Shown here one piece after another: positions 1 to 64,000 of a DNA stretch of 64,000 bases. The stretch comes from an uncultured bacterium (GTDB taxonomy: Bacteria; Zixibacteria; MSB-5A5; CAIYYT01). The stretch is taken from NCBI GenBank assembly GCA_963726455.1, contig CAVSCK010000003.1:109118-173117 (forward strand), given 5' to 3'. The notes beneath the pieces are model-generated. The model was not told the DNA's origin. It saw only the letters and a list, made by a program, of their open reading frames with translations, and made no database searches. A program made the translations under genes and the position numbers. Numbering within the stretch: the first letter of the stretch is position 1; each line of letters opens with the position of its first letter.

Positions 1-206
1 TGGCGGATGGCCTGGGGGATTGTAGTCGACGAGAGTGTGATGCCGGGCTGCAGGCCGGACACTGACAGGATCAGAGAGGTTTCGGCACCCTTGTTGCCTT
101 CGACCTCGACCGTGGTGACCTGATAAGCTTGTCCCAGGGCACGAGAGCCGCCGGCAAGCAAAAGCAGCGAGAGTAAAATTAACTGCGCTGCTTTGATTCT
201 ATACAT
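1..206 (-). CDS. Secreted protein, 5'-partial at the window edge. The N-terminus (signal peptide followed by ...YQVTTVEVEGNKG...LQPGITLS) resembles a POTRA-bearing Omp85/BamA-like protein.
   Basis: Manual translation of the reverse strand from the ATG at position 206 runs to position 1 without a stop. A hydrophobic signal peptide is followed by a POTRA-like pattern. The incomplete ORF is absent from the ORF track. Confidence 0.35.
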   Translation of the reverse strand, partial: MYRIKAAQLILLSLLLLAGGSRALGQAYQVTTVEVEGNKGAETSLILSVSGLQPGITLSSTTIPQAIR

Positions 207-219
207 TCGATAGTATCTT

Positions 220-528
220 TCAGACGACGATCTTCTCGATCTTGAGCTCAGTAAAGTCCTGGCGATGCCCGCGCTTGAGATAATAGTCAGTGCGCTTCTT
301 CTTCTTGAAAATGATTGCCTTCTCGCTTTTGCCCTGGCTGACGACGATTGTTTGAACCTTGGCGCCTTCAACGACCGGCTTTCCGACGCGGGTCTCTTCC
401 CCACACACCATGAGCACACGCTCCAGTTCATAGCTTCCGCCCGGTTGACCGACTAGCATCGGGACTTTGATCTTGTCGCCCTCTTCCACTCGGAATTGAA
501 GGCCGCCGGTTTCGACAATTGCATACAT
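220..528 (-). CDS. rplU: 50S ribosomal protein L21
   Basis: ORF 220..597 translates from the internal Met as MYAIVETGGLQFRVEEGDKI...GHRQDFTELKIEKI, an L21 signature of about 102 aa. The start was therefore trimmed to the internal Met. Confidence 0.9.
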   Translation of the reverse strand: MYAIVETGGLQFRVEEGDKIKVPMLVGQPGGSYELERVLMVCGEETRVGKPVVEGAKVQTIVVSQGKSEKAIIFKKKKRTDYYLKRGHRQDFTELKIEKIVV

Positions 529-719
529 ACGACTGTTACTCCTTTGGAAAAACAACAAATTAGCTTGATATGATAGCTCAGAAGGCGGTGATGTCAAGCA
601 CTATTTGCCGCTCATGCGCTCTTAACAGCCTATGACTCTTAAACATACACTGCTCAAGAAGTTCCAAAAAAGGTTTTCGAGGGCGATTGACGGCTGAGGC
701 ATTAATGTTACATTGCGGC

Positions 720-2720
720 ATGGCGGAATTCAACCTGGTGTCAAAGTACGAACCGAGGGGCGATCAACCGGCGGCTATTGCCAAGCTGACCGATGGCGTG
801 ATCAAAGGGGACAAATACCAGACGCTTTTGGGTGTGACCGGTTCGGGCAAGACGTTTACGATGGCGAATGTTATTCGGAATATCGGTAGACCAACGTTGA
901 TCATCTCGCATAACAAGACCCTGGCGGCGCAACTTTACGGCGAGTTCAAGGCGTACTTCCCGGACAATGCGGTCGAATTCTTTATCAGCTACTACGACTA
1001 CTACCAGCCGGAGGCCTATATGCCGTCAACGGATACTTATATCGAGAAGGATACGTCGATCAATGAGAACATCGATCGCTTGCGACTGCGGGCGACAAGT
1101 TCGCTCCTGGAACGCGACGACGTCGTAATCGTGGCGTCAGTGTCGTGTATCTACGGCATCGGTTCACCGTCGGAATACAAGAGCATGTTGGTTACGTTAG
1201 GATCGGCGACGAGTTCGAGCGCAACAAGATTCTGCGGAGACTGATAGAAATACAATACACGCGCAATGACATCGATTTCTCACGGGGTCATTTCCGGGTA
1301 CGCGGGGATACGATCGAAGTGTTCCCTGCCTATGAAGTGAACGGCGTTAGAATCGAGATGTTCGGAGATACCATCGAGCGTATCCGGACTTTCGATCCGT
1401 TGACGGGTGAAGTGCAAAAGGAAATTGAACGCATTGCGATCTATCCGGCGCGCCATTTCGTTACGGCGAATGCGACGGTGAAGCGCGCGGTTGTCGGTAT
1501 CGAGGAAGAGCTGCGTGAGCGACTGGCATGGTTTCGGGAGAATAACAAACTGCTGGAGGCGCAGCGGCTGGAATCGCGCACCCATTACGACCTCGAGATG
1601 CTGAAGGAAATCGGCTATTGCTCCGGGATCGAGAATTATTCGCGCTATTTCTCCGGACGGGCGCCCGGCGAGCGACCATATACGCTGATCGACTTCTTCC
1701 CACCGGACTTCCTGCTGATCATCGATGAGTCCCACCAGTCGATTCCGCAGATTAAAGGAATGTATGCGGGAGATCGGTCGCGCAAGGAAGTGTTGGTGGA
1801 GCATGGTTTCCGGCTGCCGTCGGCGATGGATAACCGCCCGTTGGTCTACGATGAATTCATACAGTTGATCCCGCAAACAATTTACGCCTCGGCTACGCCG
1901 GGTGATCTGGAACTGCAGAATTCGGAGGGTGTGGTGGTGGAACAGATTATCCGTCCGACTGGCCTGATCGATCCGCACATAACATTGAGGCCTGTTGAAG
2001 GGCAGATTGATGATTTAATCAAAGAGATTCGCCTGCGAGCATCCGCGCACGAGAGAGTCCTGGTGACAACCCTGACGAAGAGAATGGCGGAGGATCTGGC
2101 AGACTACCTGGGACGACTGAATGTGCGAGTGCGATATCTGCATTCCGAAATCGACACGATCGAACGAACAGAGATTTTGCGCGACTTGCGGCTGGCGGAA
2201 TTCGATGTGCTGGTCGGTATCAACCTATTGCGGGAAGGATTGGACTTGCCCGAAGTGTCGCTCGTGGCGATACTGGATGCCGACAAGGAAGGATTCCTGC
2301 GATCGGAGCGATCGCTGATGCAGACTGCCGGACGGGCGGCGCGCAATGTCGAAGGCGAAGTAATCATGTACGCCGAGACGAGTCACGGAATCCATGCGGA
2401 AAATGATTGCCGAAACCAATCGCCGTCGCCAGATTCAGATGGAATACAATCAGCAGCATGGAATCGTGCCGGAGACCGTGTTTAAGACGCGCGAGGAGAT
2501 CCTGCAAGCCACCCAGTTTGCGGACAGCAAGGCCGCGGAAGAGGTTGAGTCGTTGTTGCCCGACTTCTTCGAGGCCATGACTACCGAAGATAAGGTGGCA
2601 TTTCTGACGCAGCAGATGGAAGGGGCAGCCAAAGATCTGGAATTTGAACGCGCCGCCGATCTACGCGACCAAATCAAGAAGTTGAAAGACGACGCAAAAC
2701 GCAAAAAGGTGAGACGCTAG
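720..2720 (+). pseudogene. uvrB: Excinuclease ABC subunit B (UvrB), split into three overlapping ORFs (687..1244, 1145..2485, 2394..2720) by two compensating frameshifts near positions 1198 and 2380. It is probably an intact gene carrying indel errors.
   Basis: All three ORFs carry UvrB signatures: the N-terminal [14 protein letters not shown] with the Walker A motif [10 protein letters not shown]; the central helicase part [23 protein letters not shown]; and the C-terminal UVR domain ERAADLRDQIKKLK. At position 1198 the sequence ttagga in place of ttaagga reads like a single-base deletion. Confidence 0.85.
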
Positions 2721-2777
2721 GCGGCTGAACAATTCGGCGCGGCGGCCGTCTAAACATTGAGTGATAGAGGTGTATTC

Positions 2778-3752
2778 ATGACGTATAAGAAGATTCTGAT
2801 TTTACCTGCCATCGCGTTGATCGCCGCGGTCGCGGTGATGAGTTGCAACAAAAAGGTAAATGATTTCGAACGCACTGATCTCTACCAGATATCACAGTTG
2901 CTTAATAATGATCAGGTGGCCACGTCGATCTATCCGGCGGTGTGGCTGGATACGATAAGCCGCGCGCCGCAGGCACCGAAGGTGGCTTCGGGCGCAGGCA
3001 CGATTACTCCTGACGATTACTGGGTGGATGTCATCGCCCATAGCCGATCGATTCCAACAGCGAATGATTCGTGCCGTCCGGATGATCTTAATCAGGACAA
3101 TCCCTGCGCTGAGATTCAGATTGAGGGCAACGGCAGGGCGCACGTGCGTACGGCGAAGATGCGCGACTCACTGGTTTGCCGGTATAATATCATCAATGCG
3201 CTCGATCACTCGGTCACTACGAAGAATGTGACTTTCGTCGGCAACTACTGGGCGATGATGGCCAAATTAAACAGCGATAATTCCGCCTATCGCGGCTGGT
3301 CGCTTTACGCCGTCGGCGCTCAGTGGCAACATGTTTCGATGAACACGCAAGCTCCGATCATTGACTCAGTGGTGCTAAAGTGGGCAGACCAGCGATTCGT
3401 GACTTACGGTAATCCATCACGTCATCGCTACTTGCCACTAAAGAACTTTCCTCACATTCCTCCGGGGGAATACATTGATATCGAAGTGTATGCGCCGGGA
3501 TTAGATCCGGATCTGAGGCCACAGGACGGATACATTCATTACTCCGTCAATGGCGTGATGAGACGCGACGTAATGGACACCTATGGGGACGGTGTGTTCA
3601 CGTATGACGCGCTGGTCGAAAGATCGGGGGCGACGGTCGGCACCTGCAGCCAGATTGTGATCGAGGTTTTTGATCCGCAGTCATTGCGGGATACGAATGC
3701 CGGTTTGTTTGGAGACGCAATAATAGCGGTTTCGTACCGAATCGCCGAGTGA
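2778..3752 (+). CDS. Hypothetical lipoprotein (signal peptide plus Cys: ILILPAIALIAAVAVMSC)
   Basis: ORF 2757..3752 with a lipobox-like N-terminus. No recognisable catalytic motifs were found. Confidence 0.6.
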   Translation: MTYKKILILPAIALIAAVAVMSCNKKVNDFERTDLYQISQLLNNDQVATSIYPAVWLDTISRAPQAPKVASGAGTITPDDYWVDVIAHSRSIPTANDSCRPDDLNQDNPCAEIQIEGNGRAHVRTAKMRDSLVCRYNIINALDHSVTTKNVTFVGNYWAMMAKLNSDNSAYRGWSLYAVGAQWQHVSMNTQAPIIDSVVLKWADQRFVTYGNPSRHRYLPLKNFPHIPPGEYIDIEVYAPGLDPDLRPQDGYIHYSVNGVMRRDVMDTYGDGVFTYDALVERSGATVGTCSQIVIEVFDPQSLRDTNAGLFGDAIIAVSYRIAE

Positions 3753-3769
3753 TACGGGCGAACACAGTT

Positions 3770-5137
3770 CTACATCAAGGCCAGCTTGGGCAGCTCCTGT
3801 AGTTTCTCAAGTCCGATCAACTGCACGCCGTTTTGCGGCTTAAGACCACGCAGGTTCTTGCGGGGCAGGATAATCCTCTGAAAACCCAGTTTTATTGCCT
3901 CGGCAACGCGCCGTTCGGCATAAGGAACGGCTCTAACTTCGCCGGAGAGGCCGATCTCACCAATCATGACGGTCTGTGGCTGCACAGGGATATCCTCGAC
4001 CGACGAGATAAGAGCGGCGATTAGCCCAAGATCAAGAGCGGGGTCATCGATCTTGAGTCCACCGGCGAGATTGACGAAAACGTCACGTTGGCCGAAGGGA
4101 ATTCGTTGGCGCTTTTCTAAGATCGCCAGCATAAGGGCGAGTCGTTTCGAATCGTAGCCGGACGACACTCGCTGGGGAAATCCGAAATTGGTCTGGGTCG
4201 CCAGCGCCTGGATTTCGAGCAGCAGAGGTCGCTGGCCTTCGACGGCCGTGACAACCGCGCGGCCGGGAATGTCATCGGGATATTCATTCAGGAAGAGCTC
4301 CGAAGGATTGCCCACCGCAAAGAGGCCTTCCTCGCCGATTTGGAAGATGCCTATTTCAGAGGCAGGCCCGAAGCGATTCTTTTTCACGCGCAGCAGGCGG
4401 AACCAGTTGTGGCTTTCGCCCTCGAAATAAAGAACCACGTCCACGAGATGTTCGAGGATTTTGGGACCGGCAATGGCGCCATCTTTGGTGATATGACCGA
4501 TCAGGATGAGCAGCATTTCGCTGCGTTTGCAGAATTCAACTAATTCGGCGGAAGTGGAACGAATCTGGCTGACGGTGCCGGGAGCGGATTCCAGATCGGG
4601 ATCGTAGAGGGTCTGGACGGAATCGATGACTACCGCAGAGGGTTTGACTTTGTCGATCAGCGAATAAATCTGCGGCAATTCGCGGACGGCGGCAACCTGC
4701 AGGAGTTCGTTTTTGATGCCGATGCGCTTGCCACGCATACCGACCTGCTGGGCCGACTCCTCGCCGGTCAGATAGAGCGCCGATAAATTTTGTTGAGCTA
4801 GACCGCCGGCGACCTGCAACATGAGCGTTGACTTTCCTATGCCGGGTTCGCCGCCGATCAGGATTGACGAATCGGGCACGATGCCACCGCCGAGCAACTG
4901 ATCGAATTCCTCCAGACCGCAACGGATCATCGGCTGTGGCTGTGAATGGCAGTAGTTGATCGGGGTCGCTTCAATGTCTGTGGCAACTCCCCTGCTCTTG
5001 GGTTTGGGGATGCTGATCTTCTCTTCGACGATCGTGTTCCATTCGCCGCAATCGGGGCATTTGCCTATCCAACGCGAGAAACTACGTCCGCAGGCAGAGC
5101 AGACATAAATGGTTTTGTCGCCGGATTTGGTGGTCAT
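3770..5137 (-). CDS. radA: DNA repair protein RadA/Sms
   Basis: An N-terminal C4 zinc finger (CSACGRSFSRWIGKCPDCGEWNT), a RecA-like Walker A motif (GGEPGIGKST) and a Lon-protease-like C-terminal domain. Confidence 0.9.
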   Translation of the reverse strand: MTTKSGDKTIYVCSACGRSFSRWIGKCPDCGEWNTIVEEKISIPKPKSRGVATDIEATPINYCHSQPQPMIRCGLEEFDQLLGGGIVPDSSILIGGEPGIGKSTLMLQVAGGLAQQNLSALYLTGEESAQQVGMRGKRIGIKNELLQVAAVRELPQIYSLIDKVKPSAVVIDSVQTLYDPDLESAPGTVSQIRSTSAELVEFCKRSEMLLILIGHITKDGAIAGPKILEHLVDVVLYFEGESHNWFRLLRVKKNRFGPASEIGIFQIGEEGLFAVGNPSELFLNEYPDDIPGRAVVTAVEGQRPLLLEIQALATQTNFGFPQRVSSGYDSKRLALMLAILEKRQRIPFGQRDVFVNLAGGLKIDDPALDLGLIAALISSVEDIPVQPQTVMIGEIGLSGEVRAVPYAERRVAEAIKLGFQRIILPRKNLRGLKPQNGVQLIGLEKLQELPKLALM

Positions 5138-5148
5138 GGATAAGCGCC

Positions 5149-6543
5149 CTAGAACGGAACGTTGGGATAAGCGGTGTCGCTACGAACCGATTCGCGGTTT
5201 TCGAAACGAATGTATTCGTCAATAAAGGTCAATTTGATGGTGCCGGTGGGGCCGTTACGCTGCTTGGCGACGATGATTTCCGCCAGCTTTTCCTCATCGG
5301 TGCCTTTTATCTCTTCACGTTCTTCCTCGCTGAGTTTGTATGCCGAGGGACGGTACACGAACATGACGACGTCGGCATCCTGTTCGATGGCGCCCGATTC
5401 ACGCAGGTCGGCAAGGATCGGACGTTTTTCGCCGCCACGGGTTTCGACCTGGCGAGACAACTGGCTGCAGGCGATGACGGGGATATTCAGTTCCTTGGAG
5501 AGACCTTTGAGCGATCGACTGATCAAGGAGATTTCCTGCTGGCGGTTTTCGATGCGCTCGCCGGCATTCATGAGCTGCAAGTAATCTACCACTACGAGAC
5601 CAATATCGAATTGGCTCTTAAGAAGCCGCGCCTTGGTACGCAAATCCCAGACAGTCATGGTTGCCGAGTCATCGAGATAGATCGGCGATTCAGCCAATGG
5701 GCCGGCGGCGATATTAAGATTCGTCCATTCATGGTCGCGCAGACGCCCGGTGCGCAGGCGATGCGAATCAACCCGCGCGCGCGAGGCGAGCAAACGCTGA
5801 ACAATTTGTTCCGAGGACATTTCCAACGAGAAGATAACCACTGGTTTTGCCTGCTCGACGGCGACATTTTCGACAATGCGCAGTGCAAAAGCGGTCTTAC
5901 CCATACCGGGACGGCCGGCAACGACGATGAATTCGCCACCGTGCATGCCGGCGGTCAGAACATCAAGGTCAGTCAGTCCGGTAGCCAGACCAGTCACCTG
6001 GCCTTTGAGTTTTTCGAGCTCCTCCATCTTGCTGAAGGTTGCCGGCAGCAAATCCTTGATCTGCTCGTAGCCCTTGTCGGAGCGGCGCGTGGAGATCTCG
6101 AATACTTTGCTTTCGACTTCGTCGAGCAACTCCTTGACCTCTCCCTCCTGCCGCTGGGCTTTGCTGTATATGTTCGAAGCCAGATTCATCAGGCGACGGA
6201 GGATCGCCTTTTCCTTGATGATTTCGGCGTAACGCTCGCAATTGGCGGCGGAATAGACATTTTCCGTAAGCTCGACCAGGTAAGCCCGGCCACCGATGTT
6301 GTCGAGTTGGGTTAACGTAATCAGTTTGTCCGTAACGGTGACAAGATCGGCGGGCGTGTTTTGCTCGAAGAGGGCGACAATGGCCTCGAAGACGGCGCCG
6401 TGGCGGCGCTCGTAGAAATCCTCGCTGGAGATCAGCGTGCAGACATTGGGAATGTACGAGTTGTCGATGAGCAGCGCCCCCAGGAGGGACACTTCCGCCT
6501 GGCGATCTTGCGGCGGTACCCTATCGTTAAATGATTCGTCCAT
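5149..6543 (-). CDS. dnaB: Replicative DNA helicase DnaB
   Basis: A 464-aa protein with the N-terminal DnaB domain (AEVSLLGALLIDN), the Walker A motif GRPGMGKTAFAL, and an ...RQVETRGGEKRP... region resembling the H4/RecA fold. Confidence 0.9.
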   Translation of the reverse strand: MDESFNDRVPPQDRQAEVSLLGALLIDNSYIPNVCTLISSEDFYERRHGAVFEAIVALFEQNTPADLVTVTDKLITLTQLDNIGGRAYLVELTENVYSAANCERYAEIIKEKAILRRLMNLASNIYSKAQRQEGEVKELLDEVESKVFEISTRRSDKGYEQIKDLLPATFSKMEELEKLKGQVTGLATGLTDLDVLTAGMHGGEFIVVAGRPGMGKTAFALRIVENVAVEQAKPVVIFSLEMSSEQIVQRLLASRARVDSHRLRTGRLRDHEWTNLNIAAGPLAESPIYLDDSATMTVWDLRTKARLLKSQFDIGLVVVDYLQLMNAGERIENRQQEISLISRSLKGLSKELNIPVIACSQLSRQVETRGGEKRPILADLRESGAIEQDADVVMFVYRPSAYKLSEEEREEIKGTDEEKLAEIIVAKQRNGPTGTIKLTFIDEYIRFENRESVRSDTAYPNVPF

Positions 6544-6748
6544 TCCCTCGACTCTCGCAGCCCCGGTAGCCCATTGATGCTATTCCAGATTACTTACAAG
6601 ATAAGCCAGGAATAGCGTCTCAGCCAATGATTTCTACGGAGGATGTTAACAATCTCGGTGTGGAAATCCCCAGGTGCGGCGCGGCAATTCGCAGTGGGAT
6701 TCTCAGAGAGTCTTTGGGTTACAGAATGTCACACGGGTGAATTGCGGG

Positions 6749-6767
6749 TTGTCCACATTGTGGATAA
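6749..6767. promoter_or_regulatory. Pair of DnaA-box-like 9-mers in inverted orientation. TTGTCCACA (one mismatch) is followed immediately by TGTGGATAA (perfect reverse complement of TTATCCACA). The pair lies about 200 nt upstream of dnaB.
   Basis: Read directly at 6749..6757 and 6759..6767. Consensus DnaA box is TTATCCACA. Confidence 0.4.
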
Positions 6768-6773
6768 TCAGGA

Positions 6774-7490
6774 TTACTGCGACATCAGGTCGTCATATTC
6801 CTTGCGCAGCATCTGGACGTCCGCCCAAGTATCGTGTTTGTACTGCGGAAAACGCAGCAACGCCGCAGGATGGTAAGTCACCATCACTTTGCGGCCATCA
6901 ACCTCGAAAAAGCGCCCGCGCATTTTACCCAGTGGAGTGGTGACGCCCAGCAGGGCCTGAGCAGCGATCCGACCGAGGCAACAGATCAATTTGGGATTGA
7001 TGATCTCGATTTGCTTCCTGAGATACGGCAGACAAGTAGCCATCTCATCCGGCTGGGGATCGCGATTATTCGGCGGACGGCATTTGACGATGTTGGCGAT
7101 ATAGACCTGTTTGCGGTCGAACTTGATGGCGGCCAGAATTCGGTCCAGCAGTTGTCCGGCGCGCCCGACAAAGGGTTCACCCTTCAAGTCTTCGTCATGT
7201 CCGGGACCTTCGCCAACGAACATAACCTCAGCCGCCGGATTGCCGACGCCAAAGACGAACTTGTTGCGGCCTTCATGGAGGCGACACTTGGTGCAGTCCT
7301 TGATCTGGTCGCAGAAAGTAGCCAATGCCTTGCCAGTGGCGGTGCCGTCGCGCTGAGGTCTGGCGGATTGTTTCTGCGGCATTAATGCGGTAAGAGTCTC
7401 GTTGTCGACTCGCAGTTCGCCAAGTCCCAGTTCGCGCTGTTGCTCAATGACCTGGGCGAAGATGTCAGATACGGTTTTGCGTGGGGGCAT
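6774..7490 (-). CDS. Uracil-DNA glycosylase, family 4
   Basis: Motif [35 protein letters not shown], typical of family-4 UDG, plus conserved Cys residues. Confidence 0.85.
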
Positions 7491-7492
7491 TA

Positions 7493-8696
7493 TTACTTTC
7501 GTAAGAGTTTAGCTTCGACCAGATCGAGAATGACTTGCGCCAATTGCTGCTTGGTCATCTTGTCGAGCCGACGCGGTTTGCCGGTGCGTGAAAAGATCGT
7601 GGCTCTGTTGTAGTCGCTACCGAACTCGGCGCCCGGCTGCGTGGGATCATTCATTACTATCATATCGAGATTCTTGTCTTTGAGTTTCCGCAAGGCATTC
7701 TTGCTGTCGCCACCAACTTCAAGGGCAAACCCAATCACCATTTTCGGACGATTTTTCGAGCGCCCCACTTCCGCCAGAATATCGGGATTGGATTTCAGTT
7801 CCAATTGCGGGAGTGTGCCGTGCGGAATCTTCGTCTTCGCGACTTTCGCCGGTTTGTAATCGGCAACTGCCGCGGCCATAATCAGGACATCTTTCTTGCC
7901 CGCCGTTTGCGTCAACTGCTGACGTAATTCCTCGGCGGATTCGATATCCACGCGCGTGATGCCGCTCGGAGTCGGCAGCGAAGTCGGACCGGAAATTAGC
8001 ACGACCTCCGCTCCGCGCGCAGCCGCTTCGGTCGCAATGGCGTAACCCATCTTGCCGGACGAAAAATTGGAGATGTATCTGACCGGATCGATACGCTCTC
8101 TGGTCGGTCCGGCAGTCACGATCACGCGCTGGCCGGTCAACTTCTGATTCGCGCGAAAATGCGCCAGCACGCGCTGCAGGATATTCTCGGGTTCTTCCAA
8201 TCTGCCGACTGCCAACGGTCTCACACGCGAGATCACCAGAGCCGGGAGAAATGAAGATGTATCCAAGTTTCGCAAGCTTGGTGATGTTCTGCTGCACGAT
8301 TGGATTGACATACATCTCGGTATTCATGGCAGGAGCAATCATCACCGGGGACTGGCGAGCCAGTACAATTGTGGTCAGAAGGTCATCGGCTATGCCGCCG
8401 GCGATCTTGCCGATGAGATTTCCGGTCGCAGGCGCAAGCAGGATCAAGTCGGCCCACTCGGCGTACGAAATATGGTGCGTAGAGACAAAACGATCCTCGG
8501 GAAACATTTCCAGCGCGACGGGATTGTTCGACAGGGTCTCCAACGTTGACTTGGTGACAAACTCCGTAGCGGATTTGGTCAATACGACTTTGACATCGGC
8601 GCCTTCTTTTTTGAGCAGGCGGATGAGAAAGCAGGCCTTGTACGCGGCGATGCAGCCGCTGATCCCCAATAGAATTTTCTTATTTTGAAGACGCAT
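7493..8696 (-). pseudogene. coaBC: Bifunctional phosphopantothenoylcysteine decarboxylase/synthetase CoaBC. It is split by one frameshift near positions 8200-8250 into ORFs 7719..8696 (the CoaC flavoprotein part) and 7493..8311 (the CoaB part). It is probably an intact gene carrying an indel error.
   Basis: The N-terminal ORF carries KKILLGISGCIAAYKA and PAMN (CoaC). The C-terminal ORF carries GQRVIVTAGPTRERIDPVRYISNFSSGKMG (CoaB). The two ORFs overlap in different frames. Confidence 0.8.
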
Positions 8697-8710
8697 GATC
8701 TATTCAACGA

Positions 8711-9178
8711 TCAATTGATCGTCTCGTTACCGTCGACATTAAACCAGTTGAGGTCGACAGTATTTCCCGACGAGAATACGTATCGCGAGGCAATAACTTT
8801 CATGACCGGAAGGTCGATAACTTCGCTGCCGAGCATCAAGGACTTGTCAACGATACGCTCGAATTGCGCCGGCGTGATCAGGCGAAAATGCAGAAGCTGA
8901 AGCAGCAAGCCGGCAGCTTCGGGCGTGAAGTGCTGCATCTCCTGCTGGCTGAGTACGCGGACAGAGACGGGCGATTTATCCATCGACTGGATACGGCCGC
9001 CCTCTTTTTGCAGTTCTTCCAGAAACCAGCCATAGGCAGAGGAAATCTCGGAGTCGGTGAAACCACGGCTCTTGAGATCCTTGGAGATTGCCCGGTATGG
9101 GCCGATCTGACCGTTGTGACTGCGGACGTGTTCTACCAGGTAAAAGACTATTTCCAAAATACGTTCTTCCATTGCCAT
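8711..9178 (-). CDS. smg: Smg family protein (DUF494)
   Basis: A 155-aa protein whose pattern ILEIVFYLVEH...GFTDSEISSAYGWFLEEL matches Smg proteins. Confidence 0.6.
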   Translation of the reverse strand: MAMEERILEIVFYLVEHVRSHNGQIGPYRAISKDLKSRGFTDSEISSAYGWFLEELQKEGGRIQSMDKSPVSVRVLSQQEMQHFTPEAAGLLLQLLHFRLITPAQFERIVDKSLMLGSEVIDLPVMKVIASRYVFSSGNTVDLNWFNVDGNETIN

Positions 9179-9452
9179 TCTCCGTATCTAAGTGCCTACT
9201 GATAGCGCCGTATTCTGCGCACGCGTTGCCATCCGTGGCCTAGATCCGCACCACCTCACTACCGCACAATTCCTGCATGAAATAAAGCTCGCGCGACGGC
9301 TTTATGCAAGAATAAAACTCTCGCGATTGGTCACTTACTATAGACTACGAAATTCACCGAGAGAGTTGCAAACAAAAGCGCTTGACATCCGAGGGAAAAT
9401 CAGCGAGTATATTCTTCCCCTGAAATTACGAATGTCTGGAGCTATCGTCCGA

Positions 9453-11033
9453 CTAGTGTTTGAAATGTCGGACGCCCGTAAGTACCATGGCAATACCCGC
9501 TTTGTCGGCGGCAGCAATAGCGTCCTCATCACGTTTTGAACCACCGGGCTGTATGATAGCTTTGACACCTGCGGCGGCAGCGGCTTCGACGCCATCGGCC
9601 ATTGGGAAAAAGGCGTCGGATGCCAGCACGGCTCCCTGCGCCCGGGTGCCGGCTTTCTTGACGGCCTGCTCGACGGCATCGACTCGCGATGTCTGACCGC
9701 AACCAAAGCCAACCAACTTGGAACCGTCGATGATGATGATCGCGTTTGATTTGACGTGCTTGACCAACTGGAAGCCGAAGAGGAGCGACGCGACCTGAGC
9801 GGGAGACGGCTTGGCTTTCGTCACTACGTTGAGATCAGATTCGTGAATGATCTTCTTGTCGGCAGACTGATAGAGAAATCCGCCATGAATCGATCGAAAT
9901 ATTCTGTCAGTTGTGGAGACGTTGCCAATCTGAGGCAGGCGCAACAGCCGACGTTGCTTCTTCTTCATTAAAAGCGCTAATACGTCCGGTTCAAAGTCGG
10001 GAGCGAGAATACATTCGACAAATTCGGTGTCGTGCAACAACCGTGCGGTATCCATATCAACCGTGCGGTTGAGGCCGATAATCGAGCCGTAAGCGGACAT
10101 CGGGTCGGAAGCAAGCGCATCGCGGTAGGCATCGGCAAGGTTGTCCGCACAGGCAGCGCCGCAGGGATTGGTGTGTTTGACAATGCAGGCGAAAGGTTTC
10201 TCGAAATCGACAATCATGCTGAGCACCGAGTCGAGATCGACATAGTTATTGTATGAAAGTTCTTTGCCCGCCAATTGCTCGGCATCAACCAGCGAAAGAG
10301 ATTTGTTGGCAATATTGCGATAGAGCGCGGCAGACTGATGGGGATTTTCGCCGTAACGCAGTCCGGCGACCCTGGCGAGATTGAGAGTAATTGCAGACGG
10401 GAAATCGTCGGCCACGTCGGGAGTCTGGCTGCCTTCAAAATACTCGTCGATAGCCCGGTCATATTCATGGGTCAGCTTGTAGGCGCAAGCAGCATATCCG
10501 CGACGGATTGCCACAGACAACGTGCCATCGGTGTTTTTGAAGTCGTTCATAAACTGAGCGTACTGCGACGGCTGTACGAGCACGGCGACGGCAGCGAAAT
10601 TTTTGGCGGCAGCACGAATCATCGTCGGTCCGCCGATGTCGATGTTCTCGATTATCTCTTCTTCTGCCACACCTTTGGCAACGGTCTGGGCAAAAGGATA
10701 CAGATTGACGACGACGAGGTCGATGGCTTTGTAGTCCTGAGCGTCAAGTTCTGTTCTATGTTCAGGAATATCGCGCCGAAAGAGAATGCCGGCGGCAATT
10801 TTCGGATGGAGAGTCTTGACCCTGCCGTCCAGAATCTCCGGTGCGCCGGTGAAAGATGACACCGGCACCACGCGGATACCGGCATCCTTGAGGGCTTGTT
10901 TTGTGCCGCCGGTGGATATTATCTCAACGCCTTCGCCTTCGAGAAAGCGGGCAAGATCGACGATGCCGGTCTTGTCGGAGACACTAATCAGCGCGCGTTT
11001 GATACGATGTGTTTTGATATCTTTGGCTACCAT
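9453..11033 (-). CDS. purH: Bifunctional AICAR formyltransferase / IMP cyclohydrolase PurH
   Basis: [18 protein letters not shown]...STGGT (MGS-like) followed by an AICARFT domain. The start was trimmed to MVAKDIK. Confidence 0.9.
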
Positions 11034-11043
11034 GAAATCCTCG

Positions 11044-11910
11044 TTATTTGACAATAAGCTTTTCGGCCAGTTCATAGCGTTGACGAGTGCCGTCAATCAC
11101 GTTTTGCGGCAGGCGCGGCGGTGTTGAGTTTTTGTCCCAACCGGACTGCGACAGAAAATCGCGCACGAATTGCTTGTCGAAGGATTCCTGCGCAGCGCCG
11201 GGGCGATATTTGTCGGCAGGCCAGAACCGCGAAGAATCGGGCGACAGTACCTCGTCAATAAGAATGATGCCGCCGTCGTGGATCCCGAATTCGAATTTGG
11301 TGTCGGCCAGAATAATGCTGCGTTTTTCACAGTAATCCGCCGCCTTCTTATACAGCGCTTTGGAAATCGCGCGCAACTTCGCGGCAAGTTCGAGTTCGAC
11401 GATCTGTGCCATTTCCTCGAAAGAGATGTTCATGTCGTGACCGCTGTCTTCCTTGGTCGCCGGAGTAAAGATCGGTTCATCCAGTTTCTGTGATTCTTTC
11501 AGATTATCCGGAAACGTAAAACCGAGCAGCCGGGTGTTGCCTGACTTGAGGCCTTTGACATAGTCGCTCCAAAGCGAGCCGGAAATGTAGCCGCGCACGA
11601 CACATTCGATGTCGATGCGTTCGGCTTTCTTGACCAGCATTGACCTGCCCTCCAGTTGATCGCGATACTTGTGCAGGACTTCCGGATAGGCCGAAATGTC
11701 GGCGGTGATAAAGTGGTTCGGTACGACGTCCTTCAAGTACTCAAACCAGAAGAGCGACATGCGCGTCAGGACCTTGCCTTTTTCCGGAATGGGATCGGGC
11801 AGCACGTGGTCGAAGGCAGAGAGCCGGTCGGTGGCAACGATCAACAACTTGTCGTCGAGATCGTACACATCGCGCACTTTGCCGCGCGCAAACAGTTTTA
11901 TGTCCGGCAT
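11044..11910 (-). CDS. purC: Phosphoribosylaminoimidazole-succinocarboxamide synthase (SAICAR synthetase) PurC
   Basis: LFARGKVRDVYDLDDKLLIVATDRLSAFD is the classic PurC N-terminus. Confidence 0.9.
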   Translation of the reverse strand: MPDIKLFARGKVRDVYDLDDKLLIVATDRLSAFDHVLPDPIPEKGKVLTRMSLFWFEYLKDVVPNHFITADISAYPEVLHKYRDQLEGRSMLVKKAERIDIECVVRGYISGSLWSDYVKGLKSGNTRLLGFTFPDNLKESQKLDEPIFTPATKEDSGHDMNISFEEMAQIVELELAAKLRAISKALYKKAADYCEKRSIILADTKFEFGIHDGGIILIDEVLSPDSSRFWPADKYRPGAAQESFDKQFVRDFLSQSGWDKNSTPPRLPQNVIDGTRQRYELAEKLIVK

Positions 11911-11937
11911 ATTCGTTTGCCACAGACTATCCATGTC

Positions 11938-12543
11938 CTACTCCAATCGCAGTTCTCCCGAGGCGATCCGCGCGACCGTCTCAGGGTACAGTTGATGTTC
12001 TATTTCAAGCACCCGGCATTGCAGCGATTCGGGGGTGTCGTCGTCAAGCACGGATACCCGTCGCTGAGCCAGAATTCGGCCGTTGTCATAGACTTCGTTG
12101 ACCAGATGAATCGTGACGCCGGTTTCTTTCTCGCCGGCAGCCAGCACCGCTTCGTGTACGTGCAAGCCGTACATTCCCTTACCGCCGAATTTGGGCAGCA
12201 AGGCCGGATGTATGTTGAGGATGCGGTCGTGGTAAGTGCGGATGACTTCGGTGGGGATTCTCTTCATGTAACCGGCAAGGCAGATCAGCTCGACGCCACG
12301 GTCGGCTAGTTGTTTCAGAAGTTCCCTGGTGTAAGTTTCCTCCGAATCGAAGTCACGGTCGGTGAGAACCAGCGTTTCAATATTGTCGTTTTGAGCGCGC
12401 TCCAGGGCATAGGCCTTACGGTTGTTGGAGAACACAACCACGATCTCGCCTTTAATCTGGCCGGAATTGCAGCCATCAATCAGCGCTTGCAGGTTGGAAC
12501 CACCGTGCGAAGCGAAAACAGCGATGCGAAGCTTCTTAGACAA
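11938..12543 (-). CDS. purN: Phosphoribosylglycinamide formyltransferase PurN
   Basis: RIAVFASHGGSNLQALID...HPALLPKFGGKGMYGLHVHEAV (formyl transferase). Confidence 0.9.
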   Translation of the reverse strand: MSKKLRIAVFASHGGSNLQALIDGCNSGQIKGEIVVVFSNNRKAYALERAQNDNIETLVLTDRDFDSEETYTRELLKQLADRGVELICLAGYMKRIPTEVIRTYHDRILNIHPALLPKFGGKGMYGLHVHEAVLAAGEKETGVTIHLVNEVYDNGRILAQRRVSVLDDDTPESLQCRVLEIEHQLYPETVARIASGELRLE

Positions 12544-12796
12544 TCTACTTCTGCCTTGCCTCCCCGCTGTCGAATTTCGCGGGTTTGCCTCCGTTATCCG
12601 GCAGATGCCGGTTACAGCGCGGTAAGGTAGCGTCCGACGCGCCCTGAGTCAACAGTGATTAGACACTGGCTGGGCGCAGGAATCTTGGGATTGCTTCGTC
12701 GCTTCCCACGCCCGCCATCCCTTCCCCTCGCTCCTCGCAATGACAGTACGGAGACCGGCAATTACGGTCGGGGAACGCAAGACCGGTGGAAATGAC

Positions 12797-12828
12797 AAGG
12801 CCGTCGGCGACAAATCGCAGACGGCCTT
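12797..12828 (-). terminator. Candidate intrinsic terminator about 25 nt downstream of the stomatin gene. A 9-bp stem (AAGGCCGTC / GACGGCCTT) and 14-nt loop are followed on the minus strand by a weak T-run.
   Basis: The inverted repeat was read directly. The U-tract (TTGTCATTT) is weak. Confidence 0.3.
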
Positions 12829-12853
12829 TCAGAGAATCATGTCAGAAACAGAA

Positions 12854-13642
12854 TTACGGCTGCTTCTTCTCCGCCTCGCCGACTTCGAGCTGCATCTTCT
12901 TCATGAAGGGTGTCAGCAGGTCGATGGGAACAGGGAAGATAAGAGTCGAGTTCTTCTCGGCGGCGACTTCCGTGAGAGTCTGCAGGAATCGCAACTGCAG
13001 GGTATACTGCGACGATTCCATAACTTTTGCTGCTTCGGACAGCTTCGTAGCAGCCTGATATTCGCCAGTAGCATGAATGACTTTGGCGCGGCGTTCGCGC
13101 TCGGCTTCGGCCTGCTTGGAGATAGCGCGGATCATTTCCTGTGGCAGATCGACGTTCTTGACCTCGACCACAGACACCTTGATGCCCCAGGGTTCGGTTT
13201 GATCGTCAATGATCTTCTGCAGCCGCTGATTAATCTCTTCACGGTTGGACAACAGGTCATCCAGGTCGACCTGTCCCAGAACCGATCGCAGAGTTGTCTG
13301 GGCAATCATCGAAGTCGCGTAGAAATAATCCTCGACGGCTACGATTGCCCGCTGAGGTTCGACGACCATGAAATAGATCACGGCATTGACTTTGACCGTG
13401 ACGTTGTCTCGCGTAATGACGTCCTGCGGCGGGACGTCCATCGTGAAAGTACGCAATGAGACCTTCACCATGCGGTCGACAAGCGGAATTAGCAATATCA
13501 GACCGGGTCCCTTGACGCCGATCACGCGGCCGAGACGGAAGATCACACCGCGTTCATATTCCTGCAAAATGCGGATTGCATTTAACAGGATGAACAGGGC
13601 AAAGAATGCAATAACAATTAACGGAACTGCACCTGCGGCCAT
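12854..13642 (-). CDS. SPFH/band-7 (stomatin-like) membrane protein
   Basis: An N-terminal TM segment followed by [56 protein letters not shown] (stomatin/prohibitin core). Confidence 0.85.
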
Positions 13643-14938
13643 TTATCCCTCCTTGTTGGAAGTAGATTTCGTTACTCTCAGTGTCGTATGTTCGCCCGAC
13701 AGGACGCGGACTTTCTCGCCTTTCTCGATCTTTTCATCGGCGACGGCGCGCCAGAGTGCGCCGGCGACAAAGACCATGCCTTCGCCGTCGATCGTCTCCC
13801 GGACTTTGCCGATTTGACCGACCATGCCTTCAAAGCCGGTGGTAACCTGCCGTCGGTAAGATTTCACGACAAATCCCAGAGCAAACACAATGAAGGCGGC
13901 GACGCAAAACGCCACCGTAAAGATAATGCTCTTACTGATTTGCAGGGTTGGTTCGGGACTATCGATTAACATCAAGCCTCCTAGTATCAGAGAGATGACT
14001 CCGCCGATAGTAAGCATGCCGTAACTGGTGACTTTGATCTCCAGCAGAAACATAATGATGGCCAGGATGATCAAAGCCAGTCCGGCGTAATTGATCGGTA
14101 ACGCCTGCATACCAAGCAAGGCGACGATGATACAGATACCGCCAACGATGCCCGGCAGAATGGCGCCGGGGTTATAGAGTTCGATAGCCAAGCCAAGTGT
14201 ACCGAGGGAAAATAGAATGAATATGATATTCGGGTTAGTGATGACATCCAGGATGGCCTCGGAAAAGGTCTTCTCCACTTTTTCTGTAGTCGCATCTTTG
14301 GTGTGAACGGTGTCCTCGCCGTCAACCATCTTAACGATCTTGCCGTCGGCCTTCTCCAGAACGTCGCCCAGATTGTTGGCGATGAAGTCGACCACGTTGG
14401 AATCGACGGCCTCGGTAGCGGTAATACTGATGCCCTCACGAACGGCGCGCTCAACCCAGTAGCGATTATGCCCACGGCGCTCAGCAGCACCCTCAAGGTT
14501 GGCGACGGCGTCATTAATGATCTTCTTGTATAAGGCGCTATCGATCTTCTCGCCGCCCATCGATACCGGCGTAGCCGAGCCAATGTTGGTTGACGGCGCC
14601 ATAGCCGAAACATGAGCCGAATAGGTTATGTAAACTCCTGCCGAGGCAGCGCGTCCGCCGGAAGGATAGACGTAAACGATCACAGGTACTTTGGCATTCA
14701 TGATTGCCGTAGTAATCTTCAGCGTTGTCTCCATGACGCCGCCGGGAGTGTTCAGCTCGATCACCAGCGCCGCTGCGCCTTCTTCTTCGGCCAACTTCAA
14801 GGCGCGCTCGAAATGCTTGAGTGTAATGGCGCCGATGGGACCGTCGATGGTCATCAATTTGACGGCTCTGGCAGATGCGATCTCCGACGACAAGGCCAGA
14901 CAAAGAATCAAGAGAATGAGCGCCCTACACAATTTCAT
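13643..14938 (-). CDS. NfeD-family membrane-bound serine protease (ClpP-class), partner of stomatin
   Basis: NTPGG...PSGGRAASAGVYITYSAHVSAMAPSTNIGSATPV (ClpP-like fold), multiple TM segments and a C-terminal OB domain. Stop/start adjacent to the SPFH gene. Confidence 0.85.
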   Translation of the reverse strand: MKLCRALILLILCLALSSEIASARAVKLMTIDGPIGAITLKHFERALKLAEEEGAAALVIELNTPGGVMETTLKITTAIMNAKVPVIVYVYPSGGRAASAGVYITYSAHVSAMAPSTNIGSATPVSMGGEKIDSALYKKIINDAVANLEGAAERRGHNRYWVERAVREGISITATEAVDSNVVDFIANNLGDVLEKADGKIVKMVDGEDTVHTKDATTEKVEKTFSEAILDVITNPNIIFILFSLGTLGLAIELYNPGAILPGIVGGICIIVALLGMQALPINYAGLALIILAIIMFLLEIKVTSYGMLTIGGVISLILGGLMLIDSPEPTLQISKSIIFTVAFCVAAFIVFALGFVVKSYRRQVTTGFEGMVGQIGKVRETIDGEGMVFVAGALWRAVADEKIEKGEKVRVLSGEHTTLRVTKSTSNKEG

Positions 14939-15059
14939 CTTAACTACCTCCCCGAGGCGAAAGCCGATATGCTTTCTTTTTCAGTATGCCGTAGTTAATC
15001 TCTCAAATACAGTCAAACAGGTCAACCAAAAAGAAAAGACGAGATGAAGGCGGGTTCTG

Positions 15060-17315
15060 TTAGAATTCGGCGATTCCGTAGAGCTCCGGTCGCGGCGGCC
15101 CGGCAACGCCTTCGGAGGGAATCAGGAAGCCGATGGCTTTAGCGAGCTTCGAGTCGCCTGGATTGTCGTAATCGACCAATTCGACCCCCAGCCCGAACCG
15201 CTTGGTCTCCTTCGTCAGCCAGCCGCTGAAGGTTGCCAGGGGGAGCTTGAGTTCGAAAGTATAGCCGGCCTCGGTACGAATACTGGCGATTTCGTACGGT
15301 GTCTGAATGCCAAGCTGAACGCGGACTTTGGAATTCGCGGCAGTCGGCGCCATGATGTAAAGTGAGAAACAACCGTTGCCAGCCGCAAAGTCACGGGAAA
15401 AATAGCTGCCAGAGGTTGGACGGAAGTCGAAGAAGACAGCTACCATGTCGCCGGTGGCGTCGTCAAGGGACACCAGACTATCGTCTTTGATTGACCCGAC
15501 GACGTAGAGGTCGGTATCAGTACGGGCAAAATATATCTTCCCCGAGAGGTCATCGTCGCCGCGCCACGGAGCTGCGCCGTAACGGAATCCTGAGGCGCCG
15601 GAGAACAGCATTGGCTTGTCTTTGGCCCATTCGGCCAGGTCGCCGTCGATCGTGGGCTCGGGTTTCTTCTCCTTGATCCTGTACAAGGCCCTGGGGTCGT
15701 TGGTAGCCAATGTCAGGCGGGCGGCCAGGGGTTGATAGGCGGTCGAATCGGCAATTGCGGCCAACTGATTCTCGGACTGGGAGAAACAACGGCCGGCGAG
15801 TTTGTTTTCGCCGCCCTGGCGTAAGTCGTAGCCCATTCGGAAGAAGGACTCAGCCAGTTCAGGGCTTTTGGCGCTGAGCTTAAGGTAGCTATCCGCGAGA
15901 TCCTTCAGGTATTCCTTGTTGAAGTTTTTCGAGAAGAGCGCCAGACGATCTACCGCCGTCAGAATTAAGTTTTCGGATAGGCGGTCAGTGGAAGTACCGC
16001 CTTCGAGATAATCGCGATAGGCGTTGAGAGCGTTGAACGCATAATCCGCTGACTGCAGGTAGAGCTGATCATTATAGCAAACGTCGCCCATTTGCAGGCC
16101 GGCGCTGACCGCGGCGAAGCTGTTGGGATACTCCCCAATGACCTTCTGATAGGCGGCGACCATATCGTTCTTGCGATTGGCGGTTCTGAATAGATAAGCC
16201 AGGTCCAGATAGTAACCCGGAACTTTGCTTGAATCGGTTTCTGACGAAATCTTCGAATTGATCGCTGCGATTGCTTCCCTGGTGTGGATCGTCACTGCCG
16301 CCACCTGCAGTGGATGCGGATTCCCCACTGAGGAGTAAGTCGCGACCGCGGTATCGGGCGAAAGATCGACTATCGGAACACCACCCGCGGTGGGGTCGCA
16401 GCCGATCCAATAGCGGCCACCGGAAACAACCATGCCACTTTGAGGCGCCTGCCCGAGCGAGAAACCGGCAATGCGGGATACAGTGACCGTATCGTCTGAA
16501 ACGAAGAGATTAAAGACGCGCACATTCTCGGCACTACCCAGGGAAATCTGATCGAAAGTTACCGCCATTTTGAGGCCGTCAGGCGTGAAAGCGATAGAAG
16601 AGCAACCTTGTCCGAGATTAAGCACCCAGAATGGTTTGTCGGTGCGAGTGTCAACGACGGTGATTTGCGAGCCACCACGCTTGCCACCACCCAAACCACG
16701 GCAAACGACGAACAGGCGGCCGTTGTCCGGTGTTAACGTCAGGGCTGAGGGTCCAAAGCCGACAGCGATTGTTGTCACGGTCTTGAAACTTGCGATATCG
16801 ATCTTAGTGACTGTTCCCTGCTGAGCTGAGGCACAGTAGAGTGTCTTGGAATCACTGGTGACGGCACCTGCTGTCGGGCCGACGATTTGGGACAAAGTGG
16901 ACACGACATTAGAGGATGCGCGGTCGATCACGGACAGATCAGTTTGACCGCCGGGAACTGCGCCGATGATGAAACAATACCTGCCATCGGGCGAGAAGAG
17001 CGCGCCGGTTACCTGACGTTGCACGTCAAGGGATTTGACCAATTGATCGGTGACAGTACTGAAAATATCGCAGGAGGTGCCGGATGCGTCGAACAGCCAG
17101 ACCTGTGACGAGTCGGGAGTGGCAACAGCGACGGCGGCATCATGGGCGGGCTGCAACTGATTGATAAGCTGGCCGGTTTCCACCGCATACACCAGCGTCG
17201 CAGCGTGGCCGACTTCTCCGCCGGCTCCGGCAGGAATATAGATCTTTGTAATTGTCTGCGCCGATGTGCTGATAGACAACACAGCGGCGACAAGTATCGT
17301 CAACAGTATTCTCAA
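15060..17315 (-). CDS. Secreted hypothetical protein with YVTN/NHL-type beta-propeller repeats, a TPR-like middle region and a CBM9-like C-terminal domain.
   Basis: A signal peptide, repeated roughly 40-aa beta-propeller units, and a C-terminal TIDGDLAEWAKDKP... resembling carbohydrate-binding family 9. Confidence 0.55.
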   Translation of the reverse strand: MRILLTILVAAVLSISTSAQTITKIYIPAGAGGEVGHAATLVYAVETGQLINQLQPAHDAAVAVATPDSSQVWLFDASGTSCDIFSTVTDQLVKSLDVQRQVTGALFSPDGRYCFIIGAVPGGQTDLSVIDRASSNVVSTLSQIVGPTAGAVTSDSKTLYCASAQQGTVTKIDIASFKTVTTIAVGFGPSALTLTPDNGRLFVVCRGLGGGKRGGSQITVVDTRTDKPFWVLNLGQGCSSIAFTPDGLKMAVTFDQISLGSAENVRVFNLFVSDDTVTVSRIAGFSLGQAPQSGMVVSGGRYWIGCDPTAGGVPIVDLSPDTAVATYSSVGNPHPLQVAAVTIHTREAIAAINSKISSETDSSKVPGYYLDLAYLFRTANRKNDMVAAYQKVIGEYPNSFAAVSAGLQMGDVCYNDQLYLQSADYAFNALNAYRDYLEGGTSTDRLSENLILTAVDRLALFSKNFNKEYLKDLADSYLKLSAKSPELAESFFRMGYDLRQGGENKLAGRCFSQSENQLAAIADSTAYQPLAARLTLATNDPRALYRIKEKKPEPTIDGDLAEWAKDKPMLFSGASGFRYGAAPWRGDDDLSGKIYFARTDTDLYVVGSIKDDSLVSLDDATGDMVAVFFDFRPTSGSYFSRDFAAGNGCFSLYIMAPTAANSKVRVQLGIQTPYEIASIRTEAGYTFELKLPLATFSGWLTKETKRFGLGVELVDYDNPGDSKLAKAIGFLIPSEGVAGPPRPELYGIAEF

Positions 17316-17336
17316 CTCGACAGCTCCCCTGTCATA

Positions 17337-18944
17337 TTAATGAGTAAATCCGTCAATGCAATATTTTAACTGTCCGTCGATGTAAGTCGCCGTCACTTTT
17401 GTATCGAGCAGTTGCCGGGGATCAGACCGCATGATGTCGTGGTCGAGAATCACGAAGTCGGCTTTCTTTCCGACGACCAGATTTCCACGGCAATGGGCGT
17501 CACCGACCGCTTCGGCGCCGTTGATAGTAAATCCCTTCACGGCCTGTAAGGTCGACAGCGTCTCTCTGGGATTGAAGCCGGTTCTGGCGCCACGTGGACG
17601 GCCGGTTACGGCAGCATAAATTCCGTACAACGGATTGAGCGGTTCTATCGGAGCATCCGAGCCGAAACACATGGTCAGGCCCAGGTTGGCGAATGTCCGC
17701 ATGCGATAGGAGTCTTTCTGGCGGGTTCCGAGATAACGCTTCATAAGGTCAATATCGGCAATCGCATGGCTGGGCTGCATGGAGGCGATAATGCTGAGCT
17801 TGGCGAATCGCTTGATGTCCTGCGGATGTACTATCTGGCAATGTTCGATACGATGACGAAACCGAGGCGACACGGGACGGCCGGCTGCCTCAATCGCGTC
17901 GAGAACGTTTCGATTCGCTCGGTCGCCGATGGCATGGATGGCACAAGAGATTCCAGCTTTGGTGGCTCTGGCAACGAGCGTTTTCAATTCATCGCGCGAG
18001 GTGGCCTCGATGCCGACGTTGTCTTTCGATCCCTTGAAGGGTTTGAACATCAGGGCTGTCTGTGAACCAAGGGCGCCGTCGGCGAACATCTTGACGCCGC
18101 CAATTTTGAGAAATTCTGATCCATAGCCGGTCTTGAGTTTCAGATGGATGGCATCATCGAGCCGCACCACGGGCAAGTAATATGTGACCCGCACCGGAAG
18201 CTTTCCGGCGATATCAAGCGCCTGCAGCCCTTCAAATCCGTGAATGACATCAAACGAAGTGACGCCGACACATCCCTGTCGGAAGAGTTCCTCGAAGCCA
18301 TCGGTCATGATTTTGTCGACCTCGCGACCGGACGGCGGCTGGTATAGATCCATTACGAGCTGATTAGCATTATCCCGCAAAATGCCCGTGGGTTCTCCCG
18401 AGCTATCGCGAGCAATTTCACCACCGTCGGGATTAGGCGTGTCTTTGTCGATGCCGGCTAGCTTAAGTGCTTTCGAGTTTACCCAGAGGAGATGCTCATC
18501 CTTGGAAAAGATGGCCGTTGGCCTGTCCGCAGTGACGCGATCGAGGTCGGATTTGTGAGGCCAGCGAATCTTCGTCCATTGTTCCTTTTTCCAACCTTTA
18601 CCTATCAGCCAGGATTTGCCTTTCTTCGGGAGTCTGGCTGTGTAATCCTTCACGATTTTCAGGGCATGCTCATAGGAACGAGCGCCGTCGAGATCGATGC
18701 GCCGGCGTGACAACGCCCAGAAGACCAGATGCGTGTGCGAATCGATGAATCCGGGGAGAATGATTTGACCATCGAGGTCGATCATCTCGAAGCTGTCGGA
18801 CGGAACAGACGAAAGTTCCGACGCCGAACCAAGCCAACTGATGCGGTCGCCGTCGACGATCATGGCGTCACAGACGGCAGGTCGATCGGCGATCGTATAG
18901 ATTCTGCCGCCATAGAACAGTTTCTTGAGACTCTTCATTGCCAT
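17337..18944 (-). CDS. Amidohydrolase-3 family metal-dependent hydrolase
   Basis: LPGFIDSHTHLVFWAL (metal-binding HxH) and the overall amidohydrolase pattern. Confidence 0.8.
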   Translation of the reverse strand: MAMKSLKKLFYGGRIYTIADRPAVCDAMIVDGDRISWLGSASELSSVPSDSFEMIDLDGQIILPGFIDSHTHLVFWALSRRRIDLDGARSYEHALKIVKDYTARLPKKGKSWLIGKGWKKEQWTKIRWPHKSDLDRVTADRPTAIFSKDEHLLWVNSKALKLAGIDKDTPNPDGGEIARDSSGEPTGILRDNANQLVMDLYQPPSGREVDKIMTDGFEELFRQGCVGVTSFDVIHGFEGLQALDIAGKLPVRVTYYLPVVRLDDAIHLKLKTGYGSEFLKIGGVKMFADGALGSQTALMFKPFKGSKDNVGIEATSRDELKTLVARATKAGISCAIHAIGDRANRNVLDAIEAAGRPVSPRFRHRIEHCQIVHPQDIKRFAKLSIIASMQPSHAIADIDLMKRYLGTRQKDSYRMRTFANLGLTMCFGSDAPIEPLNPLYGIYAAVTGRPRGARTGFNPRETLSTLQAVKGFTINGAEAVGDAHCRGNLVVGKKADFVILDHDIMRSDPRQLLDTKVTATYIDGQLKYCIDGFTH

Positions 18945-20800
18945 AGCGTTCTGTAATCTCCATCCCGTTTGGTTATATGCCGGCGATCAAGGTCTTCGAG
19001 CAGGGGCAAAATCACTTTGCGCGAGGTATCGGTGATGTCCCGTGCTTCTGCGACGGTGATTTTGCCGTGGGTCTTGATATGGTTGACAATTTCGGATGCG
19101 AAGTTTTCGAAGGTTGCTTTCAGGTAGATAGTTCCTCCCAGGTCGACGATTTCGCCGTTCTGCTTGAGATACGCAAAGATCTTGCGGGCTTCTTTGTCGC
19201 TTGCAAGAAGATCGTCGCGGTTGACCGATTGCCTGGGATTTTCGGTTAGCATGGCCAGCAAGCGCGCCATTGCCCGCTTCTGTGCGGAAGACAATTCTGC
19301 GGCATGTTGTTTCACCCTGATTCCGGCTTCGTGTCGTTCCAGCTTGCCGTCCGACAGCAACGCGTCCAGAACCTGATCAAACAAGACCTGTGGTATCTTC
19401 ACGGCCTGGACGAGCGCAGCCAGCGACATCGAAGCAAGATGTGGGTTCAATTTATGGAATTCGTTGACTTCGGCAAGAATGCCGTCGCCCGACGAATTCC
19501 AGACTTTCGCAGAAATGAAAAAGCGATCGCGCTTGATAACAGAGCCAGACCGAATCATTTCACTAGTGGCTTCCGCGACTTGAGTTGGTGCAACGAGTGA
19601 TTGTGCCAGCAGGTCGGATTCCGCAACGATTCCCTTGGCAATCAGTTGATACTCAATGAGGGCTTTCGGTGTCGTCGCCGCGGCGGATTGAAGCGATTTC
19701 CAGCGCTCAGTATCGGATCTCTTGAAGAGTTCGAGCACGGGATCGATGATGGTCCCACCGCCCAGGAGCAAGGACGGCGTCGGGAGGCGAAGGATAAATC
19801 GGTCGCCAGCTTTGACAATGACCGGTGCATCTAATCGCAGAACCACAATGTACTCGCCGTCTCTCGCGGTCAGCGGGTCATCGGGGAGAAACAATCGGCC
19901 CGCAATTTCGGAGGTGCCGTGCAAGAAGATGATGTCGCGATTATGTTTTATCAGATGTAATTGCCTGGGCTCGACCGTGAGCGACACTCCGAGCGTGTCG
20001 GATTCCTGAAGTTGACGCGAGGTGTAGAAGAGGTCGCCTCGTTTCACAGCGCCACGTTCAAGGGCCTGGGTGCCCACAGCAAGGCGAACACCGGGCAACG
20101 CGCGGTCAAGATGCGAATAGAAACTTTCGAGATTCTTGACTTTAGTCTTCTGGCCGGAAGGATGGTGATACACCTCCTGACCCACCGCGAAAGTGCCGTC
20201 GCGAAGTGTGCCGGTGACGACAGTACCGGTGCCGGCAATCGTGAAGACGCGGTCGGCATACAGACGCGCCGACTCACCCGGCAGATCGCGATGCACGGAC
20301 TTCAACATTCGCTCGACTGAATCTCTCACTGCGTCGAGATTACGGTTGTCGAGCGCCGAGAACTCTATAATGTCGCAGCCGTCGAGGAAAGTATTCTGCG
20401 TCTTCTGGCGCAGGTCATTCTTGACCATGTCCTTCCAGTCAGGATCGACCATGTCAACTTTGGTCAGGACGATGATTCCGCGCTGCAGCCCCAGATAACG
20501 CAGGATGGCGAGATGTTCCTCCGATTGCGGCATCCAGCCATCATCAGCAGCCACGACGAACATGACCATATCAAGAGCACCAACTCCGGAGATCATGTTC
20601 TTGATGAAGCGCTCGTGTCCGGGAACATCGACGATGCCGACTTCCTCACCGGTCGACAGCTTGAAAGAAGCAAAACCAAGTTCGATGGTCATTTCGCGTT
20701 CTTTTTCCTCGGGGAGACGATCGGGATCGGTGCCGGTGAGGGCTCTGACCAGGGAGGATTTGCCGTGATCGATGTGCCCGGCTGTGGCTATGGTATACAA
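18935..20800 (-). CDS. selB: Selenocysteine-specific elongation factor SelB
   Basis: A GTPase N-terminus (TAGHIDHGKSSLVRALTG, DVPGHERF, TKVD) plus a long C-terminal winged-helix extension. Adjacent to selA and tRNA-Sec. Confidence 0.9.
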   Translation of the reverse strand: MYTIATAGHIDHGKSSLVRALTGTDPDRLPEEKEREMTIELGFASFKLSTGEEVGIVDVPGHERFIKNMISGVGALDMVMFVVAADDGWMPQSEEHLAILRYLGLQRGIIVLTKVDMVDPDWKDMVKNDLRQKTQNTFLDGCDIIEFSALDNRNLDAVRDSVERMLKSVHRDLPGESARLYADRVFTIAGTGTVVTGTLRDGTFAVGQEVYHHPSGQKTKVKNLESFYSHLDRALPGVRLAVGTQALERGAVKRGDLFYTSRQLQESDTLGVSLTVEPRQLHLIKHNRDIIFLHGTSEIAGRLFLPDDPLTARDGEYIVVLRLDAPVIVKAGDRFILRLPTPSLLLGGGTIIDPVLELFKRSDTERWKSLQSAAATTPKALIEYQLIAKGIVAESDLLAQSLVAPTQVAEATSEMIRSGSVIKRDRFFISAKVWNSSGDGILAEVNEFHKLNPHLASMSLAALVQAVKIPQVLFDQVLDALLSDGKLERHEAGIRVKQHAAELSSAQKRAMARLLAMLTENPRQSVNRDDLLASDKEARKIFAYLKQNGEIVDLGGTIYLKATFENFASEIVNHIKTHGKITVAEARDITDTSRKVILPLLEDLDRRHITKRDGDYRTLWQ

Positions 20801-22170
20801 GCGGCCGCCTCCGTGAGAATGCGGACGATCTGATCATCCTGGCTATCTGCAACGGTGCGCAGGTCGATGTGGAATTTGTCCTGGTCGATGTAACCGATTA
20901 GCGGCGGGATTGAATTAAGCATGCGTTCCGCAAACGCGCCGGCCTTTTCGTGTGGAGTAATAACGAGTGCGATTGAGTCAAGCGTACCGCCAGGCAGGGA
21001 ACCGCCGCCGGGTGTTGCCTTGGAATCGCGAATTTTCACTTCTAAACGCGTTGCAGCCAAAGCGCTCTTGATCTTCTCGGCGCGTTGTCGTAATTCGGCG
21101 ACAGGAGTTGTGATGGACTGCCACAACGGAAGTGATGTAGAATCCTGTTTCTTTAGATAGGCAAACGCGGTCTCCTCCAACATCGCAATCGAGATTTTGT
21201 CGAGTCGAAGAACGCGATAGATCGGGTTCTTATGCAGCGAGTCGAGAAGCGCGGAACTTCCAAGGACAATGCCCGCCTGCACGCTGCCGAGTAATTTGTC
21301 GCCGGAGAAACAGGTGAGGGAAGCGCCGGAGCGAATTGCGGATGTGATATTCGGTTCCGTTTCCATGCCGAAGTTTTCTGTTTGATGATATGCGCCGGAA
21401 CCGAGATCGTAGACTGAGATTAGCTTGTGTTTAGCGGCGATGGCAGCGATGTCAACAGGAGAGACTTCAGCGACAAATCCCTGCATCTTGAAATTCGAAA
21501 GATGGACTTTCAGAAGTACAGCCGTCTTGTCCGTTATGGCTTCCTCGTAGTCTTTTCCGGTAGTTTTGTTCGTGGTACCGACTTCGACCAACCTGGCCCC
21601 TGCCCTGCGGATGATGTCGGGAATGCGAAATCCACCACCGATCTGGACAGATTCACCGCGCGAGATTATGACTTCCTTGCGATTGGCGAATGTGTTCAGG
21701 ATATGGAATAATGCAGCAGCATTGTTGTTGACCGCCAGTGCCGCTTCGGCCTCAGTCATTTGCGCAAGTAAGTACGAAAGGAATGAACCGCGCCGGCCAC
21801 GTTTGCCGGTATTGAGGTCAAACTCCAGCGTGCAATAGCCGGTGATGCGATCTGCTACTTTGGCGAATAGCTCCGGACTAAGCGGAGCGCGGCCAAGATT
21901 CGTGTGAATTAGTACGCCGGTACCGTTGATGACCTGCGTGATGCGGCTGCGTGAGAGAAGATGCAGTCGCTCGACGATCAACCTATCGATCTTTTCCTGA
22001 TTCGGCGCCCTTCCTGAGGATTGAGCGCCTTCGCGGACAGTCTGCAGAACTTCACGAATGACATTGGTCACCAGTACGCGCGAGAGCTCCTCAATCTGCC
22101 GGTCAAAACGACCGGAACTGAGAAGCTGCTCTACCGAGGGAATTGATCTGAATGAATCGGATGAAGTCAT
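20788..22170 (-). CDS. selA: L-seryl-tRNA(Sec) selenium transferase SelA
   Basis: A 460-aa PLP-dependent protein with a SelA-like pattern (NGTGVLIHTNLGRAPL...K-containing PLP site). Gene context supports the call. Confidence 0.85.
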   Translation of the reverse strand: MTSSDSFRSIPSVEQLLSSGRFDRQIEELSRVLVTNVIREVLQTVREGAQSSGRAPNQEKIDRLIVERLHLLSRSRITQVINGTGVLIHTNLGRAPLSPELFAKVADRITGYCTLEFDLNTGKRGRRGSFLSYLLAQMTEAEAALAVNNNAAALFHILNTFANRKEVIISRGESVQIGGGFRIPDIIRRAGARLVEVGTTNKTTGKDYEEAITDKTAVLLKVHLSNFKMQGFVAEVSPVDIAAIAAKHKLISVYDLGSGAYHQTENFGMETEPNITSAIRSGASLTCFSGDKLLGSVQAGIVLGSSALLDSLHKNPIYRVLRLDKISIAMLEETAFAYLKKQDSTSLPLWQSITTPVAELRQRAEKIKSALAATRLEVKIRDSKATPGGGSLPGGTLDSIALVITPHEKAGAFAERMLNSIPPLIGYIDQDKFHIDLRTVADSQDDQIVRILTEAAACIP

Positions 22171-22183
22171 AATGTCTCAAATT

Positions 22184-22277
22184 TGGCGGAAGGGGTAGGA
22201 GTCGAACCCACCGCGGATGTCACCCACCCGCCAACGGATTTGAAGTCCGCGAGAGCCACCGGGCCCCATCCTCTTCC
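22184..22277 (-). tRNA. selC: tRNA-Sec (anticodon UCA), 94 nt, with a long variable arm
   Basis: The reverse complement reads GGAAGAGGAUGGGGCCCGGUGGCUCUCGCGGACUUCAAAUCCGUUGGCGGGUGGGUGACAUCCGCGGUGGGUUCGACUCCUACCCCUUCCGCCA. It has a CUUCAAA anticodon loop, a 7-bp variable stem, a UUCGACU T-loop and a 3' CCA. One A-C mismatch lies in the acceptor stem. Confidence 0.85.
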
Positions 22278-22369
22278 GAATGCTGACACTTTCTTTTCGT
22301 TAACAAGACACTCACCGCAACCTGGACTGCGAAAGTGGATCGACTTATGCGCGGAAACTGATCCGATAT

Positions 22370-23086
22370 TTATATCGAGACACCGCCAAGTTTGAACGGG
22401 TCGTCGACAGGAATCAGTTCTTTCTGGACAAAGCCCTCGGCATAACCGACGCGAATGCGAATTCCGAGGTCGCGGTCCTTGACGCGCATGTATTCGAAAA
22501 TATCCACGCCGGGAATAAATACCTTGTTGGCGCTGTCGTCAACGTTGAACTGCGAGCGATAGCACTTGACGGCCTCGATCTTGCGCTCAAACTGCGCCGT
22601 GATATCGACCGCAAAGGAGGGCTCAAACCCGCGATAATAAGAAGCATAAATGATCTTGCGCGGCCGGTGTGGTTCGCCCGACAGCTCCGCTTTTTTGAGG
22701 CCGGCGAAATAACAGGCGTCAAAACCAAGTTGCGAGCTGATACGGTGATCCGGGTGGCGTTGCTCCCAGTGAGGAATGATGACAAGTTGAGGGTGATAAT
22801 CGCGAATCTTCTGCGCCAGCAAAGAACGTGATGGAAGGTCATTTTGAAGGTGAGCATCCGGCAGATGCAGATTATCTCGGAGCGTTACTCCCAGGACCCG
22901 CGCCGCGGCTTCGGCCTCGGCAGCCCGCGTCTGCGCGTCGCCTTTGGTGCCCATTTCGCCCTCGGTGAGATCAAGCATGGCCACTGAGTAACCGGTGTCG
23001 ACCAGCTTTGCGATCAGGCCCCCGCAAGTGATTTCCGAATCGTCGCGATGTGCGGCAATCACCAGACAATCAACCGCCATTGGCAT
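22370..23086 (-). CDS. bshB: PIG-L/LmbE-family deacetylase, BshB-like (bacillithiol biosynthesis)
   Basis: AHRDDSEITCGGLIAK plus the HPDH motif (IIPHWEQRHPDHRI). Adjacent to bshA and bshC. Confidence 0.75.
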   Translation of the reverse strand: MPMAVDCLVIAAHRDDSEITCGGLIAKLVDTGYSVAMLDLTEGEMGTKGDAQTRAAEAEAAARVLGVTLRDNLHLPDAHLQNDLPSRSLLAQKIRDYHPQLVIIPHWEQRHPDHRISSQLGFDACYFAGLKKAELSGEPHRPRKIIYASYYRGFEPSFAVDITAQFERKIEAVKCYRSQFNVDDSANKVFIPGVDIFEYMRVKDRDLGIRIRVGYAEGFVQKELIPVDDPFKLGGVSI

Positions 23087-24212
23087 TTCCCTTCTGAGCT
23101 ATTATGGACAAGTAGAAATCTTCATATTGTTTTACGAGCCGATCCGCGCCGAATCTGTTGACGGCAGTATCACGCGCGGCGATTTTCATTTGAGAAAGTT
23201 TGGCTTCATCCGAGAGCAATTCAGCGGCCGCCTTCCCCATCGAACCGGTGTCTCCTACCTCAAACAGGTAACCGTCGTGACCATGGGTTATCACTTCCGG
23301 CAGTCCTCCCGTACGGCTGGCAATTACCGGCACAGCGCAGGACATGGCCTCCAACGCCGCCAGACCGAAGGACTCAGTTTCGGACGGCAGCAGGAACAAG
23401 TCTGCGGCGGGAAGAATCGATTCCACCGAATCCTGACTGCCGAGGAAAATGACGTCGTCGTCAATGCCATGTTTCCGGGCGATGTACTCGGCGAGCGGCA
23501 AATCGGGACCGTCACCGATCAGAACCAACTTGGATTTGACCTGCTCATGTATCAAGCGGAACACTTCCACGACATCAGCAATACGTTTGACAGGGCGAAA
23601 ATTCGACAAGTGCATGACAATCTTGTGATCGTCTTGAGTAAAGGGCGTTCGGGTACAACGGTCGGAACTAGGCCTGAATACTTCAGTGTTGACGAAATTG
23701 TGAATCACCTCAATTGGCTTATCGATGCCGAAAACCTCGACGGTTTGCTTGCGAATGGCATCCGAAACTGCCGTCAGGCCGTCCGATTCAGCCAGCGAGA
23801 ACTTGGTGATTTCAAAAAATGATCGTTCCGTACCGACCAGAGTAACGTCGGTGCCATGCAGTGTAGTGATGACTTTGATGCGGCAATCTTTGGCAATCTG
23901 TTTTGCCAGAAAAGCTGCCGGAGCATGAGGGATGGCATAATGGACGTGTAACAGATCGAGCTTCCAGCGGCAGACAACGTCCGCCATCTTTGCAGCCAAG
24001 GACAGCGTATAAGGCGGATACTTGAAAAGCGGATAACTGGAAATCTCAACCTCGTGGAAGAATACGTTTTCGCGGAATCGATCCAGGCGATATGGAAGTG
24101 CGTACGAAATAAAGTGCACCTGGTGTCCGCGCGCAGCGAGCGCCATGCCCAATTCGGTGGCAACAATGCCGGAGCCACCAATGACAGGGTAACAGGTAAT
24201 TCCGATTCTCAT
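23070..24212 (-). CDS. bshA: GT4 glycosyltransferase BshA (N-acetyl-alpha-D-glucosaminyl L-malate synthase)
   Basis: [35 protein letters not shown] matches the BshA N-terminus closely, with a GT4 C-terminal domain. Confidence 0.8.
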
Positions 24213-25846
24213 TCGGCGCCGCCTTCCGGTTGATCCAGGTAGATCAAATGATGTACGTCAGTCTTGCAGTCAATTGAATCATAAAGTCGATCAACGATCC
24301 ACATGCCGTACTTCGCAAGATAGTAGTTGAGAGGGAAGACACGCTCCTGTAATTGGCGTGTCGGATATAGATGAAAAGCCACGCGCTCCAACTGGCCGCG
24401 GATGGTCTGGTTCTTTTTGCGGTGTGCCTGAAATACTTTATCCTCCAAGGATTTGATTTCGATGTCGATGCGGCCGTTTACGCGTTTGAAATTCGTAAGC
24501 AGCCCCTGATCAGTCTGATCGAGTGAGCTTCCAATTGTATCCATGTGCTTCTTGACGCCTTCACGCAGATCGGCAAACAGGCGGTCGAAATCGCCGGTGA
24601 AAGTGCGTCTCATTACCTCGTTCACAAGATTGCCGGCATCGCCCAGAAAATCCTCAAAGCCGAAAGCATATTTATCCATCAGTCGAGAAATGTTACGTTC
24701 AATTATCGTCGCCGAATAGCGCGGATAGATGACCGGAGGAATTTCGTCAAACAGGCCAAAAAGCTCGCGCATCTGGGCAAAGTACGCGGCTTCCGCGGGT
24801 CCGGCGAAATAGATCAGAGTCGGAAATATGTGACTCTGCACCACCGGACGCAGGAAGACGTTGGGCGCGAACAGAGATGGCGACCGTTCGACGTCGTCAA
24901 GTAATGCCTGTTGACTAAGGTATTTTCCCTCAACGGAAAACCCACCGTTGGCATAGTCGATATGTGTACGCTTGCCGTCGCAAAAGAACAGGTTGGAATA
25001 TCCAGACGGTTTGGCGACCTGCAAGTGATAGCTGCTTGCTTCCAGTGATGAATTTGCTCTGCCGATGGCGCGCTCGGATTCTTCGCGCAGCTGCAACTCC
25101 TTTCTGAATACAGGCAGAGATAGACGCCGCAGTTCGTCGTCACTCGGATCGACCAGAATCAGGCCTTTGTCTTTGAACAGGTGGCACATGTACTTGCCGA
25201 AGGCCGCAACAATAAATTCACCGGGGCGATAGAATTCGCGTAGATGCGCCATCAGTTCTCCACGAAACTCGGTCTCGGGAAGTGCCTGTTCGTATTCGGC
25301 GAGGAGTTGCAGGACGCCGTCGTCCAGCACGACCGATCCCATCGGCTGGCCGTCATGCGGATTGCGTGGGCGATAGGTAAGTTTAGCCAGTTTTTCGTCG
25401 CGGCCGGGAACAACAACAGTCGCAACCTCGGCGAAATCGGCATCGTCAGCGGCGAGCCAGAATATGGGGACTACCGGAGTTTGCAGTTTGCGACAATTGC
25501 TTTCGGCAAGTTTGACCGCCAGAGCGGCTTTATAGAAGACGTATAGCGGTCCGCCGAAGATCGTCACCTGCTGACCAGTGAAAACGGCGGTGGCCCGCGG
25601 ATCGAGGAGTTTCTGAATGTTCTCAAAGGTCTTAGCGCTCGCGCCATACTGTTGGTTTTGGCGCGTGAGAACAGCGACGATCTTGTCGCGATCAAACGAA
25701 CGTCGGCTCAGCTTCTGCTGAACCGACGCGAATGATTCCTGATTTGTGAAAGGAAACGGATAGAAGTCGTCCGCCTGCCCCGACAGATAGTCCAGGAGTA
25801 ACTTCTTGCTACCTGGAACCCTGTCAAACGGTATTGTTTTCTGCAA
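24209..25846 (-). CDS. bshC: Bacillithiol biosynthesis cysteine-adding enzyme BshC
   Basis: A 545-aa protein. The segment FTGQQVTIFGGPLYVFYKAALAVKLAE...PVVPIFWLAADDADFAEV matches BshC (the YllA family). Confidence 0.8.
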   Translation of the reverse strand: MQKTIPFDRVPGSKKLLLDYLSGQADDFYPFPFTNQESFASVQQKLSRRSFDRDKIVAVLTRQNQQYGASAKTFENIQKLLDPRATAVFTGQQVTIFGGPLYVFYKAALAVKLAESNCRKLQTPVVPIFWLAADDADFAEVATVVVPGRDEKLAKLTYRPRNPHDGQPMGSVVLDDGVLQLLAEYEQALPETEFRGELMAHLREFYRPGEFIVAAFGKYMCHLFKDKGLILVDPSDDELRRLSLPVFRKELQLREESERAIGRANSSLEASSYHLQVAKPSGYSNLFFCDGKRTHIDYANGGFSVEGKYLSQQALLDDVERSPSLFAPNVFLRPVVQSHIFPTLIYFAGPAEAAYFAQMRELFGLFDEIPPVIYPRYSATIIERNISRLMDKYAFGFEDFLGDAGNLVNEVMRRTFTGDFDRLFADLREGVKKHMDTIGSSLDQTDQGLLTNFKRVNGRIDIEIKSLEDKVFQAHRKKNQTIRGQLERVAFHLYPTRQLQERVFPLNYYLAKYGMWIVDRLYDSIDCKTDVHHLIYLDQPEGGAE

Positions 25847-28800
25847 CGGCCTTCCTATTCTTGCCGAATATCTTCTTCACGACATCGTCCAGCAAGGTAT
25901 ATACGACTGGTACGACCAGCAAAGTCAGCGCGGTTGAAGTCGTCAAACCGCCGATGACGGCGCGGGCGATACCGGCGCGTAATTCGGCGCCGGGACCAAG
26001 GCCGAGTGCCAACGGCAACATACCGAAGATCATCGCGAACGTCGTCATCAAGATTGGCCGGAGACGAATTGATCCCGCGCGCACCAGAGCATCCATACGG
26101 CTGCTGCCGCGCCTCATATCCTGTTTGGCGAAATCGACCAACAGAATTGCGTTCTTGGTCACCAGACCCATCAACATCACGATACCGATCATCGACATGA
26201 TTGAGAGCGAACTGCGGAATATCAACAGGCCGAGGAATGCTCCCACCAGAGACATCGGCAACGACAACATGATGGCGAACGGATCGGTGAAACTCTCGAA
26301 CTGCGAAGCCAGCACAAGGTAGATCAAGATGATCGAGAGCAGCAGTGCCTGCAAGATATATCCAAACGACTCGGCCTGCATTTCGGCCTCGCCGGACGCA
26401 TAGATTCGATATCCCGGAGGCGTCGGAATCTTCACGGCTTTCGCAAAAGCGTCGGCGCGCACATCACCGGCAAATCTTCCGGCATTGTTGGCCGTAACTT
26501 TCACGGTCTGTTGGCGATCATACCGATCAATTTCAGACACGGCACTCGCATCCACGATCGAAGCCACGTAACTCAGCGGGACCTGGTTGCCATGTGCGCC
26601 ATTGATCTCTTTCGAGGACGGAACGAGAATCCGCGACAAGTCGGACAAGTTCTTTCTGTCTGACTCCTGCAAACGGACTCTTACGTCGGCCTCGTGCTCA
26701 CCTTCGCGATACTTAATGGGCACTACCCCGTAGACAAGGTAGCGCACGGCCATGGAGGTTTGGGCGACATTGAGACCAAGGTCAGCAATTCTTTCCCGGT
26801 CGAGATTCAACCTGAGTTCGGGCTTGCCCTCACCCAGTGAATTGTCGACCTCCACGGCTCCCTTGGTAGCACGGACAGAATCTTCGACAAGCGCCGCGAT
26901 GGCTCTCAGCTTGTCCGGGTTTTCGCCCGAGATCGAGATTTCAACCGGCATGCCACCGCCACCACCCTGCGACTGTTCTCCTGTGAAGGCAATCTTCAGG
27001 CCGGCGTACGAAGCCACTTCCGAACGGATCTGAGTCATCAACTGATTCGCGGTTAGCTTACGTTCTGCCAGATCAATCATCCTGACGTGCATATAGCCCC
27101 AATTATTAGGATCACTGCCGGAGCCGATGGCCGTGAATATTGAGGACACTTCCTTATGTGAGGCGGCGATATCTTCGATACCCTTGCTCAACCGCGCGGT
27201 TTCCTCAAGTGTAGTTCCCGGTGAGGCCTTGAAATTGATGAAGAATTCACCGCGGTCGTAGTCGGGGAGGAATTCGGTTCCAATCAGACTAACTAACGGG
27301 AAACTACCGATGAAAATGAGCACTGCGACAACCATGACCAGCAACCGATGGTTGAGAGCATAATGAATGGTCTTCTGATAAAGGACGTTCAGGCGATCAA
27401 ACAAATCATTCCATAAGTTGGTTACCTTGTAGATCGGATTCCTGGTGCCTTTGTGGTGAGCATGTTCTTCCTTTAAAAAACGCGATGACAGCATCGGTGT
27501 GAGTGTGAACGCCACGAACAGAGAGACTAACACAGCGGCGGCAACAGTCATACCAAAGGAGAAGAAGAACTTTCCGACGATGCCCTTCATGAAGGCAACC
27601 GGAACGAAAACGACGACGATTGTAAAGGTGGTCGCCATCACGGCCAGGGCAATCTCGGAGGTACCATCATAGGCCGCAACATTACGAGCTTTGCCTAAGC
27701 CGAAGTTGCGGAAGATATTCTCGATCACCACAATGGCGTCATCGATCAGCAAACCTACAGCCAGCGACAGTCCCAACAGAGTCATGAAATTGAGCGTGAA
27801 GCCCAGGAAACGCATGAAGATGAAGGTAGCAATGATTGATGTTGGAATCGCCAGAGCGGATATAATAGTCGGCCTGATGTCGGCCAAAAACAGGAAGATG
27901 ACCAGCACTGCCAGAATACTACCATAAATGATATTGACCATGACATCGTGAACGGCGTCGACCGTGAACACGGAGTTGTCGGCGGCAATAATAATCTTCA
28001 CGCCGGGAGGCAAGACCTTCCCAACATCATTGACCACGGCCTTGACTGCATTGGCGACATCCACCGTGTTCGCACCAGATTGCTTGACGATATTGAGTGC
28101 AACCGCCCGCTGGCCGTTCAGTCGGGAAAATGACTCGAGATCTTTGGTCGAGTCTCTGACTGTAGCAATGTCCTGCAGGCGGACATTCTTTCCATTTTCG
28201 TTCTTAACGATCAGGTTGCGGATATCGTCGAGCGAAGTAATTTTACCCATCGTTCTGACGGTGAAGTCGCGACCCTGACTCTTGAGGGTGCCGCCCGGAA
28301 GCTCCAGACTTGCAGACGCCAGAAGGTTCTGAATATCGAAGATGGAAAGATTGAGAGCTTCGAGACTCGTCTGGTTAAGTTCGACCTGAATTTCCCGTTC
28401 ATCACCACCCACCAGTTCAACGTTTCCGACACCCTGAATGGACTCCAGCCGCTTCTTAACGGTTTCCTTGGCAATGATCGTCAACTCGCGCGTAGACTTG
28501 TCCCCGGCGATTGCCAGCGACAGGATCGGAGTCGACTGAGGATCGAACTTCTGGATTACGAGATCTTGAATGCCCTCGGGCAGATCCTGTTGGACGCCGG
28601 CAACTTTTTCTCGCACGTCCTGAGCAGCGAAGTCTTCATTAACTTCGAGGTTGAATTCGATGAAGGTGGTAGCGTACCCCTCCAGACACTGTGACGTAAT
28701 ATGCCGCACGCCGCTGATGGTACTGACGGCATCTTCTACCTTGGTGACGACCTCGGTTTCCATGTTCTCCGGGGAGGCGCCGGGGTAAATGACCTGAATC

Positions 28801-28937
28801 ACGACAAACGGAAAGTCAACGTTCGGGAAAAGCTCTACGCTCAAGTCGCGATACGCGAAAGCGCCCAGCACGAGCAGGGCGAGAATCATCATGGTCGCGA
28901 AGACCGGCCGGTTGATGGATACTTTGGATAATATCAT
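25824..28937 (-). CDS. RND efflux transporter, inner-membrane pump (AcrB/CzcA superfamily)
   Basis: A 1037-aa protein with a 12-TM topology, two large periplasmic loops, and N-terminal MILSKVSINRPVFATMMILALLVLG. Confidence 0.9.
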   Translation of the reverse strand: MILSKVSINRPVFATMMILALLVLGAFAYRDLSVELFPNVDFPFVVIQVIYPGASPENMETEVVTKVEDAVSTISGVRHITSQCLEGYATTFIEFNLEVNEDFAAQDVREKVAGVQQDLPEGIQDLVIQKFDPQSTPILSLAIAGDKSTRELTIIAKETVKKRLESIQGVGNVELVGGDEREIQVELNQTSLEALNLSIFDIQNLLASASLELPGGTLKSQGRDFTVRTMGKITSLDDIRNLIVKNENGKNVRLQDIATVRDSTKDLESFSRLNGQRAVALNIVKQSGANTVDVANAVKAVVNDVGKVLPPGVKIIIAADNSVFTVDAVHDVMVNIIYGSILAVLVIFLFLADIRPTIISALAIPTSIIATFIFMRFLGFTLNFMTLLGLSLAVGLLIDDAIVVIENIFRNFGLGKARNVAAYDGTSEIALAVMATTFTIVVVFVPVAFMKGIVGKFFFSFGMTVAAAVLVSLFVAFTLTPMLSSRFLKEEHAHHKGTRNPIYKVTNLWNDLFDRLNVLYQKTIHYALNHRLLVMVVAVLIFIGSFPLVSLIGTEFLPDYDRGEFFINFKASPGTTLEETARLSKGIEDIAASHKEVSSIFTAIGSGSDPNNWGYMHVRMIDLAERKLTANQLMTQIRSEVASYAGLKIAFTGEQSQGGGGGMPVEISISGENPDKLRAIAALVEDSVRATKGAVEVDNSLGEGKPELRLNLDRERIADLGLNVAQTSMAVRYLVYGVVPIKYREGEHEADVRVRLQESDRKNLSDLSRILVPSSKEINGAHGNQVPLSYVASIVDASAVSEIDRYDRQQTVKVTANNAGRFAGDVRADAFAKAVKIPTPPGYRIYASGEAEMQAESFGYILQALLLSIILIYLVLASQFESFTDPFAIMLSLPMSLVGAFLGLLIFRSSLSIMSMIGIVMLMGLVTKNAILLVDFAKQDMRRGSSRMDALVRAGSIRLRPILMTTFAMIFGMLPLALGLGPGAELRAGIARAVIGGLTTSTALTLLVVPVVYTLLDDVVKKIFGKNRKAVAENNTV

Positions 28938-28939
28938 AG

Positions 28940-29965
28940 TTACTTCGCCGACCTGACAATGGGATATCCGTCAGACAGGAATCCTTGTCCCACAACAACC
29001 ACTTCATCACCACTTTTGAGCCCGGACGCGATTTCGGCATCGATTCCGTTGTTTATCCCTACAATGACGGTACGAGAATACGCTGTGTCACTCCGAACGA
29101 CATACAAGGACATTACGCCTTCATTGGATAGCAGCGCCGCCTGAGGCACCGCCAGCACATTGTTCTTGCTTTGTACAACAAAGGTGGCTTTGGCGAACGT
29201 TCCCGCCTGCAGGCGACGATCCGTATTGGGCACCGTGGCCTCGATACTAAACGTCCGCGTCTGCGGCTCAGCGGCATCCGAAACTTTGGTGATGGTGCAG
29301 GTATAGACGCTGTCGTCGCCACTGACATGAACAGTGCCGGTCATGCCCTTTGCAAATCTATCTACGAGGTCAGTCGACACGCCGAAGGACATTCTGAGCT
29401 GATCGGTACGGGCAACACGCGCAGCCAACAAACCCATTTTGGGAATGTCGCCGACTTTCACGTCAAGTTCAACGAGAGTGCCGGTTATGGGCGAAGTGAC
29501 ACTAACCAACTCCTGGGCGGATTCGAAGTTCGCTTTGGCGACCTGAGTTCCGGCCTTGGCTTCATCAAAAGCCGATTCGCTGATGGCTTTCTGCTCGAAC
29601 AAGTATTGCATCTTCTTGTAGTTCTTGTCAGCATTATCATACATCGCCTTGGCCTGATAGTATTGCGATGACGCCCCTCCCTTATCCAGTTCGATCAGTA
29701 CCTGTCCCTTTTCGACGTGTTCCCCGACTCTGAACGGCAGCGCGACCACGGCTTCGGAAAGGCGAATGTAGAGGTCTGCCTGCTCGATGCCTTCGAGTCC
29801 TCCGGAGTACTCACGCGTAACGTCGATCGTTCCGGGTGAGACGCTCATGGTCTTGACCGGGATGATCGGCAATGGTGTCGTGGTATTGGCGTCATCTTTG
29901 GCGCAGGAAAGTGGCAAGAAGGCCACCGTCGCGACGAGAAATGCATATATGATCTTTCGAGACAT
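28940..29965 (-). CDS. RND efflux periplasmic adaptor (membrane fusion protein)
   Basis: A lipoprotein signal followed by the coiled-coil / beta-barrel pattern of the HlyD/AcrA family. Operonic with the RND pump. Confidence 0.85.
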   Translation of the reverse strand: MSRKIIYAFLVATVAFLPLSCAKDDANTTTPLPIIPVKTMSVSPGTIDVTREYSGGLEGIEQADLYIRLSEAVVALPFRVGEHVEKGQVLIELDKGGASSQYYQAKAMYDNADKNYKKMQYLFEQKAISESAFDEAKAGTQVAKANFESAQELVSVTSPITGTLVELDVKVGDIPKMGLLAARVARTDQLRMSFGVSTDLVDRFAKGMTGTVHVSGDDSVYTCTITKVSDAAEPQTRTFSIEATVPNTDRRLQAGTFAKATFVVQSKNNVLAVPQAALLSNEGVMSLYVVRSDTAYSRTVIVGINNGIDAEIASGLKSGDEVVVVGQGFLSDGYPIVRSAK

Positions 29966-31366
29966 CTATCGCTCCTTTAATTCCTCGATATTGTTTACAC
30001 CGGTAACGCGCAAGAGATTGAAGACCGCATCGGCAGCATCGTGTGTTGCCTGAACGTAATTCGTTTTGGCCTGTGTCAGCGCGGCTTCAGCGGAGAGTAT
30101 TTCCAACTGCGTGCCCACGCCATTTTGATATCGTAATTGCGCTATCTTCAGCCCGTCTTGCGCCTGCTCGATGGTCTTTTGTCCTGCCTTCAGACGCCCG
30201 CCCGTTTCCTGGTAGGTGAAAAAGGCCTGTCTGACGTCGAGTGCGACTTGTTCTCTGAATTGGTCGTAGGAAAGCTCAGCACTGCTGGCATCAACCTGCG
30301 CCTGCCTGATGGCGGCGGTTGTGGTAAATCCGTCGAAGATCGGGATACTGAAATTCAACGTTGCCGTCCAACTGGGCGTCCAGTCACGGCCGTTAGTCAG
30401 CCGGAAGCCAGAATCATTTCCCTGCAACTGCCAGCCATATTGCGACTGGAGAATCAGATTGAAACTTCTGCCGGATTTGGCAATCCCGATGGCACGGCGG
30501 GTTATTTCCTTGAAATGCTCCTGCTGCTGCAGCGCCGGGCGATGATCGGTGGCCAGCTTTTGCAGGTAGTCAATGTTCAGTGGCGATCCGACGACGGTAG
30601 AATCAAATGCATATTGCAGACTGAGTGAATCAGCCAATTTGACACCGATCAAATTCTTGAGAGCGTCCAGAGAAGTTGCCGCACGATTTTGAGATTGAGT
30701 CAATTGCGGCCTGAGGTTTGCGACTTCTACCTGAGCTCGCAACAATTCGTATTCGGAGACGACTCCTTGCGAATACATCTTATTGACCATGTCCAGGTTC
30801 AGTTCGGCGGCCGCCAGCGCGTCCTGGAAGACTTTAACAAAATCGTGAGCCAGAATGGCTCCGAGGAAGGCGCTACGGACTCCATAGGTTACCTGCGACT
30901 GCGTTTCATTAACCATGTCTTCGGTGTAGGACCTGTATATCTTCGCGATTTTCAGCGCCGTAAAGACTTTTCCGCCCAGCCAGATCGGCTGCGTAAACGT
31001 GAGTCCCACATTCAATTGATTGTCGGTTCCGAATTGGTAGGACTGGCCGGCGATCGTGAAGGTCGGGATTTTGAGGTTGCGAGTGTACGAAGATCCAAAA
31101 CCAAGCGACGGCAATGCTCCTGCCGTAGCCGATTGTATCTGCGCGTCGGCTCTGGTCAACTGCTCACGGGCTATCAGATAGGTCTGGTTGTTCTTGAGGG
31201 CCAGAGCGACGGCATTATCGATTGTCAGATCCTCTGCGGCAGCTCGCGGTGTACTGAAAGAGAGAATCAATAGGACAGCACCGAGCAAGAGCCGGCGCAA
31301 CACTCGAAAAGGTGCGGCCGAACTCCGGCGCACCCGATGAAAAATCATTATATCGGGGTTTATCAC
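29966..31366 (-). CDS. TolC-like outer membrane efflux protein
   Basis: Two repeated helical/beta units, typical of OEP/TolC. Operon position supports the call. Confidence 0.85.
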   Translation of the reverse strand: MINPDIMIFHRVRRSSAAPFRVLRRLLLGAVLLILSFSTPRAAAEDLTIDNAVALALKNNQTYLIAREQLTRADAQIQSATAGALPSLGFGSSYTRNLKIPTFTIAGQSYQFGTDNQLNVGLTFTQPIWLGGKVFTALKIAKIYRSYTEDMVNETQSQVTYGVRSAFLGAILAHDFVKVFQDALAAAELNLDMVNKMYSQGVVSEYELLRAQVEVANLRPQLTQSQNRAATSLDALKNLIGVKLADSLSLQYAFDSTVVGSPLNIDYLQKLATDHRPALQQQEHFKEITRRAIGIAKSGRSFNLILQSQYGWQLQGNDSGFRLTNGRDWTPSWTATLNFSIPIFDGFTTTAAIRQAQVDASSAELSYDQFREQVALDVRQAFFTYQETGGRLKAGQKTIEQAQDGLKIAQLRYQNGVGTQLEILSAEAALTQAKTNYVQATHDAADAVFNLLRVTGVNNIEELKER

Positions 31367-31971
31367 TTGTTAATTCCTCTCAGGAAAATATCGACAGCAC
31401 TACGAATGTCTTTCCGACGAGTATCTCTCTTCCCGTGCAAGCATTTTTCAACAATCAGGGCCGCCATTGCCATGAGACTGTGAGCGGCAAATTGAGGATC
31501 AACTTTCTTGAAGAATCCCGCCGAAATCCCGGCTTTGATTCCATCGACCAGGTACTCCTCACAGCATTGATGTCCTCGAAACGTGGCATCACTTACATCC
31601 GGACGTTCGTGCGGATGCTCCAACATCAGGAGCCGCCAATATTTGGGGTTTTCGACGAAAAAGTCAACGTGAAGTTTCAACCCAACCGCAACCGTATCGT
31701 CGAAAGACCTCTGGAGTGTGCAGAGCTGCTGCATCCTCTCTTGTAGTTGATCGAAACCGCGATCGATGACGGCGACAAACAAATGGCGCTTGGATGGAAA
31801 CTGACGATAAATTGTCCCCTTTCCAATCCCGGCTTGGCGAGCAATGTCATCGACGTCGGCGATTTCGTAGCCGTGACGCGCGAATATCTCGAGGGCGGCA
31901 TCCAAAATCATCTCGCGACGTTCTTCGCGCGGGAGGACTTTCCGCTTGTGTAAGTCTTGACGTCTGGTCAT
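31363..31971 (-). CDS. TetR/AcrR family transcriptional regulator
   Basis: An N-terminal HTH (ILDAALEIFARHGYEIADVDDIARQAGIGKGTIYRQFPSK), located upstream of the efflux genes. Confidence 0.85.
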   Translation of the reverse strand: MTRRQDLHKRKVLPREERREMILDAALEIFARHGYEIADVDDIARQAGIGKGTIYRQFPSKRHLFVAVIDRGFDQLQERMQQLCTLQRSFDDTVAVGLKLHVDFFVENPKYWRLLMLEHPHERPDVSDATFRGHQCCEEYLVDGIKAGISAGFFKKVDPQFAAHSLMAMAALIVEKCLHGKRDTRRKDIRSAVDIFLRGINK

Positions 31972-32054
31972 ATATTATTGCATTAGACGGACTGGTCAGT
32001 CCGTTTGTTTCCGATTTTTCGAGACTTCATGGTCTTTTTGTCCCGAATCACGTC

Positions 32055-33065
32055 TTAAGTGGGACAGCCGGTCCCTTTGGACTCACGGACCGTTTCGTCG
32101 CGCAATTTCTTGAATGTTATATGGTTAGTGAATAAGAAGTAAATGCCAAACGCAAAAACCGGGGCAACATCCATGAAGTGAAGAGCGATGCTAAATGCCG
32201 CAGCTTCGGCATGGGGAACATTAAACAACGACAGTGCCCAGATCACGGCAAGTTGGAATGAGCCCAGATTGCCAGGTGAAACCGGAATCAACAACAGAAA
32301 CGAATTAATGATTACGATCACGATTCCCGCCCAGAACGGTACCTTGAGGTCAAATGCTTGAATCAACAGTATCGAAATGGCGATGTGGAAGATCCAGACG
32401 AGAATCGAATAGAAGCCGACACTGACAACACCACGGCTGCTACGCATTGAAGCGATACCATGTGACATTGAAGATGTCCACTTCTCAAGGCGTATGTATA
32501 GCAGGGGAAATCTGCGGCGAATCGTCTTCTTGCCAAAATATGCCAGCCCGCGCTCATATCGCATGAGCAGTATCAGCACCAGCAAAGATGCGCCGACCAC
32601 CATCGCGGCGTAGACTTCCGCTTCCCTAACCCAACTGGGAAAGGCAAACATGAAGGAAGCGACGTAAACGAGCAAGACCAGGGTAATACTGTCGAAGAGC
32701 ACTTCCATGGCGACTGTGGTAAAACAGAAGGTTTTGGACAGCCCTTCCTGCTTTGCCAGCATGACGATGCGTCCGGCCTGCCCGGTCAACACCGGTAGCG
32801 ACAAGTTGATCATTTGCCCGACATGGAAAAGCGCGAAGACGCGTGTCTTCGAGATGACTTTGACATCGCGAATGAGCGCGCGCCAGCGCATACCTTTGGC
32901 CCAATTCATTAGAATCGAGCTGCCGACTGCACCGAGAAAGTAGAGCGGATTGATCCTGGTGAGCGTGCGCCAGAGTTCGTGGACGTCGACTTTGTAGAAG
33001 CTGGCAAAGAGCAGGCCGATAGCCACCAGGACGCCGATAAGCTTTTTCCAGTCGAAGATCTTCAC
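32055..33065 (-). CDS. Integral membrane protein, UPF0104 / lysyl-phosphatidylglycerol-synthase-like TM-domain family (flippase-like)
   Basis: A polytopic membrane protein with the pattern KIFDWKKL...INPLYFLGAVGSSIL..., typical of this family. Confidence 0.55.
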   Translation of the reverse strand: MKIFDWKKLIGVLVAIGLLFASFYKVDVHELWRTLTRINPLYFLGAVGSSILMNWAKGMRWRALIRDVKVISKTRVFALFHVGQMINLSLPVLTGQAGRIVMLAKQEGLSKTFCFTTVAMEVLFDSITLVLLVYVASFMFAFPSWVREAEVYAAMVVGASLLVLILLMRYERGLAYFGKKTIRRRFPLLYIRLEKWTSSMSHGIASMRSSRGVVSVGFYSILVWIFHIAISILLIQAFDLKVPFWAGIVIVIINSFLLLIPVSPGNLGSFQLAVIWALSLFNVPHAEAAAFSIALHFMDVAPVFAFGIYFLFTNHITFKKLRDETVRESKGTGCPT

Positions 33066-33187
33066 TTGCCCAATCTAGTCCGTTTTTTCAAGTGCGGCAA
33101 AACATACTAACCGCCACTGTGACTGTCAACGATTTACTATTTTCGTGGCGGAATATGTCGACCGGAGGGCCGCAGATAGAGGCACAC

Positions 33188-33931
33188 TCAGATTTTTTCG
33201 ACGGCGGAGATCTTAACCCAACCTTTTAGCTTATTTGCGAAAAGACCGAGGTAGTAATCCTGTTTCTGATCGAGGATGTCGAACGTAAGTCCTTCGTGTC
33301 CCTCAAACTGAAGTTCAAAATCGCTGCCGGGGCCCGAGAGGATTTCGGTTTGTTCAACGACAATCACGCCTTCGTCCACGAGATAATTGGATTTCAGAAC
33401 CCAGACCATCACGCCGAACGACAGCAGAGTGACCAGACCGAGTATCACCACCGGTGAATTTCCGATTCGCGCCAGAACTCCGAGGCGCTTGAGAGCGAGA
33501 AAAGCGAGCAACAGCAGGAAGGATACAAATGAGATCAGAAAATATTGATTAGGGTGCAGCGTGGCGAGGCCGTTTTCGACCTTCGTAGAGAACGGGTCAA
33601 CTTGTGTGGCGTCGACTTTATCGACGCAGAATTGTTTGACAAAGGCAAGATTCGTGCGAATATCGCCGTCATCCGGGCTCATCCGTTCGGCACGGCGGAA
33701 GTTGGCGATCGCTTTGCCGATATGTCCGGCCTTGTAGTATGCGCATCCGGCATTGTAGTATACCGGCACGGAAGCGAATCCCTGGTCAATGATCTGCTCG
33801 AATTTCTGCGATGCTCCGGTGAAATCGCCCTGATCATAAAGATGAACACCCTCCTGAAAATCCTCAGTTGCCCCTGCAAACAAAATTGCAGGCAGAAGTA
33901 GAATAACAAACAGCGCCAGCAATTTCTTCAT
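33188..33931 (-). CDS. batE: BatE-like TPR/SH3 protein (aerotolerance operon)
   Basis: A signal peptide (MKKLLALFVILLLPAILFAG), TPR-like repeats and a C-terminal SH3b-like domain. It is the last gene of the Bat locus. Confidence 0.6.
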   Translation of the reverse strand: MKKLLALFVILLLPAILFAGATEDFQEGVHLYDQGDFTGASQKFEQIIDQGFASVPVYYNAGCAYYKAGHIGKAIANFRRAERMSPDDGDIRTNLAFVKQFCVDKVDATQVDPFSTKVENGLATLHPNQYFLISFVSFLLLLAFLALKRLGVLARIGNSPVVILGLVTLLSFGVMVWVLKSNYLVDEGVIVVEQTEILSGPGSDFELQFEGHEGLTFDILDQKQDYYLGLFANKLKGWVKISAVEKI

Positions 33932-35751
33932 CAACGGGTTTTCTCCAACTCCACGATCAGCTTTTTCGCCTCTTCCCATAACTGCGTCATCTGGCCCTTT
34001 TCCTTGCCGCCCGGGGCAAAGCGCCCAAAATCGCACTGCTGCAACAGATCGACAAGCTGGGCAATCAAGGCGTCACTCTGCTTGCCGGCCGCAAATTCCT
34101 TGATTTTGTCGAGGGTCAGACCGTACGCGGGGAGATTATATCTATCGGCGAAATAGTCGATCAACGAATGACTTATCTCGGCATAATAGGCGTCAGGGTC
34201 GCCGCCTTCGATAAGAGCTTTGGCCTTGGCAAGCCGGGTTTCGGCCATTTTGCGTGCCTGGCGCAGGCGGCGGAAACCGACGTCACTCTGCAAACGCTCT
34301 TTGTGGCGCTGACGCGTCAGAACGACGACGTAGCCGATCACCGGTAGCAGGTACATTGCGAGCAAGAACAGCGGACTCGCAGAGATGGGCTCCGCCCGGC
34401 GCGAACGCAACTCGCCGATGTCCGATTTCAAGTAGCGAATATCCTTGGCGGCGAGATCGATGCGGTTCGTCTGCAAATTCTGAACCTGGGATGCGAAGCG
34501 ATCCTTGGATGGCGCCACCTCGATCTGAATCGGATCAGAAGCCAACGTCTTGTATGTCCGCGCTTGCGGATCAAAGAAGGAAAAATTCAAAGCCGGAAGC
34601 TGATAGTTGCCGGCGCGTTTCGGAATAAACGCCTGATCGAAGGTCTTGGTGCCGCCGACCTGATAATTCACTTTTTCGATCTTCTCGTTGTCGCCGGCTT
34701 GATAGGTGCGGAAATCAGGCAGTTCCGGAACCTTGGGTATATCGACGCTCTTGATGTTACCGATACCGGTGACCTTGATATGCATAGTTACCGGCTCGTT
34801 CACTTCGATCTTGTTTTTGTCAACTGTGACGGACATCTGATATTGCCCCACCGCTCCTCCGAAGTCGGCCGGCTTTCCTATCTCCGGCAATGGCAAGGTG
34901 ATGATTTTGATCGGGTCGGAAGACAGCGTCAGGCGTTTGCCGCCGCCGAAGAAATTAGGCCAATTGCGATCGAATACGGAGAATGGGTCCCTGGAACTTC
35001 CGTCGTCGACGACCACTCCCATCTGAGAGGCGCCAATCGTCTGCGTCCCGGGAGATGTAGGAAACATCGCGGTCTTGGATTCCATGATGTTGTAATCTTT
35101 GCCGCCATAGGTCTCCTGACCGGTCCGCCACTGTCCAAGGTCTTCCGACCAAAATCCGGTGCGTTGCGGCGCCTGATAGTCGGGGTTGTTGAGCAACTGC
35201 ACGCGCCAGTACAACTTCATCGAGAGCGTGACCTGCTGATTGACATAGACGGTGTCTTTGTCGACTGTCGCGCGGAGCAGCAAGTCATCTTCGCTAAGCG
35301 CTCCCCGCTGGCGACTTGGCTGACGGCTGCGGTTTTGCGGCGCCTGGCGTGACTGCGGTGGCATCGCCACCGGATTGACGGTCACGGAGATTTGCTGCGT
35401 CTTGTAATTGACGCCTCCGATTGCCAGCGCAAACGGCGGAATCATGAGACGGCCAGTGCGCGAGGGAACGAGCGTAAAGTTGTATTGCTTTGACTGCGTC
35501 GTCTTGCCGTTGATCCAGGCAACACTCGACGACGTTCCAGAAGTGTATACCTGCCAATCGGGAAGCTGACTGATGTCCAGGGCAGGAATCTTCGATGCCT
35601 CGCCCTTAATCTCAATCGTGAGTTGGACCGTCTCACCCTCGGAAATTTCATTGCGATCGACATACGCATTGACCGTGGTCTGAGCCAGGGAGGGCAATGA
35701 CATTCCCAACACCAGGAGCGCCCCCAGAATCATCACAGCCAAATTTTTCAT
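33931..35751 (-). CDS. batD: BatD-like oxygen-tolerance protein
   Basis: About 606 aa, with a signal peptide, BatD N-terminal domain, TM segment and C-terminal helical region. Confidence 0.7.
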   Translation of the reverse strand: MKNLAVMILGALLVLGMSLPSLAQTTVNAYVDRNEISEGETVQLTIEIKGEASKIPALDISQLPDWQVYTSGTSSSVAWINGKTTQSKQYNFTLVPSRTGRLMIPPFALAIGGVNYKTQQISVTVNPVAMPPQSRQAPQNRSRQPSRQRGALSEDDLLLRATVDKDTVYVNQQVTLSMKLYWRVQLLNNPDYQAPQRTGFWSEDLGQWRTGQETYGGKDYNIMESKTAMFPTSPGTQTIGASQMGVVVDDGSSRDPFSVFDRNWPNFFGGGKRLTLSSDPIKIITLPLPEIGKPADFGGAVGQYQMSVTVDKNKIEVNEPVTMHIKVTGIGNIKSVDIPKVPELPDFRTYQAGDNEKIEKVNYQVGGTKTFDQAFIPKRAGNYQLPALNFSFFDPQARTYKTLASDPIQIEVAPSKDRFASQVQNLQTNRIDLAAKDIRYLKSDIGELRSRRAEPISASPLFLLAMYLLPVIGYVVVLTRQRHKERLQSDVGFRRLRQARKMAETRLAKAKALIEGGDPDAYYAEISHSLIDYFADRYNLPAYGLTLDKIKEFAAGKQSDALIAQLVDLLQQCDFGRFAPGGKEKGQMTQLWEEAKKLIVELEKTR

Positions 35752-35759
35752 GATCGCGT

Positions 35760-36719
35760 CTACCAATCCTTGTCAGTCCGCGGTTGAGTGCCAAACTGAA
35801 CTTTATAGCGCCCCATTTGTTTCTGCAAATTCTTTTCGTCGCCGGAAAGTGAATTCAGAATCCGATCGGCGTCCTGCTTACTCATTTTCTGCTGCTGGCC
35901 TTTGGCGCGCTGCTGTTGTTGTTGCTGTTGCTGATCCTGGCCGCCATTTTGTTGATCCTGTTGTTCCTGCTGTTGTTGATCCTCGCCCTGCTGCTCCTGC
36001 TGTTGATTCTGCTGGTCTTGCTTATCTTGATTGCCTTGCTGTCCCTGCTGCTGTTGTTCCTGCTGTTGCTGCTGTTGTTGCTGATCTTGTTGCTGCTGCT
36101 GAGACTGCTGATCTTGTTGATTCTGCTGCTGTTGTTGCTGCTGCTGTTGCTGATCCTGATTCTGCTGGTCTTGCTGCTGTTGTTCTTGTTTGTCCTGCTG
36201 TTGCTGCTGCTTCTGGTCCTGCTGTTGATTCTTTTGTTGCGCCTGTTCTTTCAGCTTAACACGCGCCAGCTCGAGATTGTACTTGGCGTCGGCATCGTCA
36301 GCATTGATTTCGAGACACTTCTTGTATGAGTTGATTGCCTCCGCATACTTCTTCGCGCGGAAAAGAGCGTTGCCGGAATTATAATACGCATCGGCTTGAA
36401 ACTGGGGATCCGTATTGTTCAACGCCCGCAGATAGCGCTGGGCAGCTTCCGGGTATTTGCTCTGATTGAAAAGCACAGAGCCAATGTCGTAATCGAGCAC
36501 AGGCTGCTGAGGTTTCTCAACTTCAGCATCGCGGTAGGATTTCAACGCATCATCCATCTTGCCGTCGGTGAAGGCCTTGTTTCCTTGCGTAGTCAGTTTG
36601 CGATAATCAGCGCGGGCACTCGAAGTCGATATCACCATAAGTGCAGCCGCAAGCACTAATGCGAGGCAGGACGTGAATCTACCCGGTGCGGGTTCGTGAC
36701 AAGGTTCAGACTGTTTCAT
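35760..36719 (-). CDS. batC: BatC-like TPR protein with an extreme Gln/Asp-rich low-complexity tract
   Basis: TPR repeats (YYNSGNALFRAKKYAEAINSYKKCLEINADDADAKYNLE) followed by roughly 110 residues of (Q/D/E)n. Confidence 0.7.
   Translation of the reverse strand: MKQSEPCHEPAPGRFTSCLALVLAAALMVISTSSARADYRKLTTQGNKAFTDGKMDDALKSYRDAEVEKPQQPVLDYDIGSVLFNQSKYPEAAQRYLRALNNTDPQFQADAYYNSGNALFRAKKYAEAINSYKKCLEINADDADAKYNLELARVKLKEQAQQKNQQQDQKQQQQQDKQEQQQQDQQNQDQQQQQQQQQQNQQDQQSQQQQQDQQQQQQQQEQQQQGQQGNQDKQDQQNQQQEQQGEDQQQQEQQDQQNGGQDQQQQQQQQRAKGQQQKMSKQDADRILNSLSGDEKNLQKQMGRYKVQFGTQPRTDKDW
35916..36250 (-). repeat. Imperfect CTG/TTG (CAG/CAA in coding sense) trinucleotide-type repeat tract of about 330 bp, encoding the poly-Q region of BatC
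   Basis: Visible as ctgctgttgttgctgctg... on the plus strand. The antisense ORF is poly-Leu. Confidence 0.8.
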
Positions 36720-37740
36720 CGGAATTCGACTCCTTGCGGCGCGATCTTCTTTCCGAGATCAATACCTCAGCACCCAAAAATATTACGGCAAAAGGAAGCA
36801 AGTATTGATAGCGATCTTCATACTGCGTCATCATCATACCCTTCTGTTCCTTCTTATCCATCGAGTTGATGTCTTCGTAGATCTGGTCAAGCGCGATTTC
36901 GCCCGCAGACGCGTGATAGTATCGGCCATCCGTTTCCGCGGCAATGTCCTGCAGCGACTGTTCATCCAGACGCGTCAGCACGAGTTCTCCGCGTTCGTCT
37001 TTCTTGTAGCCGATCATGTCGCCGCGGTCGTTGCGGAGCGGGATCGGTTCACCCTCCGGCCTGCCGATACCGATGGTATAAATCTTGACTCCCTGAATCT
37101 TGGCGTCTCTGACAGCGCTCTTGATGTTGCCGCCGAAGTCCTCGCCGTCCGTAATGATGATCATGACCTTATTCTTGCGTTCCTTCTGATCGAAATTGCC
37201 GGTCGCTGTCTGGACAGCCGAACCGATGTTCGTTCCGGGAGCCGGAATCAGATCGACATCCAGCACATCGACAAACATCTGTGCCGCCGAATAATCGAGA
37301 GTCAGAGGACACTCGGTGAAAGCGGCTCCGGAGAATGCGACCAGCCCGACGCGATCCCCCTTCATGCGCGAAATCAATCCGCGCACCTCCTGCTTGGCTT
37401 TTTCCAACCGGTTGGGTTTCATATCCTCGGCCAACATTGACTTGGAGCAGTCCACGACAATCATGACGTCCTGCCCTTCCCTCTTGAGCATGACCATGTG
37501 TGTCCCATACTGCGGCCGTCCCAGCGCCAGTACCAGAAATATCAGCGCGAGAAACAGCAGAACGAATTTATAGCGCCGCTTGATCGGCGAAAAATTGGCG
37601 GTCAATCCAGCGATGAGCCGTTTGTCGGCAAACAACTCCAGCAGCCGTCGCTTCTTGCGCGCGCTCCAGAGAAAGAAGAGCCCCACGAGCGCGATTGCCA
37701 AAAGCCCGAAATAGAGATTTTCCGGAGTGGCGAATCTCAT
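36706..37740 (-). CDS. batB: BatB-like von Willebrand factor A domain membrane protein
   Basis: Two N-terminal TM segments, then a vWA MIDAS motif (VVDCSKSMLAEDM). Confidence 0.8.
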   Translation of the reverse strand: MRFATPENLYFGLLAIALVGLFFLWSARKKRRLLELFADKRLIAGLTANFSPIKRRYKFVLLFLALIFLVLALGRPQYGTHMVMLKREGQDVMIVVDCSKSMLAEDMKPNRLEKAKQEVRGLISRMKGDRVGLVAFSGAAFTECPLTLDYSAAQMFVDVLDVDLIPAPGTNIGSAVQTATGNFDQKERKNKVMIIITDGEDFGGNIKSAVRDAKIQGVKIYTIGIGRPEGEPIPLRNDRGDMIGYKKDERGELVLTRLDEQSLQDIAAETDGRYYHASAGEIALDQIYEDINSMDKKEQKGMMMTQYEDRYQYLLPFAVIFLGAEVLISERRSRRKESNSDETV

Positions 37741-37785
37741 TATGTCTCCTCAATCATTGTACACCCGAAACATCCCGATTATTCC

Positions 37786-38772
37786 TTACGGCAAACGCCG
37801 CCAAACGGTTTCCCTCAACAGCAATTCCAGCAGCAATCCCAAAGCGCCAATCATCAATAGATAGGGGAAGAATTCGTTGTATTGCAGATACTCTTTTACC
37901 TTGATTTTGGTCTTCTCCAAATCGGATATCTGGTCATAGATATTCTTCAGCATGTCCGCTGATTTGGCGCGGAAATATTTGCCGCCGGTGATATCAGCAA
38001 TCTGCTTAAGTTGGTTTTCATCCAGTTCATTATTAATGAAGATATAGCGCTTGCCAAAGATCGGATCTTCGATGGGATACGGCGCCTGTCCGAGCTTTCC
38101 TACGCCTACTGTATAGACGCGTATTCCCAGCGCCTTGGCGATGTCGGCTGCCGTTTGCGGATCGATTTCGCCGGCGTTGTTGATGCCGTCGGTCAGCAGA
38201 ATGATGATGCGGGATTTTGCCTTGGAATCGCGCAGGCGATTTACAGCATTGGCGATGCCCATACCGATAGCCGTACCGTCTTCAACCATCCCGAAATCGA
38301 CTTGATCGACGAATGTAAGCAATACACCATAGTCAAGCGTGAGCGGACACTGCGTAAATGCCTGCCGCGCGAAAACGACCAGCCCAATGCGGTCGTTCTG
38401 CCTGCCCTTGACGAAGTCCTTGATAACTTCTTTGGCGACGAAAAGGCGATTTTGCGGTTTGAAATCCTCGGACTTCATACTAGTCGAGATATCAAGCGCC
38501 AGCATGATGTCGATTCCCTCGGAGGTGACTTCCGTAGTCTTTTTGCCTGACTGTGGCCGCGCCAGTGCCAATATGAAGAATGACAGCGCCAACAACCGCA
38601 AGATCGGCAGGATTCGGCGGCGCTTGGCACGCGGAGATGCCTGTGCGCCACGCAGCAACGTGATGTCAGAGAATTTGATCGCAGCTTCCCGCCTTCTGCG
38701 AAACGCGAAGAAGCCGAGCACCGGTATCAGCAGCAACAGCCAGAGATAGATCGGACTGGCAAACTGAAACAT
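37786..38772 (-). CDS. batA: BatA-like von Willebrand factor A domain membrane protein
   Basis: N-terminal TM segments, then a vWA MIDAS motif (LALDISTSMKSEDF). Confidence 0.8.
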   Translation of the reverse strand: MFQFASPIYLWLLLLIPVLGFFAFRRRREAAIKFSDITLLRGAQASPRAKRRRILPILRLLALSFFILALARPQSGKKTTEVTSEGIDIMLALDISTSMKSEDFKPQNRLFVAKEVIKDFVKGRQNDRIGLVVFARQAFTQCPLTLDYGVLLTFVDQVDFGMVEDGTAIGMGIANAVNRLRDSKAKSRIIILLTDGINNAGEIDPQTAADIAKALGIRVYTVGVGKLGQAPYPIEDPIFGKRYIFINNELDENQLKQIADITGGKYFRAKSADMLKNIYDQISDLEKTKIKVKEYLQYNEFFPYLLMIGALGLLLELLLRETVWRRLP

Positions 38773-39726
38773 CTACTCGGTCTCCTTGGTCGTTGCAAAC
38801 GGCAGTGAACGAGTTTGCATGACAAATTCCTTGGCGGTGATAAAGTCAGTCTCGATGTCGTCGGTTGTCGGGTGATATTTGGCGAACTTGACAATATCGC
38901 ATTCTTCAAGGAAATCGTGAATAATGTGTTCTTCCTGGCTGTCCAACGATAACTTGCGGAATTCGAGGATAATTTCGAACGTCGTGCGTTCCAGCGCGGA
39001 GATGCCGTAGCGGCGCTCCAGATAGCGGCGGAAGATGTCAGACAACTGCAAATAGAATAACTTGTATTCACCGCGAGCGATCAGGTCAGACTCTTTGAGT
39101 TTGGCCAATTCCTCCAGCGCGATTTCCCATGGCAGGCGCAGGTCGGCGACCGAAGTAGTCAGGTCAATCGGCTTCCTGGCCCGTCGGTACAGCCAGAAGA
39201 ACACGGCGCCGCCGATTAATAGCGCCGCTCCCAGGATCACCCACAGGGTCGGAAATTCACGCGGGAAAGTCTTTTGGGGCTTCAGCGGTTTTATATCCGC
39301 GCCTTCCTCTCCGGTCAACAGCGAATTGACCTTGATCGGCAGCGGATCGGTGGCGATGGACTTGACCTCGCCCGACGGCGTGCGATAGTGAATGGTGATC
39401 GGCGGTATTTGATAATCTCCGGTCGTGAAGGTCGTGATGACAAACCCTTCGGTAGTAGTGCGCACTCCGCTCTTGACGTTGACCTGCCGCGGCTTGTAGT
39501 CTTTCACCTCGAACGCGCCCAGGTTCGTGCCTACTGTCAGTGAATCGACTGCCAGCGAAGTATCGGAGGTAATTGTGACGGTATAGAGTATCCTGTCACC
39601 AATCGTAATAGTCTGTTTATCGATGTTCGACGACACGCTGATCTTGTCTTGCGCGAACAAAGCGGAACTGAGAAACAGCAACCACAAAATCGTCAGTAAT
39701 CTAAAGCGGCTCACGGTTCCTCTCAT
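38773..39726 (-). CDS. Short BatD-like / DUF4381-like membrane protein. It is a paralog of the protein at 43087..43998.
   Basis: It has a signal peptide, a BatD-N-like beta domain, one TM segment and a cytoplasmic helical tail (...ERRYGISALERTTFEIILEF...CDIVKFAKY). The tail aligns with the protein at 43087..43998 (...ERKYDARLSGFTSADLLRWL...CESVKFSSG). Confidence 0.55.
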   Translation of the reverse strand: MRGTVSRFRLLTILWLLFLSSALFAQDKISVSSNIDKQTITIGDRILYTVTITSDTSLAVDSLTVGTNLGAFEVKDYKPRQVNVKSGVRTTTEGFVITTFTTGDYQIPPITIHYRTPSGEVKSIATDPLPIKVNSLLTGEEGADIKPLKPQKTFPREFPTLWVILGAALLIGGAVFFWLYRRARKPIDLTTSVADLRLPWEIALEELAKLKESDLIARGEYKLFYLQLSDIFRRYLERRYGISALERTTFEIILEFRKLSLDSQEEHIIHDFLEECDIVKFAKYHPTTDDIETDFITAKEFVMQTRSLPFATTKETE

Positions 39727-41171
39727 ATAACTGCGTATCCCCAATCGTAGACGCGAGATGATAATTACTGTCGAGTGTGCCTTGCCACTCGGGATAGACT
39801 TTGTAGTCAACCAATACCAGTTTTGGTCGTTGTTGTTGCAGGGCGCTGACTATGTCGCTGTTCGTTAACAGATGGTTTTCTGAGTAGCACGATTTGTCGA
39901 TCTTCAACGGAAAGTAGAAACCAACATGCTCGGAACCGCGCAACTGCGGGCGATCTGACAATGCCGGGTAACCGGCCCATTCCGACAACAACGTGTCCTG
40001 AATTGATGTTCGAGTTTCGATTTCGCCAACGACATCGCGCAAGTGGGTCAACGTAAAGCGTTCATCTCTGGGACGCGGCGCTACGATGAACAGGTAGACA
40101 AACGGCAGCATTCCAACGGCATATAATAACCCCGCCGAACGCCGCAGCGGTTTCAGACCGGGAGTACGCACGATGAACACAAAGACCGGAAGTGCCGCGA
40201 TAATCAGATACGGAACTGCTTCCTGAAAATATTGAAGCAGTACCGGCGTGGGTATCAGGTATATCAAACTGATGAGTGCCGCGAAGAGAAGTGATCTGCG
40301 ATAGATCGAGCTAAGCTCCACCAACCGATGCTTCAACAAATACCAACTGCCGAGCAGCGCTCCCAAGAGCAGAATCGTTTGCGGAAGTGCGAGAAATGTG
40401 CCAAACACTTTCACCTTGTGAAGGATCAGCGCCGAGAAGGGCGTGATCGGCTGACGGTATAGATGAAATACCAGATTGCTGAACAGAAACTGCGACGGCG
40501 CCTGAAGAAACAACACCAGCGATGGGATCGTCGGAATCGCCACACCGGCCGCGATGAACGCCAGCGCCCGCGACAGTGGAACACCTTTCTGATTCGACGC
40601 GCGAAGGAGAAAGTAGAGATACACCGGCATAAGCAGGAGAAAGATCGACCGGAAATTGATCGCGGTGGACAAGAACATAGCCGACAAAAACAGGTTTCGG
40701 TCAGATCTTGTCATTCGAGTTTTCCACTCGCAATAAGAACATAAACGCAAGCAGCAGGAACAGGTCGACAAACGCATACGGCTTGAACACCGAATGCCAG
40801 GCGAGGATCATTCCGTTGGCCGCTATCAGCACCGCTGCAATCAAAGCAGCATTGTCATCCCGCGTACTCTCCCTGACTGTGCGGAATGCAAACAAGGTCA
40901 GCAATAAGCCGGCTACGAGAGATAGTATTCGTAACAGAAGCAGTGAAGTGATACCCCAGCCGGAAATCATGGCTGACAGAAGCGGCAGTAACGGCGCCTG
41001 CGGATAGAAGAAATCCTTGTAGAGAGTCATGCCGTCGGCGACGCGTTGGGCTGCCGCCAAATAGAAGCCCTCGTCGCCGTCCGCCAACCGGAAAAAGACA
41101 AAGACAGACGACAGTGCCGCCTGACTGATCAACACCAGAAACAGCAACTTCTGTGTTCGACCCAGTGTCAC
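39701..41171 (-). pseudogene. ArnT/PMT-like (GT39/GT83-type) polytopic membrane glycosyltransferase. It appears split by a frameshift near positions 40700-40740 into ORFs 40701..41171 and 39701..40777.
   Basis: The N-terminal ORF carries ...RLADGDEGFYLAAAQRVADGMTLYKDFFYPQAPLL..., resembling the ArnT/PMT N-terminal region. The downstream ORF is highly hydrophobic. Both overlap in different frames. Confidence 0.5.
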
Positions 41172-42049
41172 CGGCGGTACCTCCGCTCGCGCTGCTTGAA
41201 GAAGGCCGACAACGGGAAGATGTAATCCTGGCCGGTGGTAAGCTGGATATAGTCGAGATTCATGCGGCGAAAGGCCCGCTCCAGTTGGTCGTTCAATTCC
41301 ACGGCGCGATTCGAAAATTCTTTGCGAAATAGCAGATCGGCAGTATCCACGGTGATGATCTCGCCGGTTTCAGCATCTTCAAAGTCGATCATGCCGAAGT
41401 TTTCCAGCTTCGATTCGCGCGGATCGGATATTCTAATAGCAATCAGGTCGTGCCGGCGGTTGGCGATCATCAGGTCACTGGCATAGCCGGAACTGAGAAA
41501 GTCGCTGATGAGAAAGACAACTGACTTGCGCTTGATGACGCGATTCAAGTATTCGAGCGCCGCACCGATGTTGGTCGATCGGCCGGTGGGCTTGAAATAG
41601 AGAATTTCGCGAATCAGCCGCAAGACATGCGCTCTTCCTTTGCGCGGCGCAATGAACTTCTCCACCTCATCGGTGAAGATGATCATGCCCACCTTGTCGT
41701 TGTTATTCGTCGCCGAGAAAGCCAGCAGTCCGCAGATTTCGGCGGCCATTTCTTCCTTCAATTGTGTCCTGGTGCCAAATTGTCCCGACGAGGATGCATC
41801 AACGAGCAGCATCACGGACAGCTCTCGCTCTTCGCGAAACTTCTTGACGAACGGCATGCCGGTTCGGGCGGTGACGTTCCAGTCAATCAGGCGGACGTCA
41901 TCCCCCGGCTGGTACTCGCGCACTTCCTCGAATTCCATGCCGCGTCCGCGGAAGCTGGAGTGATATTCGCCGGCGAAAACGTCGTTGACAAGTTTTCGGG
42001 TCGTTATTTCGATGCGGCGGATTTTCTTGATGATATCTTTAGGAAGCAC
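41168..42049 (-). CDS. DUF58 domain protein (vWA-like), the usual partner of MoxR ATPases
   Basis: EFEEVREYQPGDDVRLIDWNVTARTGMPFVKKF and LLVDASSSGQF, typical of DUF58. Confidence 0.8.
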   Translation of the reverse strand: MLPKDIIKKIRRIEITTRKLVNDVFAGEYHSSFRGRGMEFEEVREYQPGDDVRLIDWNVTARTGMPFVKKFREERELSVMLLVDASSSGQFGTRTQLKEEMAAEICGLLAFSATNNNDKVGMIIFTDEVEKFIAPRKGRAHVLRLIREILYFKPTGRSTNIGAALEYLNRVIKRKSVVFLISDFLSSGYASDLMIANRRHDLIAIRISDPRESKLENFGMIDFEDAETGEIITVDTADLLFRKEFSNRAVELNDQLERAFRRMNLDYIQLTTGQDYIFPLSAFFKQRERRYRR

Positions 42050-42052
42050 CGC

Positions 42053-43039
42053 TTACGGAACCTCAACCTCGTTGAACACCTTGGTCACAATCGCCTCGCT
42101 GTCAACTTCCTCGGCCTCGGCTTCATACGATACGATAACTCGGTGCCGCAATACGTCCATGCCGATGTTCTTGACATCATCCGGCGTGATATAGCCGCGC
42201 CCCTTGAGAAACGCATGCGCCTTGGATGCCATGGTCAAATAGATGGTCGCGCGAGGTGATGCGCCGTAATCAATCAAATCCTTGATCTTAAGATTGTAAG
42301 CTTCGGGATTGCGCGTGGCCGAGACGACATCAACGATGTATTCCTTCACCTTGTCATCGACATAGATCTTGTTCATGACGTTGCGGGCATTGATGATGTC
42401 CTGCGGCGTAATTACCGGTTTGATGTCGAATTTCTGCCCCACCGTCATGCGGTTGAGGATTTCGAGTTCTTCGGCCTTTGAGGGATAAGTGATTCTTAGC
42501 TTGAACATGAAGCGGTCAACCTGCGCCTCGGGCAGCGGGTAGGTGCCTTCCTGCTCGATGGGATTCTGCGTCGCCATCACCATGAACGGATCTGGCAGCG
42601 GGTACGTGGTATCGGCGATCGTAACCTGCCGCTCCTGCATCGCCTCCAGAAGGGCGGACTGGACTTTCGCAGGGGCGCGGTTGATTTCGTCGGCCAGAAT
42701 CAGGTTAGCGAAAATCGGCCCTTTTCTAACCGTGAACTTGCCATCGGTCTGGGAATAGATCATGGTGCCGACGAGATCGGCGGGCAGCAAATCGGGTGTG
42801 AATTGCAGACGCTGAAAATGCGCCTGAATTGCCTGGCACAGGGTCTTAATGGACAGAGTTTTGGCCAATCCCGGCACACCCTCGACCAGCACATGGCCGT
42901 CCGCCAGCAGCGCCATCATCATCCGGTCGATCAGGTATTCCTGGCCAACGATGACCTTGGCAATCTCCGCTTTGAGACGCTGAATAAACTCGTGTTGCTT
43001 CTCTACTTCCGCTTGAATTTCCTTAATATCCTGATTCAC
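42053..43039 (-). CDS. MoxR-family AAA+ ATPase
   Basis: Walker A motif GVPGLAKT, Walker B motif ILADEINRAPAKVQSALLEAMQERQVTI and the overall MoxR pattern. Confidence 0.9.
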   Translation of the reverse strand: MNQDIKEIQAEVEKQHEFIQRLKAEIAKVIVGQEYLIDRMMMALLADGHVLVEGVPGLAKTLSIKTLCQAIQAHFQRLQFTPDLLPADLVGTMIYSQTDGKFTVRKGPIFANLILADEINRAPAKVQSALLEAMQERQVTIADTTYPLPDPFMVMATQNPIEQEGTYPLPEAQVDRFMFKLRITYPSKAEELEILNRMTVGQKFDIKPVITPQDIINARNVMNKIYVDDKVKEYIVDVVSATRNPEAYNLKIKDLIDYGASPRATIYLTMASKAHAFLKGRGYITPDDVKNIGMDVLRHRVIVSYEAEAEEVDSEAIVTKVFNEVEVP

Positions 43040-43086
43040 CTTTTATCTCCCGAAGGTAAGTTACATATGGTCTATGTTTTACGGCA

Positions 43087-43998
43087 TCATTTCAGGAACA
43101 GTTCCACGATTCTTTCCGCGCGGCCGGCGGCTTGTGAGCCATCCTGGACATTTACGGTCCCGGATGAAAATTTGACGCTTTCGCAGAAGTCAAACAGGCC
43201 TTTACAGGCCGAGAGCCCCTCTTCATCGAGTCCTTTTTCTGTGAGCCAGCGCAGCAAATCTGCTGAAGTGAATCCGGAAAGTCTGGCGTCGTACTTGCGT
43301 TCGACCAGGGAAGTTATCAAACGCATGGCCTCAGACGCAAAGGCGCGGTAGTCCTGCCGGTCGGCGAGCTTCTTGACCTCGGCGAAACGCTGCCGGTATT
43401 CATCGCGCCAGTCCGAAACGGATTGCTCCGGCTGCGTCCTCACTTTTCTTCGTCTTGCCGCGGCCGCCGCGATAATGATGATAATTGCTGCACTAAAGAT
43501 GATTATCACGGGCGAGTGCGATTTTCCTGCTTGTTTGGGCTGGGCAATTTCGACGGTGATCGGTTCGGAAGCCAGCGTGTCAAAGACCGAGCCGTTCTGA
43601 AACTCAACCTTGAATGACGGAATCGTTATCGACCCACTGCGCCCCGGAACAAGCTCATAAAGATAATTGCGAACAATTATATCCCCCTGCCGTTCGACAC
43701 TGCTGCCCGAACCGCCGATTTGCAGGCCGATGATATTCGGTGGCGGCAGAGGCGTAGTCTTGACGGCAGGATCAGAGACCTTGACTTCAAGCTGAAGGTG
43801 TAACTTGTCTTCAAAAGCGGCGCTGAGTTTGTCTACCGATGCCTTGAATGACATTTCGGCGAAGACAGCGTTCGCCGACAGGAGCATAGCAGCTATAATG
43901 AATGTGACAACTTGCATTAACAACTCTATGAATTTTACGCGATTCCCCGTGTTGGTTCCCATCCTAATGTGTTGCACTCTTCCCTTTCGTTTCCTCAC
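43087..43998 (-). CDS. Short BatD-like / DUF4381-like membrane protein, paralog of 38773..39726. The true start may be an internal Met.
   Basis: Same architecture and conserved C-terminal motifs as the 38773..39726 protein. Confidence 0.5.
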   Translation of the reverse strand: MRKRKGRVQHIRMGTNTGNRVKFIELLMQVVTFIIAAMLLSANAVFAEMSFKASVDKLSAAFEDKLHLQLEVKVSDPAVKTTPLPPPNIIGLQIGGSGSSVERQGDIIVRNYLYELVPGRSGSITIPSFKVEFQNGSVFDTLASEPITVEIAQPKQAGKSHSPVIIIFSAAIIIIIAAAAARRRKVRTQPEQSVSDWRDEYRQRFAEVKKLADRQDYRAFASEAMRLITSLVERKYDARLSGFTSADLLRWLTEKGLDEEGLSACKGLFDFCESVKFSSGTVNVQDGSQAAGRAERIVELFLK

Positions 43999-44027
43999 GC
44001 GCTTGGCGACTGCGACAGTTCAATCGG

Positions 44028-44861
44028 CTAGGTGACCCCAGCTACAGTCAGCGCCCCTAATGCGGGCAGCATGACGACTTTCAGGGCAATCGACGCCCGC
44101 GCCATATTGTCTCGTCCATCCCGGAACACGAACAGGACGAAGATTAGCGACAAAGGCACGTTTACCGCAAGCGAAATCAACAGGAGATAGGCCGTTGACA
44201 GATGCAACAGGACATACCCAAGGTACGATACCACAATCAGCAACGCAAACGCTGTCGCCGCAAAGACGCGTGCCGTCTTGTTCCCCCAGACGATCGGAAT
44301 TGTTCTGCGGCCGGCAATCCTGTCGCCTTCGACATCTTCGATGTCTTTGATGACCTCGCGCCCGAAATGATAAAGGAAGATCAGCGCTCCCCCTCCGATC
44401 AACAGCCAGCGATGTTGGGAATCAGGATTCGTCAGGAACCCTCCCAACACGCAGGCCGAACTGCACAGAATCGCCACCCACAGGTTTGCGATGACCAGAT
44501 AAGACGACAACTTGAAGGAATAGAGAAACAGCGCGGCGGCAAATACTGCGAAGAACAACCAGACAGAGAGTTTCGATCCGTAAAGCGCGACGGCACCCAG
44601 GACGATGCACAGCAAGGCCGCGTTTATTCCCTCCCAGGCAGAAAGCTTGCGCGACGGAAAAGGGCGATTCGGTTTGTTGATCTTGTCGGCGCGGAAATCG
44701 CAGAGGTCATTGACGATGTAACCATATGAGGCAATGAAGAACGTTGCGATCGCGATTCCGATGGGCAATGCAATGCGTCCCGATCCGAGCGCAATTGCCG
44801 GAATCAGAGTCAGTGCGGCAATGGCGCCATTCAGAGGACGCATCATGGTGAGCACCGCCAA
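44028..44861 (-). CDS. UbiA-family aromatic/isoprenoid prenyltransferase
   Basis: NDxxDxxxD motif (VNDLCDFRADKINKPNRP) plus multiple TM helices. Confidence 0.8.
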   Translation of the reverse strand: MAVLTMMRPLNGAIAALTLIPAIALGSGRIALPIGIAIATFFIASYGYIVNDLCDFRADKINKPNRPFPSRKLSAWEGINAALLCIVLGAVALYGSKLSVWLFFAVFAAALFLYSFKLSSYLVIANLWVAILCSSACVLGGFLTNPDSQHRWLLIGGGALIFLYHFGREVIKDIEDVEGDRIAGRRTIPIVWGNKTARVFAATAFALLIVVSYLGYVLLHLSTAYLLLISLAVNVPLSLIFVLFVFRDGRDNMARASIALKVVMLPALGALTVAGVT

Positions 44862-44869
44862 TAGCTTTG

Positions 44870-46489
44870 TCAGAGTTTGCCCTCCAAACCCAAATGTACC
44901 AGCATGCGTCCCAGCTTCTTTTCCTCGCCCATCGAAATATCAAAACGGAACGAACCGGCAGACGTCATGACAATCATCCCCACGCCAAAACCTGCCAACG
45001 GTCCGTCCTTTGACTTGGACTTAATGTAGGCATTATCACTGAACAGATGCAACATCAAGTTGCCGGCGGCATACCATTGCAGTTCGGTCGATCCGATGAA
45101 ACCCAGTCTGGCGAGATAACTATTTTCGCGATAGCCGCGAACCGTTTCGACACCGCCAACAGGTATCAACTGATCGATGGGAATAGCAGCGAAATCAGAC
45201 GTGATCTGAAAGTATTGAGCGCGCTGAAAGAGAATCAGATTGTGCCGCAGCGGCAACCAGATTTTGGCATCGGTGTTGAGATTACTGGAATAACCGTTGT
45301 TAGACACACTGCCGCTTTCGAATGACTTGCGATAAGCCGAGGTGACTTGCTGCGTAACAAAAGCGCCGCGCGTCGTGCGATGAATGTCGTTGCGACGATC
45401 ATATTGAACGTTCAGGTCAACTGCCAGCAGACGCGCCGACGGTGACGTCTGATTTTCCTGTGGCGTAATCTTGTTCCAGCGTATCGCACTACCGAGACTC
45501 CAATTCTCACTCAAGTGACAACTGGCTCCGGCCGTGGCGCTGGTGCTGTTGAAGGAAGAATCGCGAGCTTCCTGTGACAATGTGGCGCGCAAGTCGAGCG
45601 GATAGTCATCGAAATACGGCAACAGCGCGTTGAGGTTAAGTTTACGCGACAATTGATTCTGGCGCGACCAGATGAAGCCGAATTCTTCCCCGCGGCCAAA
45701 TGCATTGATCAGATTCACCGACACCTGGCCGGCGATCGTGTTGTCGGGGTTGAGATAGGCAAGTCCGTCGAAGGCGAGGTTGCGTTCATCACGCAAGGGC
45801 AGCGCGACATTTACGGTGCGGTTGAGACTTTCATAGGTGAGAGACGCTTTGCCTGATGGTTTGCAGTGGCGGAGATGACCCAGCGTTCGCTCGGACGATT
45901 CCAAATCGGTCTCGCGAAATAAGTCGCCGGAATGAAGAGCCAACCGCTTGCGCAATGGCTCTGGTTTCGTGGTCCTGATGCCGGGAAAATCAACATTGCC
46001 CACTGTGACAAGCGGCCCCTCAACTACAAGCATGTGTGCAATGATGATCGCATCGGAAATATCAAGATTCTTGATCTCTGCCTGTGCGAACGGGTATCCG
46101 TTGTTAGCATACAGGCGAGTCAACTCCTTTGTCAACTGCTCAAGACTCGATTTCGTAAGCGGCGCTGAGTGCGGCAACTCCTGCAGCAATCGCGCCGCGG
46201 TGGAGTCGGCAAGTCCTATCAGGCGAAGTTCGGAACAGGTGAAACGTTTGCCTTCGGTTATCGAGAACAGCGTATCGGCGGCGGTGATCTTCGCGGAAAC
46301 TTGTCCGAGGAAGTAGCCGTCTGCGGCATAGGCAGCACTGATCGACTTGAGATGCTGATCTACGTCACCCGGTTGCGTGCACAATTCCATCAGTACTGCG
46401 CTGCGGAAATGATGATTGCCTTCAAAGCGTACAGCCGCGTTCGCGCACGAATACAGTACAAGTACGGCGATCAAGATTCTTCGTGTCAT
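44870..46489 (-). CDS. Omp85-family outer membrane protein (surface antigen D15 / TamA-like; POTRA plus beta-barrel)
   Basis: A signal peptide, a POTRA-like N-terminal region and a C-terminal beta-barrel with alternating hydrophobic residues. About 539 aa. Confidence 0.65.
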   Translation of the reverse strand: MTRRILIAVLVLYSCANAAVRFEGNHHFRSAVLMELCTQPGDVDQHLKSISAAYAADGYFLGQVSAKITAADTLFSITEGKRFTCSELRLIGLADSTAARLLQELPHSAPLTKSSLEQLTKELTRLYANNGYPFAQAEIKNLDISDAIIIAHMLVVEGPLVTVGNVDFPGIRTTKPEPLRKRLALHSGDLFRETDLESSERTLGHLRHCKPSGKASLTYESLNRTVNVALPLRDERNLAFDGLAYLNPDNTIAGQVSVNLINAFGRGEEFGFIWSRQNQLSRKLNLNALLPYFDDYPLDLRATLSQEARDSSFNSTSATAGASCHLSENWSLGSAIRWNKITPQENQTSPSARLLAVDLNVQYDRRNDIHRTTRGAFVTQQVTSAYRKSFESGSVSNNGYSSNLNTDAKIWLPLRHNLILFQRAQYFQITSDFAAIPIDQLIPVGGVETVRGYRENSYLARLGFIGSTELQWYAAGNLMLHLFSDNAYIKSKSKDGPLAGFGVGMIVMTSAGSFRFDISMGEEKKLGRMLVHLGLEGKL

Positions 46490-49400
46490 TGGAACCTCGA
46501 AATCAATTCCGTGCGCAGGAAATAACGCCCCGGTTCGCCATGGCGAATGTCGCCCTGGCCGGTCAAACGAAACGAGAAGTTCTCGGCGAAACTGAAATCA
46601 ATCAGGATCGTGCCGCCGAAGTTCGCTCCGGTTGGAAACCCATCCGCCATCTGCAGCAGAATCGGCCGATTTGCGGCTTCGATCACCTGCAGCATGAAGA
46701 CCGTTGTCTCGATTCGCCCCCTGCCGACAAGGTTATAGTTCACCTTGGGAGTTATCCTAAGAGTCGTGGCGCGCAACGACATGGAATCCGAATTCTCACG
46801 ACCGATCTCGACGGTGGCGCCCATTTCCCAGAGTCCGCGAAAGTGCGAGCCGGCGGTGATCAGCGACCGCCTGTGAACGGTGAGATTGTAACGGCCGAAT
46901 TGTTGGTCGGACAAATTCTCGGCCTCACCGGAAATTTCGACAAAGTCGCGTTCACCTAAGCGTTGATTGAAAAGCAGTTTGAACAGCTCGTTGCCGTTGG
47001 CCTGGGGGTGCAAGACATCAATCAGGTTATCCTCACTGCGAATTCGATACGAGAATTCACTGCGCAGGCCGATTGCGCGATCATAACGTCGATAACGATA
47101 TTCGTCACTGCGCTGGCGGAACCGTTGAACTGCGCCGAAATACGCGAGCGAAGGCAGCAGCCAGCGTGTTTGGAAGCTGGTCATGTCATTTCCGATCTCG
47201 TGCAAACTTGTCTCATAGCGCAGGGAAGTCCCGGCAATCAGGAAACTCTTTGCCAGTTTGCTCAGGTCGGCGTTGATCTGAACGCGTTTTTCTGCCTCGA
47301 CCGACGGCGTCAAGGTACCCACTTGTTCGGTGACCAGTATGTAGTCGCCGTTCGATTGCGGCAGATAGACGGAATCAATCAGTACATAATCGCCCTTGCC
47401 GCTCTCGACCTTGAGATAAGTCTTGTTGGTCTGGAAACTTCCCAACCGGCTCAACCGCATATTGGCGTTCAGGTCGACAACACGCGCGATCTGTGGTATA
47501 TCGAGATTTAAGAGCCCGCTGTGATAGGTGGTCTTCTTCCCCGTCGCATCATTGAAGCGGTTGAATGAAGCATTCAGATCGACCTTGCGACTCTTCGCGA
47601 AAGTGCGATTGACATTCAATCCCAGCGTCTGTTTGCGATCCACCATATTCCATGAGTTGAGATTCTGCCAGTTCTCTCGCTGCCGAGCGGTCACGGAAAT
47701 CCCCGCGTATTCCGTTCCAAATTCGATTTCACGTTTGCTGGCGTATGTAAGCGGCTGTCCCACCAACGCAAGCTTGCGATTGTCATAGTCGACTTTGGCT
47801 GTGAGCGCGAATGGTTTAATGTCGAGCCGGTAGGTGGGCTTGATCTCGAAAAGACGATTCGACGCCAGTGAGATCCTTCGAGGACGCGTAACTCAGGTCA
47901 ACCCCGATTTTCGAGTTCGCCACCTGAACCAGTTGCGTCGAGACTCCGGCGCGCCGCGACTCGAAGCCGCTTTTCTCCGAAGTATATCCGCCTTCAATTT
48001 TCGACCGATCATGGCTCCCCAGACTGAAAGTCATGTCGCCCAGATAGCGCTGGCGGTCGCTGAGTTCCTGCTTCTGGCGCTGCCAGAGGTAATTTTCGTC
48101 TACATAGTCGAGCCGACCCAAACGGGCGAAGCCGGCTGGTAAATACTCCGCCGACAGATTGCCCTTCACTTTCTGAGATGTACTCGCGTACGCCGCACCA
48201 AAGAAACCTGCCGCAGTTGTGTTCTTGCTGTTACCGTCAGTGGAAAAGCGGTTGCGGTCGTACGACGAAACGCCCACCTCGGTCGACAACTTCAACGTTC
48301 CCGTCGGAGCGTAGTCAGATTTTGCCACCACGACCTGAGATGCTTCCGGCATGGGCAAGGTTCTGACGGGCAGGTAATTGCCTCTTCCTCTGCCGGCAAA
48401 CTGATAGCGGCCCCCGCCTAGATAGAGGTAATCCCCGCTGTCAACCTGCGTAAACGTTACACTGTAATCACCATGGCGATCTCCCGCATAAACGAAGACG
48501 GTATCGCTCAGAGAGTCGACCTGCATCGTGTAGTCACCATTTCCCTGACCTACAGAGCGCGCCCCCGGAACCACCGCTTTGGTAGGATCGTTGCCTGCCG
48601 AACGCAGAGCAGCGATATCGGTCTCGCTGAGCGTGAAGTCTTGCGGGTCGCTTCCCGCGGCAGTCAGGCCCGCATATCCGATGCCGATCTGTGCCTTGCC
48701 GTCACCAAGACTATCCGTGACGGCGCCGGTAACGAGTGTCTTGCGATATTCCAGGCGCTGATATTCGAAATCGACTCTGACACGGTCTTGGTTATCGATG
48801 GCAGTACGGCCGGTGAAATAGAGTTCGCCGCGCGTGTAATCGAGGTAATAATCATGGTCGCGTCCGCGAGTTATTGTCGCGCCGTTGAGCCAGACCGTCT
48901 CGGAGTTTTCGATTACGGCGATACCGGATTCACCGTTCTTGCCCTGCAGGCGGTACGGGCCGTTAAAGCCGTCAGTGGTGGTGAAGTTGTATTCAGTATA
49001 GTTGCCGGGTGGAACGGAGACGGATGATTCCACGGTTGCGCGGCCGGTATGGTACTTCACGCCCATACCCTGTACATTGCGGCTCATAGACAGATATCGG
49101 AAACGATCTTCCTTGAGCTGGTAGCTGCCGAAAACGCCGTTGAGATGCTGGGACTGAACTTCCAGATAGACGTTGTCCAACTCGGAGAATCTTTTGGTCA
49201 CCATCTGATTGTCGCGCAAACCGCGATCAGAAAACGTGCCCTTGACAATTACTCCGCGGCCGATATCGCCGGAGAGCGTCAGGGCGAGTCCCTGCGACAG
49301 GTTCGTCTGGCCCTTTTGGGAGACGTCGGCATAAAACGACTTCGAGCCGGAGACTTTGAGATTCGCGGTGGGCGCGGTCAGTTCTCTCGACGACGTGACC

Positions 49401-49804
49401 GGAGCCGGAGCCAAATCAGCTTCGTTGTCGCCCGTACTCGACAGGAAATCGTGTAGCGCGTAGCGACGGCCGATTATATCATAATTCAGAAATCTCACGA
49501 CTCGAATTGTGTCGCAAGCGATCTGTCCCGCCGTCAGCGTGATGACACTGTCATTGGATACGAAGTCACGTCCGCGTCTCAGACTGTCATTCCCGCAAAT
49601 CAGGATGACCGAGGAATCACCCGCGGAGGCGTATACGAAATTGACGGAGGAATCCTTGAGTGCAATACTGGTGACGATGACGATTGAAGAGACGGATGCT
49701 TGCGGATTGAGCGGCGCCGCCTGCAATCGCAGCGACAGGCATATAAGACCTACGAGGATTAAACCGGCAATAAGCGCGCGGCCTTCATTTTGCAGCAACT
49801 TCAT
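46486..49804 (-). pseudogene. Large (about 1090 aa) beta-rich envelope protein with an N-terminal signal anchor (TamB/AsmA-like, or an outer-membrane beta-barrel). It is split by a frameshift around 47767..47815 into ORFs 47816..49804 and 46486..47766.
   Basis: Continuous amphipathic beta-strand character runs across both ORFs, and they read in different frames. The gene is immediately upstream of, and co-directional with, the Omp85 gene. Confidence 0.5.
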
Positions 49805-50720
49805 AAATCATGACACGGTTGTTGCCCGTATCACACACGAACAGCTTGCCATCATTTCTGCGAGCAATGCCCGACGGAGCACTCAAATTCATCGGTCCGC
49901 TTCCCGCGCTCCCCAGCGAGGCCAGTCGCGTGCCATTCAGGTCGAACAGTAGAACCTCGCTAGTCGCCTTGTCGGTGGCAATAATCTCTTTGCCGTGAAC
50001 GACAAAGCCACCCAGCGTCTCAATACCCTGCAATTGAATTTTGCCGGCCGCGTTGCCGAAGGTGTCGAACTTGTACAGCGTTTCATCATTGCGATCATAA
50101 ACGTAAACGTCACCTTCGTCCGTGACATAAATCGCGCTGCAATGCGAGAAGCCACCGGGAGGAAGCAACTCCTGCTCGATCTTGTAATCCTTGTCCAACA
50201 CGATCACTTTGAGATTGTCGGGATCGACCAGGTACATCCGCCCCGTACGGGCATATCCGATCGCCGCTATCTTCCCAAGCGCTTGCAGGTCCGGGTTGCT
50301 GTTGAAACGCACCTCATCTGCAAATACCAGATCACGGTCGGAACGAACAATGCGATTGTTGCCCTGGTCGAGGACATAGAAATTGATCCCGCCGTCGGAG
50401 ACGATGTCGGTTGGCCGGCTCAATCCCGAAATCCCCAAACCGAAACCGCCGTTTTCTTTGAGGAACTGATACTCGGGGCCAAGTTTGACAATCCGGCTGT
50501 TACCCTGATCAACAACGTAGAGATCGTTCTGCTGATCGTACGAAATTGCCACCGGCGAGGACAAATACGAGTCACCGAGTTTACCCGAAATCTCTCCCAG
50601 ATAGCGAATCTGGCGAGGTGTCGGCTGACCAACGATCACCGGTTTGGGAGCCGGGGCACAGGCGATGAACATTGACACCGCCACAGCGAACGGCAGAAGT
50701 ATTGAAGTCCAGCGCTTCAT
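49785..50720 (-). CDS. NHL-repeat (six-bladed beta-propeller) lipoprotein
   Basis: A lipoprotein signal (MKRWTSILLPFAVAVSMFIAC) and repeated ...YVVDQGNSRIVK / YVLDQGNNRIV... NHL motifs. Confidence 0.75.
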   Translation of the reverse strand: MKRWTSILLPFAVAVSMFIACAPAPKPVIVGQPTPRQIRYLGEISGKLGDSYLSSPVAISYDQQNDLYVVDQGNSRIVKLGPEYQFLKENGGFGLGISGLSRPTDIVSDGGINFYVLDQGNNRIVRSDRDLVFADEVRFNSNPDLQALGKIAAIGYARTGRMYLVDPDNLKVIVLDKDYKIEQELLPPGGFSHCSAIYVTDEGDVYVYDRNDETLYKFDTFGNAAGKIQLQGIETLGGFVVHGKEIIATDKATSEVLLFDLNGTRLASLGSAGSGPMNLSAPSGIARRNDGKLFVCDTGNNRVMIYEVAAK

Positions 50721-50721
50721 C

Positions 50722-51462
50722 TTAGAACCTGGCCGACAGACTGACCTGCCAGCCACCGTCCGGCAATGGTTTCAAATCCACTCCACCGAAACCGGATTCA
50801 ACTTGCCGGTTGTGACGTTTTGCGCTCCAATAGGCATCGGCGGCGGAAATCAGATGGTTGGCGATAATTAGCCCCAGCGAGAAGTTCGATTTGCGATAGT
50901 AGGATTTGCTGTCGTTCTTGAGACTGCGGTATTTCAGCCGGGCGTCAGTCGATTGCCAATTCCAGAAGTAGGTCTTGGTGTCCGGGAAATATACCCTGTT
51001 GTGGTCATAAGCGCCGGCAACCTTGTTGTATTCCTCACGCGAATCATAGAATCCAAGGATATCGAAGAAGCGATCATCCTTGCCCTGAACATCCGCGCCC
51101 GCCGCAGTTGCAGCATACAACCGATAATCGTCGCTGCGCCAGTTTCCCAGGTGTCGGAATGATATGAACGATGCCCAGAACCCAACTTCCGACAGGAAAA
51201 ACACTTTGGACTTCAGTCTGGCTCCGGAATAGTGTTCGCCTGCGCCGGGGAGCACAAATGACATCAGAAACGCCCGCCACGGCTCCTTTAGATTGACTCG
51301 ATTCTTTTCCTGAACTTCGGAAAAGCCGGGTGTCTTTTGTTTCTGCTGGTCAACTTGTCCAACTCCTACCGCAAACAACTGCGACTGCGGCAGTTTGATC
51401 TCGGATCGAGCGGTCGCGCCGGTGAACAACAGTAAGGTAAGGATCAGAAAGGTATTTTTCAT
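50722..51462 (-). CDS. Uncharacterised signal-peptide protein, tandem paralog A (possibly DUF5683-like)
   Basis: Shares the motifs S[FV]VLPG[AS]G[EQ]xY and IANHL[IL]SAxDAxxSAKR[HY]N with the adjacent gene. Confidence 0.6.
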   Translation of the reverse strand: MKNTFLILTLLLFTGATARSEIKLPQSQLFAVGVGQVDQQKQKTPGFSEVQEKNRVNLKEPWRAFLMSFVLPGAGEHYSGARLKSKVFFLSEVGFWASFISFRHLGNWRSDDYRLYAATAAGADVQGKDDRFFDILGFYDSREEYNKVAGAYDHNRVYFPDTKTYFWNWQSTDARLKYRSLKNDSKSYYRKSNFSLGLIIANHLISAADAYWSAKRHNRQVESGFGGVDLKPLPDGGWQVSLSARF

Positions 51463-51466
51463 ATCT

Positions 51467-52339
51467 TCAAAAAGTATAGGTGAAAATGAGTTTTGGAATC
51501 TGGTGTCCTTCGTAGCGCACCATTTTCGCCCGAACCGTCATCTGCGAGAAAGTATCCTGCTTCTTATTATAGCGCTTGGCCGACAGCGCCGCATCAAATG
51601 CCGAAAGCAGGTGATTGGCGATTGCCACGATGGCGCCGGTCTTGGCTTTGGTGAAGAAGTTATTCGCGGTGGCGCGGTCATTCAGGTATGATACCCGCGA
51701 CGGGGAATTATCCTTGCCGGTCAGGTAATCAGTATCCTTCCAGCCGTAACGGAACTGGTCGTACTTCCCTATCATTTCATAGTACTGCTGGGTTTTGGTG
51801 GTCGGCAGATGGTGTGTGAATCGTGTCGCTTCGCCGTTAACCGAGATTTCAAAGGTGTCGGAGGTCACACCATAGGTTTCGATCAGCCAGTCGGTATACT
51901 GTTGGGCCGACCAATTTTGGTCGGCGAAATTGTTATATGCCGTGGTCTTGCTTTGACCCTTATTGTGATTGACGAGCCACTCCGTCCAGGAAACGATCTC
52001 TATGCCCAGAAACAGTCCGGCCTTGATTTTGGAGTTATTGTAGAACTGCCCAGAGCCAGGGAGCACCACGGAATATAAGAAGGCCTTATTTGGCGATCGG
52101 TAGTTCGTATTGAGCAGGTCGGAACTGAGCGGGAAATCCTCGAAATCGGAAGCCGCAAAGTTGACGCCGGTATACTCCTGCAACTGGCGATAGGTTTTGA
52201 GTTCATCCTTCTGCAGGAACTTGTCGATTTCGCCCGCCGGAACCGGCGGTGAAGCGGCCAGGATCTGCGCCGAGACCAAAAGAACTGAAAATGCAATGAG
52301 CCAAGACCTCAACATGAATTTATCCTCCGAAAAAGACAT
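51467..52339 (-). CDS. Uncharacterised signal-peptide protein, tandem paralog B
   Basis: The same conserved motifs as paralog A (SVVLPGSGQFYNN; IANHLLSAFDAALSAKRYN). Confidence 0.6.
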   Translation of the reverse strand: MSFSEDKFMLRSWLIAFSVLLVSAQILAASPPVPAGEIDKFLQKDELKTYRQLQEYTGVNFAASDFEDFPLSSDLLNTNYRSPNKAFLYSVVLPGSGQFYNNSKIKAGLFLGIEIVSWTEWLVNHNKGQSKTTAYNNFADQNWSAQQYTDWLIETYGVTSDTFEISVNGEATRFTHHLPTTKTQQYYEMIGKYDQFRYGWKDTDYLTGKDNSPSRVSYLNDRATANNFFTKAKTGAIVAIANHLLSAFDAALSAKRYNKKQDTFSQMTVRAKMVRYEGHQIPKLIFTYTF

Positions 52340-52342
52340 ATT

Positions 52343-55300
52343 TCACTTCACAACGGCGACCGTGCAACGTTTGCGATCGCCTGACGATGTTTCGAGCTGG
52401 CAGAAATATACTCCCGATGCCAGCAAAGAACAATCAAAGGGGAGTTCGTTATCAGTGCCGGCGGCTGCGGCCAGATGCGTGTTGTATACCATGTCGCCGG
52501 CGACATTATAGAACTTGACCGTCACATCCCCTGACTCCCGAACCGTAAATCTTATCGTCGTCTTGTCCGATGCCGGATTGGGATAATTGTATATGTATCC
52601 AATGGCATCAGCAAGTTGCGTGGGATCAGGTAAGGGTTTTACGTAAGAGCCAAAATTGCGCGGACTGCCGTAAGAATTGTTCCAGTCTACCTTGGCGGGT
52701 GATTGCACGGCCAGAGCGTTGATCGACCCCTCTCGTGATAGCGCAAACAGCGCGGCAGTGGAACCACGGCGTACCAGCACGATCGGTGACGCGAGCGAGC
52801 CGCCCACGGATATTGGATAATCCGCAAGGCGATCACCCAGCAAGTTGAAACCGGCCACTTCACCGTTTGCCGTGCCGACGAAGACTTCCATCTTGCCATC
52901 GCCGTCAATGTCAGCCAATACAGGCGCCGTAGTCACCGGACCAGTAGGTATCATCGGGTTAACCGTAATCGGGAAATTGCTGACCGGCGTGCCGTTTTGG
53001 TTGTAAGCGAAAATGCGATTACTTCCGCAGAAAAGAATTTCGATCGAGCCATCACCGTCGATGTCACCAAGTGCGATCTCTGAGGTAATTGTCTCGCCAA
53101 CCTGCGTGGTAGATGTCTTACCGGCGTAATTGATGAGCAATCTTCCATCCGCATAGACTTCAGCAGTCTCGTAGACGCCATTGCGATCGAAATCAGCGGC
53201 GGCGGCACCGACTATTGCATGCGCGGAATCGGTCGCAACCAGGCCTCCGCCTGGGGCAACAAACTCGAAATGATGCAGTGAATCGGTCATAACTCGGAAC
53301 GGAATCGCATTTTGCTCTTTGAGTATCCGGTTGCCGCTCTTGTCGAAGACAAGTTTCTGGCCGTCAGAGGTGTAGACCAGAGTTTCCAGACCGTCAACTG
53401 CGTTATCGTAATCGAGAATGATCGGCGCAATGGCTGCTTCGCCGTCAATTGGCTGATTGAACAACGTAATCGCCTCGCCCTCGAAGTTGGTTGACGCTGT
53501 TGTAAAGCAGACCAGACTGCCGGCGGATGTTACACCCAGTATCTCGGCGAAACCGTCGCCGTTGATATCAGCGACCGCCAGACCATGCAGGAACCGCTGC
53601 CGCGAATCTATCTTGCCGAGCACAGCCAGTGTATCATAGACGTTTCCCGAACCGTAGAGTACTTCCCGCTGGACGACTATCAAACTGTCGGGATTGGCAC
53701 TGAATAGTGGCGAGCCGTCGAACTTATAGGCGAGCAGAAAGGGTCCCGACGAAGTGAGAATCTCGTCACTGCCGTCGCCGTTGATGTCAGCCGCAACCAG
53801 AGGCAAAGAATTCGCGAAAATCTGATTCGGCCAACCCGGCAGGCGTCCGTCGATATGAACGCTGCAAGTCATGATCAACAGGGATGCCGAGATATTTCCG
53901 ATCGTAATCCCCGTGTAGGCATTGTTGTTGGCAATCGTAGGCGGATTGGTGTTTGGTCCGAATGTCGGACTGTTGTTGATATCGAACATGTCCGCTTGTT
54001 CACCGTAACCAGAGTAGTAGTATCCGCCGAAATCCACGATGCCGTTAGCTTCCTCAAGCGTCAGGAAACGGTGATGATTGTCCCATTTGACGGGATCAGA
54101 CGCGAAATTCCAGACTTGTAATCTGTTGTCGTGGAAATTGTCGATGCCGTTGCCGTCGTAGTCTAGACGCGCAACTAATTCATCGATATGCCAGATCAGC
54201 ATTCCCGAACCGGGGATCAAGTAATCGTATTCGCGATTGCATTGCGGTTTGTCACGATCAGTATTGCGGGGCCACATAAAGACGTTGGTAAGGCTGTCAA
54301 CCTGAAGCCCCGTGATTTCCTGATTATCAATATCAGTACGCCGATTTTCGATCAAGTAATACTCATCCGGATTGATCGGAACCATGAGAACCTGGTTGTA
54401 ATTCGAGTCAAGTTCCGCAGCGACCACTTTGATCTTGTTCGCCGAAGTGACTTCCACAATGTCGACAAACCCAAGATAGGCGCGCGACCAGGCGTCGGGA
54501 TAAACCGGCATGACACCTGACACCAGCACCGGTATGGTATCGCCAAAGTTGATGTTCACTCCGAAGCCGTTGTAATCCATCAGCGAAAAATCACCGACCT
54601 GGGTCATAGCGGTGCGGGTGTCATACAGATCGACCAGACCAAGTTGATGGCCGAATTCGTGCCCCATCACCGCATTGAGAGCGGTAACCCTGTTATCCTG
54701 TGAGGCAGTTTCCGGCATGATGACGGCGTCGCTGACCATGACTCTCCCGTCTTCCAGCGAAAACGCTCCGCCACCCAGCTTGACATAGCCGGTATACAGA
54801 TCGGAGCGGAGTATCCGGCCCCGCGAATGCAAAGTTGTTTTGCTGATCGGAGCCGGCATGGAAAATTATATAAGCGTCGTAGCGGTCCTGCCCGGCTATC
54901 GAATCGTATAGCGACAGTTCAGGATCAATATCCGCCGTATGCATGGCATCGTAAACCAACCGCGTCAGACCGACTACCGGTTCCACCGCGCCGTAGTGCG
55001 CCATCGACGAATCAAGCTGATAAGCCGAATCGACATTTCGCGGATATACATCGTACTCAATTTTCAGCCGGCCATTGGAAACCACATCATAATAGGTCGA
55101 CAGCGCTTTCAAATGTTTCTCGAAGTAGCTGCGATTATGCGGAGCCGGATCGATAAGATATCCTTGCTGCGCATAGAACTCAGCTTTGGTTCGCATATCG
55201 AAGTTGCCGTTGCCCGTCGTGAGCGGATCGTCCGGAACTTCCTTGCGGAAATTGACTCTGATCGCCAGCACGCGGATGACCTTGGGACTCATGGGCGACA

Positions 55301-55505
55301 GCGCATGCAGAGGCATGCGATACTTGCCGGAGTAGTCGAGCCCCAGCAGGTTCCGGTCAGACACCTGATCCGCCAGTCCGGGTTTTGGTTGCTGACTGCT
55401 CGGCTGCTTGGATTTCATTTCGAGCATACCGGCAACAGCGACCGAGCCAAACAGACAGGCGGCCACAAATAGGACTATTATGACAGAACGAGACATCCTT
55501 TTCAC
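52343..55505 (-). pseudogene. M6-like (immune-inhibitor-A type) zinc metalloprotease with FG-GAP/VCBS beta-propeller repeats and a T9SS C-terminal sorting domain. It is split by a frameshift near positions 54700-54860 into ORFs 54693..55505 and 52343..54859.
   Basis: A signal peptide in the N-terminal ORF; HEFGHQLGLVDLYDT (HExxH) in the C-terminal ORF; repeated DINGDGSDEIL / DIDGDGKMEVF FG-GAP motifs; and a T9SS CTD-like C-terminus (...TIRFTVRESGDVTVKFYNVAGDMV...GVYFCQL...). Confidence 0.7.
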
Positions 55506-55508
55506 CGC

Positions 55509-58500
55509 TTACATCTTTACCGTCAACGAAGTTCTCAACGTATTTGCCAACGGCAGATTGTTCGACGAAGGGATATATGCAAAATCCAGCCGGTATCTTC
55601 CCTTGTACTGGAGTCCGACGCCCAACGTCGGGGTCTTAACCTGCCCTTCCTGATCATAGATATATCCGGCACGCAAGGCAAGTAGCGAACCGTACCAATA
55701 TTCCAGGCCGACGTTTTCGATGGCCTGTTTCATTTCTTCAGAGAAACCATCTCCTAGCGACGTGAGCATCTTGTTGACTTCACCGACTATGGTCAGCCGA
55801 TTGTATGGCGAATCGAGCAGGCGGTATGCGAAACCAACCGCGAGGTTGCGCGGAAGAGCGTCCGACTGCGCAGCGTCGATATAGGACATGTTCGGACCCA
55901 GGTTGGTCACGACAACGCCGATCCGTAGCTTTCTGGTCATCGTATAGAGAATACCGCCCTCGGCCGCGAATGATGTGCCCTCGCCGCGGCCAACTTCCTG
56001 ACCGGCGCCGACTACTGACAGACGGCTGTAAATCACCTTGGCCGACAAACCGACGGCCAGATTCCGCGAGGCACGGGTTCCATATGATAACGTGAACGCA
56101 ACGTCGAACGGATTGATGGTTCCGGTCGGCTCCGATGACGTTTCTCCGGTGGTCACGATTGAACCGTAGGAAAGAAACGTGATGTTGGCGCCCAGCGTAC
56201 CCAGTGATCCGACTGGGTGTACATAACCAAGGAATTCGTAGTAGAGATCGGGGGCAAGATCAGGCAGCCAGTTGGCATGAGTGAAACTGAGCTCTTTCTT
56301 GCCGTGCGCAAATATCGTTACGCGATCGGCGGTCGCAAACCAGATTTCGCCTGCTTCACCGACGATGTCTTTGGTATTAGTCCGATTCAGGCCTTCGTGG
56401 TAATAACGTTCCCACCGTCCTCCGGAATATGAGAATGTTCCATACAACGAAGCGACGTACAACTTGCCACCCTGGTCATAGAGCGAGTTGATCGGGCTTC
56501 CGGCTGGATTGGCATATACATAGACAACGTTTCCGACCGGAAGAGGCCCTTCTTGAATGGTGTTCTTTCTCTTGATCAGACTTACAAACGCAGCGACTCG
56601 GTCGGGATCTTCCACTTTGAGATACTCTCGGACCAATTGGTCAAGGGTCATTTCCTTTTCGACCTTGACAGCTTTGTAGCCGTAACTGTACCACGACTTG
56701 CCATCGAAGCGCTTGATGCCTAGATCGGTGCCGACCCACAGATTGTTGTCCCCGTCCATACTGAGCGCGGTAATGTTGCCCTCAAATTCAGGAAGAAAAG
56801 GCACGTCAATCACGACGCCGGCTTTGGGGCTGGTCGTAAACTCGGGATTGTCCATCCCGTACTTTGCCGCCTGCAATTTAACCTTGACCATGTCGATGTT
56901 CCCGTATGCCTTGCTGAACACTGACAAGCAAGTGTCGTTAACTGCAGAGGTAACTTTGAAAGAATTGGTCCAGGCAACGCCGTCGAAATAGAATAGATCT
57001 TTGTCCGAGGCCGCCCAGGCAAGTCTATCATTCTTGACCGCAATATTCTTGATCGGGAAAGAGGTGACGCCTTCGGCAGCGCCGAAACGTGCCCACTTTC
57101 CTTCTCTGAGGACATCGAGTCCCTTATCCGTGCCGACCCACAGTTGGCCGTGCTTCGGGGACTTGACACACCAGATGACGGCGCTTGAATCGGTGCCGGT
57201 GGCAAACTTCTCCCAGTTGCGTCCGTTGTAGCGGTAGAGACCATTATCCGTGGCTACAAACAGAGTCTTGCGATCGACGGCGAGATCGTTAATAGCTCCG
57301 CCGAAGACGGCTTTGAATGGGAACCTGATCTGTGCCGGCAACTGATCGGTGATGGATTTTTCCAAAGCAAACACCAGACGGTCGGTTTCGGCCTGGGTAA
57401 GTGCCGAATCAGCGAAGGCCTTGTCGAAAGTGCTCGTGAAGATATCCAGTTTTTCCTGGTTCAATTGACAGTTCGTCCAGGCATCTTCGAGACGGCCAAG
57501 ATTCTTGATCACTTCCTCGCGATTTTCGAAATCGGCCGGCAATGCGTTCTGAACCTTATCACGAATTTCGAGGAGACGTTCACGCGAGATCGTGTTGTTG
57601 GCGCGGGCGACCATATCCAGCCGCGACTTGATGATATTTTCGTCTCCAGTGCCTAGCGCACGCGACACGATATCGCTGAGCTTGTCTCCCTTGCGCGGCA
57701 TCACGATGTCGCCGTCCTGCCACTTGGTGCCGTCGAAACGCGCCAGACCAAAGTTGGTGATAGCCCAGATGTCGTAATGCGTGTAATTGTCGTTCGGGAT
57801 GCTGTTTTCCATCACAGCGATCTTGTCGATATTTTGCTCCCACGGCACTTCCCATCCCTGCCACATAGTCAACAAAACCGCATAGGGAACCAACATCTGC
57901 TGCGGACGCGCCGATGTTTCACAGGCAACAACCGCGCCGTCGATTTCCGTGAGCTCCTCCGCCGATACTGCGTTATCAGCGATGGCAGCGGCGACTTTGT
58001 CTTTGACCGCGGGAAATGCAGCCGCATTGAACCGCAAATCCTGCCAGAAGATCACCATCTTCTCGAAAGTGGCGTTGATCTTCTCGCTTGCGGCAGCGTC
58101 CTTACCGGCAGCCGCCAGCAGTTCCAAACGCAGACCATTGATGTCGTCGAACGAAACACCGGTGTTTGCCAGACATATCTGACGAACAGCCGATTTGAAT
58201 CTTTCCTTGTCAACTGTGGAAGCGCGACGAGCGAGATTCGCCAGAATCGTGCGTGAAGTGTCAACGCCGATTTTTTCCGCCGGTACCCAGGTGCTATCGA
58301 CAAAGCGGCTGATTTCATTGCCTCTGATTTGCCACGAAGCAAACTTCTCAAAATAAGTCGGAGCCAATTTGCCCCGGAAGGCCTGCTCTGCCAGATCGCG
58401 CAAATGCGTGTCGTCCGTCAGCTTGAACTGATACCAGTTGTGTGCCAACGGATACTCGCCCAGTCCGGCCGGATTCCAGTGCGTGGTTGACGCGTCGTCG

Positions 58501-58658
58501 GCTATTGCCACAAACGCTTCACCCATACCGGCACTGCGGGCATTGGGGGCGATGCGAAGGAATAGAACCGCGGCGTCACTTACCGCGCACTCTGCTTCCG
58601 GCGCCAGAAATCCTGCCCACGAGCTGACGATCAGCAGAAGAACCAGGAATCGTCTCAT
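55509..58658 (-). CDS. Giant PorV/FadL-like outer membrane protein (1049 aa) with a large internal insertion containing two-component-regulator propeller (Reg_prop) repeats. It is a putative T9SS PorV homolog.
   Basis: After the signal peptide, the N-terminus LRIAPNARSAGMGEAFVAIADDASTTHWNPAGLG matches the FadL/PorV first-strand signature. The C-terminus ends in a beta-barrel strand (...LRTSLTVKM). The internal region carries LWVGTDKGLDVLREGKW / LWVGTDLGIKRFDGKSWYSY Reg_prop-like repeats. The gene is adjacent to porU. Confidence 0.55.
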   Translation of the reverse strand: MRRFLVLLLIVSSWAGFLAPEAECAVSDAAVLFLRIAPNARSAGMGEAFVAIADDASTTHWNPAGLGEYPLAHNWYQFKLTDDTHLRDLAEQAFRGKLAPTYFEKFASWQIRGNEISRFVDSTWVPAEKIGVDTSRTILANLARRASTVDKERFKSAVRQICLANTGVSFDDINGLRLELLAAAGKDAAASEKINATFEKMVIFWQDLRFNAAAFPAVKDKVAAAIADNAVSAEELTEIDGAVVACETSARPQQMLVPYAVLLTMWQGWEVPWEQNIDKIAVMENSIPNDNYTHYDIWAITNFGLARFDGTKWQDGDIVMPRKGDKLSDIVSRALGTGDENIIKSRLDMVARANNTISRERLLEIRDKVQNALPADFENREEVIKNLGRLEDAWTNCQLNQEKLDIFTSTFDKAFADSALTQAETDRLVFALEKSITDQLPAQIRFPFKAVFGGAINDLAVDRKTLFVATDNGLYRYNGRNWEKFATGTDSSAVIWCVKSPKHGQLWVGTDKGLDVLREGKWARFGAAEGVTSFPIKNIAVKNDRLAWAASDKDLFYFDGVAWTNSFKVTSAVNDTCLSVFSKAYGNIDMVKVKLQAAKYGMDNPEFTTSPKAGVVIDVPFLPEFEGNITALSMDGDNNLWVGTDLGIKRFDGKSWYSYGYKAVKVEKEMTLDQLVREYLKVEDPDRVAAFVSLIKRKNTIQEGPLPVGNVVYVYANPAGSPINSLYDQGGKLYVASLYGTFSYSGGRWERYYHEGLNRTNTKDIVGEAGEIWFATADRVTIFAHGKKELSFTHANWLPDLAPDLYYEFLGYVHPVGSLGTLGANITFLSYGSIVTTGETSSEPTGTINPFDVAFTLSYGTRASRNLAVGLSAKVIYSRLSVVGAGQEVGRGEGTSFAAEGGILYTMTRKLRIGVVVTNLGPNMSYIDAAQSDALPRNLAVGFAYRLLDSPYNRLTIVGEVNKMLTSLGDGFSEEMKQAIENVGLEYWYGSLLALRAGYIYDQEGQVKTPTLGVGLQYKGRYRLDFAYIPSSNNLPLANTLRTSLTVKM

Positions 58659-58696
58659 TCTTAAGACTCCTTGTATTTGGGTAAAGACAAAATCAT

Positions 58697-61600
58697 CTAC
58701 TTCATTACCACTAACTTGCTGGCTGACATAATCCTCTTGTTATCCTGACTATCGGCAGGTTTGGCCGATAGTTGGAAGATGTAAACGCCGTTGGCGATGA
58801 TATCGCCGTCGGTATCGCGCAAGTCCCAATGAATCCCGTCGTGGTAACCCGAGGATTGTGGGAGATTGCTCAAAGACAAGATCTCCAGTCCGGAGACCGT
58901 GAAAACTTTCAACGTGACGTCAGAGGCGTCATCGGAGAGGATATAGGCAAATTGGCATTTATCGGCTACCGGATTCGGGTAGCAGAGCAACTGCGCGATT
59001 TCCAGGCCGCTGGCACTGCTTACTTTGAAGGCGATTTCTTTCTGGCTCGAATTATTGGCTGAATCCCACGCCTTGGCCCGCAGCCGATGCTCGCCCGGGT
59101 TCAGTTTCGGAAGCGTTATAACCGCTTTTCCCCGTTGGTAGCTGCCGGGGTTGTACACGAAGCTGTCGGTCAGTGCGTACGTCATCTCCCGGCTGTCATC
59201 GATCACCAGCTCAATTCCATGACCGATATCACCACTGAGGTTTATTCCGAGAGAGTCGAACAAGTCCAGCGTTACTTTGGCATCCTGTGAAATCTGGGCG
59301 TTGTCACTTTTCGCCGGATCGTCGGCAAAATAGACGGCAAGATCAGGTCCGGTAGTGTCGTTAACACTGGTGTTAATGCTACCGATCGCGATCGGAAACA
59401 CGTAGCCGGCGGCGCCGCTGTTGGCCGAAACCGCATACCCGCTGATGCGTGCTCTAGTGCCGCCGTAGCTCACGTCCTTGGGCACTACAAATTTGAGATT
59501 GAACACGCCGCTGGTCACGTCAACTTTACCGCGATATATCTCGGGACCATACTGCACATAACTTGAGTCAGTCGTAGCGGTGTACTGAAAACGGCGAGTC
59601 CTTTCGTTGTCGAACACGCTTACCGTAGCGGTGCCGCTGAAGCCACTCTGTAGCGCGCCGTTCTTGTCCTCAACCTGTCCGGCCAATTCGGTCACTGTCA
59701 AAGCAACCAGCGAATCGGGCTGGAAGGTCACGAAGTTGATCTGGTCGGGAGCAACACCCAGTCGCGTCATCGGATCGCCGATGTAAATATATTTTCTATC
59801 GTTGTCGCGAGCATCCCAGCTTCCCTGTCGCAACAGTTTGGCAACATAGACGGCCTCGGCAATCGTGTAGTCTTTGCCGTTAAAGAGTTGGGCAAAGGCC
59901 GCCTGATTGAAAAGGAAATTGGGCCGCGAGAATACCAGTCTCGTCGCCGAAACGGTTCCGACCGCGCCACCCGACGGATATCGCAGCAGTTCCTCAGCCA
60001 TACCTTCAGACAGCGGGTCGTCAAAAAAGCCGATCGAACAGGACGCGTTAAAGATGAGCGGCAGACGATCGGAGTTGTGCAGTTGCGGAATATCCTGTAT
60101 ACGTCGAAACATTCGCTCGTCCGCCCAGAGATTAGGATTGCCGTGGCCGATGTAATTCACCAGCAAGGTGCCGTTGTTAATCGAGCGTATGATCGCCTCG
60201 CGTGCCGCCGGTTTTTCGTTACCGACAAAGGGATAGTCGACGCCATAGACTTTGTTGAGATCGAATTTGGGTGGAATACTTCCCGAGGCCAACTGCTCCG
60301 AGTCGACCGTATGCTGAATCTCCGGGCCGGAGCCGGGATGATTGAGGTCGTCGGCAATCAGTGTGACCAGATTGCGCCACGAACCATTATTGGCCGCCGC
60401 CTCGTAGTTCATCATCTTTTGAGCGACAACCTGAAACTCGCCGGCTGTTTTGACCGGCCAACGGGCGATCACCATATCGACTCCCCGATCGGTCGGATAT
60501 GAATTATCGGCATCAAGTTCGTATGGTTCGCCGAAGTAGACAAAGTTTTCGTCGGAGATGGTCGAGTCATTGGGCACGATATAAGGCGGCACGTAATTGA
60601 CTCCGCCTTTTCCCATGTCGTTGCGGAAATCATATACTCCGTCGCCAGCCAGCAGGCAGAACGATGGACGCGCGCCGCTCCAGTTTCCGTATGCGTAGCG
60701 CAGAAAATCGCGGATGGCGATCGGATCCATCATGCCGCCGGAAAATTGCGCGTAAACATCCGAAATGCGGACGACGCGGACTCTGATGCCATCATGATTG
60801 GCACGGTAATTCGCAAAGTCGACCGCCTGGCTGTAGAAGTTGTCATGTGCGATGATGATCAGGTCGGCGCCGTTGCTGGACGACCGAATGTCATCGATCT
60901 GAGTTGCAACAATCGAGAATGGCTTTCTGATTGCGGCGTCGGTGGCCAATGCGAAAACTTTGCCTCCAGCGACAGTTGGAGTCGAGACAAACTCGACAAA
61001 GTCGCTTCCATATAACGGGGCAACCAACTTCTGATTCCCGATATCCGTCACATCCAACACAGCGGTTGTCAGTGAGCCACCAGCTATTTGATAATTATGA
61101 GAAACATCACTGGTATCGCCGAATAGTACCAGTTCACCGGTAGCCGGCAAAATCACCGGCCGCTCGTAATTGATCTCTATGTAATCCGTCAATGTCCCAT
61201 ATGGAGAAGCGGTAAGCGTCAATCCGATTTGATTCAACGCCGAGTCAAACCGATCCGAGTGGAAATAGAAGAATGGTGTACGCGTCGAATCAGGTGTGAG
61301 GTCGGTACCGTTTAGGCGCACCGCCATTTGTCCGGAGTACCCCCGAACCCTGAAATTCTGCCAGGCGCCTTCAACTGGAGCGGGAAGATTAAGAAAAATA
61401 TCCACCGTCGGATTGTCCGACCAGTACCAGTGGAAGTAATCCTCAATCACTCCTCCGTGGCTGGCGAGAACCTTTTCGTCTTCAAAGTGCAGAGGATCGA
61501 CGAATGTCCGAACCGTATCGGTGGCAGCGGTTTCTGTGCCGTTGACCGTGGCCATGCGTCTGGGACTCCAGCCAAATGATCCGCCGTACGTCAAATAGAA

Positions 61601-62545
61601 CACGTTGCGGTCGCCATAGGGATTCAGACGATAGGTCAGTGCATCAGACCAATCCCAGAAATCCGGGCCGTTGGCGTAGAAGAGAATGTAGTCCTCACCG
61701 CCGAAAACTCCGTCCTCCTCGCCGTGAACCGCAATGGCCACTTCCGCAAGCGAGTCCCGCGCGCTGGAGTTGGGAATTGGCAGTGTTTTTCCGCCGGCGC
61801 TGAACAGACGCAAACTGCGCGGATCGACCGTTGCGACATCGATGCCTGCCGTCGACAAATCGGTGCGGGTAATCTTGTAAATGCCTCTCGTCTTAATTGC
61901 TATCCTCAGCCAGTTCGTCGACTGTGAAAACGGATTATATGTGGTTCCCTGTGCGGAGACTGAAGTCTTCGGATACCAGGTTTCCCTCTGATCGGAATTG
62001 ATTGCAAGATTGGCAATTACGTTATCCAGCGGTCCGTCCGGACGCGAAGAACTGGTTTCTGGTATGCCTTCGAACTGTATGTGGACGTCTGCTCCAACTA
62101 CCTTGCGAAGCTCGGAACCTTGGCTCCCAGCTTCAGGGATGAGAACCGAACAAAGAGCCTTGGAGCGGACAGTGACAACCTTGCCAAGGCGTATCTTCGC
62201 AAGTGAATCCGGAGGTGCGGTTGCCGTACCGGCTGCACTTCCGAGATTCAGCGAACTGCTTATCAGGCGCGGAGTTGTGCCTCGCGGCACCAGGAACATG
62301 ATTACATGTGTATTGACAAAGGATGTGTCATCAACCGGAACTGCCACTTGCGATGCCTTGTTTAGATCACCGGCAACACTGGCTTTCCCTGACTTCGAGA
62401 TGGAATCCCCAAAGGACACGCCGAACGACAGGTCGGTGGCAGAAGAAGCAACCACTGACACGGCTGACTGCGTATTTGCGAATAGCTGGTTTGTGCCTAA
62501 TATGAGATATGATATGAGAAGGGTTAACGCGCAGAATTGTGACAC
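58697..62545 (-). CDS. porU: T9SS sortase PorU (C25 gingipain-like peptidase with a CTD)
   Basis: A 1282-aa protein with a C25-like catalytic region (...IGHGNPNLWADERMF...NASCSIGFFDD...) and a C-terminal T9SS sorting domain (CYPNPVADKCQFAY...GVYIFQLSA...). Confidence 0.7.
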   Translation of the reverse strand: MSQFCALTLLISYLILGTNQLFANTQSAVSVVASSATDLSFGVSFGDSISKSGKASVAGDLNKASQVAVPVDDTSFVNTHVIMFLVPRGTTPRLISSSLNLGSAAGTATAPPDSLAKIRLGKVVTVRSKALCSVLIPEAGSQGSELRKVVGADVHIQFEGIPETSSSRPDGPLDNVIANLAINSDQRETWYPKTSVSAQGTTYNPFSQSTNWLRIAIKTRGIYKITRTDLSTAGIDVATVDPRSLRLFSAGGKTLPIPNSSARDSLAEVAIAVHGEEDGVFGGEDYILFYANGPDFWDWSDALTYRLNPYGDRNVFYLTYGGSFGWSPRRMATVNGTETAATDTVRTFVDPLHFEDEKVLASHGGVIEDYFHWYWSDNPTVDIFLNLPAPVEGAWQNFRVRGYSGQMAVRLNGTDLTPDSTRTPFFYFHSDRFDSALNQIGLTLTASPYGTLTDYIEINYERPVILPATGELVLFGDTSDVSHNYQIAGGSLTTAVLDVTDIGNQKLVAPLYGSDFVEFVSTPTVAGGKVFALATDAAIRKPFSIVATQIDDIRSSSNGADLIIIAHDNFYSQAVDFANYRANHDGIRVRVVRISDVYAQFSGGMMDPIAIRDFLRYAYGNWSGARPSFCLLAGDGVYDFRNDMGKGGVNYVPPYIVPNDSTISDENFVYFGEPYELDADNSYPTDRGVDMVIARWPVKTAGEFQVVAQKMMNYEAAANNGSWRNLVTLIADDLNHPGSGPEIQHTVDSEQLASGSIPPKFDLNKVYGVDYPFVGNEKPAAREAIIRSINNGTLLVNYIGHGNPNLWADERMFRRIQDIPQLHNSDRLPLIFNASCSIGFFDDPLSEGMAEELLRYPSGGAVGTVSATRLVFSRPNFLFNQAAFAQLFNGKDYTIAEAVYVAKLLRQGSWDARDNDRKYIYIGDPMTRLGVAPDQINFVTFQPDSLVALTVTELAGQVEDKNGALQSGFSGTATVSVFDNERTRRFQYTATTDSSYVQYGPEIYRGKVDVTSGVFNLKFVVPKDVSYGGTRARISGYAVSANSGAAGYVFPIAIGSINTSVNDTTGPDLAVYFADDPAKSDNAQISQDAKVTLDLFDSLGINLSGDIGHGIELVIDDSREMTYALTDSFVYNPGSYQRGKAVITLPKLNPGEHRLRAKAWDSANNSSQKEIAFKVSSASGLEIAQLLCYPNPVADKCQFAYILSDDASDVTLKVFTVSGLEILSLSNLPQSSGYHDGIHWDLRDTDGDIIANGVYIFQLSAKPADSQDNKRIMSASKLVVMK

Positions 62546-62546
62546 T

Positions 62547-62691
62547 GTTTTATCGACCTTATATTAGAGCATTCGAGTATAGCTGCCGGAGTTACTGATG
62601 TAAACAAAAAATCCAGCTACCCAACGTGCTCTGGTTTTCGGATGTACTTCTGCCAAGGCAGAGTTACACTTTACCTATCGGTCGATAAAAC
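62547..62691. repeat. Perfect 12-bp inverted repeat (GTTTTATCGACC ... GGTCGATAAAAC) flanking 121 bp of AT-rich DNA, directly abutting the porU start codon
   Basis: Read directly at 62547..62558 and 62680..62691. Confidence 0.5.
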
Positions 62692-63045
62692 CTCTCTGAT
62701 TCTCCTTCGTCCAATAGAAAATAACGGCTAAGTTGCTGATTTGTCAAGTGCCACGTCCAAATTCCTGCAATTTCCTTGCCGGGGAAACGGCTCAGAATGC
62801 GAAATCGGCCATTTTCCGGCTTTCGCTGCTCTGAATCGGCAAAATTGAGCAGAAAAAGAAGCCGGACGGAAATCTTTTGACGCTGGCAGAATCCCCAAAT
62901 TTGCACTGATATGCACAATATGTGAGCCGGCTTGTCGTCCGTGCAACCTTGGGCAGCCAAAAGAGTACTTGAATTTGCGGAGCGATTTAGTATACTAAGT
63001 CCAAGACTTACCTCAAGTAATGGACTTACCGGCAGGAGATTCGCA

Positions 63046-64000
63046 ATGCATCGTGTAGTAATTGCACTGGCTTTAATAGGATTGTTACTTGCCTCTGCTA
63101 ATTCCAACGGGCAACACTTTCCCACACCTTATGTTCCATCAGCTCACAGCGCCACGGGGACGAGCACGACATTTCAATTCGATATCCCCTCGACATCTCT
63201 GGTCGATTCAACCATGACGCATCAATTGGTGTATCGCGATACGACATCACTGGGCTGGATTCATACGGTGATGGCAGAGCTCTATCAGTCTTGCACGACC
63301 TCAACATACAGCGCCGCCATCAATTTCACTCCTCCATCCGGAACCATGGAATGGTATTTCCGGTCCGAGGGCGACACGGTAGTCATTAGTATGTCGCCAA
63401 AAAACAGCGCGAATACTTTTCCTTTACCTTCGCATATGATGGCCGACATGGGAAGCGATTCCGTCGGTGACGCCGTCGGTGCTACCGGTCCGTATCTCGA
63501 CCTGACCGGAATGCAGATGGGATATTCAGACACCAAAATCTACGCCCGCATCACAAATGTCAGCGGCGGTTACCCCACCAATTCCGGCACAACGTTTTTT
63601 CTCTATGGTGTCGGAGTGATCAATCCTGACGAGACTGATTCAGTCGGCTACGCGATGATATATGTCAACGTGCCGTTCATTATGACATCGGGATTATATC
63701 GCATCAATCCGGTCGATACATCATTCAGCAAGATCGGCAACATCAGCACTAACATTTCGGGCACTGCGTTGTCGATGTCGTGCAATATCAGCGACTTGAC
63801 GGCGCAACCGGGATGGGGAGTCTGGCCGCCGCCATCAGGATTTATTCTGACCGCGCCGATGACTGCCACGCAGACGCTCTCCGGGTTCACGACCAACGAC
63901 GTCGGCAAGGGTGGCGTGTTCCTGCCGTCCTCGCACATTATTCACTTTGGTGGATCCAACGCTGCACCGACTCTCACCGGTGTGTCGATTGTAGCTTCGC
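63046..64000 (+). CDS. Secreted hypothetical protein (signal peptide MHRVVIALALIGLLLASA), 3'-partial at the window edge
   Basis: The ATG at 63046 is preceded by GGAGAT. An open frame then runs to the end of the window with no in-frame stop. The incomplete ORF is not listed in the ORF track. Confidence 0.55.
   Translation, partial: MHRVVIALALIGLLLASANSNGQHFPTPYVPSAHSATGTSTTFQFDIPSTSLVDSTMTHQLVYRDTTSLGWIHTVMAELYQSCTTSTYSAAINFTPPSGTMEWYFRSEGDTVVISMSPKNSANTFPLPSHMMADMGSDSVGDAVGATGPYLDLTGMQMGYSDTKIYARITNVSGGYPTNSGTTFFLYGVGVINPDETDSVGYAMIYVNVPFIMTSGLYRINPVDTSFSKIGNISTNISGTALSMSCNISDLTAQPGWGVWPPPSGFILTAPMTATQTLSGFTTNDVGKGGVFLPSSHIIHFGGSNAAPTLTGVSIVAS

Follow-up and report, generated by a model that had tools for sequence, protein, structure and literature searches.

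Bat operons are widespread, occurring in Bacteroidota, spirochaetes, Francisella and many uncultured phyla; named in 1999, they are, to our knowledge, still without a molecular function or a known client. The Bat locus described here carries a gene for a polytopic glycosyltransferase (GT) between DUF58 and batA, which raises the question of how this gene came to stand there and whether its product works together with the Bat proteins. The locus lies within a window of 64,000 nucleotides, the whole stretch of DNA that was analysed.

Gene content of the Bat locus

Genes were called from ORF translations combined with Pfam and NCBIfam profile searches. On the minus strand, from 43998 to 33188, they encode mini-BatD, MoxR, DUF58, GT-C, mini-BatD, BatA, BatB, BatC, BatD and BatE, overlapping or separated by gaps of less than 50 bp. 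The initial annotation had proposed moxR, DUF58 and batA to batE in canonical order, and all of these genes were recovered at the minus-strand coordinates given below. We identify the locus as an envelope operon of the Bat type (MoxR/DUF58/vWA) belonging to a Zixibacteria-type bacterium.

The MoxR-type AAA+ ATPase of the MRP subfamily (42053..43039; AAA_3 219.9 bits, AAA_lid_2 72.3 bits) is 82-92% identical within its close clade and 65-74% identical to those of distant GT-bearing loci. As in other Bat operons it precedes DUF58, here by 3 bp, a vWA-like protein (41168..42049; DUF58 267.9 bits, VWA_2 61.1 bits) with a MIDAS-like DASSS motif in its translation. BatA (37786..38772; BatA 56.3 bits, VWA 87.5 bits) has an N-terminal double-TM anchor and a C-terminal TM helix, and its vWA domain carries a DxSxS MIDAS; BatB (36706..37740; VWA 85.6 bits, BatA 27.4 bits) likewise combines BatA_N with vWA. 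Both match PF07584 and PF00092, the Bat combination, and their translations contain MIDAS motifs (DISTS, DCSKS); their NCBIfam scores lay under the cut-offs, at 237.6 bits against 380 for VWA_BatA_Lepto and at 150.8 bits, under an exception-level cut-off, for VWA_BatB_Lepto. The remaining genes follow in Bat order, a TPR protein, a multi-domain BatD and a second TPR protein. BatC (35760..36719; TPR families, TPR_BatC_Lepto 64.5 bits) combines TPR repeats with a signal/TM helix and a long, Q-rich stretch of low complexity, seen as poly-Q in the translation. BatD (33931..35766; PF13584 149.2 bits over three stretches) comprises three detected Ig-like stretches together with a TM helix and a helical domain on the cytoplasmic side, and likely starts at 35751, where the alignment to the 608-aa BatD of the related locus L001 begins. 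The TPR membrane protein in the BatE position (33188..33931, within ORF 33188-34036; TPR_2 35.3 bits) has 247 aa from an ATG at 33931 that overlaps the batD stop by 1 nt, similar to its 246-aa homolog in L001; no SH3 domain was detected in the window's protein, and one was found in the homolog from L091. An anti-phage MoxR-vWA conflict system was considered and rejected as an identity for the locus: PADLOC returned no match for MoxR, DUF58, BatA, BatB, GT, BatD or the mini-BatD before batA, and the bpMoxR Pfam model reached 54 bits, far below AAA_3.

The two short BatD-like paralogs said to flank moxR/DUF58 are indeed present (minus strand), exceeding the PF13584 cut-off of 24.1 bits with 27.8 bits for sBatD1 (43087..43998) and 30.2 bits for sBatD2 (38773..39726, within ORF 38773-39810). 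With an Ig-like domain above threshold, a TM helix and a cytoplasmic tail, both belong to the BatD family. In sBatD1 a signal/TM helix is followed by a single BatD Ig-like domain, a further TM helix and a helical tail in the cytoplasm; its true start is likely 43917, giving 276 aa, as the 277-aa L001 homolog aligns from that position. The 317-aa sBatD2, identical to the annotated protein P0057, was modelled by AF2 as a signal helix, an Ig-like beta-sandwich, a TM helix and, in the cytoplasm, a DUF4381-like bundle of five helices. Its profile aligned with BatD residues 303-604 in hhalign (probability 98%, E 2e-13), and the two short paralogs matched each other at E 1e-4 with 19% identity. The match of sBatD2 to DUF4381 (PF14316) was weak, at 17 bits against 27.2, and a 60%-identical homolog (P0089) has a precomputed PF14316 match. 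To call the locus expanded by these paralogs was an overstatement, given that dozens of related GT-less Bat loci are typically laid out with one mini-BatD directly before batA and another before moxR, and an sBatD1-type ORF stands directly upstream of moxR in 44/59 related loci.

Three minus-strand genes flanking the block are conserved together with it. Upstream are a UbiA-family prenyltransferase (44028..44861; UbiA 119.6 bits), whose nearest NCBIfam models are archaeal-type prenyltransferase/DGGGP-synthase-like (150.7 bits, under cut-off), and an Omp85/POTRA outer-membrane protein (44870..46489; Omp85 64.3 bits, plus POTRA). Downstream, 122 bp from batE, lies a flippase-like LPG_synthase_TM gene (32055..33065; PF03706 152.2 bits, TIGR00374 77.6 bits), which may have its own promoter, to judge from a promoter-like site at 33129-33101.

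The glycosyltransferase and its interrupted frame

The inserted glycosyltransferase had been described as ArnT/PMT-like hydrophobic ORFs. The likeness stands at the level of fold and in part of the family at the level of sequence, whereas the two ORFs proved to be a single frameshifted gene (39701..41171, minus strand) that encodes 489 aa after correction. One extra base splits it into ORFs 40701-41171 (156 aa) and 39701-40777 (358 aa), and the GT thus lacks an uninterrupted frame in this assembly. DNA alignment, three-frame translation and tblastn frames place this one-base insertion (+1 frameshift, minus strand) at 40710..40728, near 40713-40728, with residues 1-154 and 159-489 of the L001 GT mapping to two different window frames. 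The insertion falls within a poorly conserved cytoplasmic loop, and a plausible slip is GGAAAAC in the window against GGAAAC in L001.

An error of the assembly, or at a homopolymer, is the likeliest source of the frame break. The window GT keeps 58/58 of the columns invariant in other family members (88/89 without an outlier) and therefore shows no decay. A second frameshift 7 kb upstream splits another conserved gene (1105-aa) beside a short T run, and two such nearby breaks form a pattern that fits indel errors in the assembly. A true pseudogene, in which a real one-base insertion inactivated the GT and set the locus on the way back to a GT-less Bat operon like those of L100 and L101, would be consistent with the presence of the extra base in the assembled sequence, with the deposited record, where just a 337-aa C-terminal part of the GT is called (P0001), and with loss of the GT elsewhere in the clade; we nevertheless consider it unlikely in view of the intact invariant columns and the second break. 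It is extremely improbable that a programmed +1 ribosomal frameshift at AUC-UGA-C regulates GT production. Although ATC TGA C closes the upstream ORF and skipping one base anywhere in the overlap would yield the 489-aa product, the split is not conserved, all 28/28 aligned homologs being single unbroken ORFs; no stimulatory context was seen, and the unrelated frameshift nearby points to errors. The two hydrophobic ORFs should accordingly be annotated as one frameshifted GT-C gene in an assembly that appears to carry indel errors.

Full-length homologs also have 489 aa, and the closest 27 of the 28 aligned share 47-69% identity with the window GT, the 28th (P0032) 32%. The AF2 model (pLDDT 89.2, pTM 0.90) shows a polytopic inner-membrane protein of the ArnT/PMT/STT3 fold with a small C-terminal periplasmic domain. 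Its best Foldseek match was ArnT (5f15; E 4e-8, TMq 0.69), followed by PglB, STT3, ALG9/12, Pmt4, EmbB and AftB, and the top 36 PDB matches were all GT-C enzymes or a GT-C-like GPI-transamidase subunit. Among the 58 columns invariant throughout the alignment, D33-E34-G35-F36-Y37 is shared by the 29 sequences; it directly follows TM1 (residues 5-27), behind a positively charged N-terminus, which places it in the first periplasmic loop like the acidic motif of GT-C enzymes. Judging from its fold, the enzyme would take a polyprenyl-phosphate-linked sugar donor and transfer the sugar at the periplasmic face; no gene for a polyprenyl-phosphate sugar synthase (GT2) turned up in the window.

At the sequence level, PMT_2 (PF13231) was detected in 17/29 family members (E<=0.01, best 4e-10) and TMEM260-like (PF11028) in 8/29. 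The N-terminal fragment of the window GT reached 22.2 bits for PMT_2 against a gathering cut-off of 26.1 and also matched PMT below threshold, while the frameshift-repaired protein had no PMT_2 match and 23.6 bits against 24.2 for TMEM260-like. NCBI names one homolog 'glycosyltransferase family 39 protein', and JGI labels one 'ArnT-like'. The latter label, together with the structural ranking, could suggest an ArnT ortholog, modifying lipid A with 4-amino-arabinose and co-regulated with Bat in a stress response. We regard such an ortholog as very improbable, as identity to ArnT is merely 11-12%, the window GT had no NCBIfam match at all, a profile search of PDB sequences returned no GT-C match, the strongest Pfam signals are PMT_2 and TMEM260-like rather than any ArnT-specific model, and the neighbours are Bat genes with no arn donor-pathway genes nearby.

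Distribution and possible role of the embedded gene

The block Omp85-UbiA-mini-BatD-MoxR-DUF58-GT-C-mini-BatD-BatA-E-flippase-like was found in 23 species-level genomes, with GT identity down to about 30% (synteny loci L001-L007, L011-L022, L026-L031, L035-L037, L041, L043, L093 and L097). On a simple neighbour-joining tree of MoxR+DUF58+BatA, built like our other trees without support values, the GT-bearing loci were monophyletic, which fits a single old gain. The embedded GT is thus no private insertion but is conserved throughout much of one Zixibacteria-type subclade. L100 and L101, inside this clade, keep the UbiA and flippase-like flanks and lack the GT, implying that the Bat core does not need it. 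About 45 more distant GT homologs come from other phyla, and not one of them adjoins Bat genes.

The interval from DUF58 to BatA is itself variable, containing a SurA/PpiD-like chaperone, TatA, GldG-type ABC transporters or a transglutaminase in sister lineages. Every insert seen there is envelope-related, which suggests a functional theme, and the interval probably behaves as an accessory slot for envelope-biogenesis factors. We propose that one Zixibacteria subclade gained a GT-C gene between DUF58 and mini-BatD/batA and has kept it since. The GT would be made together with the Bat proteins and act in the same envelope process, where it may modify a periplasm-exposed Bat component or an envelope substrate, or may be a client of the MoxR/vWA remodelling machinery. 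Besides the gene identities and the GT-C fold, synteny, monophyly, the lack of Bat linkage in GT homologs from other phyla, the slot contents and the tendency of MoxR/vWA pairs to act on targets encoded close by were counted in support of this proposal. The frameshift in the window's GT copy, the GT-less L100 and L101, the glycan-cluster setting of a related GT-C in Zixibacteria RBG-1, the lack of a GT2 synthase gene in the window and the simplicity of the trees were counted against it. On balance, a GT gained and retained in one subclade and working with Bat in one envelope process, in an accessory slot and with the window frameshift as an error, is the account towards which we lean slightly.

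Operon membership can reflect shared regulation only. The GT-C gene might be a passenger that entered the Bat operon of an ancestor once and has since been maintained through vertical descent and a shared transcript, its product acting on an unrelated envelope glycan or lipid, such as LPS, a capsule or an S-layer glycan, with neither a physical nor a functional connection to the Bat complex. Its closest relative outside Bat loci, in Zixibacteria RBG-1, belongs to a conventional GT4-GT4-GT-C-GT2 glycan cluster beside mraW/ftsI, which suggests a glycan acceptor unrelated to Bat, and more distant homologs lie in sugar-nucleotide and polysaccharide clusters; the GT-less L100 and L101 and the unrelated inserts in the same slot of other lineages would also be consistent with a passenger. 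However, the DUF58 stop and the GT-C start codon share 4 nt (GTGA) and the sBatD2 start overlaps the GT stop by 26 nt, with sBatD2 in turn abutting batA; overlaps on both sides and a fixed position down to ~30% identity exceed the expectation for a neutral passenger. The envelope-related character of all slot inserts seen also speaks against one. A passenger is consequently a possible reading, though not a probable one. As to the acceptor, the RBG-1 context makes a glycan or lipid as good a candidate as the Bat complex.

A closer association, with the GT-C as an integral Bat partner, is more tentative and to us doubtful. Such a partner could be a membrane client activated by MoxR/DUF58/vWA, for example through loading of its catalytic divalent metal, or could glycosylate the periplasmic Ig domains of Bat or mini-BatD proteins. 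If this were true, the GT-C partner and the variable slot would show Bat complexes to be general platforms for envelope-protein maturation or export, not 'aerotolerance' factors. To return to our proposal of a shared envelope process, a putative lipid-linked-sugar transferase whose translation would be coupled to that of DUF58 and a mini-BatD supplies definite candidates for Bat partners and assays. The same holds for a slot in which periplasmic chaperones, a Tat component and ABC exporters gather. In combination, the GT and the slot contents point to envelope biogenesis rather than redox chemistry for Bat.

Comparison with known systems

The Bat operon of Bacteroides fragilis and its counterparts in spirochaetes, Francisella and Riemerella have the same core genes and order as the window: a MoxR AAA_3 ATPase, DUF58, two BatA_N+vWA proteins with MIDAS, a TPR BatC, a multi-Ig BatD and a TPR BatE. 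Known loci are operon-like with MoxR near the front, as here (PMC11834572, PMC3557215, PMC5700661). The window differs in its GT-C between DUF58 and the gene preceding batA, the mini-BatD genes on both sides of moxR/DUF58, the very long poly-Q tract of BatC, and the conserved Omp85, UbiA and flippase-like genes at its flanks. In agreement with the initial annotation, which held a glycosyltransferase to be non-standard, none is listed in the described operons of Bacteroides, Leptospira, Borrelia and Riemerella (PMC3557215, PMC5700661, PMC11834572), and a GT-C within a Bat operon seems to be a new, apparently undescribed arrangement. Evidence for a role of Bat in aerotolerance or stress is mixed, positive in Bacteroides and Riemerella and negative in Leptospira biflexa (PMC3557215, PMC11834572).

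The structure closest to the window GT is ArnT (GT83) of Cupriavidus metallidurans (5f15/5ezm, TMq 0.67-0.69), with which it shares the polytopic GT-C domain, the small C-terminal periplasmic domain and the loop-1 acidic motif; it departs from ArnT in its low identity, in having neither a sequence-level ArnT assignment nor an arn operon context. PMT_2/GT39-type and TMEM260-like were the only sequence families detected for the GT. Its loop-1 DE motif resembles the catalytic DE of PMTs, from which it differs in having no MIR domains and, relative to eukaryotic PMTs, in being much shorter.

As a rule, a MoxR/vWA pair acts on one particular target, which it remodels or supplies with metal and whose gene is often close by (PMC13036017, PMC9976466), and client metal insertion or remodelling is the known role of NorQ/NorD for cNOR, RavA/ViaA for Frd/LdcI and CbbQ/CbbO for Rubisco (PMC13036017, PMC9976466, PMC10585395). 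Like these systems, the window encodes a MoxR ATPase and vWA partners beside an enzyme, here a membrane GT-C as candidate client; unlike them, Bat has several additional membrane vWA, TPR and Ig components.

Gene content and layout of the Bat operon

The initial annotation had recognised a Bat/MoxR-vWA gene set at 33188-43998, and ORF calling with Pfam and NCBIfam identities confirmed it as 11 closely packed reading frames on the minus strand, running from 43998 down to 33188. A short BatD-like membrane protein (mini-BatD 1; 43087-43998, likely start 43917; PF13584, 27.8 bits) is followed by a MoxR AAA+ ATPase (42053-43039; AAA_3, 219.9 bits), a DUF58 protein (41168-42049; 267.9 bits), two hydrophobic ORFs (40701-41171 and 39701-40777; sub-threshold PMT_2/PMT in the first) and a second short BatD-like protein (mini-BatD 2; 38773-39726; PF13584, 30.2 bits). 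BatA (37786-38772) and BatB (36706-37740), both with BatA_N and VWA domains, BatC (35760-36719; TPR and a long poly-Q tract), BatD (33931-35766; PF13584, 149 bits) and a TPR protein in the BatE position (33188-33931; TPR_2, 35.3 bits) complete the series. Adjacent genes either share 1-26 nt or are separated by gaps of less than 50 bp, GC content is uniform over the locus, and the end of DUF58 and the start of the first hydrophobic ORF have a GTGA in common; the glycosyltransferase (GT) gene is translationally coupled within the operon. A terminator scan found sites at chance level (22 versus 20.6 expected), a promoter scan gave only modest enrichment, and PADLOC returned no defence-system match for the locus.

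The Q-rich low-complexity tract of BatC is unusually long (residues ~160-275, after the TPR domain). Relatives of BatC can be aligned over the TPR part only (residues 19-151 for BatC of the homologous locus L001), and their length varies, with 307 aa in L001 and 288 aa in L004.

Upstream of the Bat block, on the same strand, lie large type IX secretion-related genes (52343-62545, minus strand), which encode a PorU-like Peptidase_C25 protein (1282 aa), a PorV-domain protein (1049 aa) and an FG-GAP protein (838 aa) that carries the sorting domain Por_Secre_tail. The minus strand of the window also carries an apparent bacillithiol biosynthesis cluster (22370-25846), with a BshB-like PIG-L deacetylase, a BshA-like GT4 and BshC (Rossmann-like_BshC, 296.8 bits), and a selenocysteine machinery cluster (18935-22278), with selB (621 aa), selA (460 aa) and tRNA-Sec (22185-22278; Rfam, 70.9 bits).

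Reading frame and fold of the glycosyltransferase gene

The two hydrophobic ORFs, previously read as separate, are a single frameshifted GT-C gene. They share 77 nt, which each reads in its own frame, and skipping one base joins them into a protein of 489 aa; full-length homologs measure 479 to 498 aa, most of them 489 aa, and are 47-69% identical in the alignment. Searches with tblastn placed residues 1-154 and 159-489 of the L001 homolog in two different frames of the window, and DNA alignment located a single additional base within a cytoplasmic loop of variable sequence, plausibly at GGAAAAC versus GGAAAC. At all 58 alignment positions where the other 28 family members are invariant, the window protein has the same residue, and it therefore shows no decay. 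The deposited annotation holds a 337-aa C-terminal piece alone (protein P0001).

A second indel occurs within 7 kb, upstream of the GT. A conserved gene of ~1105 aa (46486-49804, minus strand), directly upstream of Omp85 and lacking a Pfam match, is intact in L001 and split in the window into ORFs of 662 and 426 aa by a frameshift near 47865, beside a short T run. Both genes are conserved and intact apart from these indels, which makes an error of assembly or at homopolymers a likelier cause than pseudogenisation.

The family is weakly recognisable by sequence: PMT_2 was matched by 17 of 29 members (best E 4e-10) and a TMEM260-like model by eight of the 29, while the window protein scores under both cut-offs and has no NCBIfam match. 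A profile search with the family found no GT-C match among PDB sequences, and structure comparison alone succeeded. An AlphaFold2 model built from the family alignment (pLDDT 89.2, pTM 0.90) was compared with the PDB by Foldseek, and essentially all of the top 36 matches were GT-C enzymes, headed by ArnT (5f15; E 4e-8, TMq 0.69) and followed by PglB, STT3, ALG9, ALG12, Pmt4, DPY19, EmbA, AftB, AftD and PimE. The catalytic acidic residues of GT-C enzymes lie in the first periplasmic loop; in this family, an invariant D33-E34-G-F-Y occupies that loop, directly after TM1. An alpha/beta domain of ~120 residues follows the last TM helix. From the modelled fold and the motif we conclude that the product is a GT-C glycosyltransferase, in agreement with its earlier ArnT/PMT-like designation. 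Although ArnT is the best structural match, orthology to ArnT was ruled out because identity is 11-12%, arn genes are absent beside the window GT and there is no family-level match. A motif scan of the window found no GT2-type polyprenyl-phosphate sugar synthase.

Conservation and variation of related Bat loci

Gene order was identical on contigs encoding GT homologs of 66%, 49% and 40% identity: Omp85, UbiA, mini-BatD, MoxR, DUF58, GT-C, mini-BatD, BatA, BatB, BatC, BatD, BatE and a flippase-like LPG_synthase_TM gene. A tblastn survey with the window proteins, using one genome per species, recovered this GT-bearing block in 23 species-level representatives, labelled Zixibacteria where the title was informative and otherwise 'uncultured Ignavibacteria', 'Ignavibacteriales' or 'uncultured bacterium'. 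In its most diverged occurrences the block shows 30-32% identity in the GT and 65-74% in MoxR, and the GT has thus been retained in the Bat operon over a long time. No Bat neighbour was seen for any of the ~45 GT homologs at greater distance (25-30% identity), whose MAGs carry labels such as Acidobacteriaceae, Binatia, Bdellovibrionota and Krumholzibacteriota.

The main rival to a functional connection with Bat is that the GT is a passenger, transcribed along with the operon but working on an unrelated glycan. Two findings support this rival: a GT-C of 32% identity in Zixibacteria RBG-1 belongs to a GT4-GT4-GT-C-GT2 cluster (locus L024, 7553-12348), and the loci L100 and L101 have a Bat block without the GT. 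We regard the passenger explanation as possible but less likely than a functional link. The RBG-1 cluster is immediately upstream of mraW and ftsI, genes of the division and cell-wall cluster.

In the GT-bearing clade, the UbiA-family gene (44028-44861, minus strand) and Omp85 are conserved together on the upstream side of the Bat block. The best models for the UbiA-family protein, both below cut-off, were archaeal-type prenyltransferase (150.7 bits) and geranylgeranylglycerol-phosphate geranylgeranyltransferase (132.1 bits); it resembles archaeal-type prenyltransferases and not a polyprenyl-phosphate sugar-donor synthase. An obligatory trio of UbiA, GT-C and flippase-like gene was rejected as a strict rule, since L100 and L101 keep the other two genes without the GT.

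Homologs of mini-BatD 2 led to ~50 further Bat loci with a core of MoxR, DUF58, a variable slot, mini-BatD and BatA-E. Across the loci L091-L172 (for example L091, 7491-8917; L111, 11047-15735; L108, 4578-8586), the commonest slot content was a ~300-aa TPR plus SurA_N-like protein. In L151 (8769-10013) this protein is complete, SurA/PpiD-like and equipped with a PPIase domain, some loci have TatA, one has a transglutaminase and ABC system, and in others a GldG-type ABC transporter and DUF4340 lie between mini-BatD and batA. All of these inserts are envelope-related, and four loci contain the SurA-like gene and GT-C together. Whether the ~311-aa protein that fills the slot in loci lacking the GT might be a truncated GT-C was also considered; this was rejected (hhalign probability 0.2%), the protein being TPR plus SurA_N-like.

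The two short BatD paralogs singled out by the initial annotation are present but are not peculiar to the window: of 59 loci, 44 have a mini-BatD-like ORF directly 5' of moxR, GT-less loci among them, so that two paralogs are the usual layout in this group. In BatD, the counterpart of mini-BatD consists of the last Ig domain, the TM helix and the cytoplasmic helical domain (hhalign probability 98%), and mini-BatD 2 was modelled as a beta-sandwich, a single TM helix and a five-helix bundle. Structural neighbours of this model were generic Ig-plus-TM proteins. The best in the PDB (model md23d3c722b6c; 38773-39726) came from the eukaryotic translocon-associated protein (TRAP) complex, whose subunits share with mini-BatD a notable architecture of Ig-like (in TRAP, luminal) domain and one TM helix; the resemblance is probably generic.

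In a neighbour-joining tree built from concatenated MoxR, DUF58 and BatA, a single clade unites all loci that have GT-C together with UbiA and flippase-like flanks; its sister group is formed by the TatA and SurA-like loci L091 and L092. Nested within the GT-bearing clade is L100, which has kept the flanks and the SurA-like gene and lacks the GT. The simplest history would be that GT-C was inserted once, in an ancient event, downstream of a SurA-like gene that was later lost more than once, and that the GT itself disappeared at least once; this scenario is provisional because the tree carries no support values.

Proposed role and comparison with known Bat systems

The GT has the predicted GT-C fold and the motif, and its gene is translationally coupled and has long been retained in the operon. 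We favour, by a modest degree, a genuine functional link between GT and Bat. By analogy with GT-C enzymology, the GT would use a polyprenyl-phosphate-linked sugar donor, and its genomic context suggests that it and the Bat proteins may serve one and the same envelope process, with either a Bat component as its acceptor or the GT itself as a client. The vWA domain of Borrelia burgdorferi BB0173, a BatA/BatB-type homologue, faces the periplasm (PMC5700661), as the TPR and Ig parts of Bat proteins probably do too. Elsewhere, MoxR/vWA pairs have a dedicated client that is remodelled or metal-loaded (PMC13036017, PMC9976466).

Full-text literature searches for glycosyltransferases in connection with BatD, MoxR, aerotolerance or Zixibacteria yielded no relevant report, and the block conserved in 23 species-level genomes has yet to receive a description in the literature found. 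The published Bat operon descriptions consulted list only MoxR, DUF58, vWA, TPR, SH3 and BatD-type components, which upholds the initial view that a glycosyltransferase is not a standard member; as a whole, the initial interpretation holds in part. The Bat system has long lacked an explanation, and the main value of the locus lies in the candidate partners that it offers. Taken singly, every gene is of a known kind; together they make up a variant of the Bat operon that is specific to this lineage and undescribed.

Follow-up and report, generated by a model that had tools for sequence, protein, structure and literature searches.

The window, i.e. the whole 64-kb stretch of DNA that was analysed, derives from a Zixibacteria MAG. 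The locus described here comprises six genes in the order porU, long PorV, M6-like protease, paralog A, paralog B and NHL lipoprotein, all on the minus strand, with two further minus-strand genes behind them:

58697..62545, minus strand: porU (NF033707, Peptidase_C25), the first co-directional gene, outside 49785-55505
55509..58658, minus strand: long PorV (NF033709)
52343..55505, minus strand: M6-like protease gene (zinc motif, FG-GAP, TIGR04183)
51467..52315, minus strand: paralog A (PF18935; alternative ORF start at 52339)
50722..51462, minus strand: paralog B (PF18935)
49785..50720, minus strand: NHL lipoprotein gene (NHL repeats; the ORF reaches 50756)
46486..49804, minus strand: gene for a signal-peptide protein of ~1105 aa (tblastn with the ortholog of locus L004), outside 49785-55505
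44870..46489, minus strand: Omp85-family POTRA gene, 539 aa (profile scores of the L004 ortholog)

The earlier note had read positions 49785-55505 as a T9SS cargo and accessory cluster of four genes behind porU and a PorV-like gene. The stop of the NHL gene and the start of the M6-like gene are the exact ends of this interval, and identities and order of the four genes were borne out by profile scores and translations. From porU to the NHL gene the intergenic gaps amount to 38, 3, 27, 4 and 1 nt, and overlaps follow thereafter. The tight co-directional layout behind the proposal of one operon thus stands; the transcription unit itself is suggested by spacing and synteny. Scans of the locus for promoters and terminators gave matches at chance level only, so that the operon call is carried by these two features. 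The interval would be the far end of a T9SS operon for sorting and attachment that is headed by porU-porV and conserved throughout Zixibacteria. Neither sprA nor porKLMN was seen within the window.

With a score of 720 bits the porU product (1282 aa) lies well above the cutoff of the T9SS_sortase model NF033707 (420), and it contains a Peptidase_C25 domain (281 bits); by score and domain it is assigned as a T9SS sortase. The long PorV (1049 aa) is recognised by the PorV/PorQ family model NF033709 with 244 bits (cutoff 90). Its barrel is interrupted by an insert of ~715 aa behind the first β-strand, inside which Reg_prop propeller repeats are found. This long form is kept in Zixibacteria; PorV of KSB1 and Caldithrix comprises 353-365 aa.

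For the third gene an M6-type metalloprotease bearing FG-GAP repeats plus a T9SS C-terminal domain (CTD) had been proposed as one protein of roughly 1050 aa. The M6-like, FG-GAP and type-A CTD parts of this description were recovered. The single reading frame was not, as the gene is split into a 270-aa ORF (55505..54693) and an 838-aa ORF (54859..52343). The break comes from one surplus base (+1) within 'gat act ccg C tcc gat', at ~54803-54806; once this base is taken out, the protease reads through as 1053 aa and runs colinear with the intact orthologs, which measure 1042-1100 aa. In the translation the zinc site HEFGHQLGLVDLYD is intact, with the HExxHxxGxxD motif present as HEFGHQLGLVD, and an N-terminal Sec signal peptide, MKRMSRSVIIVLFVAACLFGSVAVAG, can be read off directly. 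FG-GAP_3 matches with 61 bits. The CTD, located at residues 974-1044 of 1053 and thus at the extreme C-terminus of the repaired protein, exceeds the cutoff of TIGR04183, the model named in the earlier note for this check, with 36.9-37.5 bits (cutoff 23; repaired protein 36.9), as well as that of PF18962 (43.2 bits, cutoff 27). With both CTD and signal peptide, the protein is predicted to be a type-A T9SS CTD cargo.

The active site HE[FY]xHQ[LM]G..D is kept in all full-length Zixibacteria orthologs listed. According to the alignment, the first His of the site and its Glu are absent from the M6-like proteins of KSB1 and Calditrichota; two proteins of this type (from loci L058 and L083, 621 and 641 bits) pass the cutoff of 600 bits of the NF052323 model. 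The window protease may well be more than an arbitrary cargo, as it fills the conserved slot behind porV that NF052323 proteins take in KSB1 and Calditrichota. After Sec export it would pass the T9SS translocon and be handed to PorV and PorU. Because KSB1 and Calditrichota fill the same slot with a catalytically dead NF052323 protein, we regard it as a probable partner that resides on the surface with the PorV/PorU complex; proteolytic cleavage is predicted for Zixibacteria.

Paralog A comprises 282 aa (290 aa with the start at 52339) and paralog B 246 aa; they share 25% identity (BLASTP, E 2e-18). The common motifs of two tandem signal-peptide paralogs, as pointed out before, were read directly in both translations: SVVLPGSGQFY and IANHLLSAFDAALSAKRYN in A, SFVLPGAGEHY and IANHLISAADAYWSAKRHN in B. 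Both proteins just pass the gathering score of DUF5683 (PF18935, 26.7 bits), A with 32.3 and B with 27.0 bits; the matches are marginal and partial, covering profile positions 3-71 and 3-114 of 151, respectively, and many A/B orthologs score below the threshold. The only family matched in this profile check is thus an uncharacterised one. An identical 282-aa protein to paralog A is contained in a public collection, on an 822-kb contig.

A and B have the same architecture, consisting of signal peptide, PGxGxxY motif, long helical hairpin and C-terminal β-hairpin. In the AlphaFold2 model of A (mean pLDDT 82), helices span residues 96-134 and 205-253 and strands 258-268 and 271-281, the β-hairpin ending in Phe; in that of B (mean pLDDT 80), helices span 82-121 and 172-222 and are followed by the C-terminal hairpin. 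The long helices are antiparallel, and their paired proximal ends are moderately hydrophobic with conserved polar residues (E; N-H..S..D). The YYE..GxYD tip is conserved, and the C-terminal β-hairpin is amphipathic. No solved structure in the PDB resembled either model, so that the fold offers no functional analogy. With Kyte-Doolittle values of 1.1-1.5 and Eisenberg <H> of 0.42-0.50 the hydropathy of the helices is marginal, which leaves membrane insertion and the target membrane uncertain.

The synteny of the pair was followed in 80 loci from 80 different GTDB species of Zixibacteria, KSB1 and Calditrichota with 10-kb flanks. B lies immediately 3' of A in 74/74 loci, and A-type and B-type proteins form distinct orthogroups in fixed order, the second gene being B-type in 82/82 loci. 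The locus order is kept at protein identities of 32-71% from Zixibacteria to KSB1 to Calditrichota. These data point to a pairing of two DUF5683-like proteins that is old and fixed in its order. An M6-like CTD gene occurs upstream of the pair in 69 of 71 loci; both exceptions are KSB1 loci whose upstream flank ends after ~3.3-3.5 kb, a stretch that the ~1015-aa gene X takes up by itself in KSB1-type loci (e.g. L071 and L076). PorV is found within 10 kb upstream in 57 of 58 loci and PorU in 40 of 55. The co-occurrence with T9SS genes on which the earlier note had made its reading depend is hence given across at least three phyla for porV and the M6-like CTD gene, and its view of the paralogs as T9SS-linked proteins of no assigned function is supported.

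A distant, single-copy A/B-related subfamily was found directly behind a PorV/PorQ-family gene in 52 of 53 metagenome loci with enough flank, and the same PorV-like adjacency was seen in 5/5 looked-up contigs. The barrel genes in front score 91.3 and 80.4 bits with NF033709 (cutoff 90). Where genes had been called (five loci, L086-L090), era and rnr flank the subfamily gene and its barrel, and no porU or M6-like gene was present in the available flanks. Since the single-copy subfamily adjoins the barrel without an M6-like gene, its gene neighbourhood ties the paralog family, which amounts to ~4000 clusters at 50% identity, to PorV-type barrels. Its tightest partner would be the PorV/PorQ-family barrel rather than the T9SS as a whole.

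A and B are likely undescribed partners of the PorV-type barrel. We put forward an envelope heterodimer of the two, which would dock onto the periplasmic face of the PorV-family barrel and serve to tether or regulate it. We tentatively extend this to DUF5683-like helical hairpins in general, which may be dedicated subunits of PorV/PorQ-family (FadL-like) barrels and constitute a widespread unrecognised class, with the A-B heterodimer of Zixibacteria, KSB1 and Calditrichota in a PorU/PorV/M6-like/A-B T9SS attachment complex that would replace the PorQ/PorZ arm of the Porphyromonas system. This extension is possible, although we would not yet favour it over its negation.

A and B might instead serve the M6-like protein as chaperone, inhibitor or membrane anchor, the adjacency to porV arising merely via the M6-like gene. 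In Zixibacteria A stands directly behind the M6 gene, the counts given above place an M6-like gene upstream of nearly every pair, and in locus L029, which lacks porU and porV, the pair is still accompanied by the C-terminal half of the M6-like gene. However, in KSB1 and Calditrichota a ~1020-aa gene (Peptidase_MA_2 and PD40 propeller) parts the M6i gene from A, and the single-copy subfamily keeps its place beside a PorV-like barrel where no M6-like gene is found. We consider such a service role rather unlikely. A comparably low probability is assigned to A and B being two-helix proteins of the inner membrane with a cytoplasmic tip, acting in signalling or envelope homeostasis and co-transcribed with porV without contact. 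Each has two stretches of ~21 residues at the transmembrane threshold that lie adjacent in the AF2 hairpin, in addition to the signal peptide, and the conserved polar residues within them resemble functional intramembrane sites. Their hydrophobicity nevertheless falls short of what transmembrane helices usually show, the C-terminal β-hairpin, amphipathic and with a terminal Phe, resembles an outer-membrane or β-augmentation element, and the adjacency to an outer-membrane barrel recurs in two unrelated gene contexts.

The last gene of the interval encodes 311 aa from its MKRW start, with NHL repeats at 55.2 bits (cutoff 20) and an N-terminus ...AVSMFIAC that matches the PROSITE PS51257 lipobox, in accordance with the NHL β-propeller lipoprotein described earlier. 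In a crude scan the lipobox pattern was present in about half of the NHL orthologs. NHL, ~1105-aa and Omp85-like genes occur all-or-none, with all three in 32 loci, none in 17 and no mixed cases. The ~1105-aa protein belongs to no Pfam or NCBIfam family and gave a SprA match of 16 bits only. For the third gene, the L004 ortholog shows Omp85 at 44 bits, POTRA and ShlB-type matches and BamA TIGR03303 at 73.6 bits, below cutoff. On this gene content the NHL lipoprotein is placed outside the conserved core, in a separate optional module with the ~1105-aa gene and the predicted Omp85-like gene.

The ~1105-aa gene is also frameshifted: in tblastn the L004 ortholog matches 49804..47864 with its residues 1-647 and, after a change of frame, 47865..46489 with its residues 647-1105, the break lying at ~47864. 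Since uvrB and coaBC in the same window carry frameshifts as well, an assembly error is the most likely source of the extra base in the M6-like gene. The presence of two frameshifts inside 7 kb of a single cluster, an M6-like indel outside any homopolymer and an independent short-read contig (ERR12037368) that starts ~20 nt downstream of this site could also be taken to mean that protease and ~1105-aa gene are true pseudogenes in this strain and that the module is decaying. We regard this as quite unlikely. The uvrB and coaBC frameshifts fit an indel-prone assembly, and both genes are improbable targets of decay; the protease has no other lesions, its identity to orthologs is 62-71% on either side of the break (70.7% to the L004 ortholog downstream of it), as in the intact neighbouring genes, and the full-length orthologs in other genomes are all intact.

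That chance alone placed a T9SS cargo gene together with membrane proteins of no relation to it behind porUV, for which it may be said that the link of A and B to the T9SS is genomic only and that long co-directional gene runs are the rule within the window, is hardly credible given the order retained across three lineages at the identities stated above, the recurrence of the PorV link in a second context and the spread over 80 different species, which makes a one-clade sampling artefact very unlikely. Taken as a whole, an operon of the T9SS with a resident protease, an A-B partnership with PorV and a separate NHL module is the explanation that we consider probable.

Nearly all that is established about the T9SS comes from Bacteroidota. 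Reviews assign it more widely to the Fibrobacteres-Chlorobi-Bacteroidetes superphylum (PMC11205867), and nothing was found in the literature on a T9SS in Zixibacteria, KSB1 or Calditrichota. The locus presents a conserved layout outside Bacteroidota, with porU, porV, an M6-like propeller/CTD protein and the A-B pair. In the loci counted the paralog family lies nearly always beside a PorV-type barrel, making it a candidate for holding or regulating PorV-type shuttles in the envelope. For the M6-like partner, the natural series of active and inactive forms makes a structural versus a catalytic role testable.

Among known systems, the T9SS cargo shuttle PorV of F. johnsoniae (PDB 6H3I, chain F) gives an alignment with the Zixibacteria barrel that starts at the first strand and reaches the C-terminus, query residues 5-65 corresponding to 7-64 and 783-1047 to 67-393. 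The window protein passes the PorV family model; it differs by the ~715 residues between PorV residues 64 and 67 and scores 185 bits with the PorV equivalog NF033710, below its cutoff of 250.

The protease shares HExxHxxGxxD and detectable PF05547 and TIGR03296 matches with MEROPS M6/immune inhibitor A, but differs by the added FG-GAP repeats and the T9SS CTD. Its Peptidase_M6 match (PF05547) of 22.9 bits on the 838-aa ORF is only 0.9 bit above the cutoff of 22, TIGR03296 reaches 80.3 bits on the repaired protein (cutoff 110.8), and none of the solved M6 structures matched by sequence. With NF052323 (T9SSA_dep_M6i) it has in common a length of ~1040-1100 aa, an M6-like N-terminal domain, an FG-GAP/VCBS propeller and a type-A CTD, and the alignment spans most of the 1043-position profile. 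NF052323 proteins occupy the same slot right behind porV, followed by the A-B pair, which is located downstream of the members at L058 and L083 as well. Membership of the window protein is ruled out by its 345 bits (311-342 bits for Zixibacteria orthologs) and by the catalytic His and Glu retained in HEFGHQLGLVDLYD, which NF052323 members lack. The comparison assigns it to a sister group of NF052323 that is predicted to be catalytically competent.

A and B share with DUF5683 a PGxGQxY motif that leads into a long helix and differ by an additional tip domain and the C-terminal β-hairpin. Canonical DUF5683 genes of Bacteroidota adjoin parB and are not known to adjoin porV, and no function for the family was found in the literature.

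In the P. gingivalis attachment complex PorU-PorV-PorQ-PorZ, PorQ is a PorV-family barrel and PorZ, a β-propeller protein with a CTD, is the surface partner of PorU, PorV and PorQ (PMC12365241). Similarity of PorZ to the window M6-like protein is confined to the CTD region (19 bits, cutoff 260), and PorZ has no protease domain. By analogy, the M6(i)/FG-GAP/CTD protein could nevertheless have a resident role comparable to that of PorZ.

The cluster is encoded on the minus strand, like most genes of the window, and is composed as follows.

62545..58697, minus strand: porU, 1282 aa (NF033707, 720 bits, cutoff 420)
58658..55509, minus strand: long PorV, 1049 aa (NF033709, 244 bits, cutoff 90)
55505..52343, minus strand: M6-like metalloprotease, 1053 aa after frame repair
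52315..51467, minus strand: paralog A, 282 aa (PF18935, 32.3 bits, gathering score 26.7)
51462..50722, minus strand: paralog B, 246 aa (PF18935, 27.0 bits, gathering score 26.7)
50720..49785, minus strand: NHL lipoprotein, 311 aa (NHL, 55 bits)
49804..46486, minus strand: unassigned protein, ~1105 aa, without family match, only a 16-bit SprA match
46489..44870, minus strand: Omp85-like protein, 539 aa (Omp85, POTRA)

From porU to the NHL gene the gaps amount to 38, 3, 27, 4 and 1 nt, followed by overlaps. Downstream of the Omp85-like gene ubiA, a batD-like gene, moxR and a long Bat operon are located. A promoter and terminator scan gave counts at the level of shuffled sequence and no intergenic terminator. 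All motifs quoted in the earlier note were found verbatim in the translations, and the CTD, FG-GAP, NHL and DUF5683 assignments pass curated cutoffs, both DUF5683 scores marginally. The description of A and B as paralogs was likewise confirmed (25% identity, E 2e-18). Elsewhere in the window, selA and selB (selenocysteine incorporation) adjoin a putative bacillithiol locus with PIG-L deacetylase, GT4 glycosyltransferase and bshC (18935-22170 and 22370-25846, minus strand).

A 282-aa entry identical to paralog A is located on an 822-kb contig; the named relatives of A belong to Zixibacteria. Four contigs with 44-71% identity keep the order of the window, namely porU, long porV, an intact M6/FG-GAP/CTD gene (1042-1099 aa), A, B, NHL, a ~1100-aa gene, Omp85-like, ubiA, batD and moxR. 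When a single genome of each GTDB species was scanned, 452 relatives were obtained, the best 80 loci of which, from Zixibacteria, KSB1, Calditrichota and unclassified FCB MAGs, were analyzed. Among those of the 80 with enough flank, B lies directly 3' of A in 74/74 and an M6-like gene upstream in 69/71, whereas PorV and PorU occur within 10 kb upstream in 57/58 and 40/55, respectively. Both M6 exceptions are KSB1 loci with an upstream flank of only ~3.3-3.5 kb, a span that in KSB1-type loci such as L071 and L076 is occupied by a ~1015-aa gene, here termed gene X. The sole PorV exception is L029 (5165-9664 of the locus) on a Zixibacteria chromosome (CP070839.1), in which porU and porV are absent upstream and a chimeric 1499-aa ORF joins nucleotidyl-transferase and phosphomannomutase to the C-terminal FG-GAP/CTD half of the M6-like protein, either by rearrangement or by misassembly. 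The PorU-less loci are of the KSB1/Calditrichota type; in the two examined (L071, L076) gcvPA precedes porV. In 82 of 82 loci an A-type gene comes first and a B-type gene second. The duplication is therefore older than the divergence of these phyla and the order does not vary, a pattern expected of an obligate heteromer.

A distant subfamily, reached via weak matches to B and encoded by DNA of ~67% GC, occurs as a single copy and shares three conserved blocks (LPGAGQ, YYE..SGAYD and ANHLISAADAY) with the pair. In 5/5 contigs this gene directly follows a 332-339-aa gene, in some with stop/start overlap (e.g. L087, 2799-3797 and 3794-4645), and both are flanked by era and rnr. The neighbor is a PorV/PorQ-family barrel with NF033709 scores of 91.3 and 80.4 bits (cutoff 90) and BLASTP E values of 1e-12 to 1e-25 against KSB1 PorV. 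Around the pair in these five contigs no M6-like gene was detected, and porU was not among the called genes.

L086 994-2858; L087 2799-4645; L088 and L090; L091-L152: era / PorV-like barrel / single DUF5683-like gene / rnr / GGDEF in the ~67% GC lineage, mostly JGI metagenome contigs

A metagenome scan revealed 63 loci of the single-copy subfamily. With at least 700 nt upstream available, a PorV-like ORF immediately precedes the gene in 52 of 53 and lies nearby in the remaining one; an M6-like gene was found in none of these 53. Since a PorV-type barrel adjoins the family in two unrelated gene contexts, the functional link moves to this barrel, and we regard the recurrent adjacency as the strongest evidence on function. 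The earlier note had linked the cluster to the T9SS in general; its gene identities are supported, but the link is narrowed to the PorV/PorQ-family barrel. The window itself contains a single PorV-family gene and, with A and B, only two members of the DUF5683-like family, for which a profile search returned 3971 clusters at 50% identity (E <= 1e-3). A tblastn search of plasmids with B gave no match.

AlphaFold2 models of A and B are confident, with a core pLDDT above 90, and predict a common layout. A signal peptide and a disordered linker are followed by a pair of short helices at the PGxGxxY motif, two very long antiparallel helices (A 96-134 and 205-253; B 82-121 and 172-222), a small helical tip domain bearing the YYE..GxYD motif and a C-terminal amphipathic β-hairpin with an almost invariant final Phe. 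Neither Foldseek nor profile searches found solved relatives. In both long helices the proximal half is of moderate hydrophobicity (Kyte-Doolittle 1.1-1.5; Eisenberg <H> 0.42-0.50, low hydrophobic moment) and bears conserved residues (E and N-H..S..D). We infer that A and B would be exported as a heterodimer, which would be anchored or membrane-associated via the proximal helical segments and could dock on the PorV barrel, with the β-hairpin and the tip motif as candidate contacts. An inner-membrane two-helix topology of A and B is a live alternative. As a separate observation, B-type proteins (window 50722-51462; L004 10854-11597; L076 10601-11392) match the C-terminal half of the Leptospira LIC11435 family (NF047756) with 19-22 bits; the PGxG helical-hairpin module may extend to spirochaetes.

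The NHL lipoprotein had been counted among the cluster genes by the earlier note. Its identity holds, its membership of the conserved core does not. The NHL, 1105-aa and Omp85-like genes occur together in 32 loci and are jointly missing from 17, with 0 mixed cases; the 17 include every KSB1 and Calditrichota locus as well as some from Zixibacteria. This all-or-none presence places the lipoprotein in a separate, optional three-gene module outside the porV-M6-A-B core. The module (44870-50720, minus strand) might encode an export pair of the two-partner or TamAB-like kind. Due to start-codon ambiguity a lipobox scan of the NHL orthologs was noisy and gives a rough indication only.

The reported length of about 1050 aa for the protease was reproduced, at 1053 aa, only after repair; it is encoded not by a single ORF but by ORFs of 270 aa and 838 aa whose frames differ. 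At the break, the sequence of intact orthologs is FHAGSDQQNN...DTPGDLYTGFVKLG, where the window has ...DTP, one surplus C and SDLYTGYVKLG. With the surplus base removed, the claimed T9SS CTD is borne out by TIGR04183 (36.9 bits, cutoff 23), and TIGR03296 and NF052323 give 80.3 bits (cutoff 110.8) and 345 bits (cutoff 600), respectively. The 1105-aa gene is likewise frameshifted at ~47864. Further, uvrB is split (687-2485, plus strand) into ORF 687-1244, corresponding to UvrB residues 4-163, and ORF 1145-2485 with the remainder, and coaBC (7493-8696, minus strand) has its Flavoprotein and DFP domains in separate overlapping ORFs of different frames. Conservation is not reduced on either side of each break. 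Two of the four frameshifts within these 64 kb affect housekeeping genes, which points towards an indel-prone assembly, probably of the long-read type, rather than gene decay; the break in the protease frame is probably an assembly error. That the M6-like gene is a genuine pseudogene is therefore improbable, even though an independent ERR12037368 Logan contig (4.6 kb, identical A and B, ~54784-50200) starts ~20 nt downstream of its frameshift, possibly because reads are heterogeneous or coverage breaks off there.

Every full-length Zixibacteria ortholog listed keeps HE[FY]xHQ[LM]G..D, usually as HEFGHQLGLxDLY, whereas the KSB1/Calditrichota proteins in the same slot no longer have the first His or the Glu, e.g. 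VLMFGAQIGLPNLF. The latter reach 507-641 bits with NF052323, the family of T9SS-dependent M6-like inactivated metalloproteases, and two exceed its 600-bit cutoff. The window protease fails this model on score as well as on its intact active site; judged by its residues, it is a catalytically intact sister of a family with dead members. As dead members are still conserved beside porV, this argues for a structural role with PorV and PorU, with proteolysis as an additional function retained in Zixibacteria. In KSB1-type loci the ~1020-aa gene X, with a Peptidase_MA_2 HExxH domain and PD40/Tricorn-like propellers, lies between the inactivated M6-like gene and A, so that the Caldithrix sp. MAG locus L076 reads PorV-M6i-X-A-B.

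L071 6916-9960; L076 6614-9676; L085 6190-9255: gene X in KSB1/Calditrichota-type loci (examples)

In loci with a dead M6 site, gene X may thus supply an active HExxH protease instead. Gene X is not a relocated ortholog of the Zixibacteria 1105-aa protein, as the two are without similarity.

The window PorV (55509-58658, minus strand) carries a ~715-aa insert between the equivalents of F. johnsoniae PorV residues 64 and 67, after the first β-strand. The insert contains Reg_prop propeller repeats and is conserved in Zixibacteria, whereas PorV of KSB1 and Caldithrix (353-365 aa) lacks it. From general barrel topology the loop after the first β-strand, and thus the insert, should face the cell surface. 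Assignment to the putative second-system PorU2/PorV2 (NF052324/NF052325) fails with only 146 and 41 bits, far under the cutoffs, while the canonical models match. In the papers found, apparent mentions of PorU2 and PorV2 turned out to be citation superscripts.

In the literature library searched we found neither a paper on DUF5683 function or on a tie of the A/B family to PorV nor a description of the T9SS in Zixibacteria, KSB1 or Calditrichota, and the sole paper retrieved for DUF5683 is a nematode study without bearing on it; the membership of A and B in DUF5683 is itself marginal. At the SprA translocon, PorV is the carrier of type-A cargo (PMC10994853). The Porphyromonas attachment complex consists of PorU, PorV, PorQ and PorZ; in it the PorV-like barrel PorQ holds PorZ, which combines a propeller with a CTD (PMC12365241). 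Similar to this complex, the window combines PorU, PorV and a propeller/CTD protein. Here, however, the latter is M6-like, with a site that appears intact in the window and dead elsewhere, and a new helical pair A/B is present. By analogy, the locus looks like a variant of the Porphyromonas attachment arrangement, and the A/B family is a candidate new component class within this variant of a known system.

Follow-up and report, generated by a model that had tools for sequence, protein, structure and literature searches.

PorV plays a central part in type IX secretion, in which it takes over cargo at the translocon and brings it to the PorU sortase. In FadL-type barrels the hatch segment lies within the lumen and exits at the periplasmic mouth. 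In the Bacteroidota a tether role of the kind proposed below falls to separate proteins, through PorE (a propeller plus OmpA_C peptidoglycan binding) and through the contacts that PorV makes with SkpA/SprE and with the PorK/N ring. PorE combines a periplasmic propeller with a peptidoglycan-binding domain at the outer-membrane portion of the T9SS (type IX secretion system) (PMC7192894, PMC12773672) and co-purifies with attachment complexes (PMC12365241). In inverse autotransporters such as intimin and YeeJ a periplasmic LysM domain sits ahead of the outer-membrane barrel and binds peptidoglycan (PMC5595812). The literature still asks how the PorV barrel receives energy and position from the motor and rings in the periplasm (PMC10994853, PMC12365241). 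The canonical PorV proteins (F. johnsoniae, PDB 6H3I/8GL6 chain F; P. gingivalis PorV/LptO) are about 400 aa long, and in them strand 1 of the barrel follows the NPA segment after only 2-6 residues; the Zixibacterial protein described here has 1049 aa, with approximately 713 residues between these same two elements.

Results

The window, by which we mean the whole 64,000-nucleotide stretch of DNA that was analysed, contains a gene cluster whose first member is porU (58697..62545; 1282 aa); this and all features given below lie on the minus strand. The porU product matched the T9SS_sortase profile NF033707 at 720 bits (cutoff 420), with residues 208-1280 covering profile positions 3-1094 of 1095, and Peptidase_C25 at 281 bits. 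Its C25 peptidase domain comprises residues 563-929, and an Ig-like/CTD-like domain is found at the C-terminus. In the related locus L006, upstream genes run divergently from porU. A spacer of 38 nt separates the porU stop from long porV (55509..58658; 1049 aa plus stop), which has an AAGGAG Shine-Dalgarno sequence 8 nt 5' of its ATG.

Next in the cluster is a gene for an M6-like metalloprotease (52343..55505) that carries FG-GAP repeats as well as a C-terminal T9SS sorting domain of type A. In the window this gene is broken by a one-base frameshift near 54803-54806; the two pieces matched NF052323 at 98 and 249 bits, Por_Secre_tail scored 43 bits, and the intact L006 orthologue (1053 aa) matches two reading frames of the window. 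Because of the sorting domain seen in its sequence, the M6-like protein is likely a cargo of the T9SS. The remainder of the conserved cluster (44870..52339) consists of two DUF5683 genes (51467-52339 and 50722-51462), an NHL propeller gene (49785-50756), orf662 (47816-49804), orf426 (46486-47766) and a gene for an Omp85/POTRA protein (44870-46489). The DUF5683, NHL and Omp85/POTRA genes were assigned by family match; orf662 and orf426 gave no significant Pfam or NCBIfam match.

The long protein belongs to the PorV/PorQ family. Its NF033709 match, at 244 bits against a cutoff of 90, falls into two stretches, approximately residues 30-69 and then 783-1049 (the latter covering profile positions 41-326), and when the intervening insert was deleted the remaining 338 aa matched at 260 bits in a single stretch over essentially the full model (2-326 of 326). 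Pfam PorV (PF19572) scored 80 bits against a cutoff of 27, and phmmer aligned the protein to the solved F. johnsoniae PorV with E = 6e-27. The PorV equivalog model NF033710, which appears to have been trained on Bacteroidota, scored the native protein at 185 bits and the insert-free version at 201, below its cutoff of 250. PorV is nevertheless the best equivalog by a wide margin, as PorV2 reached 41-55 bits and PorQ 60-72 (NF033711: 59.5 native, 72 insert-free, cutoff 220). The PorZ model NF052228 gave 22 bits, where PorZ is marked by a score of at least 260 and by a pair of seven-bladed propellers ahead of a T9SS CTD. The relation to FadL is at the superfamily level only: Foldseek matches to FadL and TbuX were weak (E 2e-6 to 3e-5), and FadL/Toluene_X (PF03349) matched the N-terminal NPA segment alone at 16.4 bits, short of its 29.7-bit cutoff. 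In functional terms PorV is defined by a gene beside porU, binding of type A CTD cargo and anchoring of PorU, and long porV adjoins porU in every related locus with upstream flank.

The AlphaFold2 model (mean pLDDT 82.9, pTM 0.75) has the 14-strand FadL-like barrel of the solved PorV fold. The N-terminal region, residues 1-69 (58452..58658), aligns with residues 7-64 of PorV 6H3I_F and consists of a signal peptide (residues ~1-24, approximate boundary) followed by a PorV/FadL-type NPA segment (WNPAGLGEYPL); residues 44-67 read GMGEAFVAIADDASTTHWNPAGLG. This segment is the most conserved part of the family, with invariant columns that include S27, L32-R35, R41, M45-E47, D54, D55, N62-G67 and Y69-L71. 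Since residues 19-53 are of low confidence in the model (pLDDT below 50), we have assumed the hatch-in-barrel arrangement from knowledge of the FadL family. The barrel itself, residues 783-1049 (55509..56312), ends in ...SLTVKM. Strand 1 comprises residues 789-796, and turns of 3-4 residues follow the even-numbered strands (817-819, 863-866, 907-910, 950-952, 990-992 and 1019-1021); we read these short turns as facing the periplasm. Long loops of the barrel include 921-937 and 965-979.

The insert of approximately 713 aa, residues 70-782 (56313..58451), is a seven-bladed Reg_prop-class beta-propeller that helical bundles and a pair of LysM-like elements interrupt. Reg_prop (PF07494) repeat matches were obtained at 29-32 bits (cutoff 20.4), and the modelled fold is seven-bladed and resembles that of the propellers in hybrid two-component sensors (HTCS). 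By DSSP on the model, blade 1 plus a six-helix bundle make up residues 272-450 (57309..57845), with the helices within 327-435, ahead of blade 2. Residues 81-271 (57846..58418) form an extra beta-strand-plus-helical-bundle unit that hhalign identifies as a tandem duplicate of 272-450 (probability 99.6%, E = 3.6e-24, 170 columns); this unit is restricted to the ~1047-aa class and is missing in all aligned homologues of 857-955 aa. The helical bundles gave no significant Pfam or NCBIfam match.

LysM-like element 1, residues 569-620 (56799..56954), lies between blades 4 and 5 and has a beta-alpha-alpha-beta topology; element 2, residues 664-714 (56517..56669), lies between blades 5 and 6 and contains N699, which is invariant in the family. 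The LysM scan covered individual homologues from a family alignment of 59 members, together with precomputed Pfam annotation. At the columns of element 1, Pfam LysM (PF01476, cutoff 20.9 bits) matched the homologues P0054 (39.8 bits), P0062 (44.9) and P0045 (26.4), and at those of element 2 it matched P0068 (22.4 bits); a precomputed PF01476 match is present in about 26 of the 120 homologues listed. An hhalign comparison shows homology between the two elements (probability 97.7%, E = 2.5e-12). A model of the 560-720 fragment shows beta-alpha-alpha-beta twice (pLDDT 91.7), and its nearest PDB neighbours in Foldseek are mostly LysM proteins, none of them significant (all E > 0.1). The long PorV of the window itself gave no Pfam LysM match even at E <= 10, and the LysM-like elements in it may no longer bind glycans.

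These results agree in part with a preliminary description made from the sequence alone. That a PorV-family barrel of about 2.5 times normal size adjoins porU is borne out by the coordinates and by the NF033707 and NF033709 matches, the NF033709 and PF19572 scores lying well above anything expected by chance, and the Reg_prop scores confirm a propeller inserted in the PorV-like protein. The signatures quoted at the two ends are present; the insert, put at ~650 aa, is real but somewhat longer; and its propeller is accompanied by the pair of LysM-like elements and by one or two bundles of helices, which had gone unmentioned.

As to where the insert sits, the phmmer alignment to F. johnsoniae PorV breaks exactly between PorV residues 64 and 67, and the same split, at profile position 41-45, is found in every length class (734-1057 aa). 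The insert thus separates the N-terminal NPA/hatch segment from strand 1 and does not part two strands of the barrel. Residues 193-199 of F. johnsoniae PorV are described as a loop, periplasmic by experiment, that touches SkpA (PMC10994853). This loop aligns to residues ~903-909 of the long PorV, that is, to the turn between strands 6 and 7; with this turn in the periplasm, counting back places the start of strand 1 at the periplasmic face. In the model, the insert opens with a strand (74-79) about 5 residues past the NPA segment, and the last propeller strand (779-784) stops 4 residues short of strand 1. With both of its ends joining the barrel's periplasmic rim, the module would hang into the periplasm. 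Judging from strand counting in the predicted model and one published loop assignment, a periplasmic location is most likely.

Its relatives speak for the long PorV as an architecture that is real and under selection. Full-length homologues number more than 100 (734-1057 aa, 34-77% identity), and the exact protein is also encoded on a 7.9-kb Logan contig. Species-representative genomes yielded 563 matching stretches, and the best 77 loci are nearly all from Zixibacteria, including RBG-1; across the Zixibacteria the fused module spans 450-715 residues at one fixed site in PorV. A survey of porU neighbours, which the preliminary description had proposed, showed long porV beside porU throughout the related loci with upstream flank. 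The order porU, long porV, M6-like gene, DUF5683, DUF5683 is invariant in related loci, with the NHL gene usually next, and the order downstream of the M6-like gene is shared by all related loci with long enough flank. A tblastn search with the barrel as query revealed no second PorV-like gene in the window and approximately 1.4 Mb of related-locus flanks. Homologues are already in public databases, automatically annotated as 'PorV/PorQ family protein'. Among the papers covered by our literature search, none links PorV, the T9SS or type IX secretion with Zixibacteria; consistent with the earlier view that the architecture is undescribed, there is no describing paper that we could find, although the sequences themselves have been deposited.

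Discussion

We favor, as the somewhat more probable scenario, that the long PorV acts as PorV carrier and as anchor for PorU and bears, in its module, a periplasmic tether or a platform for docking that probably binds peptidoglycan. In this reading the type IX secretion/sorting system of Zixibacteria has the protein as its outer-membrane barrel of the PorV type, with long porV co-transcribed with porU and the PorU sortase as its presumed partner. Its chain runs from the signal peptide through the NPA hatch and the ~713-residue module to the 14-strand barrel, and the module would anchor the PorV-PorU attachment unit on peptidoglycan, by way of the LysM-like elements, and/or on periplasmic parts of the T9SS. 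Support for peptidoglycan binding and for the tether role is moderate to weak.

A peptidoglycan-anchored PorV is hard to square with the picture drawn for Bacteroidota, that of PorV as a carrier travelling between translocon and attachment complex. A bolder version of our scenario, which we regard as doubtful, is that the Zixibacterial PorV is a fixed, wall-anchored hub whose propeller directly contacts the periplasmic T9SS machinery, so that the jobs of PorE and of the contacts that PorV makes with SkpA/SprE and with the PorK/N ring are merged in one chain. If this were true, nature would have performed a 'fusion experiment' that reveals the periplasmic partner to which PorV has to be coupled for cargo release and hand-over to the sortase.

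It is also conceivable, if unlikely, that the periplasmic module is mainly a receptor for a ligand or partner as opposed to a structural tether, either binding a glycan (for example, the precursor of the PorU glycolipid anchor) or capturing a cargo CTD or periplasmic T9SS protein for hand-over to the translocon or sortase. The Reg_prop propeller of hybrid two-component sensors provides a model for glycan binding, but HTCS sensors have two propellers per chain and the long PorV has one, no ligand-binding residues could be identified in the module, and the embedded LysM-like elements favor peptidoglycan over a lipid-linked glycan. Receptor and tether functions overlap, and both could hold. We consider it still less probable that the propeller is displayed at the cell surface, in line with the preliminary description's suggestion of an extracellular loop and of a shuttle/attachment component fused to a putative ligand-binding propeller. 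An extracellular propeller could be a ligand-binding or PorZ-like part of the attachment complex, the protein then amounting to a fusion of a PorV/PorQ barrel with a propeller like that of PorZ. PorZ does have seven-bladed propellers of the Reg_prop class and is held on a PorV/PorQ-family barrel, the 22-bit PorZ match lies within the insert, Foldseek matched PorZ 5M11 (E = 3e-7, 15% identity), and LysM and Reg_prop domains are both capable of binding extracellular glycans. Against this, the insert precedes strand 1 and strand parity puts the junction at the periplasmic face.

There remains the concern, also raised at the outset, that a PorV gene and a separate propeller gene were joined by an assembly or sequencing error. 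The one-base frameshift in the adjacent M6-like gene shows that the assembly is not error-free, yet we give this explanation next to no weight. Hatch and strands lie N- and C-terminal to the insert, and a head-to-tail fusion cannot yield such a split barrel; moreover, the same architecture recurs with conserved length classes in more than 100 independent assemblies. Together with the conserved gene order and the single-stretch match of the insert-free protein, this led us to rule out an assembly fusion.

Returning to the tether scenario, the presence of a module hard-wired onto PorV across the phylum suggests that periplasmic coupling is a basic need that can be satisfied by fusion. The long PorV calls into question the assumed need for a freely diffusing PorV and offers a defined domain for partner tests, and it does so within a conserved porU-led cluster outside the Bacteroidota, where most of the T9SS literature sits.

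There is precedent for several aspects of this architecture. In the PorZ/PorQ pair, as in the long PorV, a Reg_prop-class propeller is in physical association with a barrel of the PorV/PorQ family. PorZ, however, is secreted to the surface as a protein of its own that has two propellers and a CTD, the long PorV module is most likely periplasmic, and the long PorV falls short of both equivalog models (22 of 260 bits for PorZ, 60-72 of 220 for PorQ). In the Bacteroides HTCS sensors BT4663, BT4673 and BT3049, the periplasmic sensor domains have two propellers plus a Y_Y_Y domain, are anchored in the inner membrane and stand ahead of kinase domains, whereas the long PorV has a single propeller, broken by LysM-like and helical inserts, on an outer-membrane barrel. 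The inverse autotransporters (intimin, invasin, YeeJ) also have an outer-membrane barrel preceded by a periplasmic domain, in their case LysM, but theirs is a 12-strand type Ve barrel with a single LysM, no propeller and a strictly N-terminal periplasmic domain, while the module of the long PorV is inserted after the hatch. Finally, PorE, a P. gingivalis lipoprotein made up of TPR, WD40 propeller, CRD and an OmpA_C-like peptidoglycan-binding domain, would be the functional analogue of the proposed tether, with no detectable sequence relationship to it: PorE is a separate lipoprotein with OmpA_C and a WD40-like propeller, whereas in the long PorV the module is fused to the barrel and built from LysM-like elements and a Reg_prop propeller.

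Results

PorU and a complete but interrupted PorV barrel

Both open reading frames of the preliminary description are present on the minus strand, porU at 58697..62545 (1282 aa) and long porV at 55509..58658 (1049 aa), separated by a 38-nt spacer, with a Shine-Dalgarno sequence (AAGGAG) lying 8 nt 5' of the long porV ATG. The first gene encodes a PorU sortase of full length (NF033707, 720 bits, cutoff 420; Peptidase_C25, 281 bits). The second contains the N-terminal motif GMGEAFVAIADDASTTHWNPAGLG (residues 44-67) and the C-terminal end ...SLTVKM that had been quoted for it, and the proposed profile check places it in the PorV/PorQ family (NF033709, 244 bits, cutoff 90; Pfam PorV, 80 bits, cutoff 27). 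The NF033709 match falls into two pieces, residues ~30-69 and 783-1049 (profile 41-326), and the Reg_prop repeats expected between them were found (29-32 bits versus a cutoff of 20.4).

In a phmmer search of PDB sequences the sole match was Flavobacterium johnsoniae PorV (6H3I chain F, E = 6e-27), with query residues 5-65 aligned to PorV 7-64 and 783-1047 to PorV 67-393; therefore, about 715 residues stand in place of two PorV residues. When residues 72-782 were removed, the 338-aa remainder fitted the family profile unbroken (2-326 of 326, 260 bits). In these alignments the barrel is complete and the insertion clean. The insert-free protein is closer to PorV than to PorQ or PorV2, scoring 201, 72 and 55 bits, respectively, against the equivalog models, the first of these being below the PorV equivalog cutoff of 250 bits.

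Structure of the insert

An AlphaFold2 model of long PorV built on 59 family members had a mean pLDDT of 82.9 and a pTM of 0.75, and was poorly defined only at residues 19-53, in the hatch region. From its DSSP secondary structure, as opposed to its coordinates, we infer seven propeller blades in the insert (277-319, 444-485, 495-525, 538-570, 629-659, 723-751 and 762-784, with a closing strand at 74-79). Between blades 1 and 2 the model has a six-helix bundle (residues 327-435) with no Pfam or NCBIfam family match. Residues 81-271 duplicate 272-450 in tandem (hhalign probability 99.6%, E = 3.6e-24) and are missing from the 857-955-aa class of homologues.

The propeller is interrupted by two LysM-like beta-alpha-alpha-beta elements (569-620 and 664-714) that are homologous to one another (hhalign probability 97.7%). 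The corresponding columns of homologues pass the Pfam LysM cutoff (up to 44.9 bits versus 20.9), and a precomputed LysM match was present in approximately 26 of the 120 homologues listed. Long PorV of the window itself gave no Pfam LysM match, its elements being too diverged, and they may be degenerate. A separate model of residues 560-720 reached a pLDDT of 91.7; its nearest PDB neighbours were mostly LysM proteins, all non-significant (E > 0.1). Some homologues have 36-96 extra aa within the first LysM-like element, near query residue ~608, and some have 28-65 extra aa near ~907 and ~971, which we read as two external barrel loops.

Side of the membrane

The preliminary description had suggested that the propeller might sit in an extracellular loop. 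This was not borne out, as the insert lies between the conserved N-terminal NPA segment and strand 1 and not between two strands. The model barrel reads as 14 strands, with turns of 3-4 residues after even strands and longer loops after odd strands, a pattern typical of turns in the periplasm and loops on the outside. The hatch of FadL-type barrels, which bears the NPA motif, exits the lumen at the periplasmic mouth. Independently of the model, a loop of F. johnsoniae PorV (residues 193-199) is reported to be periplasmic and to touch SkpA (2024 translocon paper, PMC10994853). These residues map by the phmmer alignment to query ~903-909, the turn between strands 6 and 7, and counting back from a periplasmic turn there, strand 1 (789-796) would begin at the periplasmic face. 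The same count carried forward puts the C-terminus in the periplasm, where, to our knowledge, that of every outer-membrane barrel lies. Four residues separate the end of the final propeller strand from strand 1, and the first propeller strand starts ~5 residues after the NPA segment; given the face of strand 1 and the hatch exit, both ends of the insert would therefore meet at the periplasmic rim. The insert is thus predicted to be periplasmic.

Distribution and synteny

More than 100 full-length relatives (855-1057 aa, 34-77% identity) were recovered from 5.8 billion proteins, the named ones being 'PorV/PorQ family protein' entries from Zixibacteria. In a set with a single genome for each GTDB species, a relative is encoded in 563 stretches; of the best 77 loci nearly all belong to Zixibacteria, among them the founding RBG-1 genome and one complete chromosome. 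The survey of porU neighbours that had been suggested found long porV adjoining porU in every locus with enough flank, in the order porU, long porV, M6-like, DUF5683, DUF5683 and mostly then NHL, beyond which come orf662, orf426 and an Omp85/POTRA protein. The number of full-length relatives and the shared synteny rule out a fusion of two genes by assembly error.

Searched exhaustively with phmmer against 1.84 billion representatives, the insert alone matched 68 clusters at E <= 1e-30. In nearly all of them the protein is 730-1050 aa long and the insert begins close to residue 70; weaker matches were generic Reg_prop propellers. In all ten shorter or offset members examined (734-1002 aa), a PorV-family barrel is likewise interrupted at the same point of the profile. 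Many loci of the same nine-gene synteny were labelled 'uncultured Ignavibacteria' by their submitters (L002, L003, L007, L008, L011-L014, L017 and others), and one, L048, 'Terriglobales'. Because bona fide Zixibacteria MAGs have the same architecture, the submitters' labels are likely to be coarse or wrong.

The porU cluster and its surroundings

Nine genes occupy 44870-62545 on the minus strand (porU, long porV, M6-like, two DUF5683, NHL propeller, orf662, orf426 and Omp85/POTRA); neighbouring genes adjoin or overlap, and every related locus with flanks reaching that far has them in this order. Neither orf662 nor orf426 had a family match. We consider the cluster probably to be one cell-envelope operon.

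The M6-like gene (52343-55505, minus strand), directly downstream of porV, encodes a likely T9SS cargo protein with a Por_Secre_tail match (43 bits, type A CTD) and an HEFGH zinc motif, its best NCBIfam match being named 'inactivated metalloprotease'. It has a one-base frameshift near 54803-54806: the intact 1053-aa orthologue of the related locus L006 aligns in one frame over residues 1-233 and in another over 235-1053. Since most related loci have the gene unbroken, the break reflects either an indel from sequencing or recent pseudogene formation.

Upstream of porU, the intergenic minus strand at 62647-62692 carries a 22-nt noncoding element, GGTTTTATCGACCGATAGGTAA, which holds the perfect palindrome TATCG-AC-CGATA and is followed after ~7 nt by a hairpin whose stem varies in sequence among loci with pairing kept. 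The element occurs with at most 3 mismatches in 13 of 13 loci with upstream flank (the clade of at least 58% identity), always single-copy, on the porU strand and upstream of porU. More distant Zixibacteria lack it, and Rfam gave no match; it may serve the operon as an operator or as a 5'-leader element. At ~63110-64000, in a region with a dip in GC, a divergent plus-strand gene extends past the window end; its orthologue in L006 is the 467-aa gene that lies upstream of porU there.

No second PorV-like barrel was detected in the window or in ~1.4 Mb of related-locus flanks, and no other T9SS core genes were recognisable elsewhere in the window. The window also contains a Bat-type aerotolerance operon (BatA-like VWA protein, BatD and MoxR-like AAA ATPase; 33931-43039, minus strand), an AcrB-family pump (25824-28937), BshC (24209-25846) and a minus-strand selenocysteine machinery cluster (18935-22278) comprising tRNA-Sec (22185-22278), selA (20788-22170) and selB (18935-20800).

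Discussion

We regard long PorV as this system's PorV, i.e. cargo carrier and PorU anchor, because all defining barrel traits are kept and the gene is, probably, co-transcribed with porU and a type A CTD cargo. The added module, read as periplasmic, would most likely anchor the PorV-PorU unit to the cell wall and/or offer a docking surface for periplasmic T9SS parts. If the tether idea is true, long PorV would be static and not a diffusing shuttle. Still in the periplasm, the propeller might instead be a receptor for a glycan or a partner, as HTCS sensors and PorZ would suggest by analogy; we think this unlikely, and the receptor and tether readings are mutually compatible.

Public databases already contain long PorV proteins, labelled with a generic family name. 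The T9SS literature cited here gives PorV only as a ~400-aa barrel, and our literature search found no paper joining PorV, T9SS or type IX secretion with Zixibacteria. As far as can be told, the sequences are known but the architecture and topology have so far gone undescribed.

There is precedent for a barrel-attached periplasmic LysM as proposed for long PorV: in intimin and YeeJ, LysM on the periplasmic side of an outer-membrane barrel binds peptidoglycan (PMC5595812). In the Bacteroidota, PorE combines a propeller and a peptidoglycan-binding domain in one protein (PMC7192894), and attachment complexes, with which PorE co-purifies, rest on the PorK/N ring (PMC12365241). Jobs comparable to those proposed for the long PorV module are done there by separate proteins, namely PorE, the SkpA contact of PorV and the PorK/N ring.
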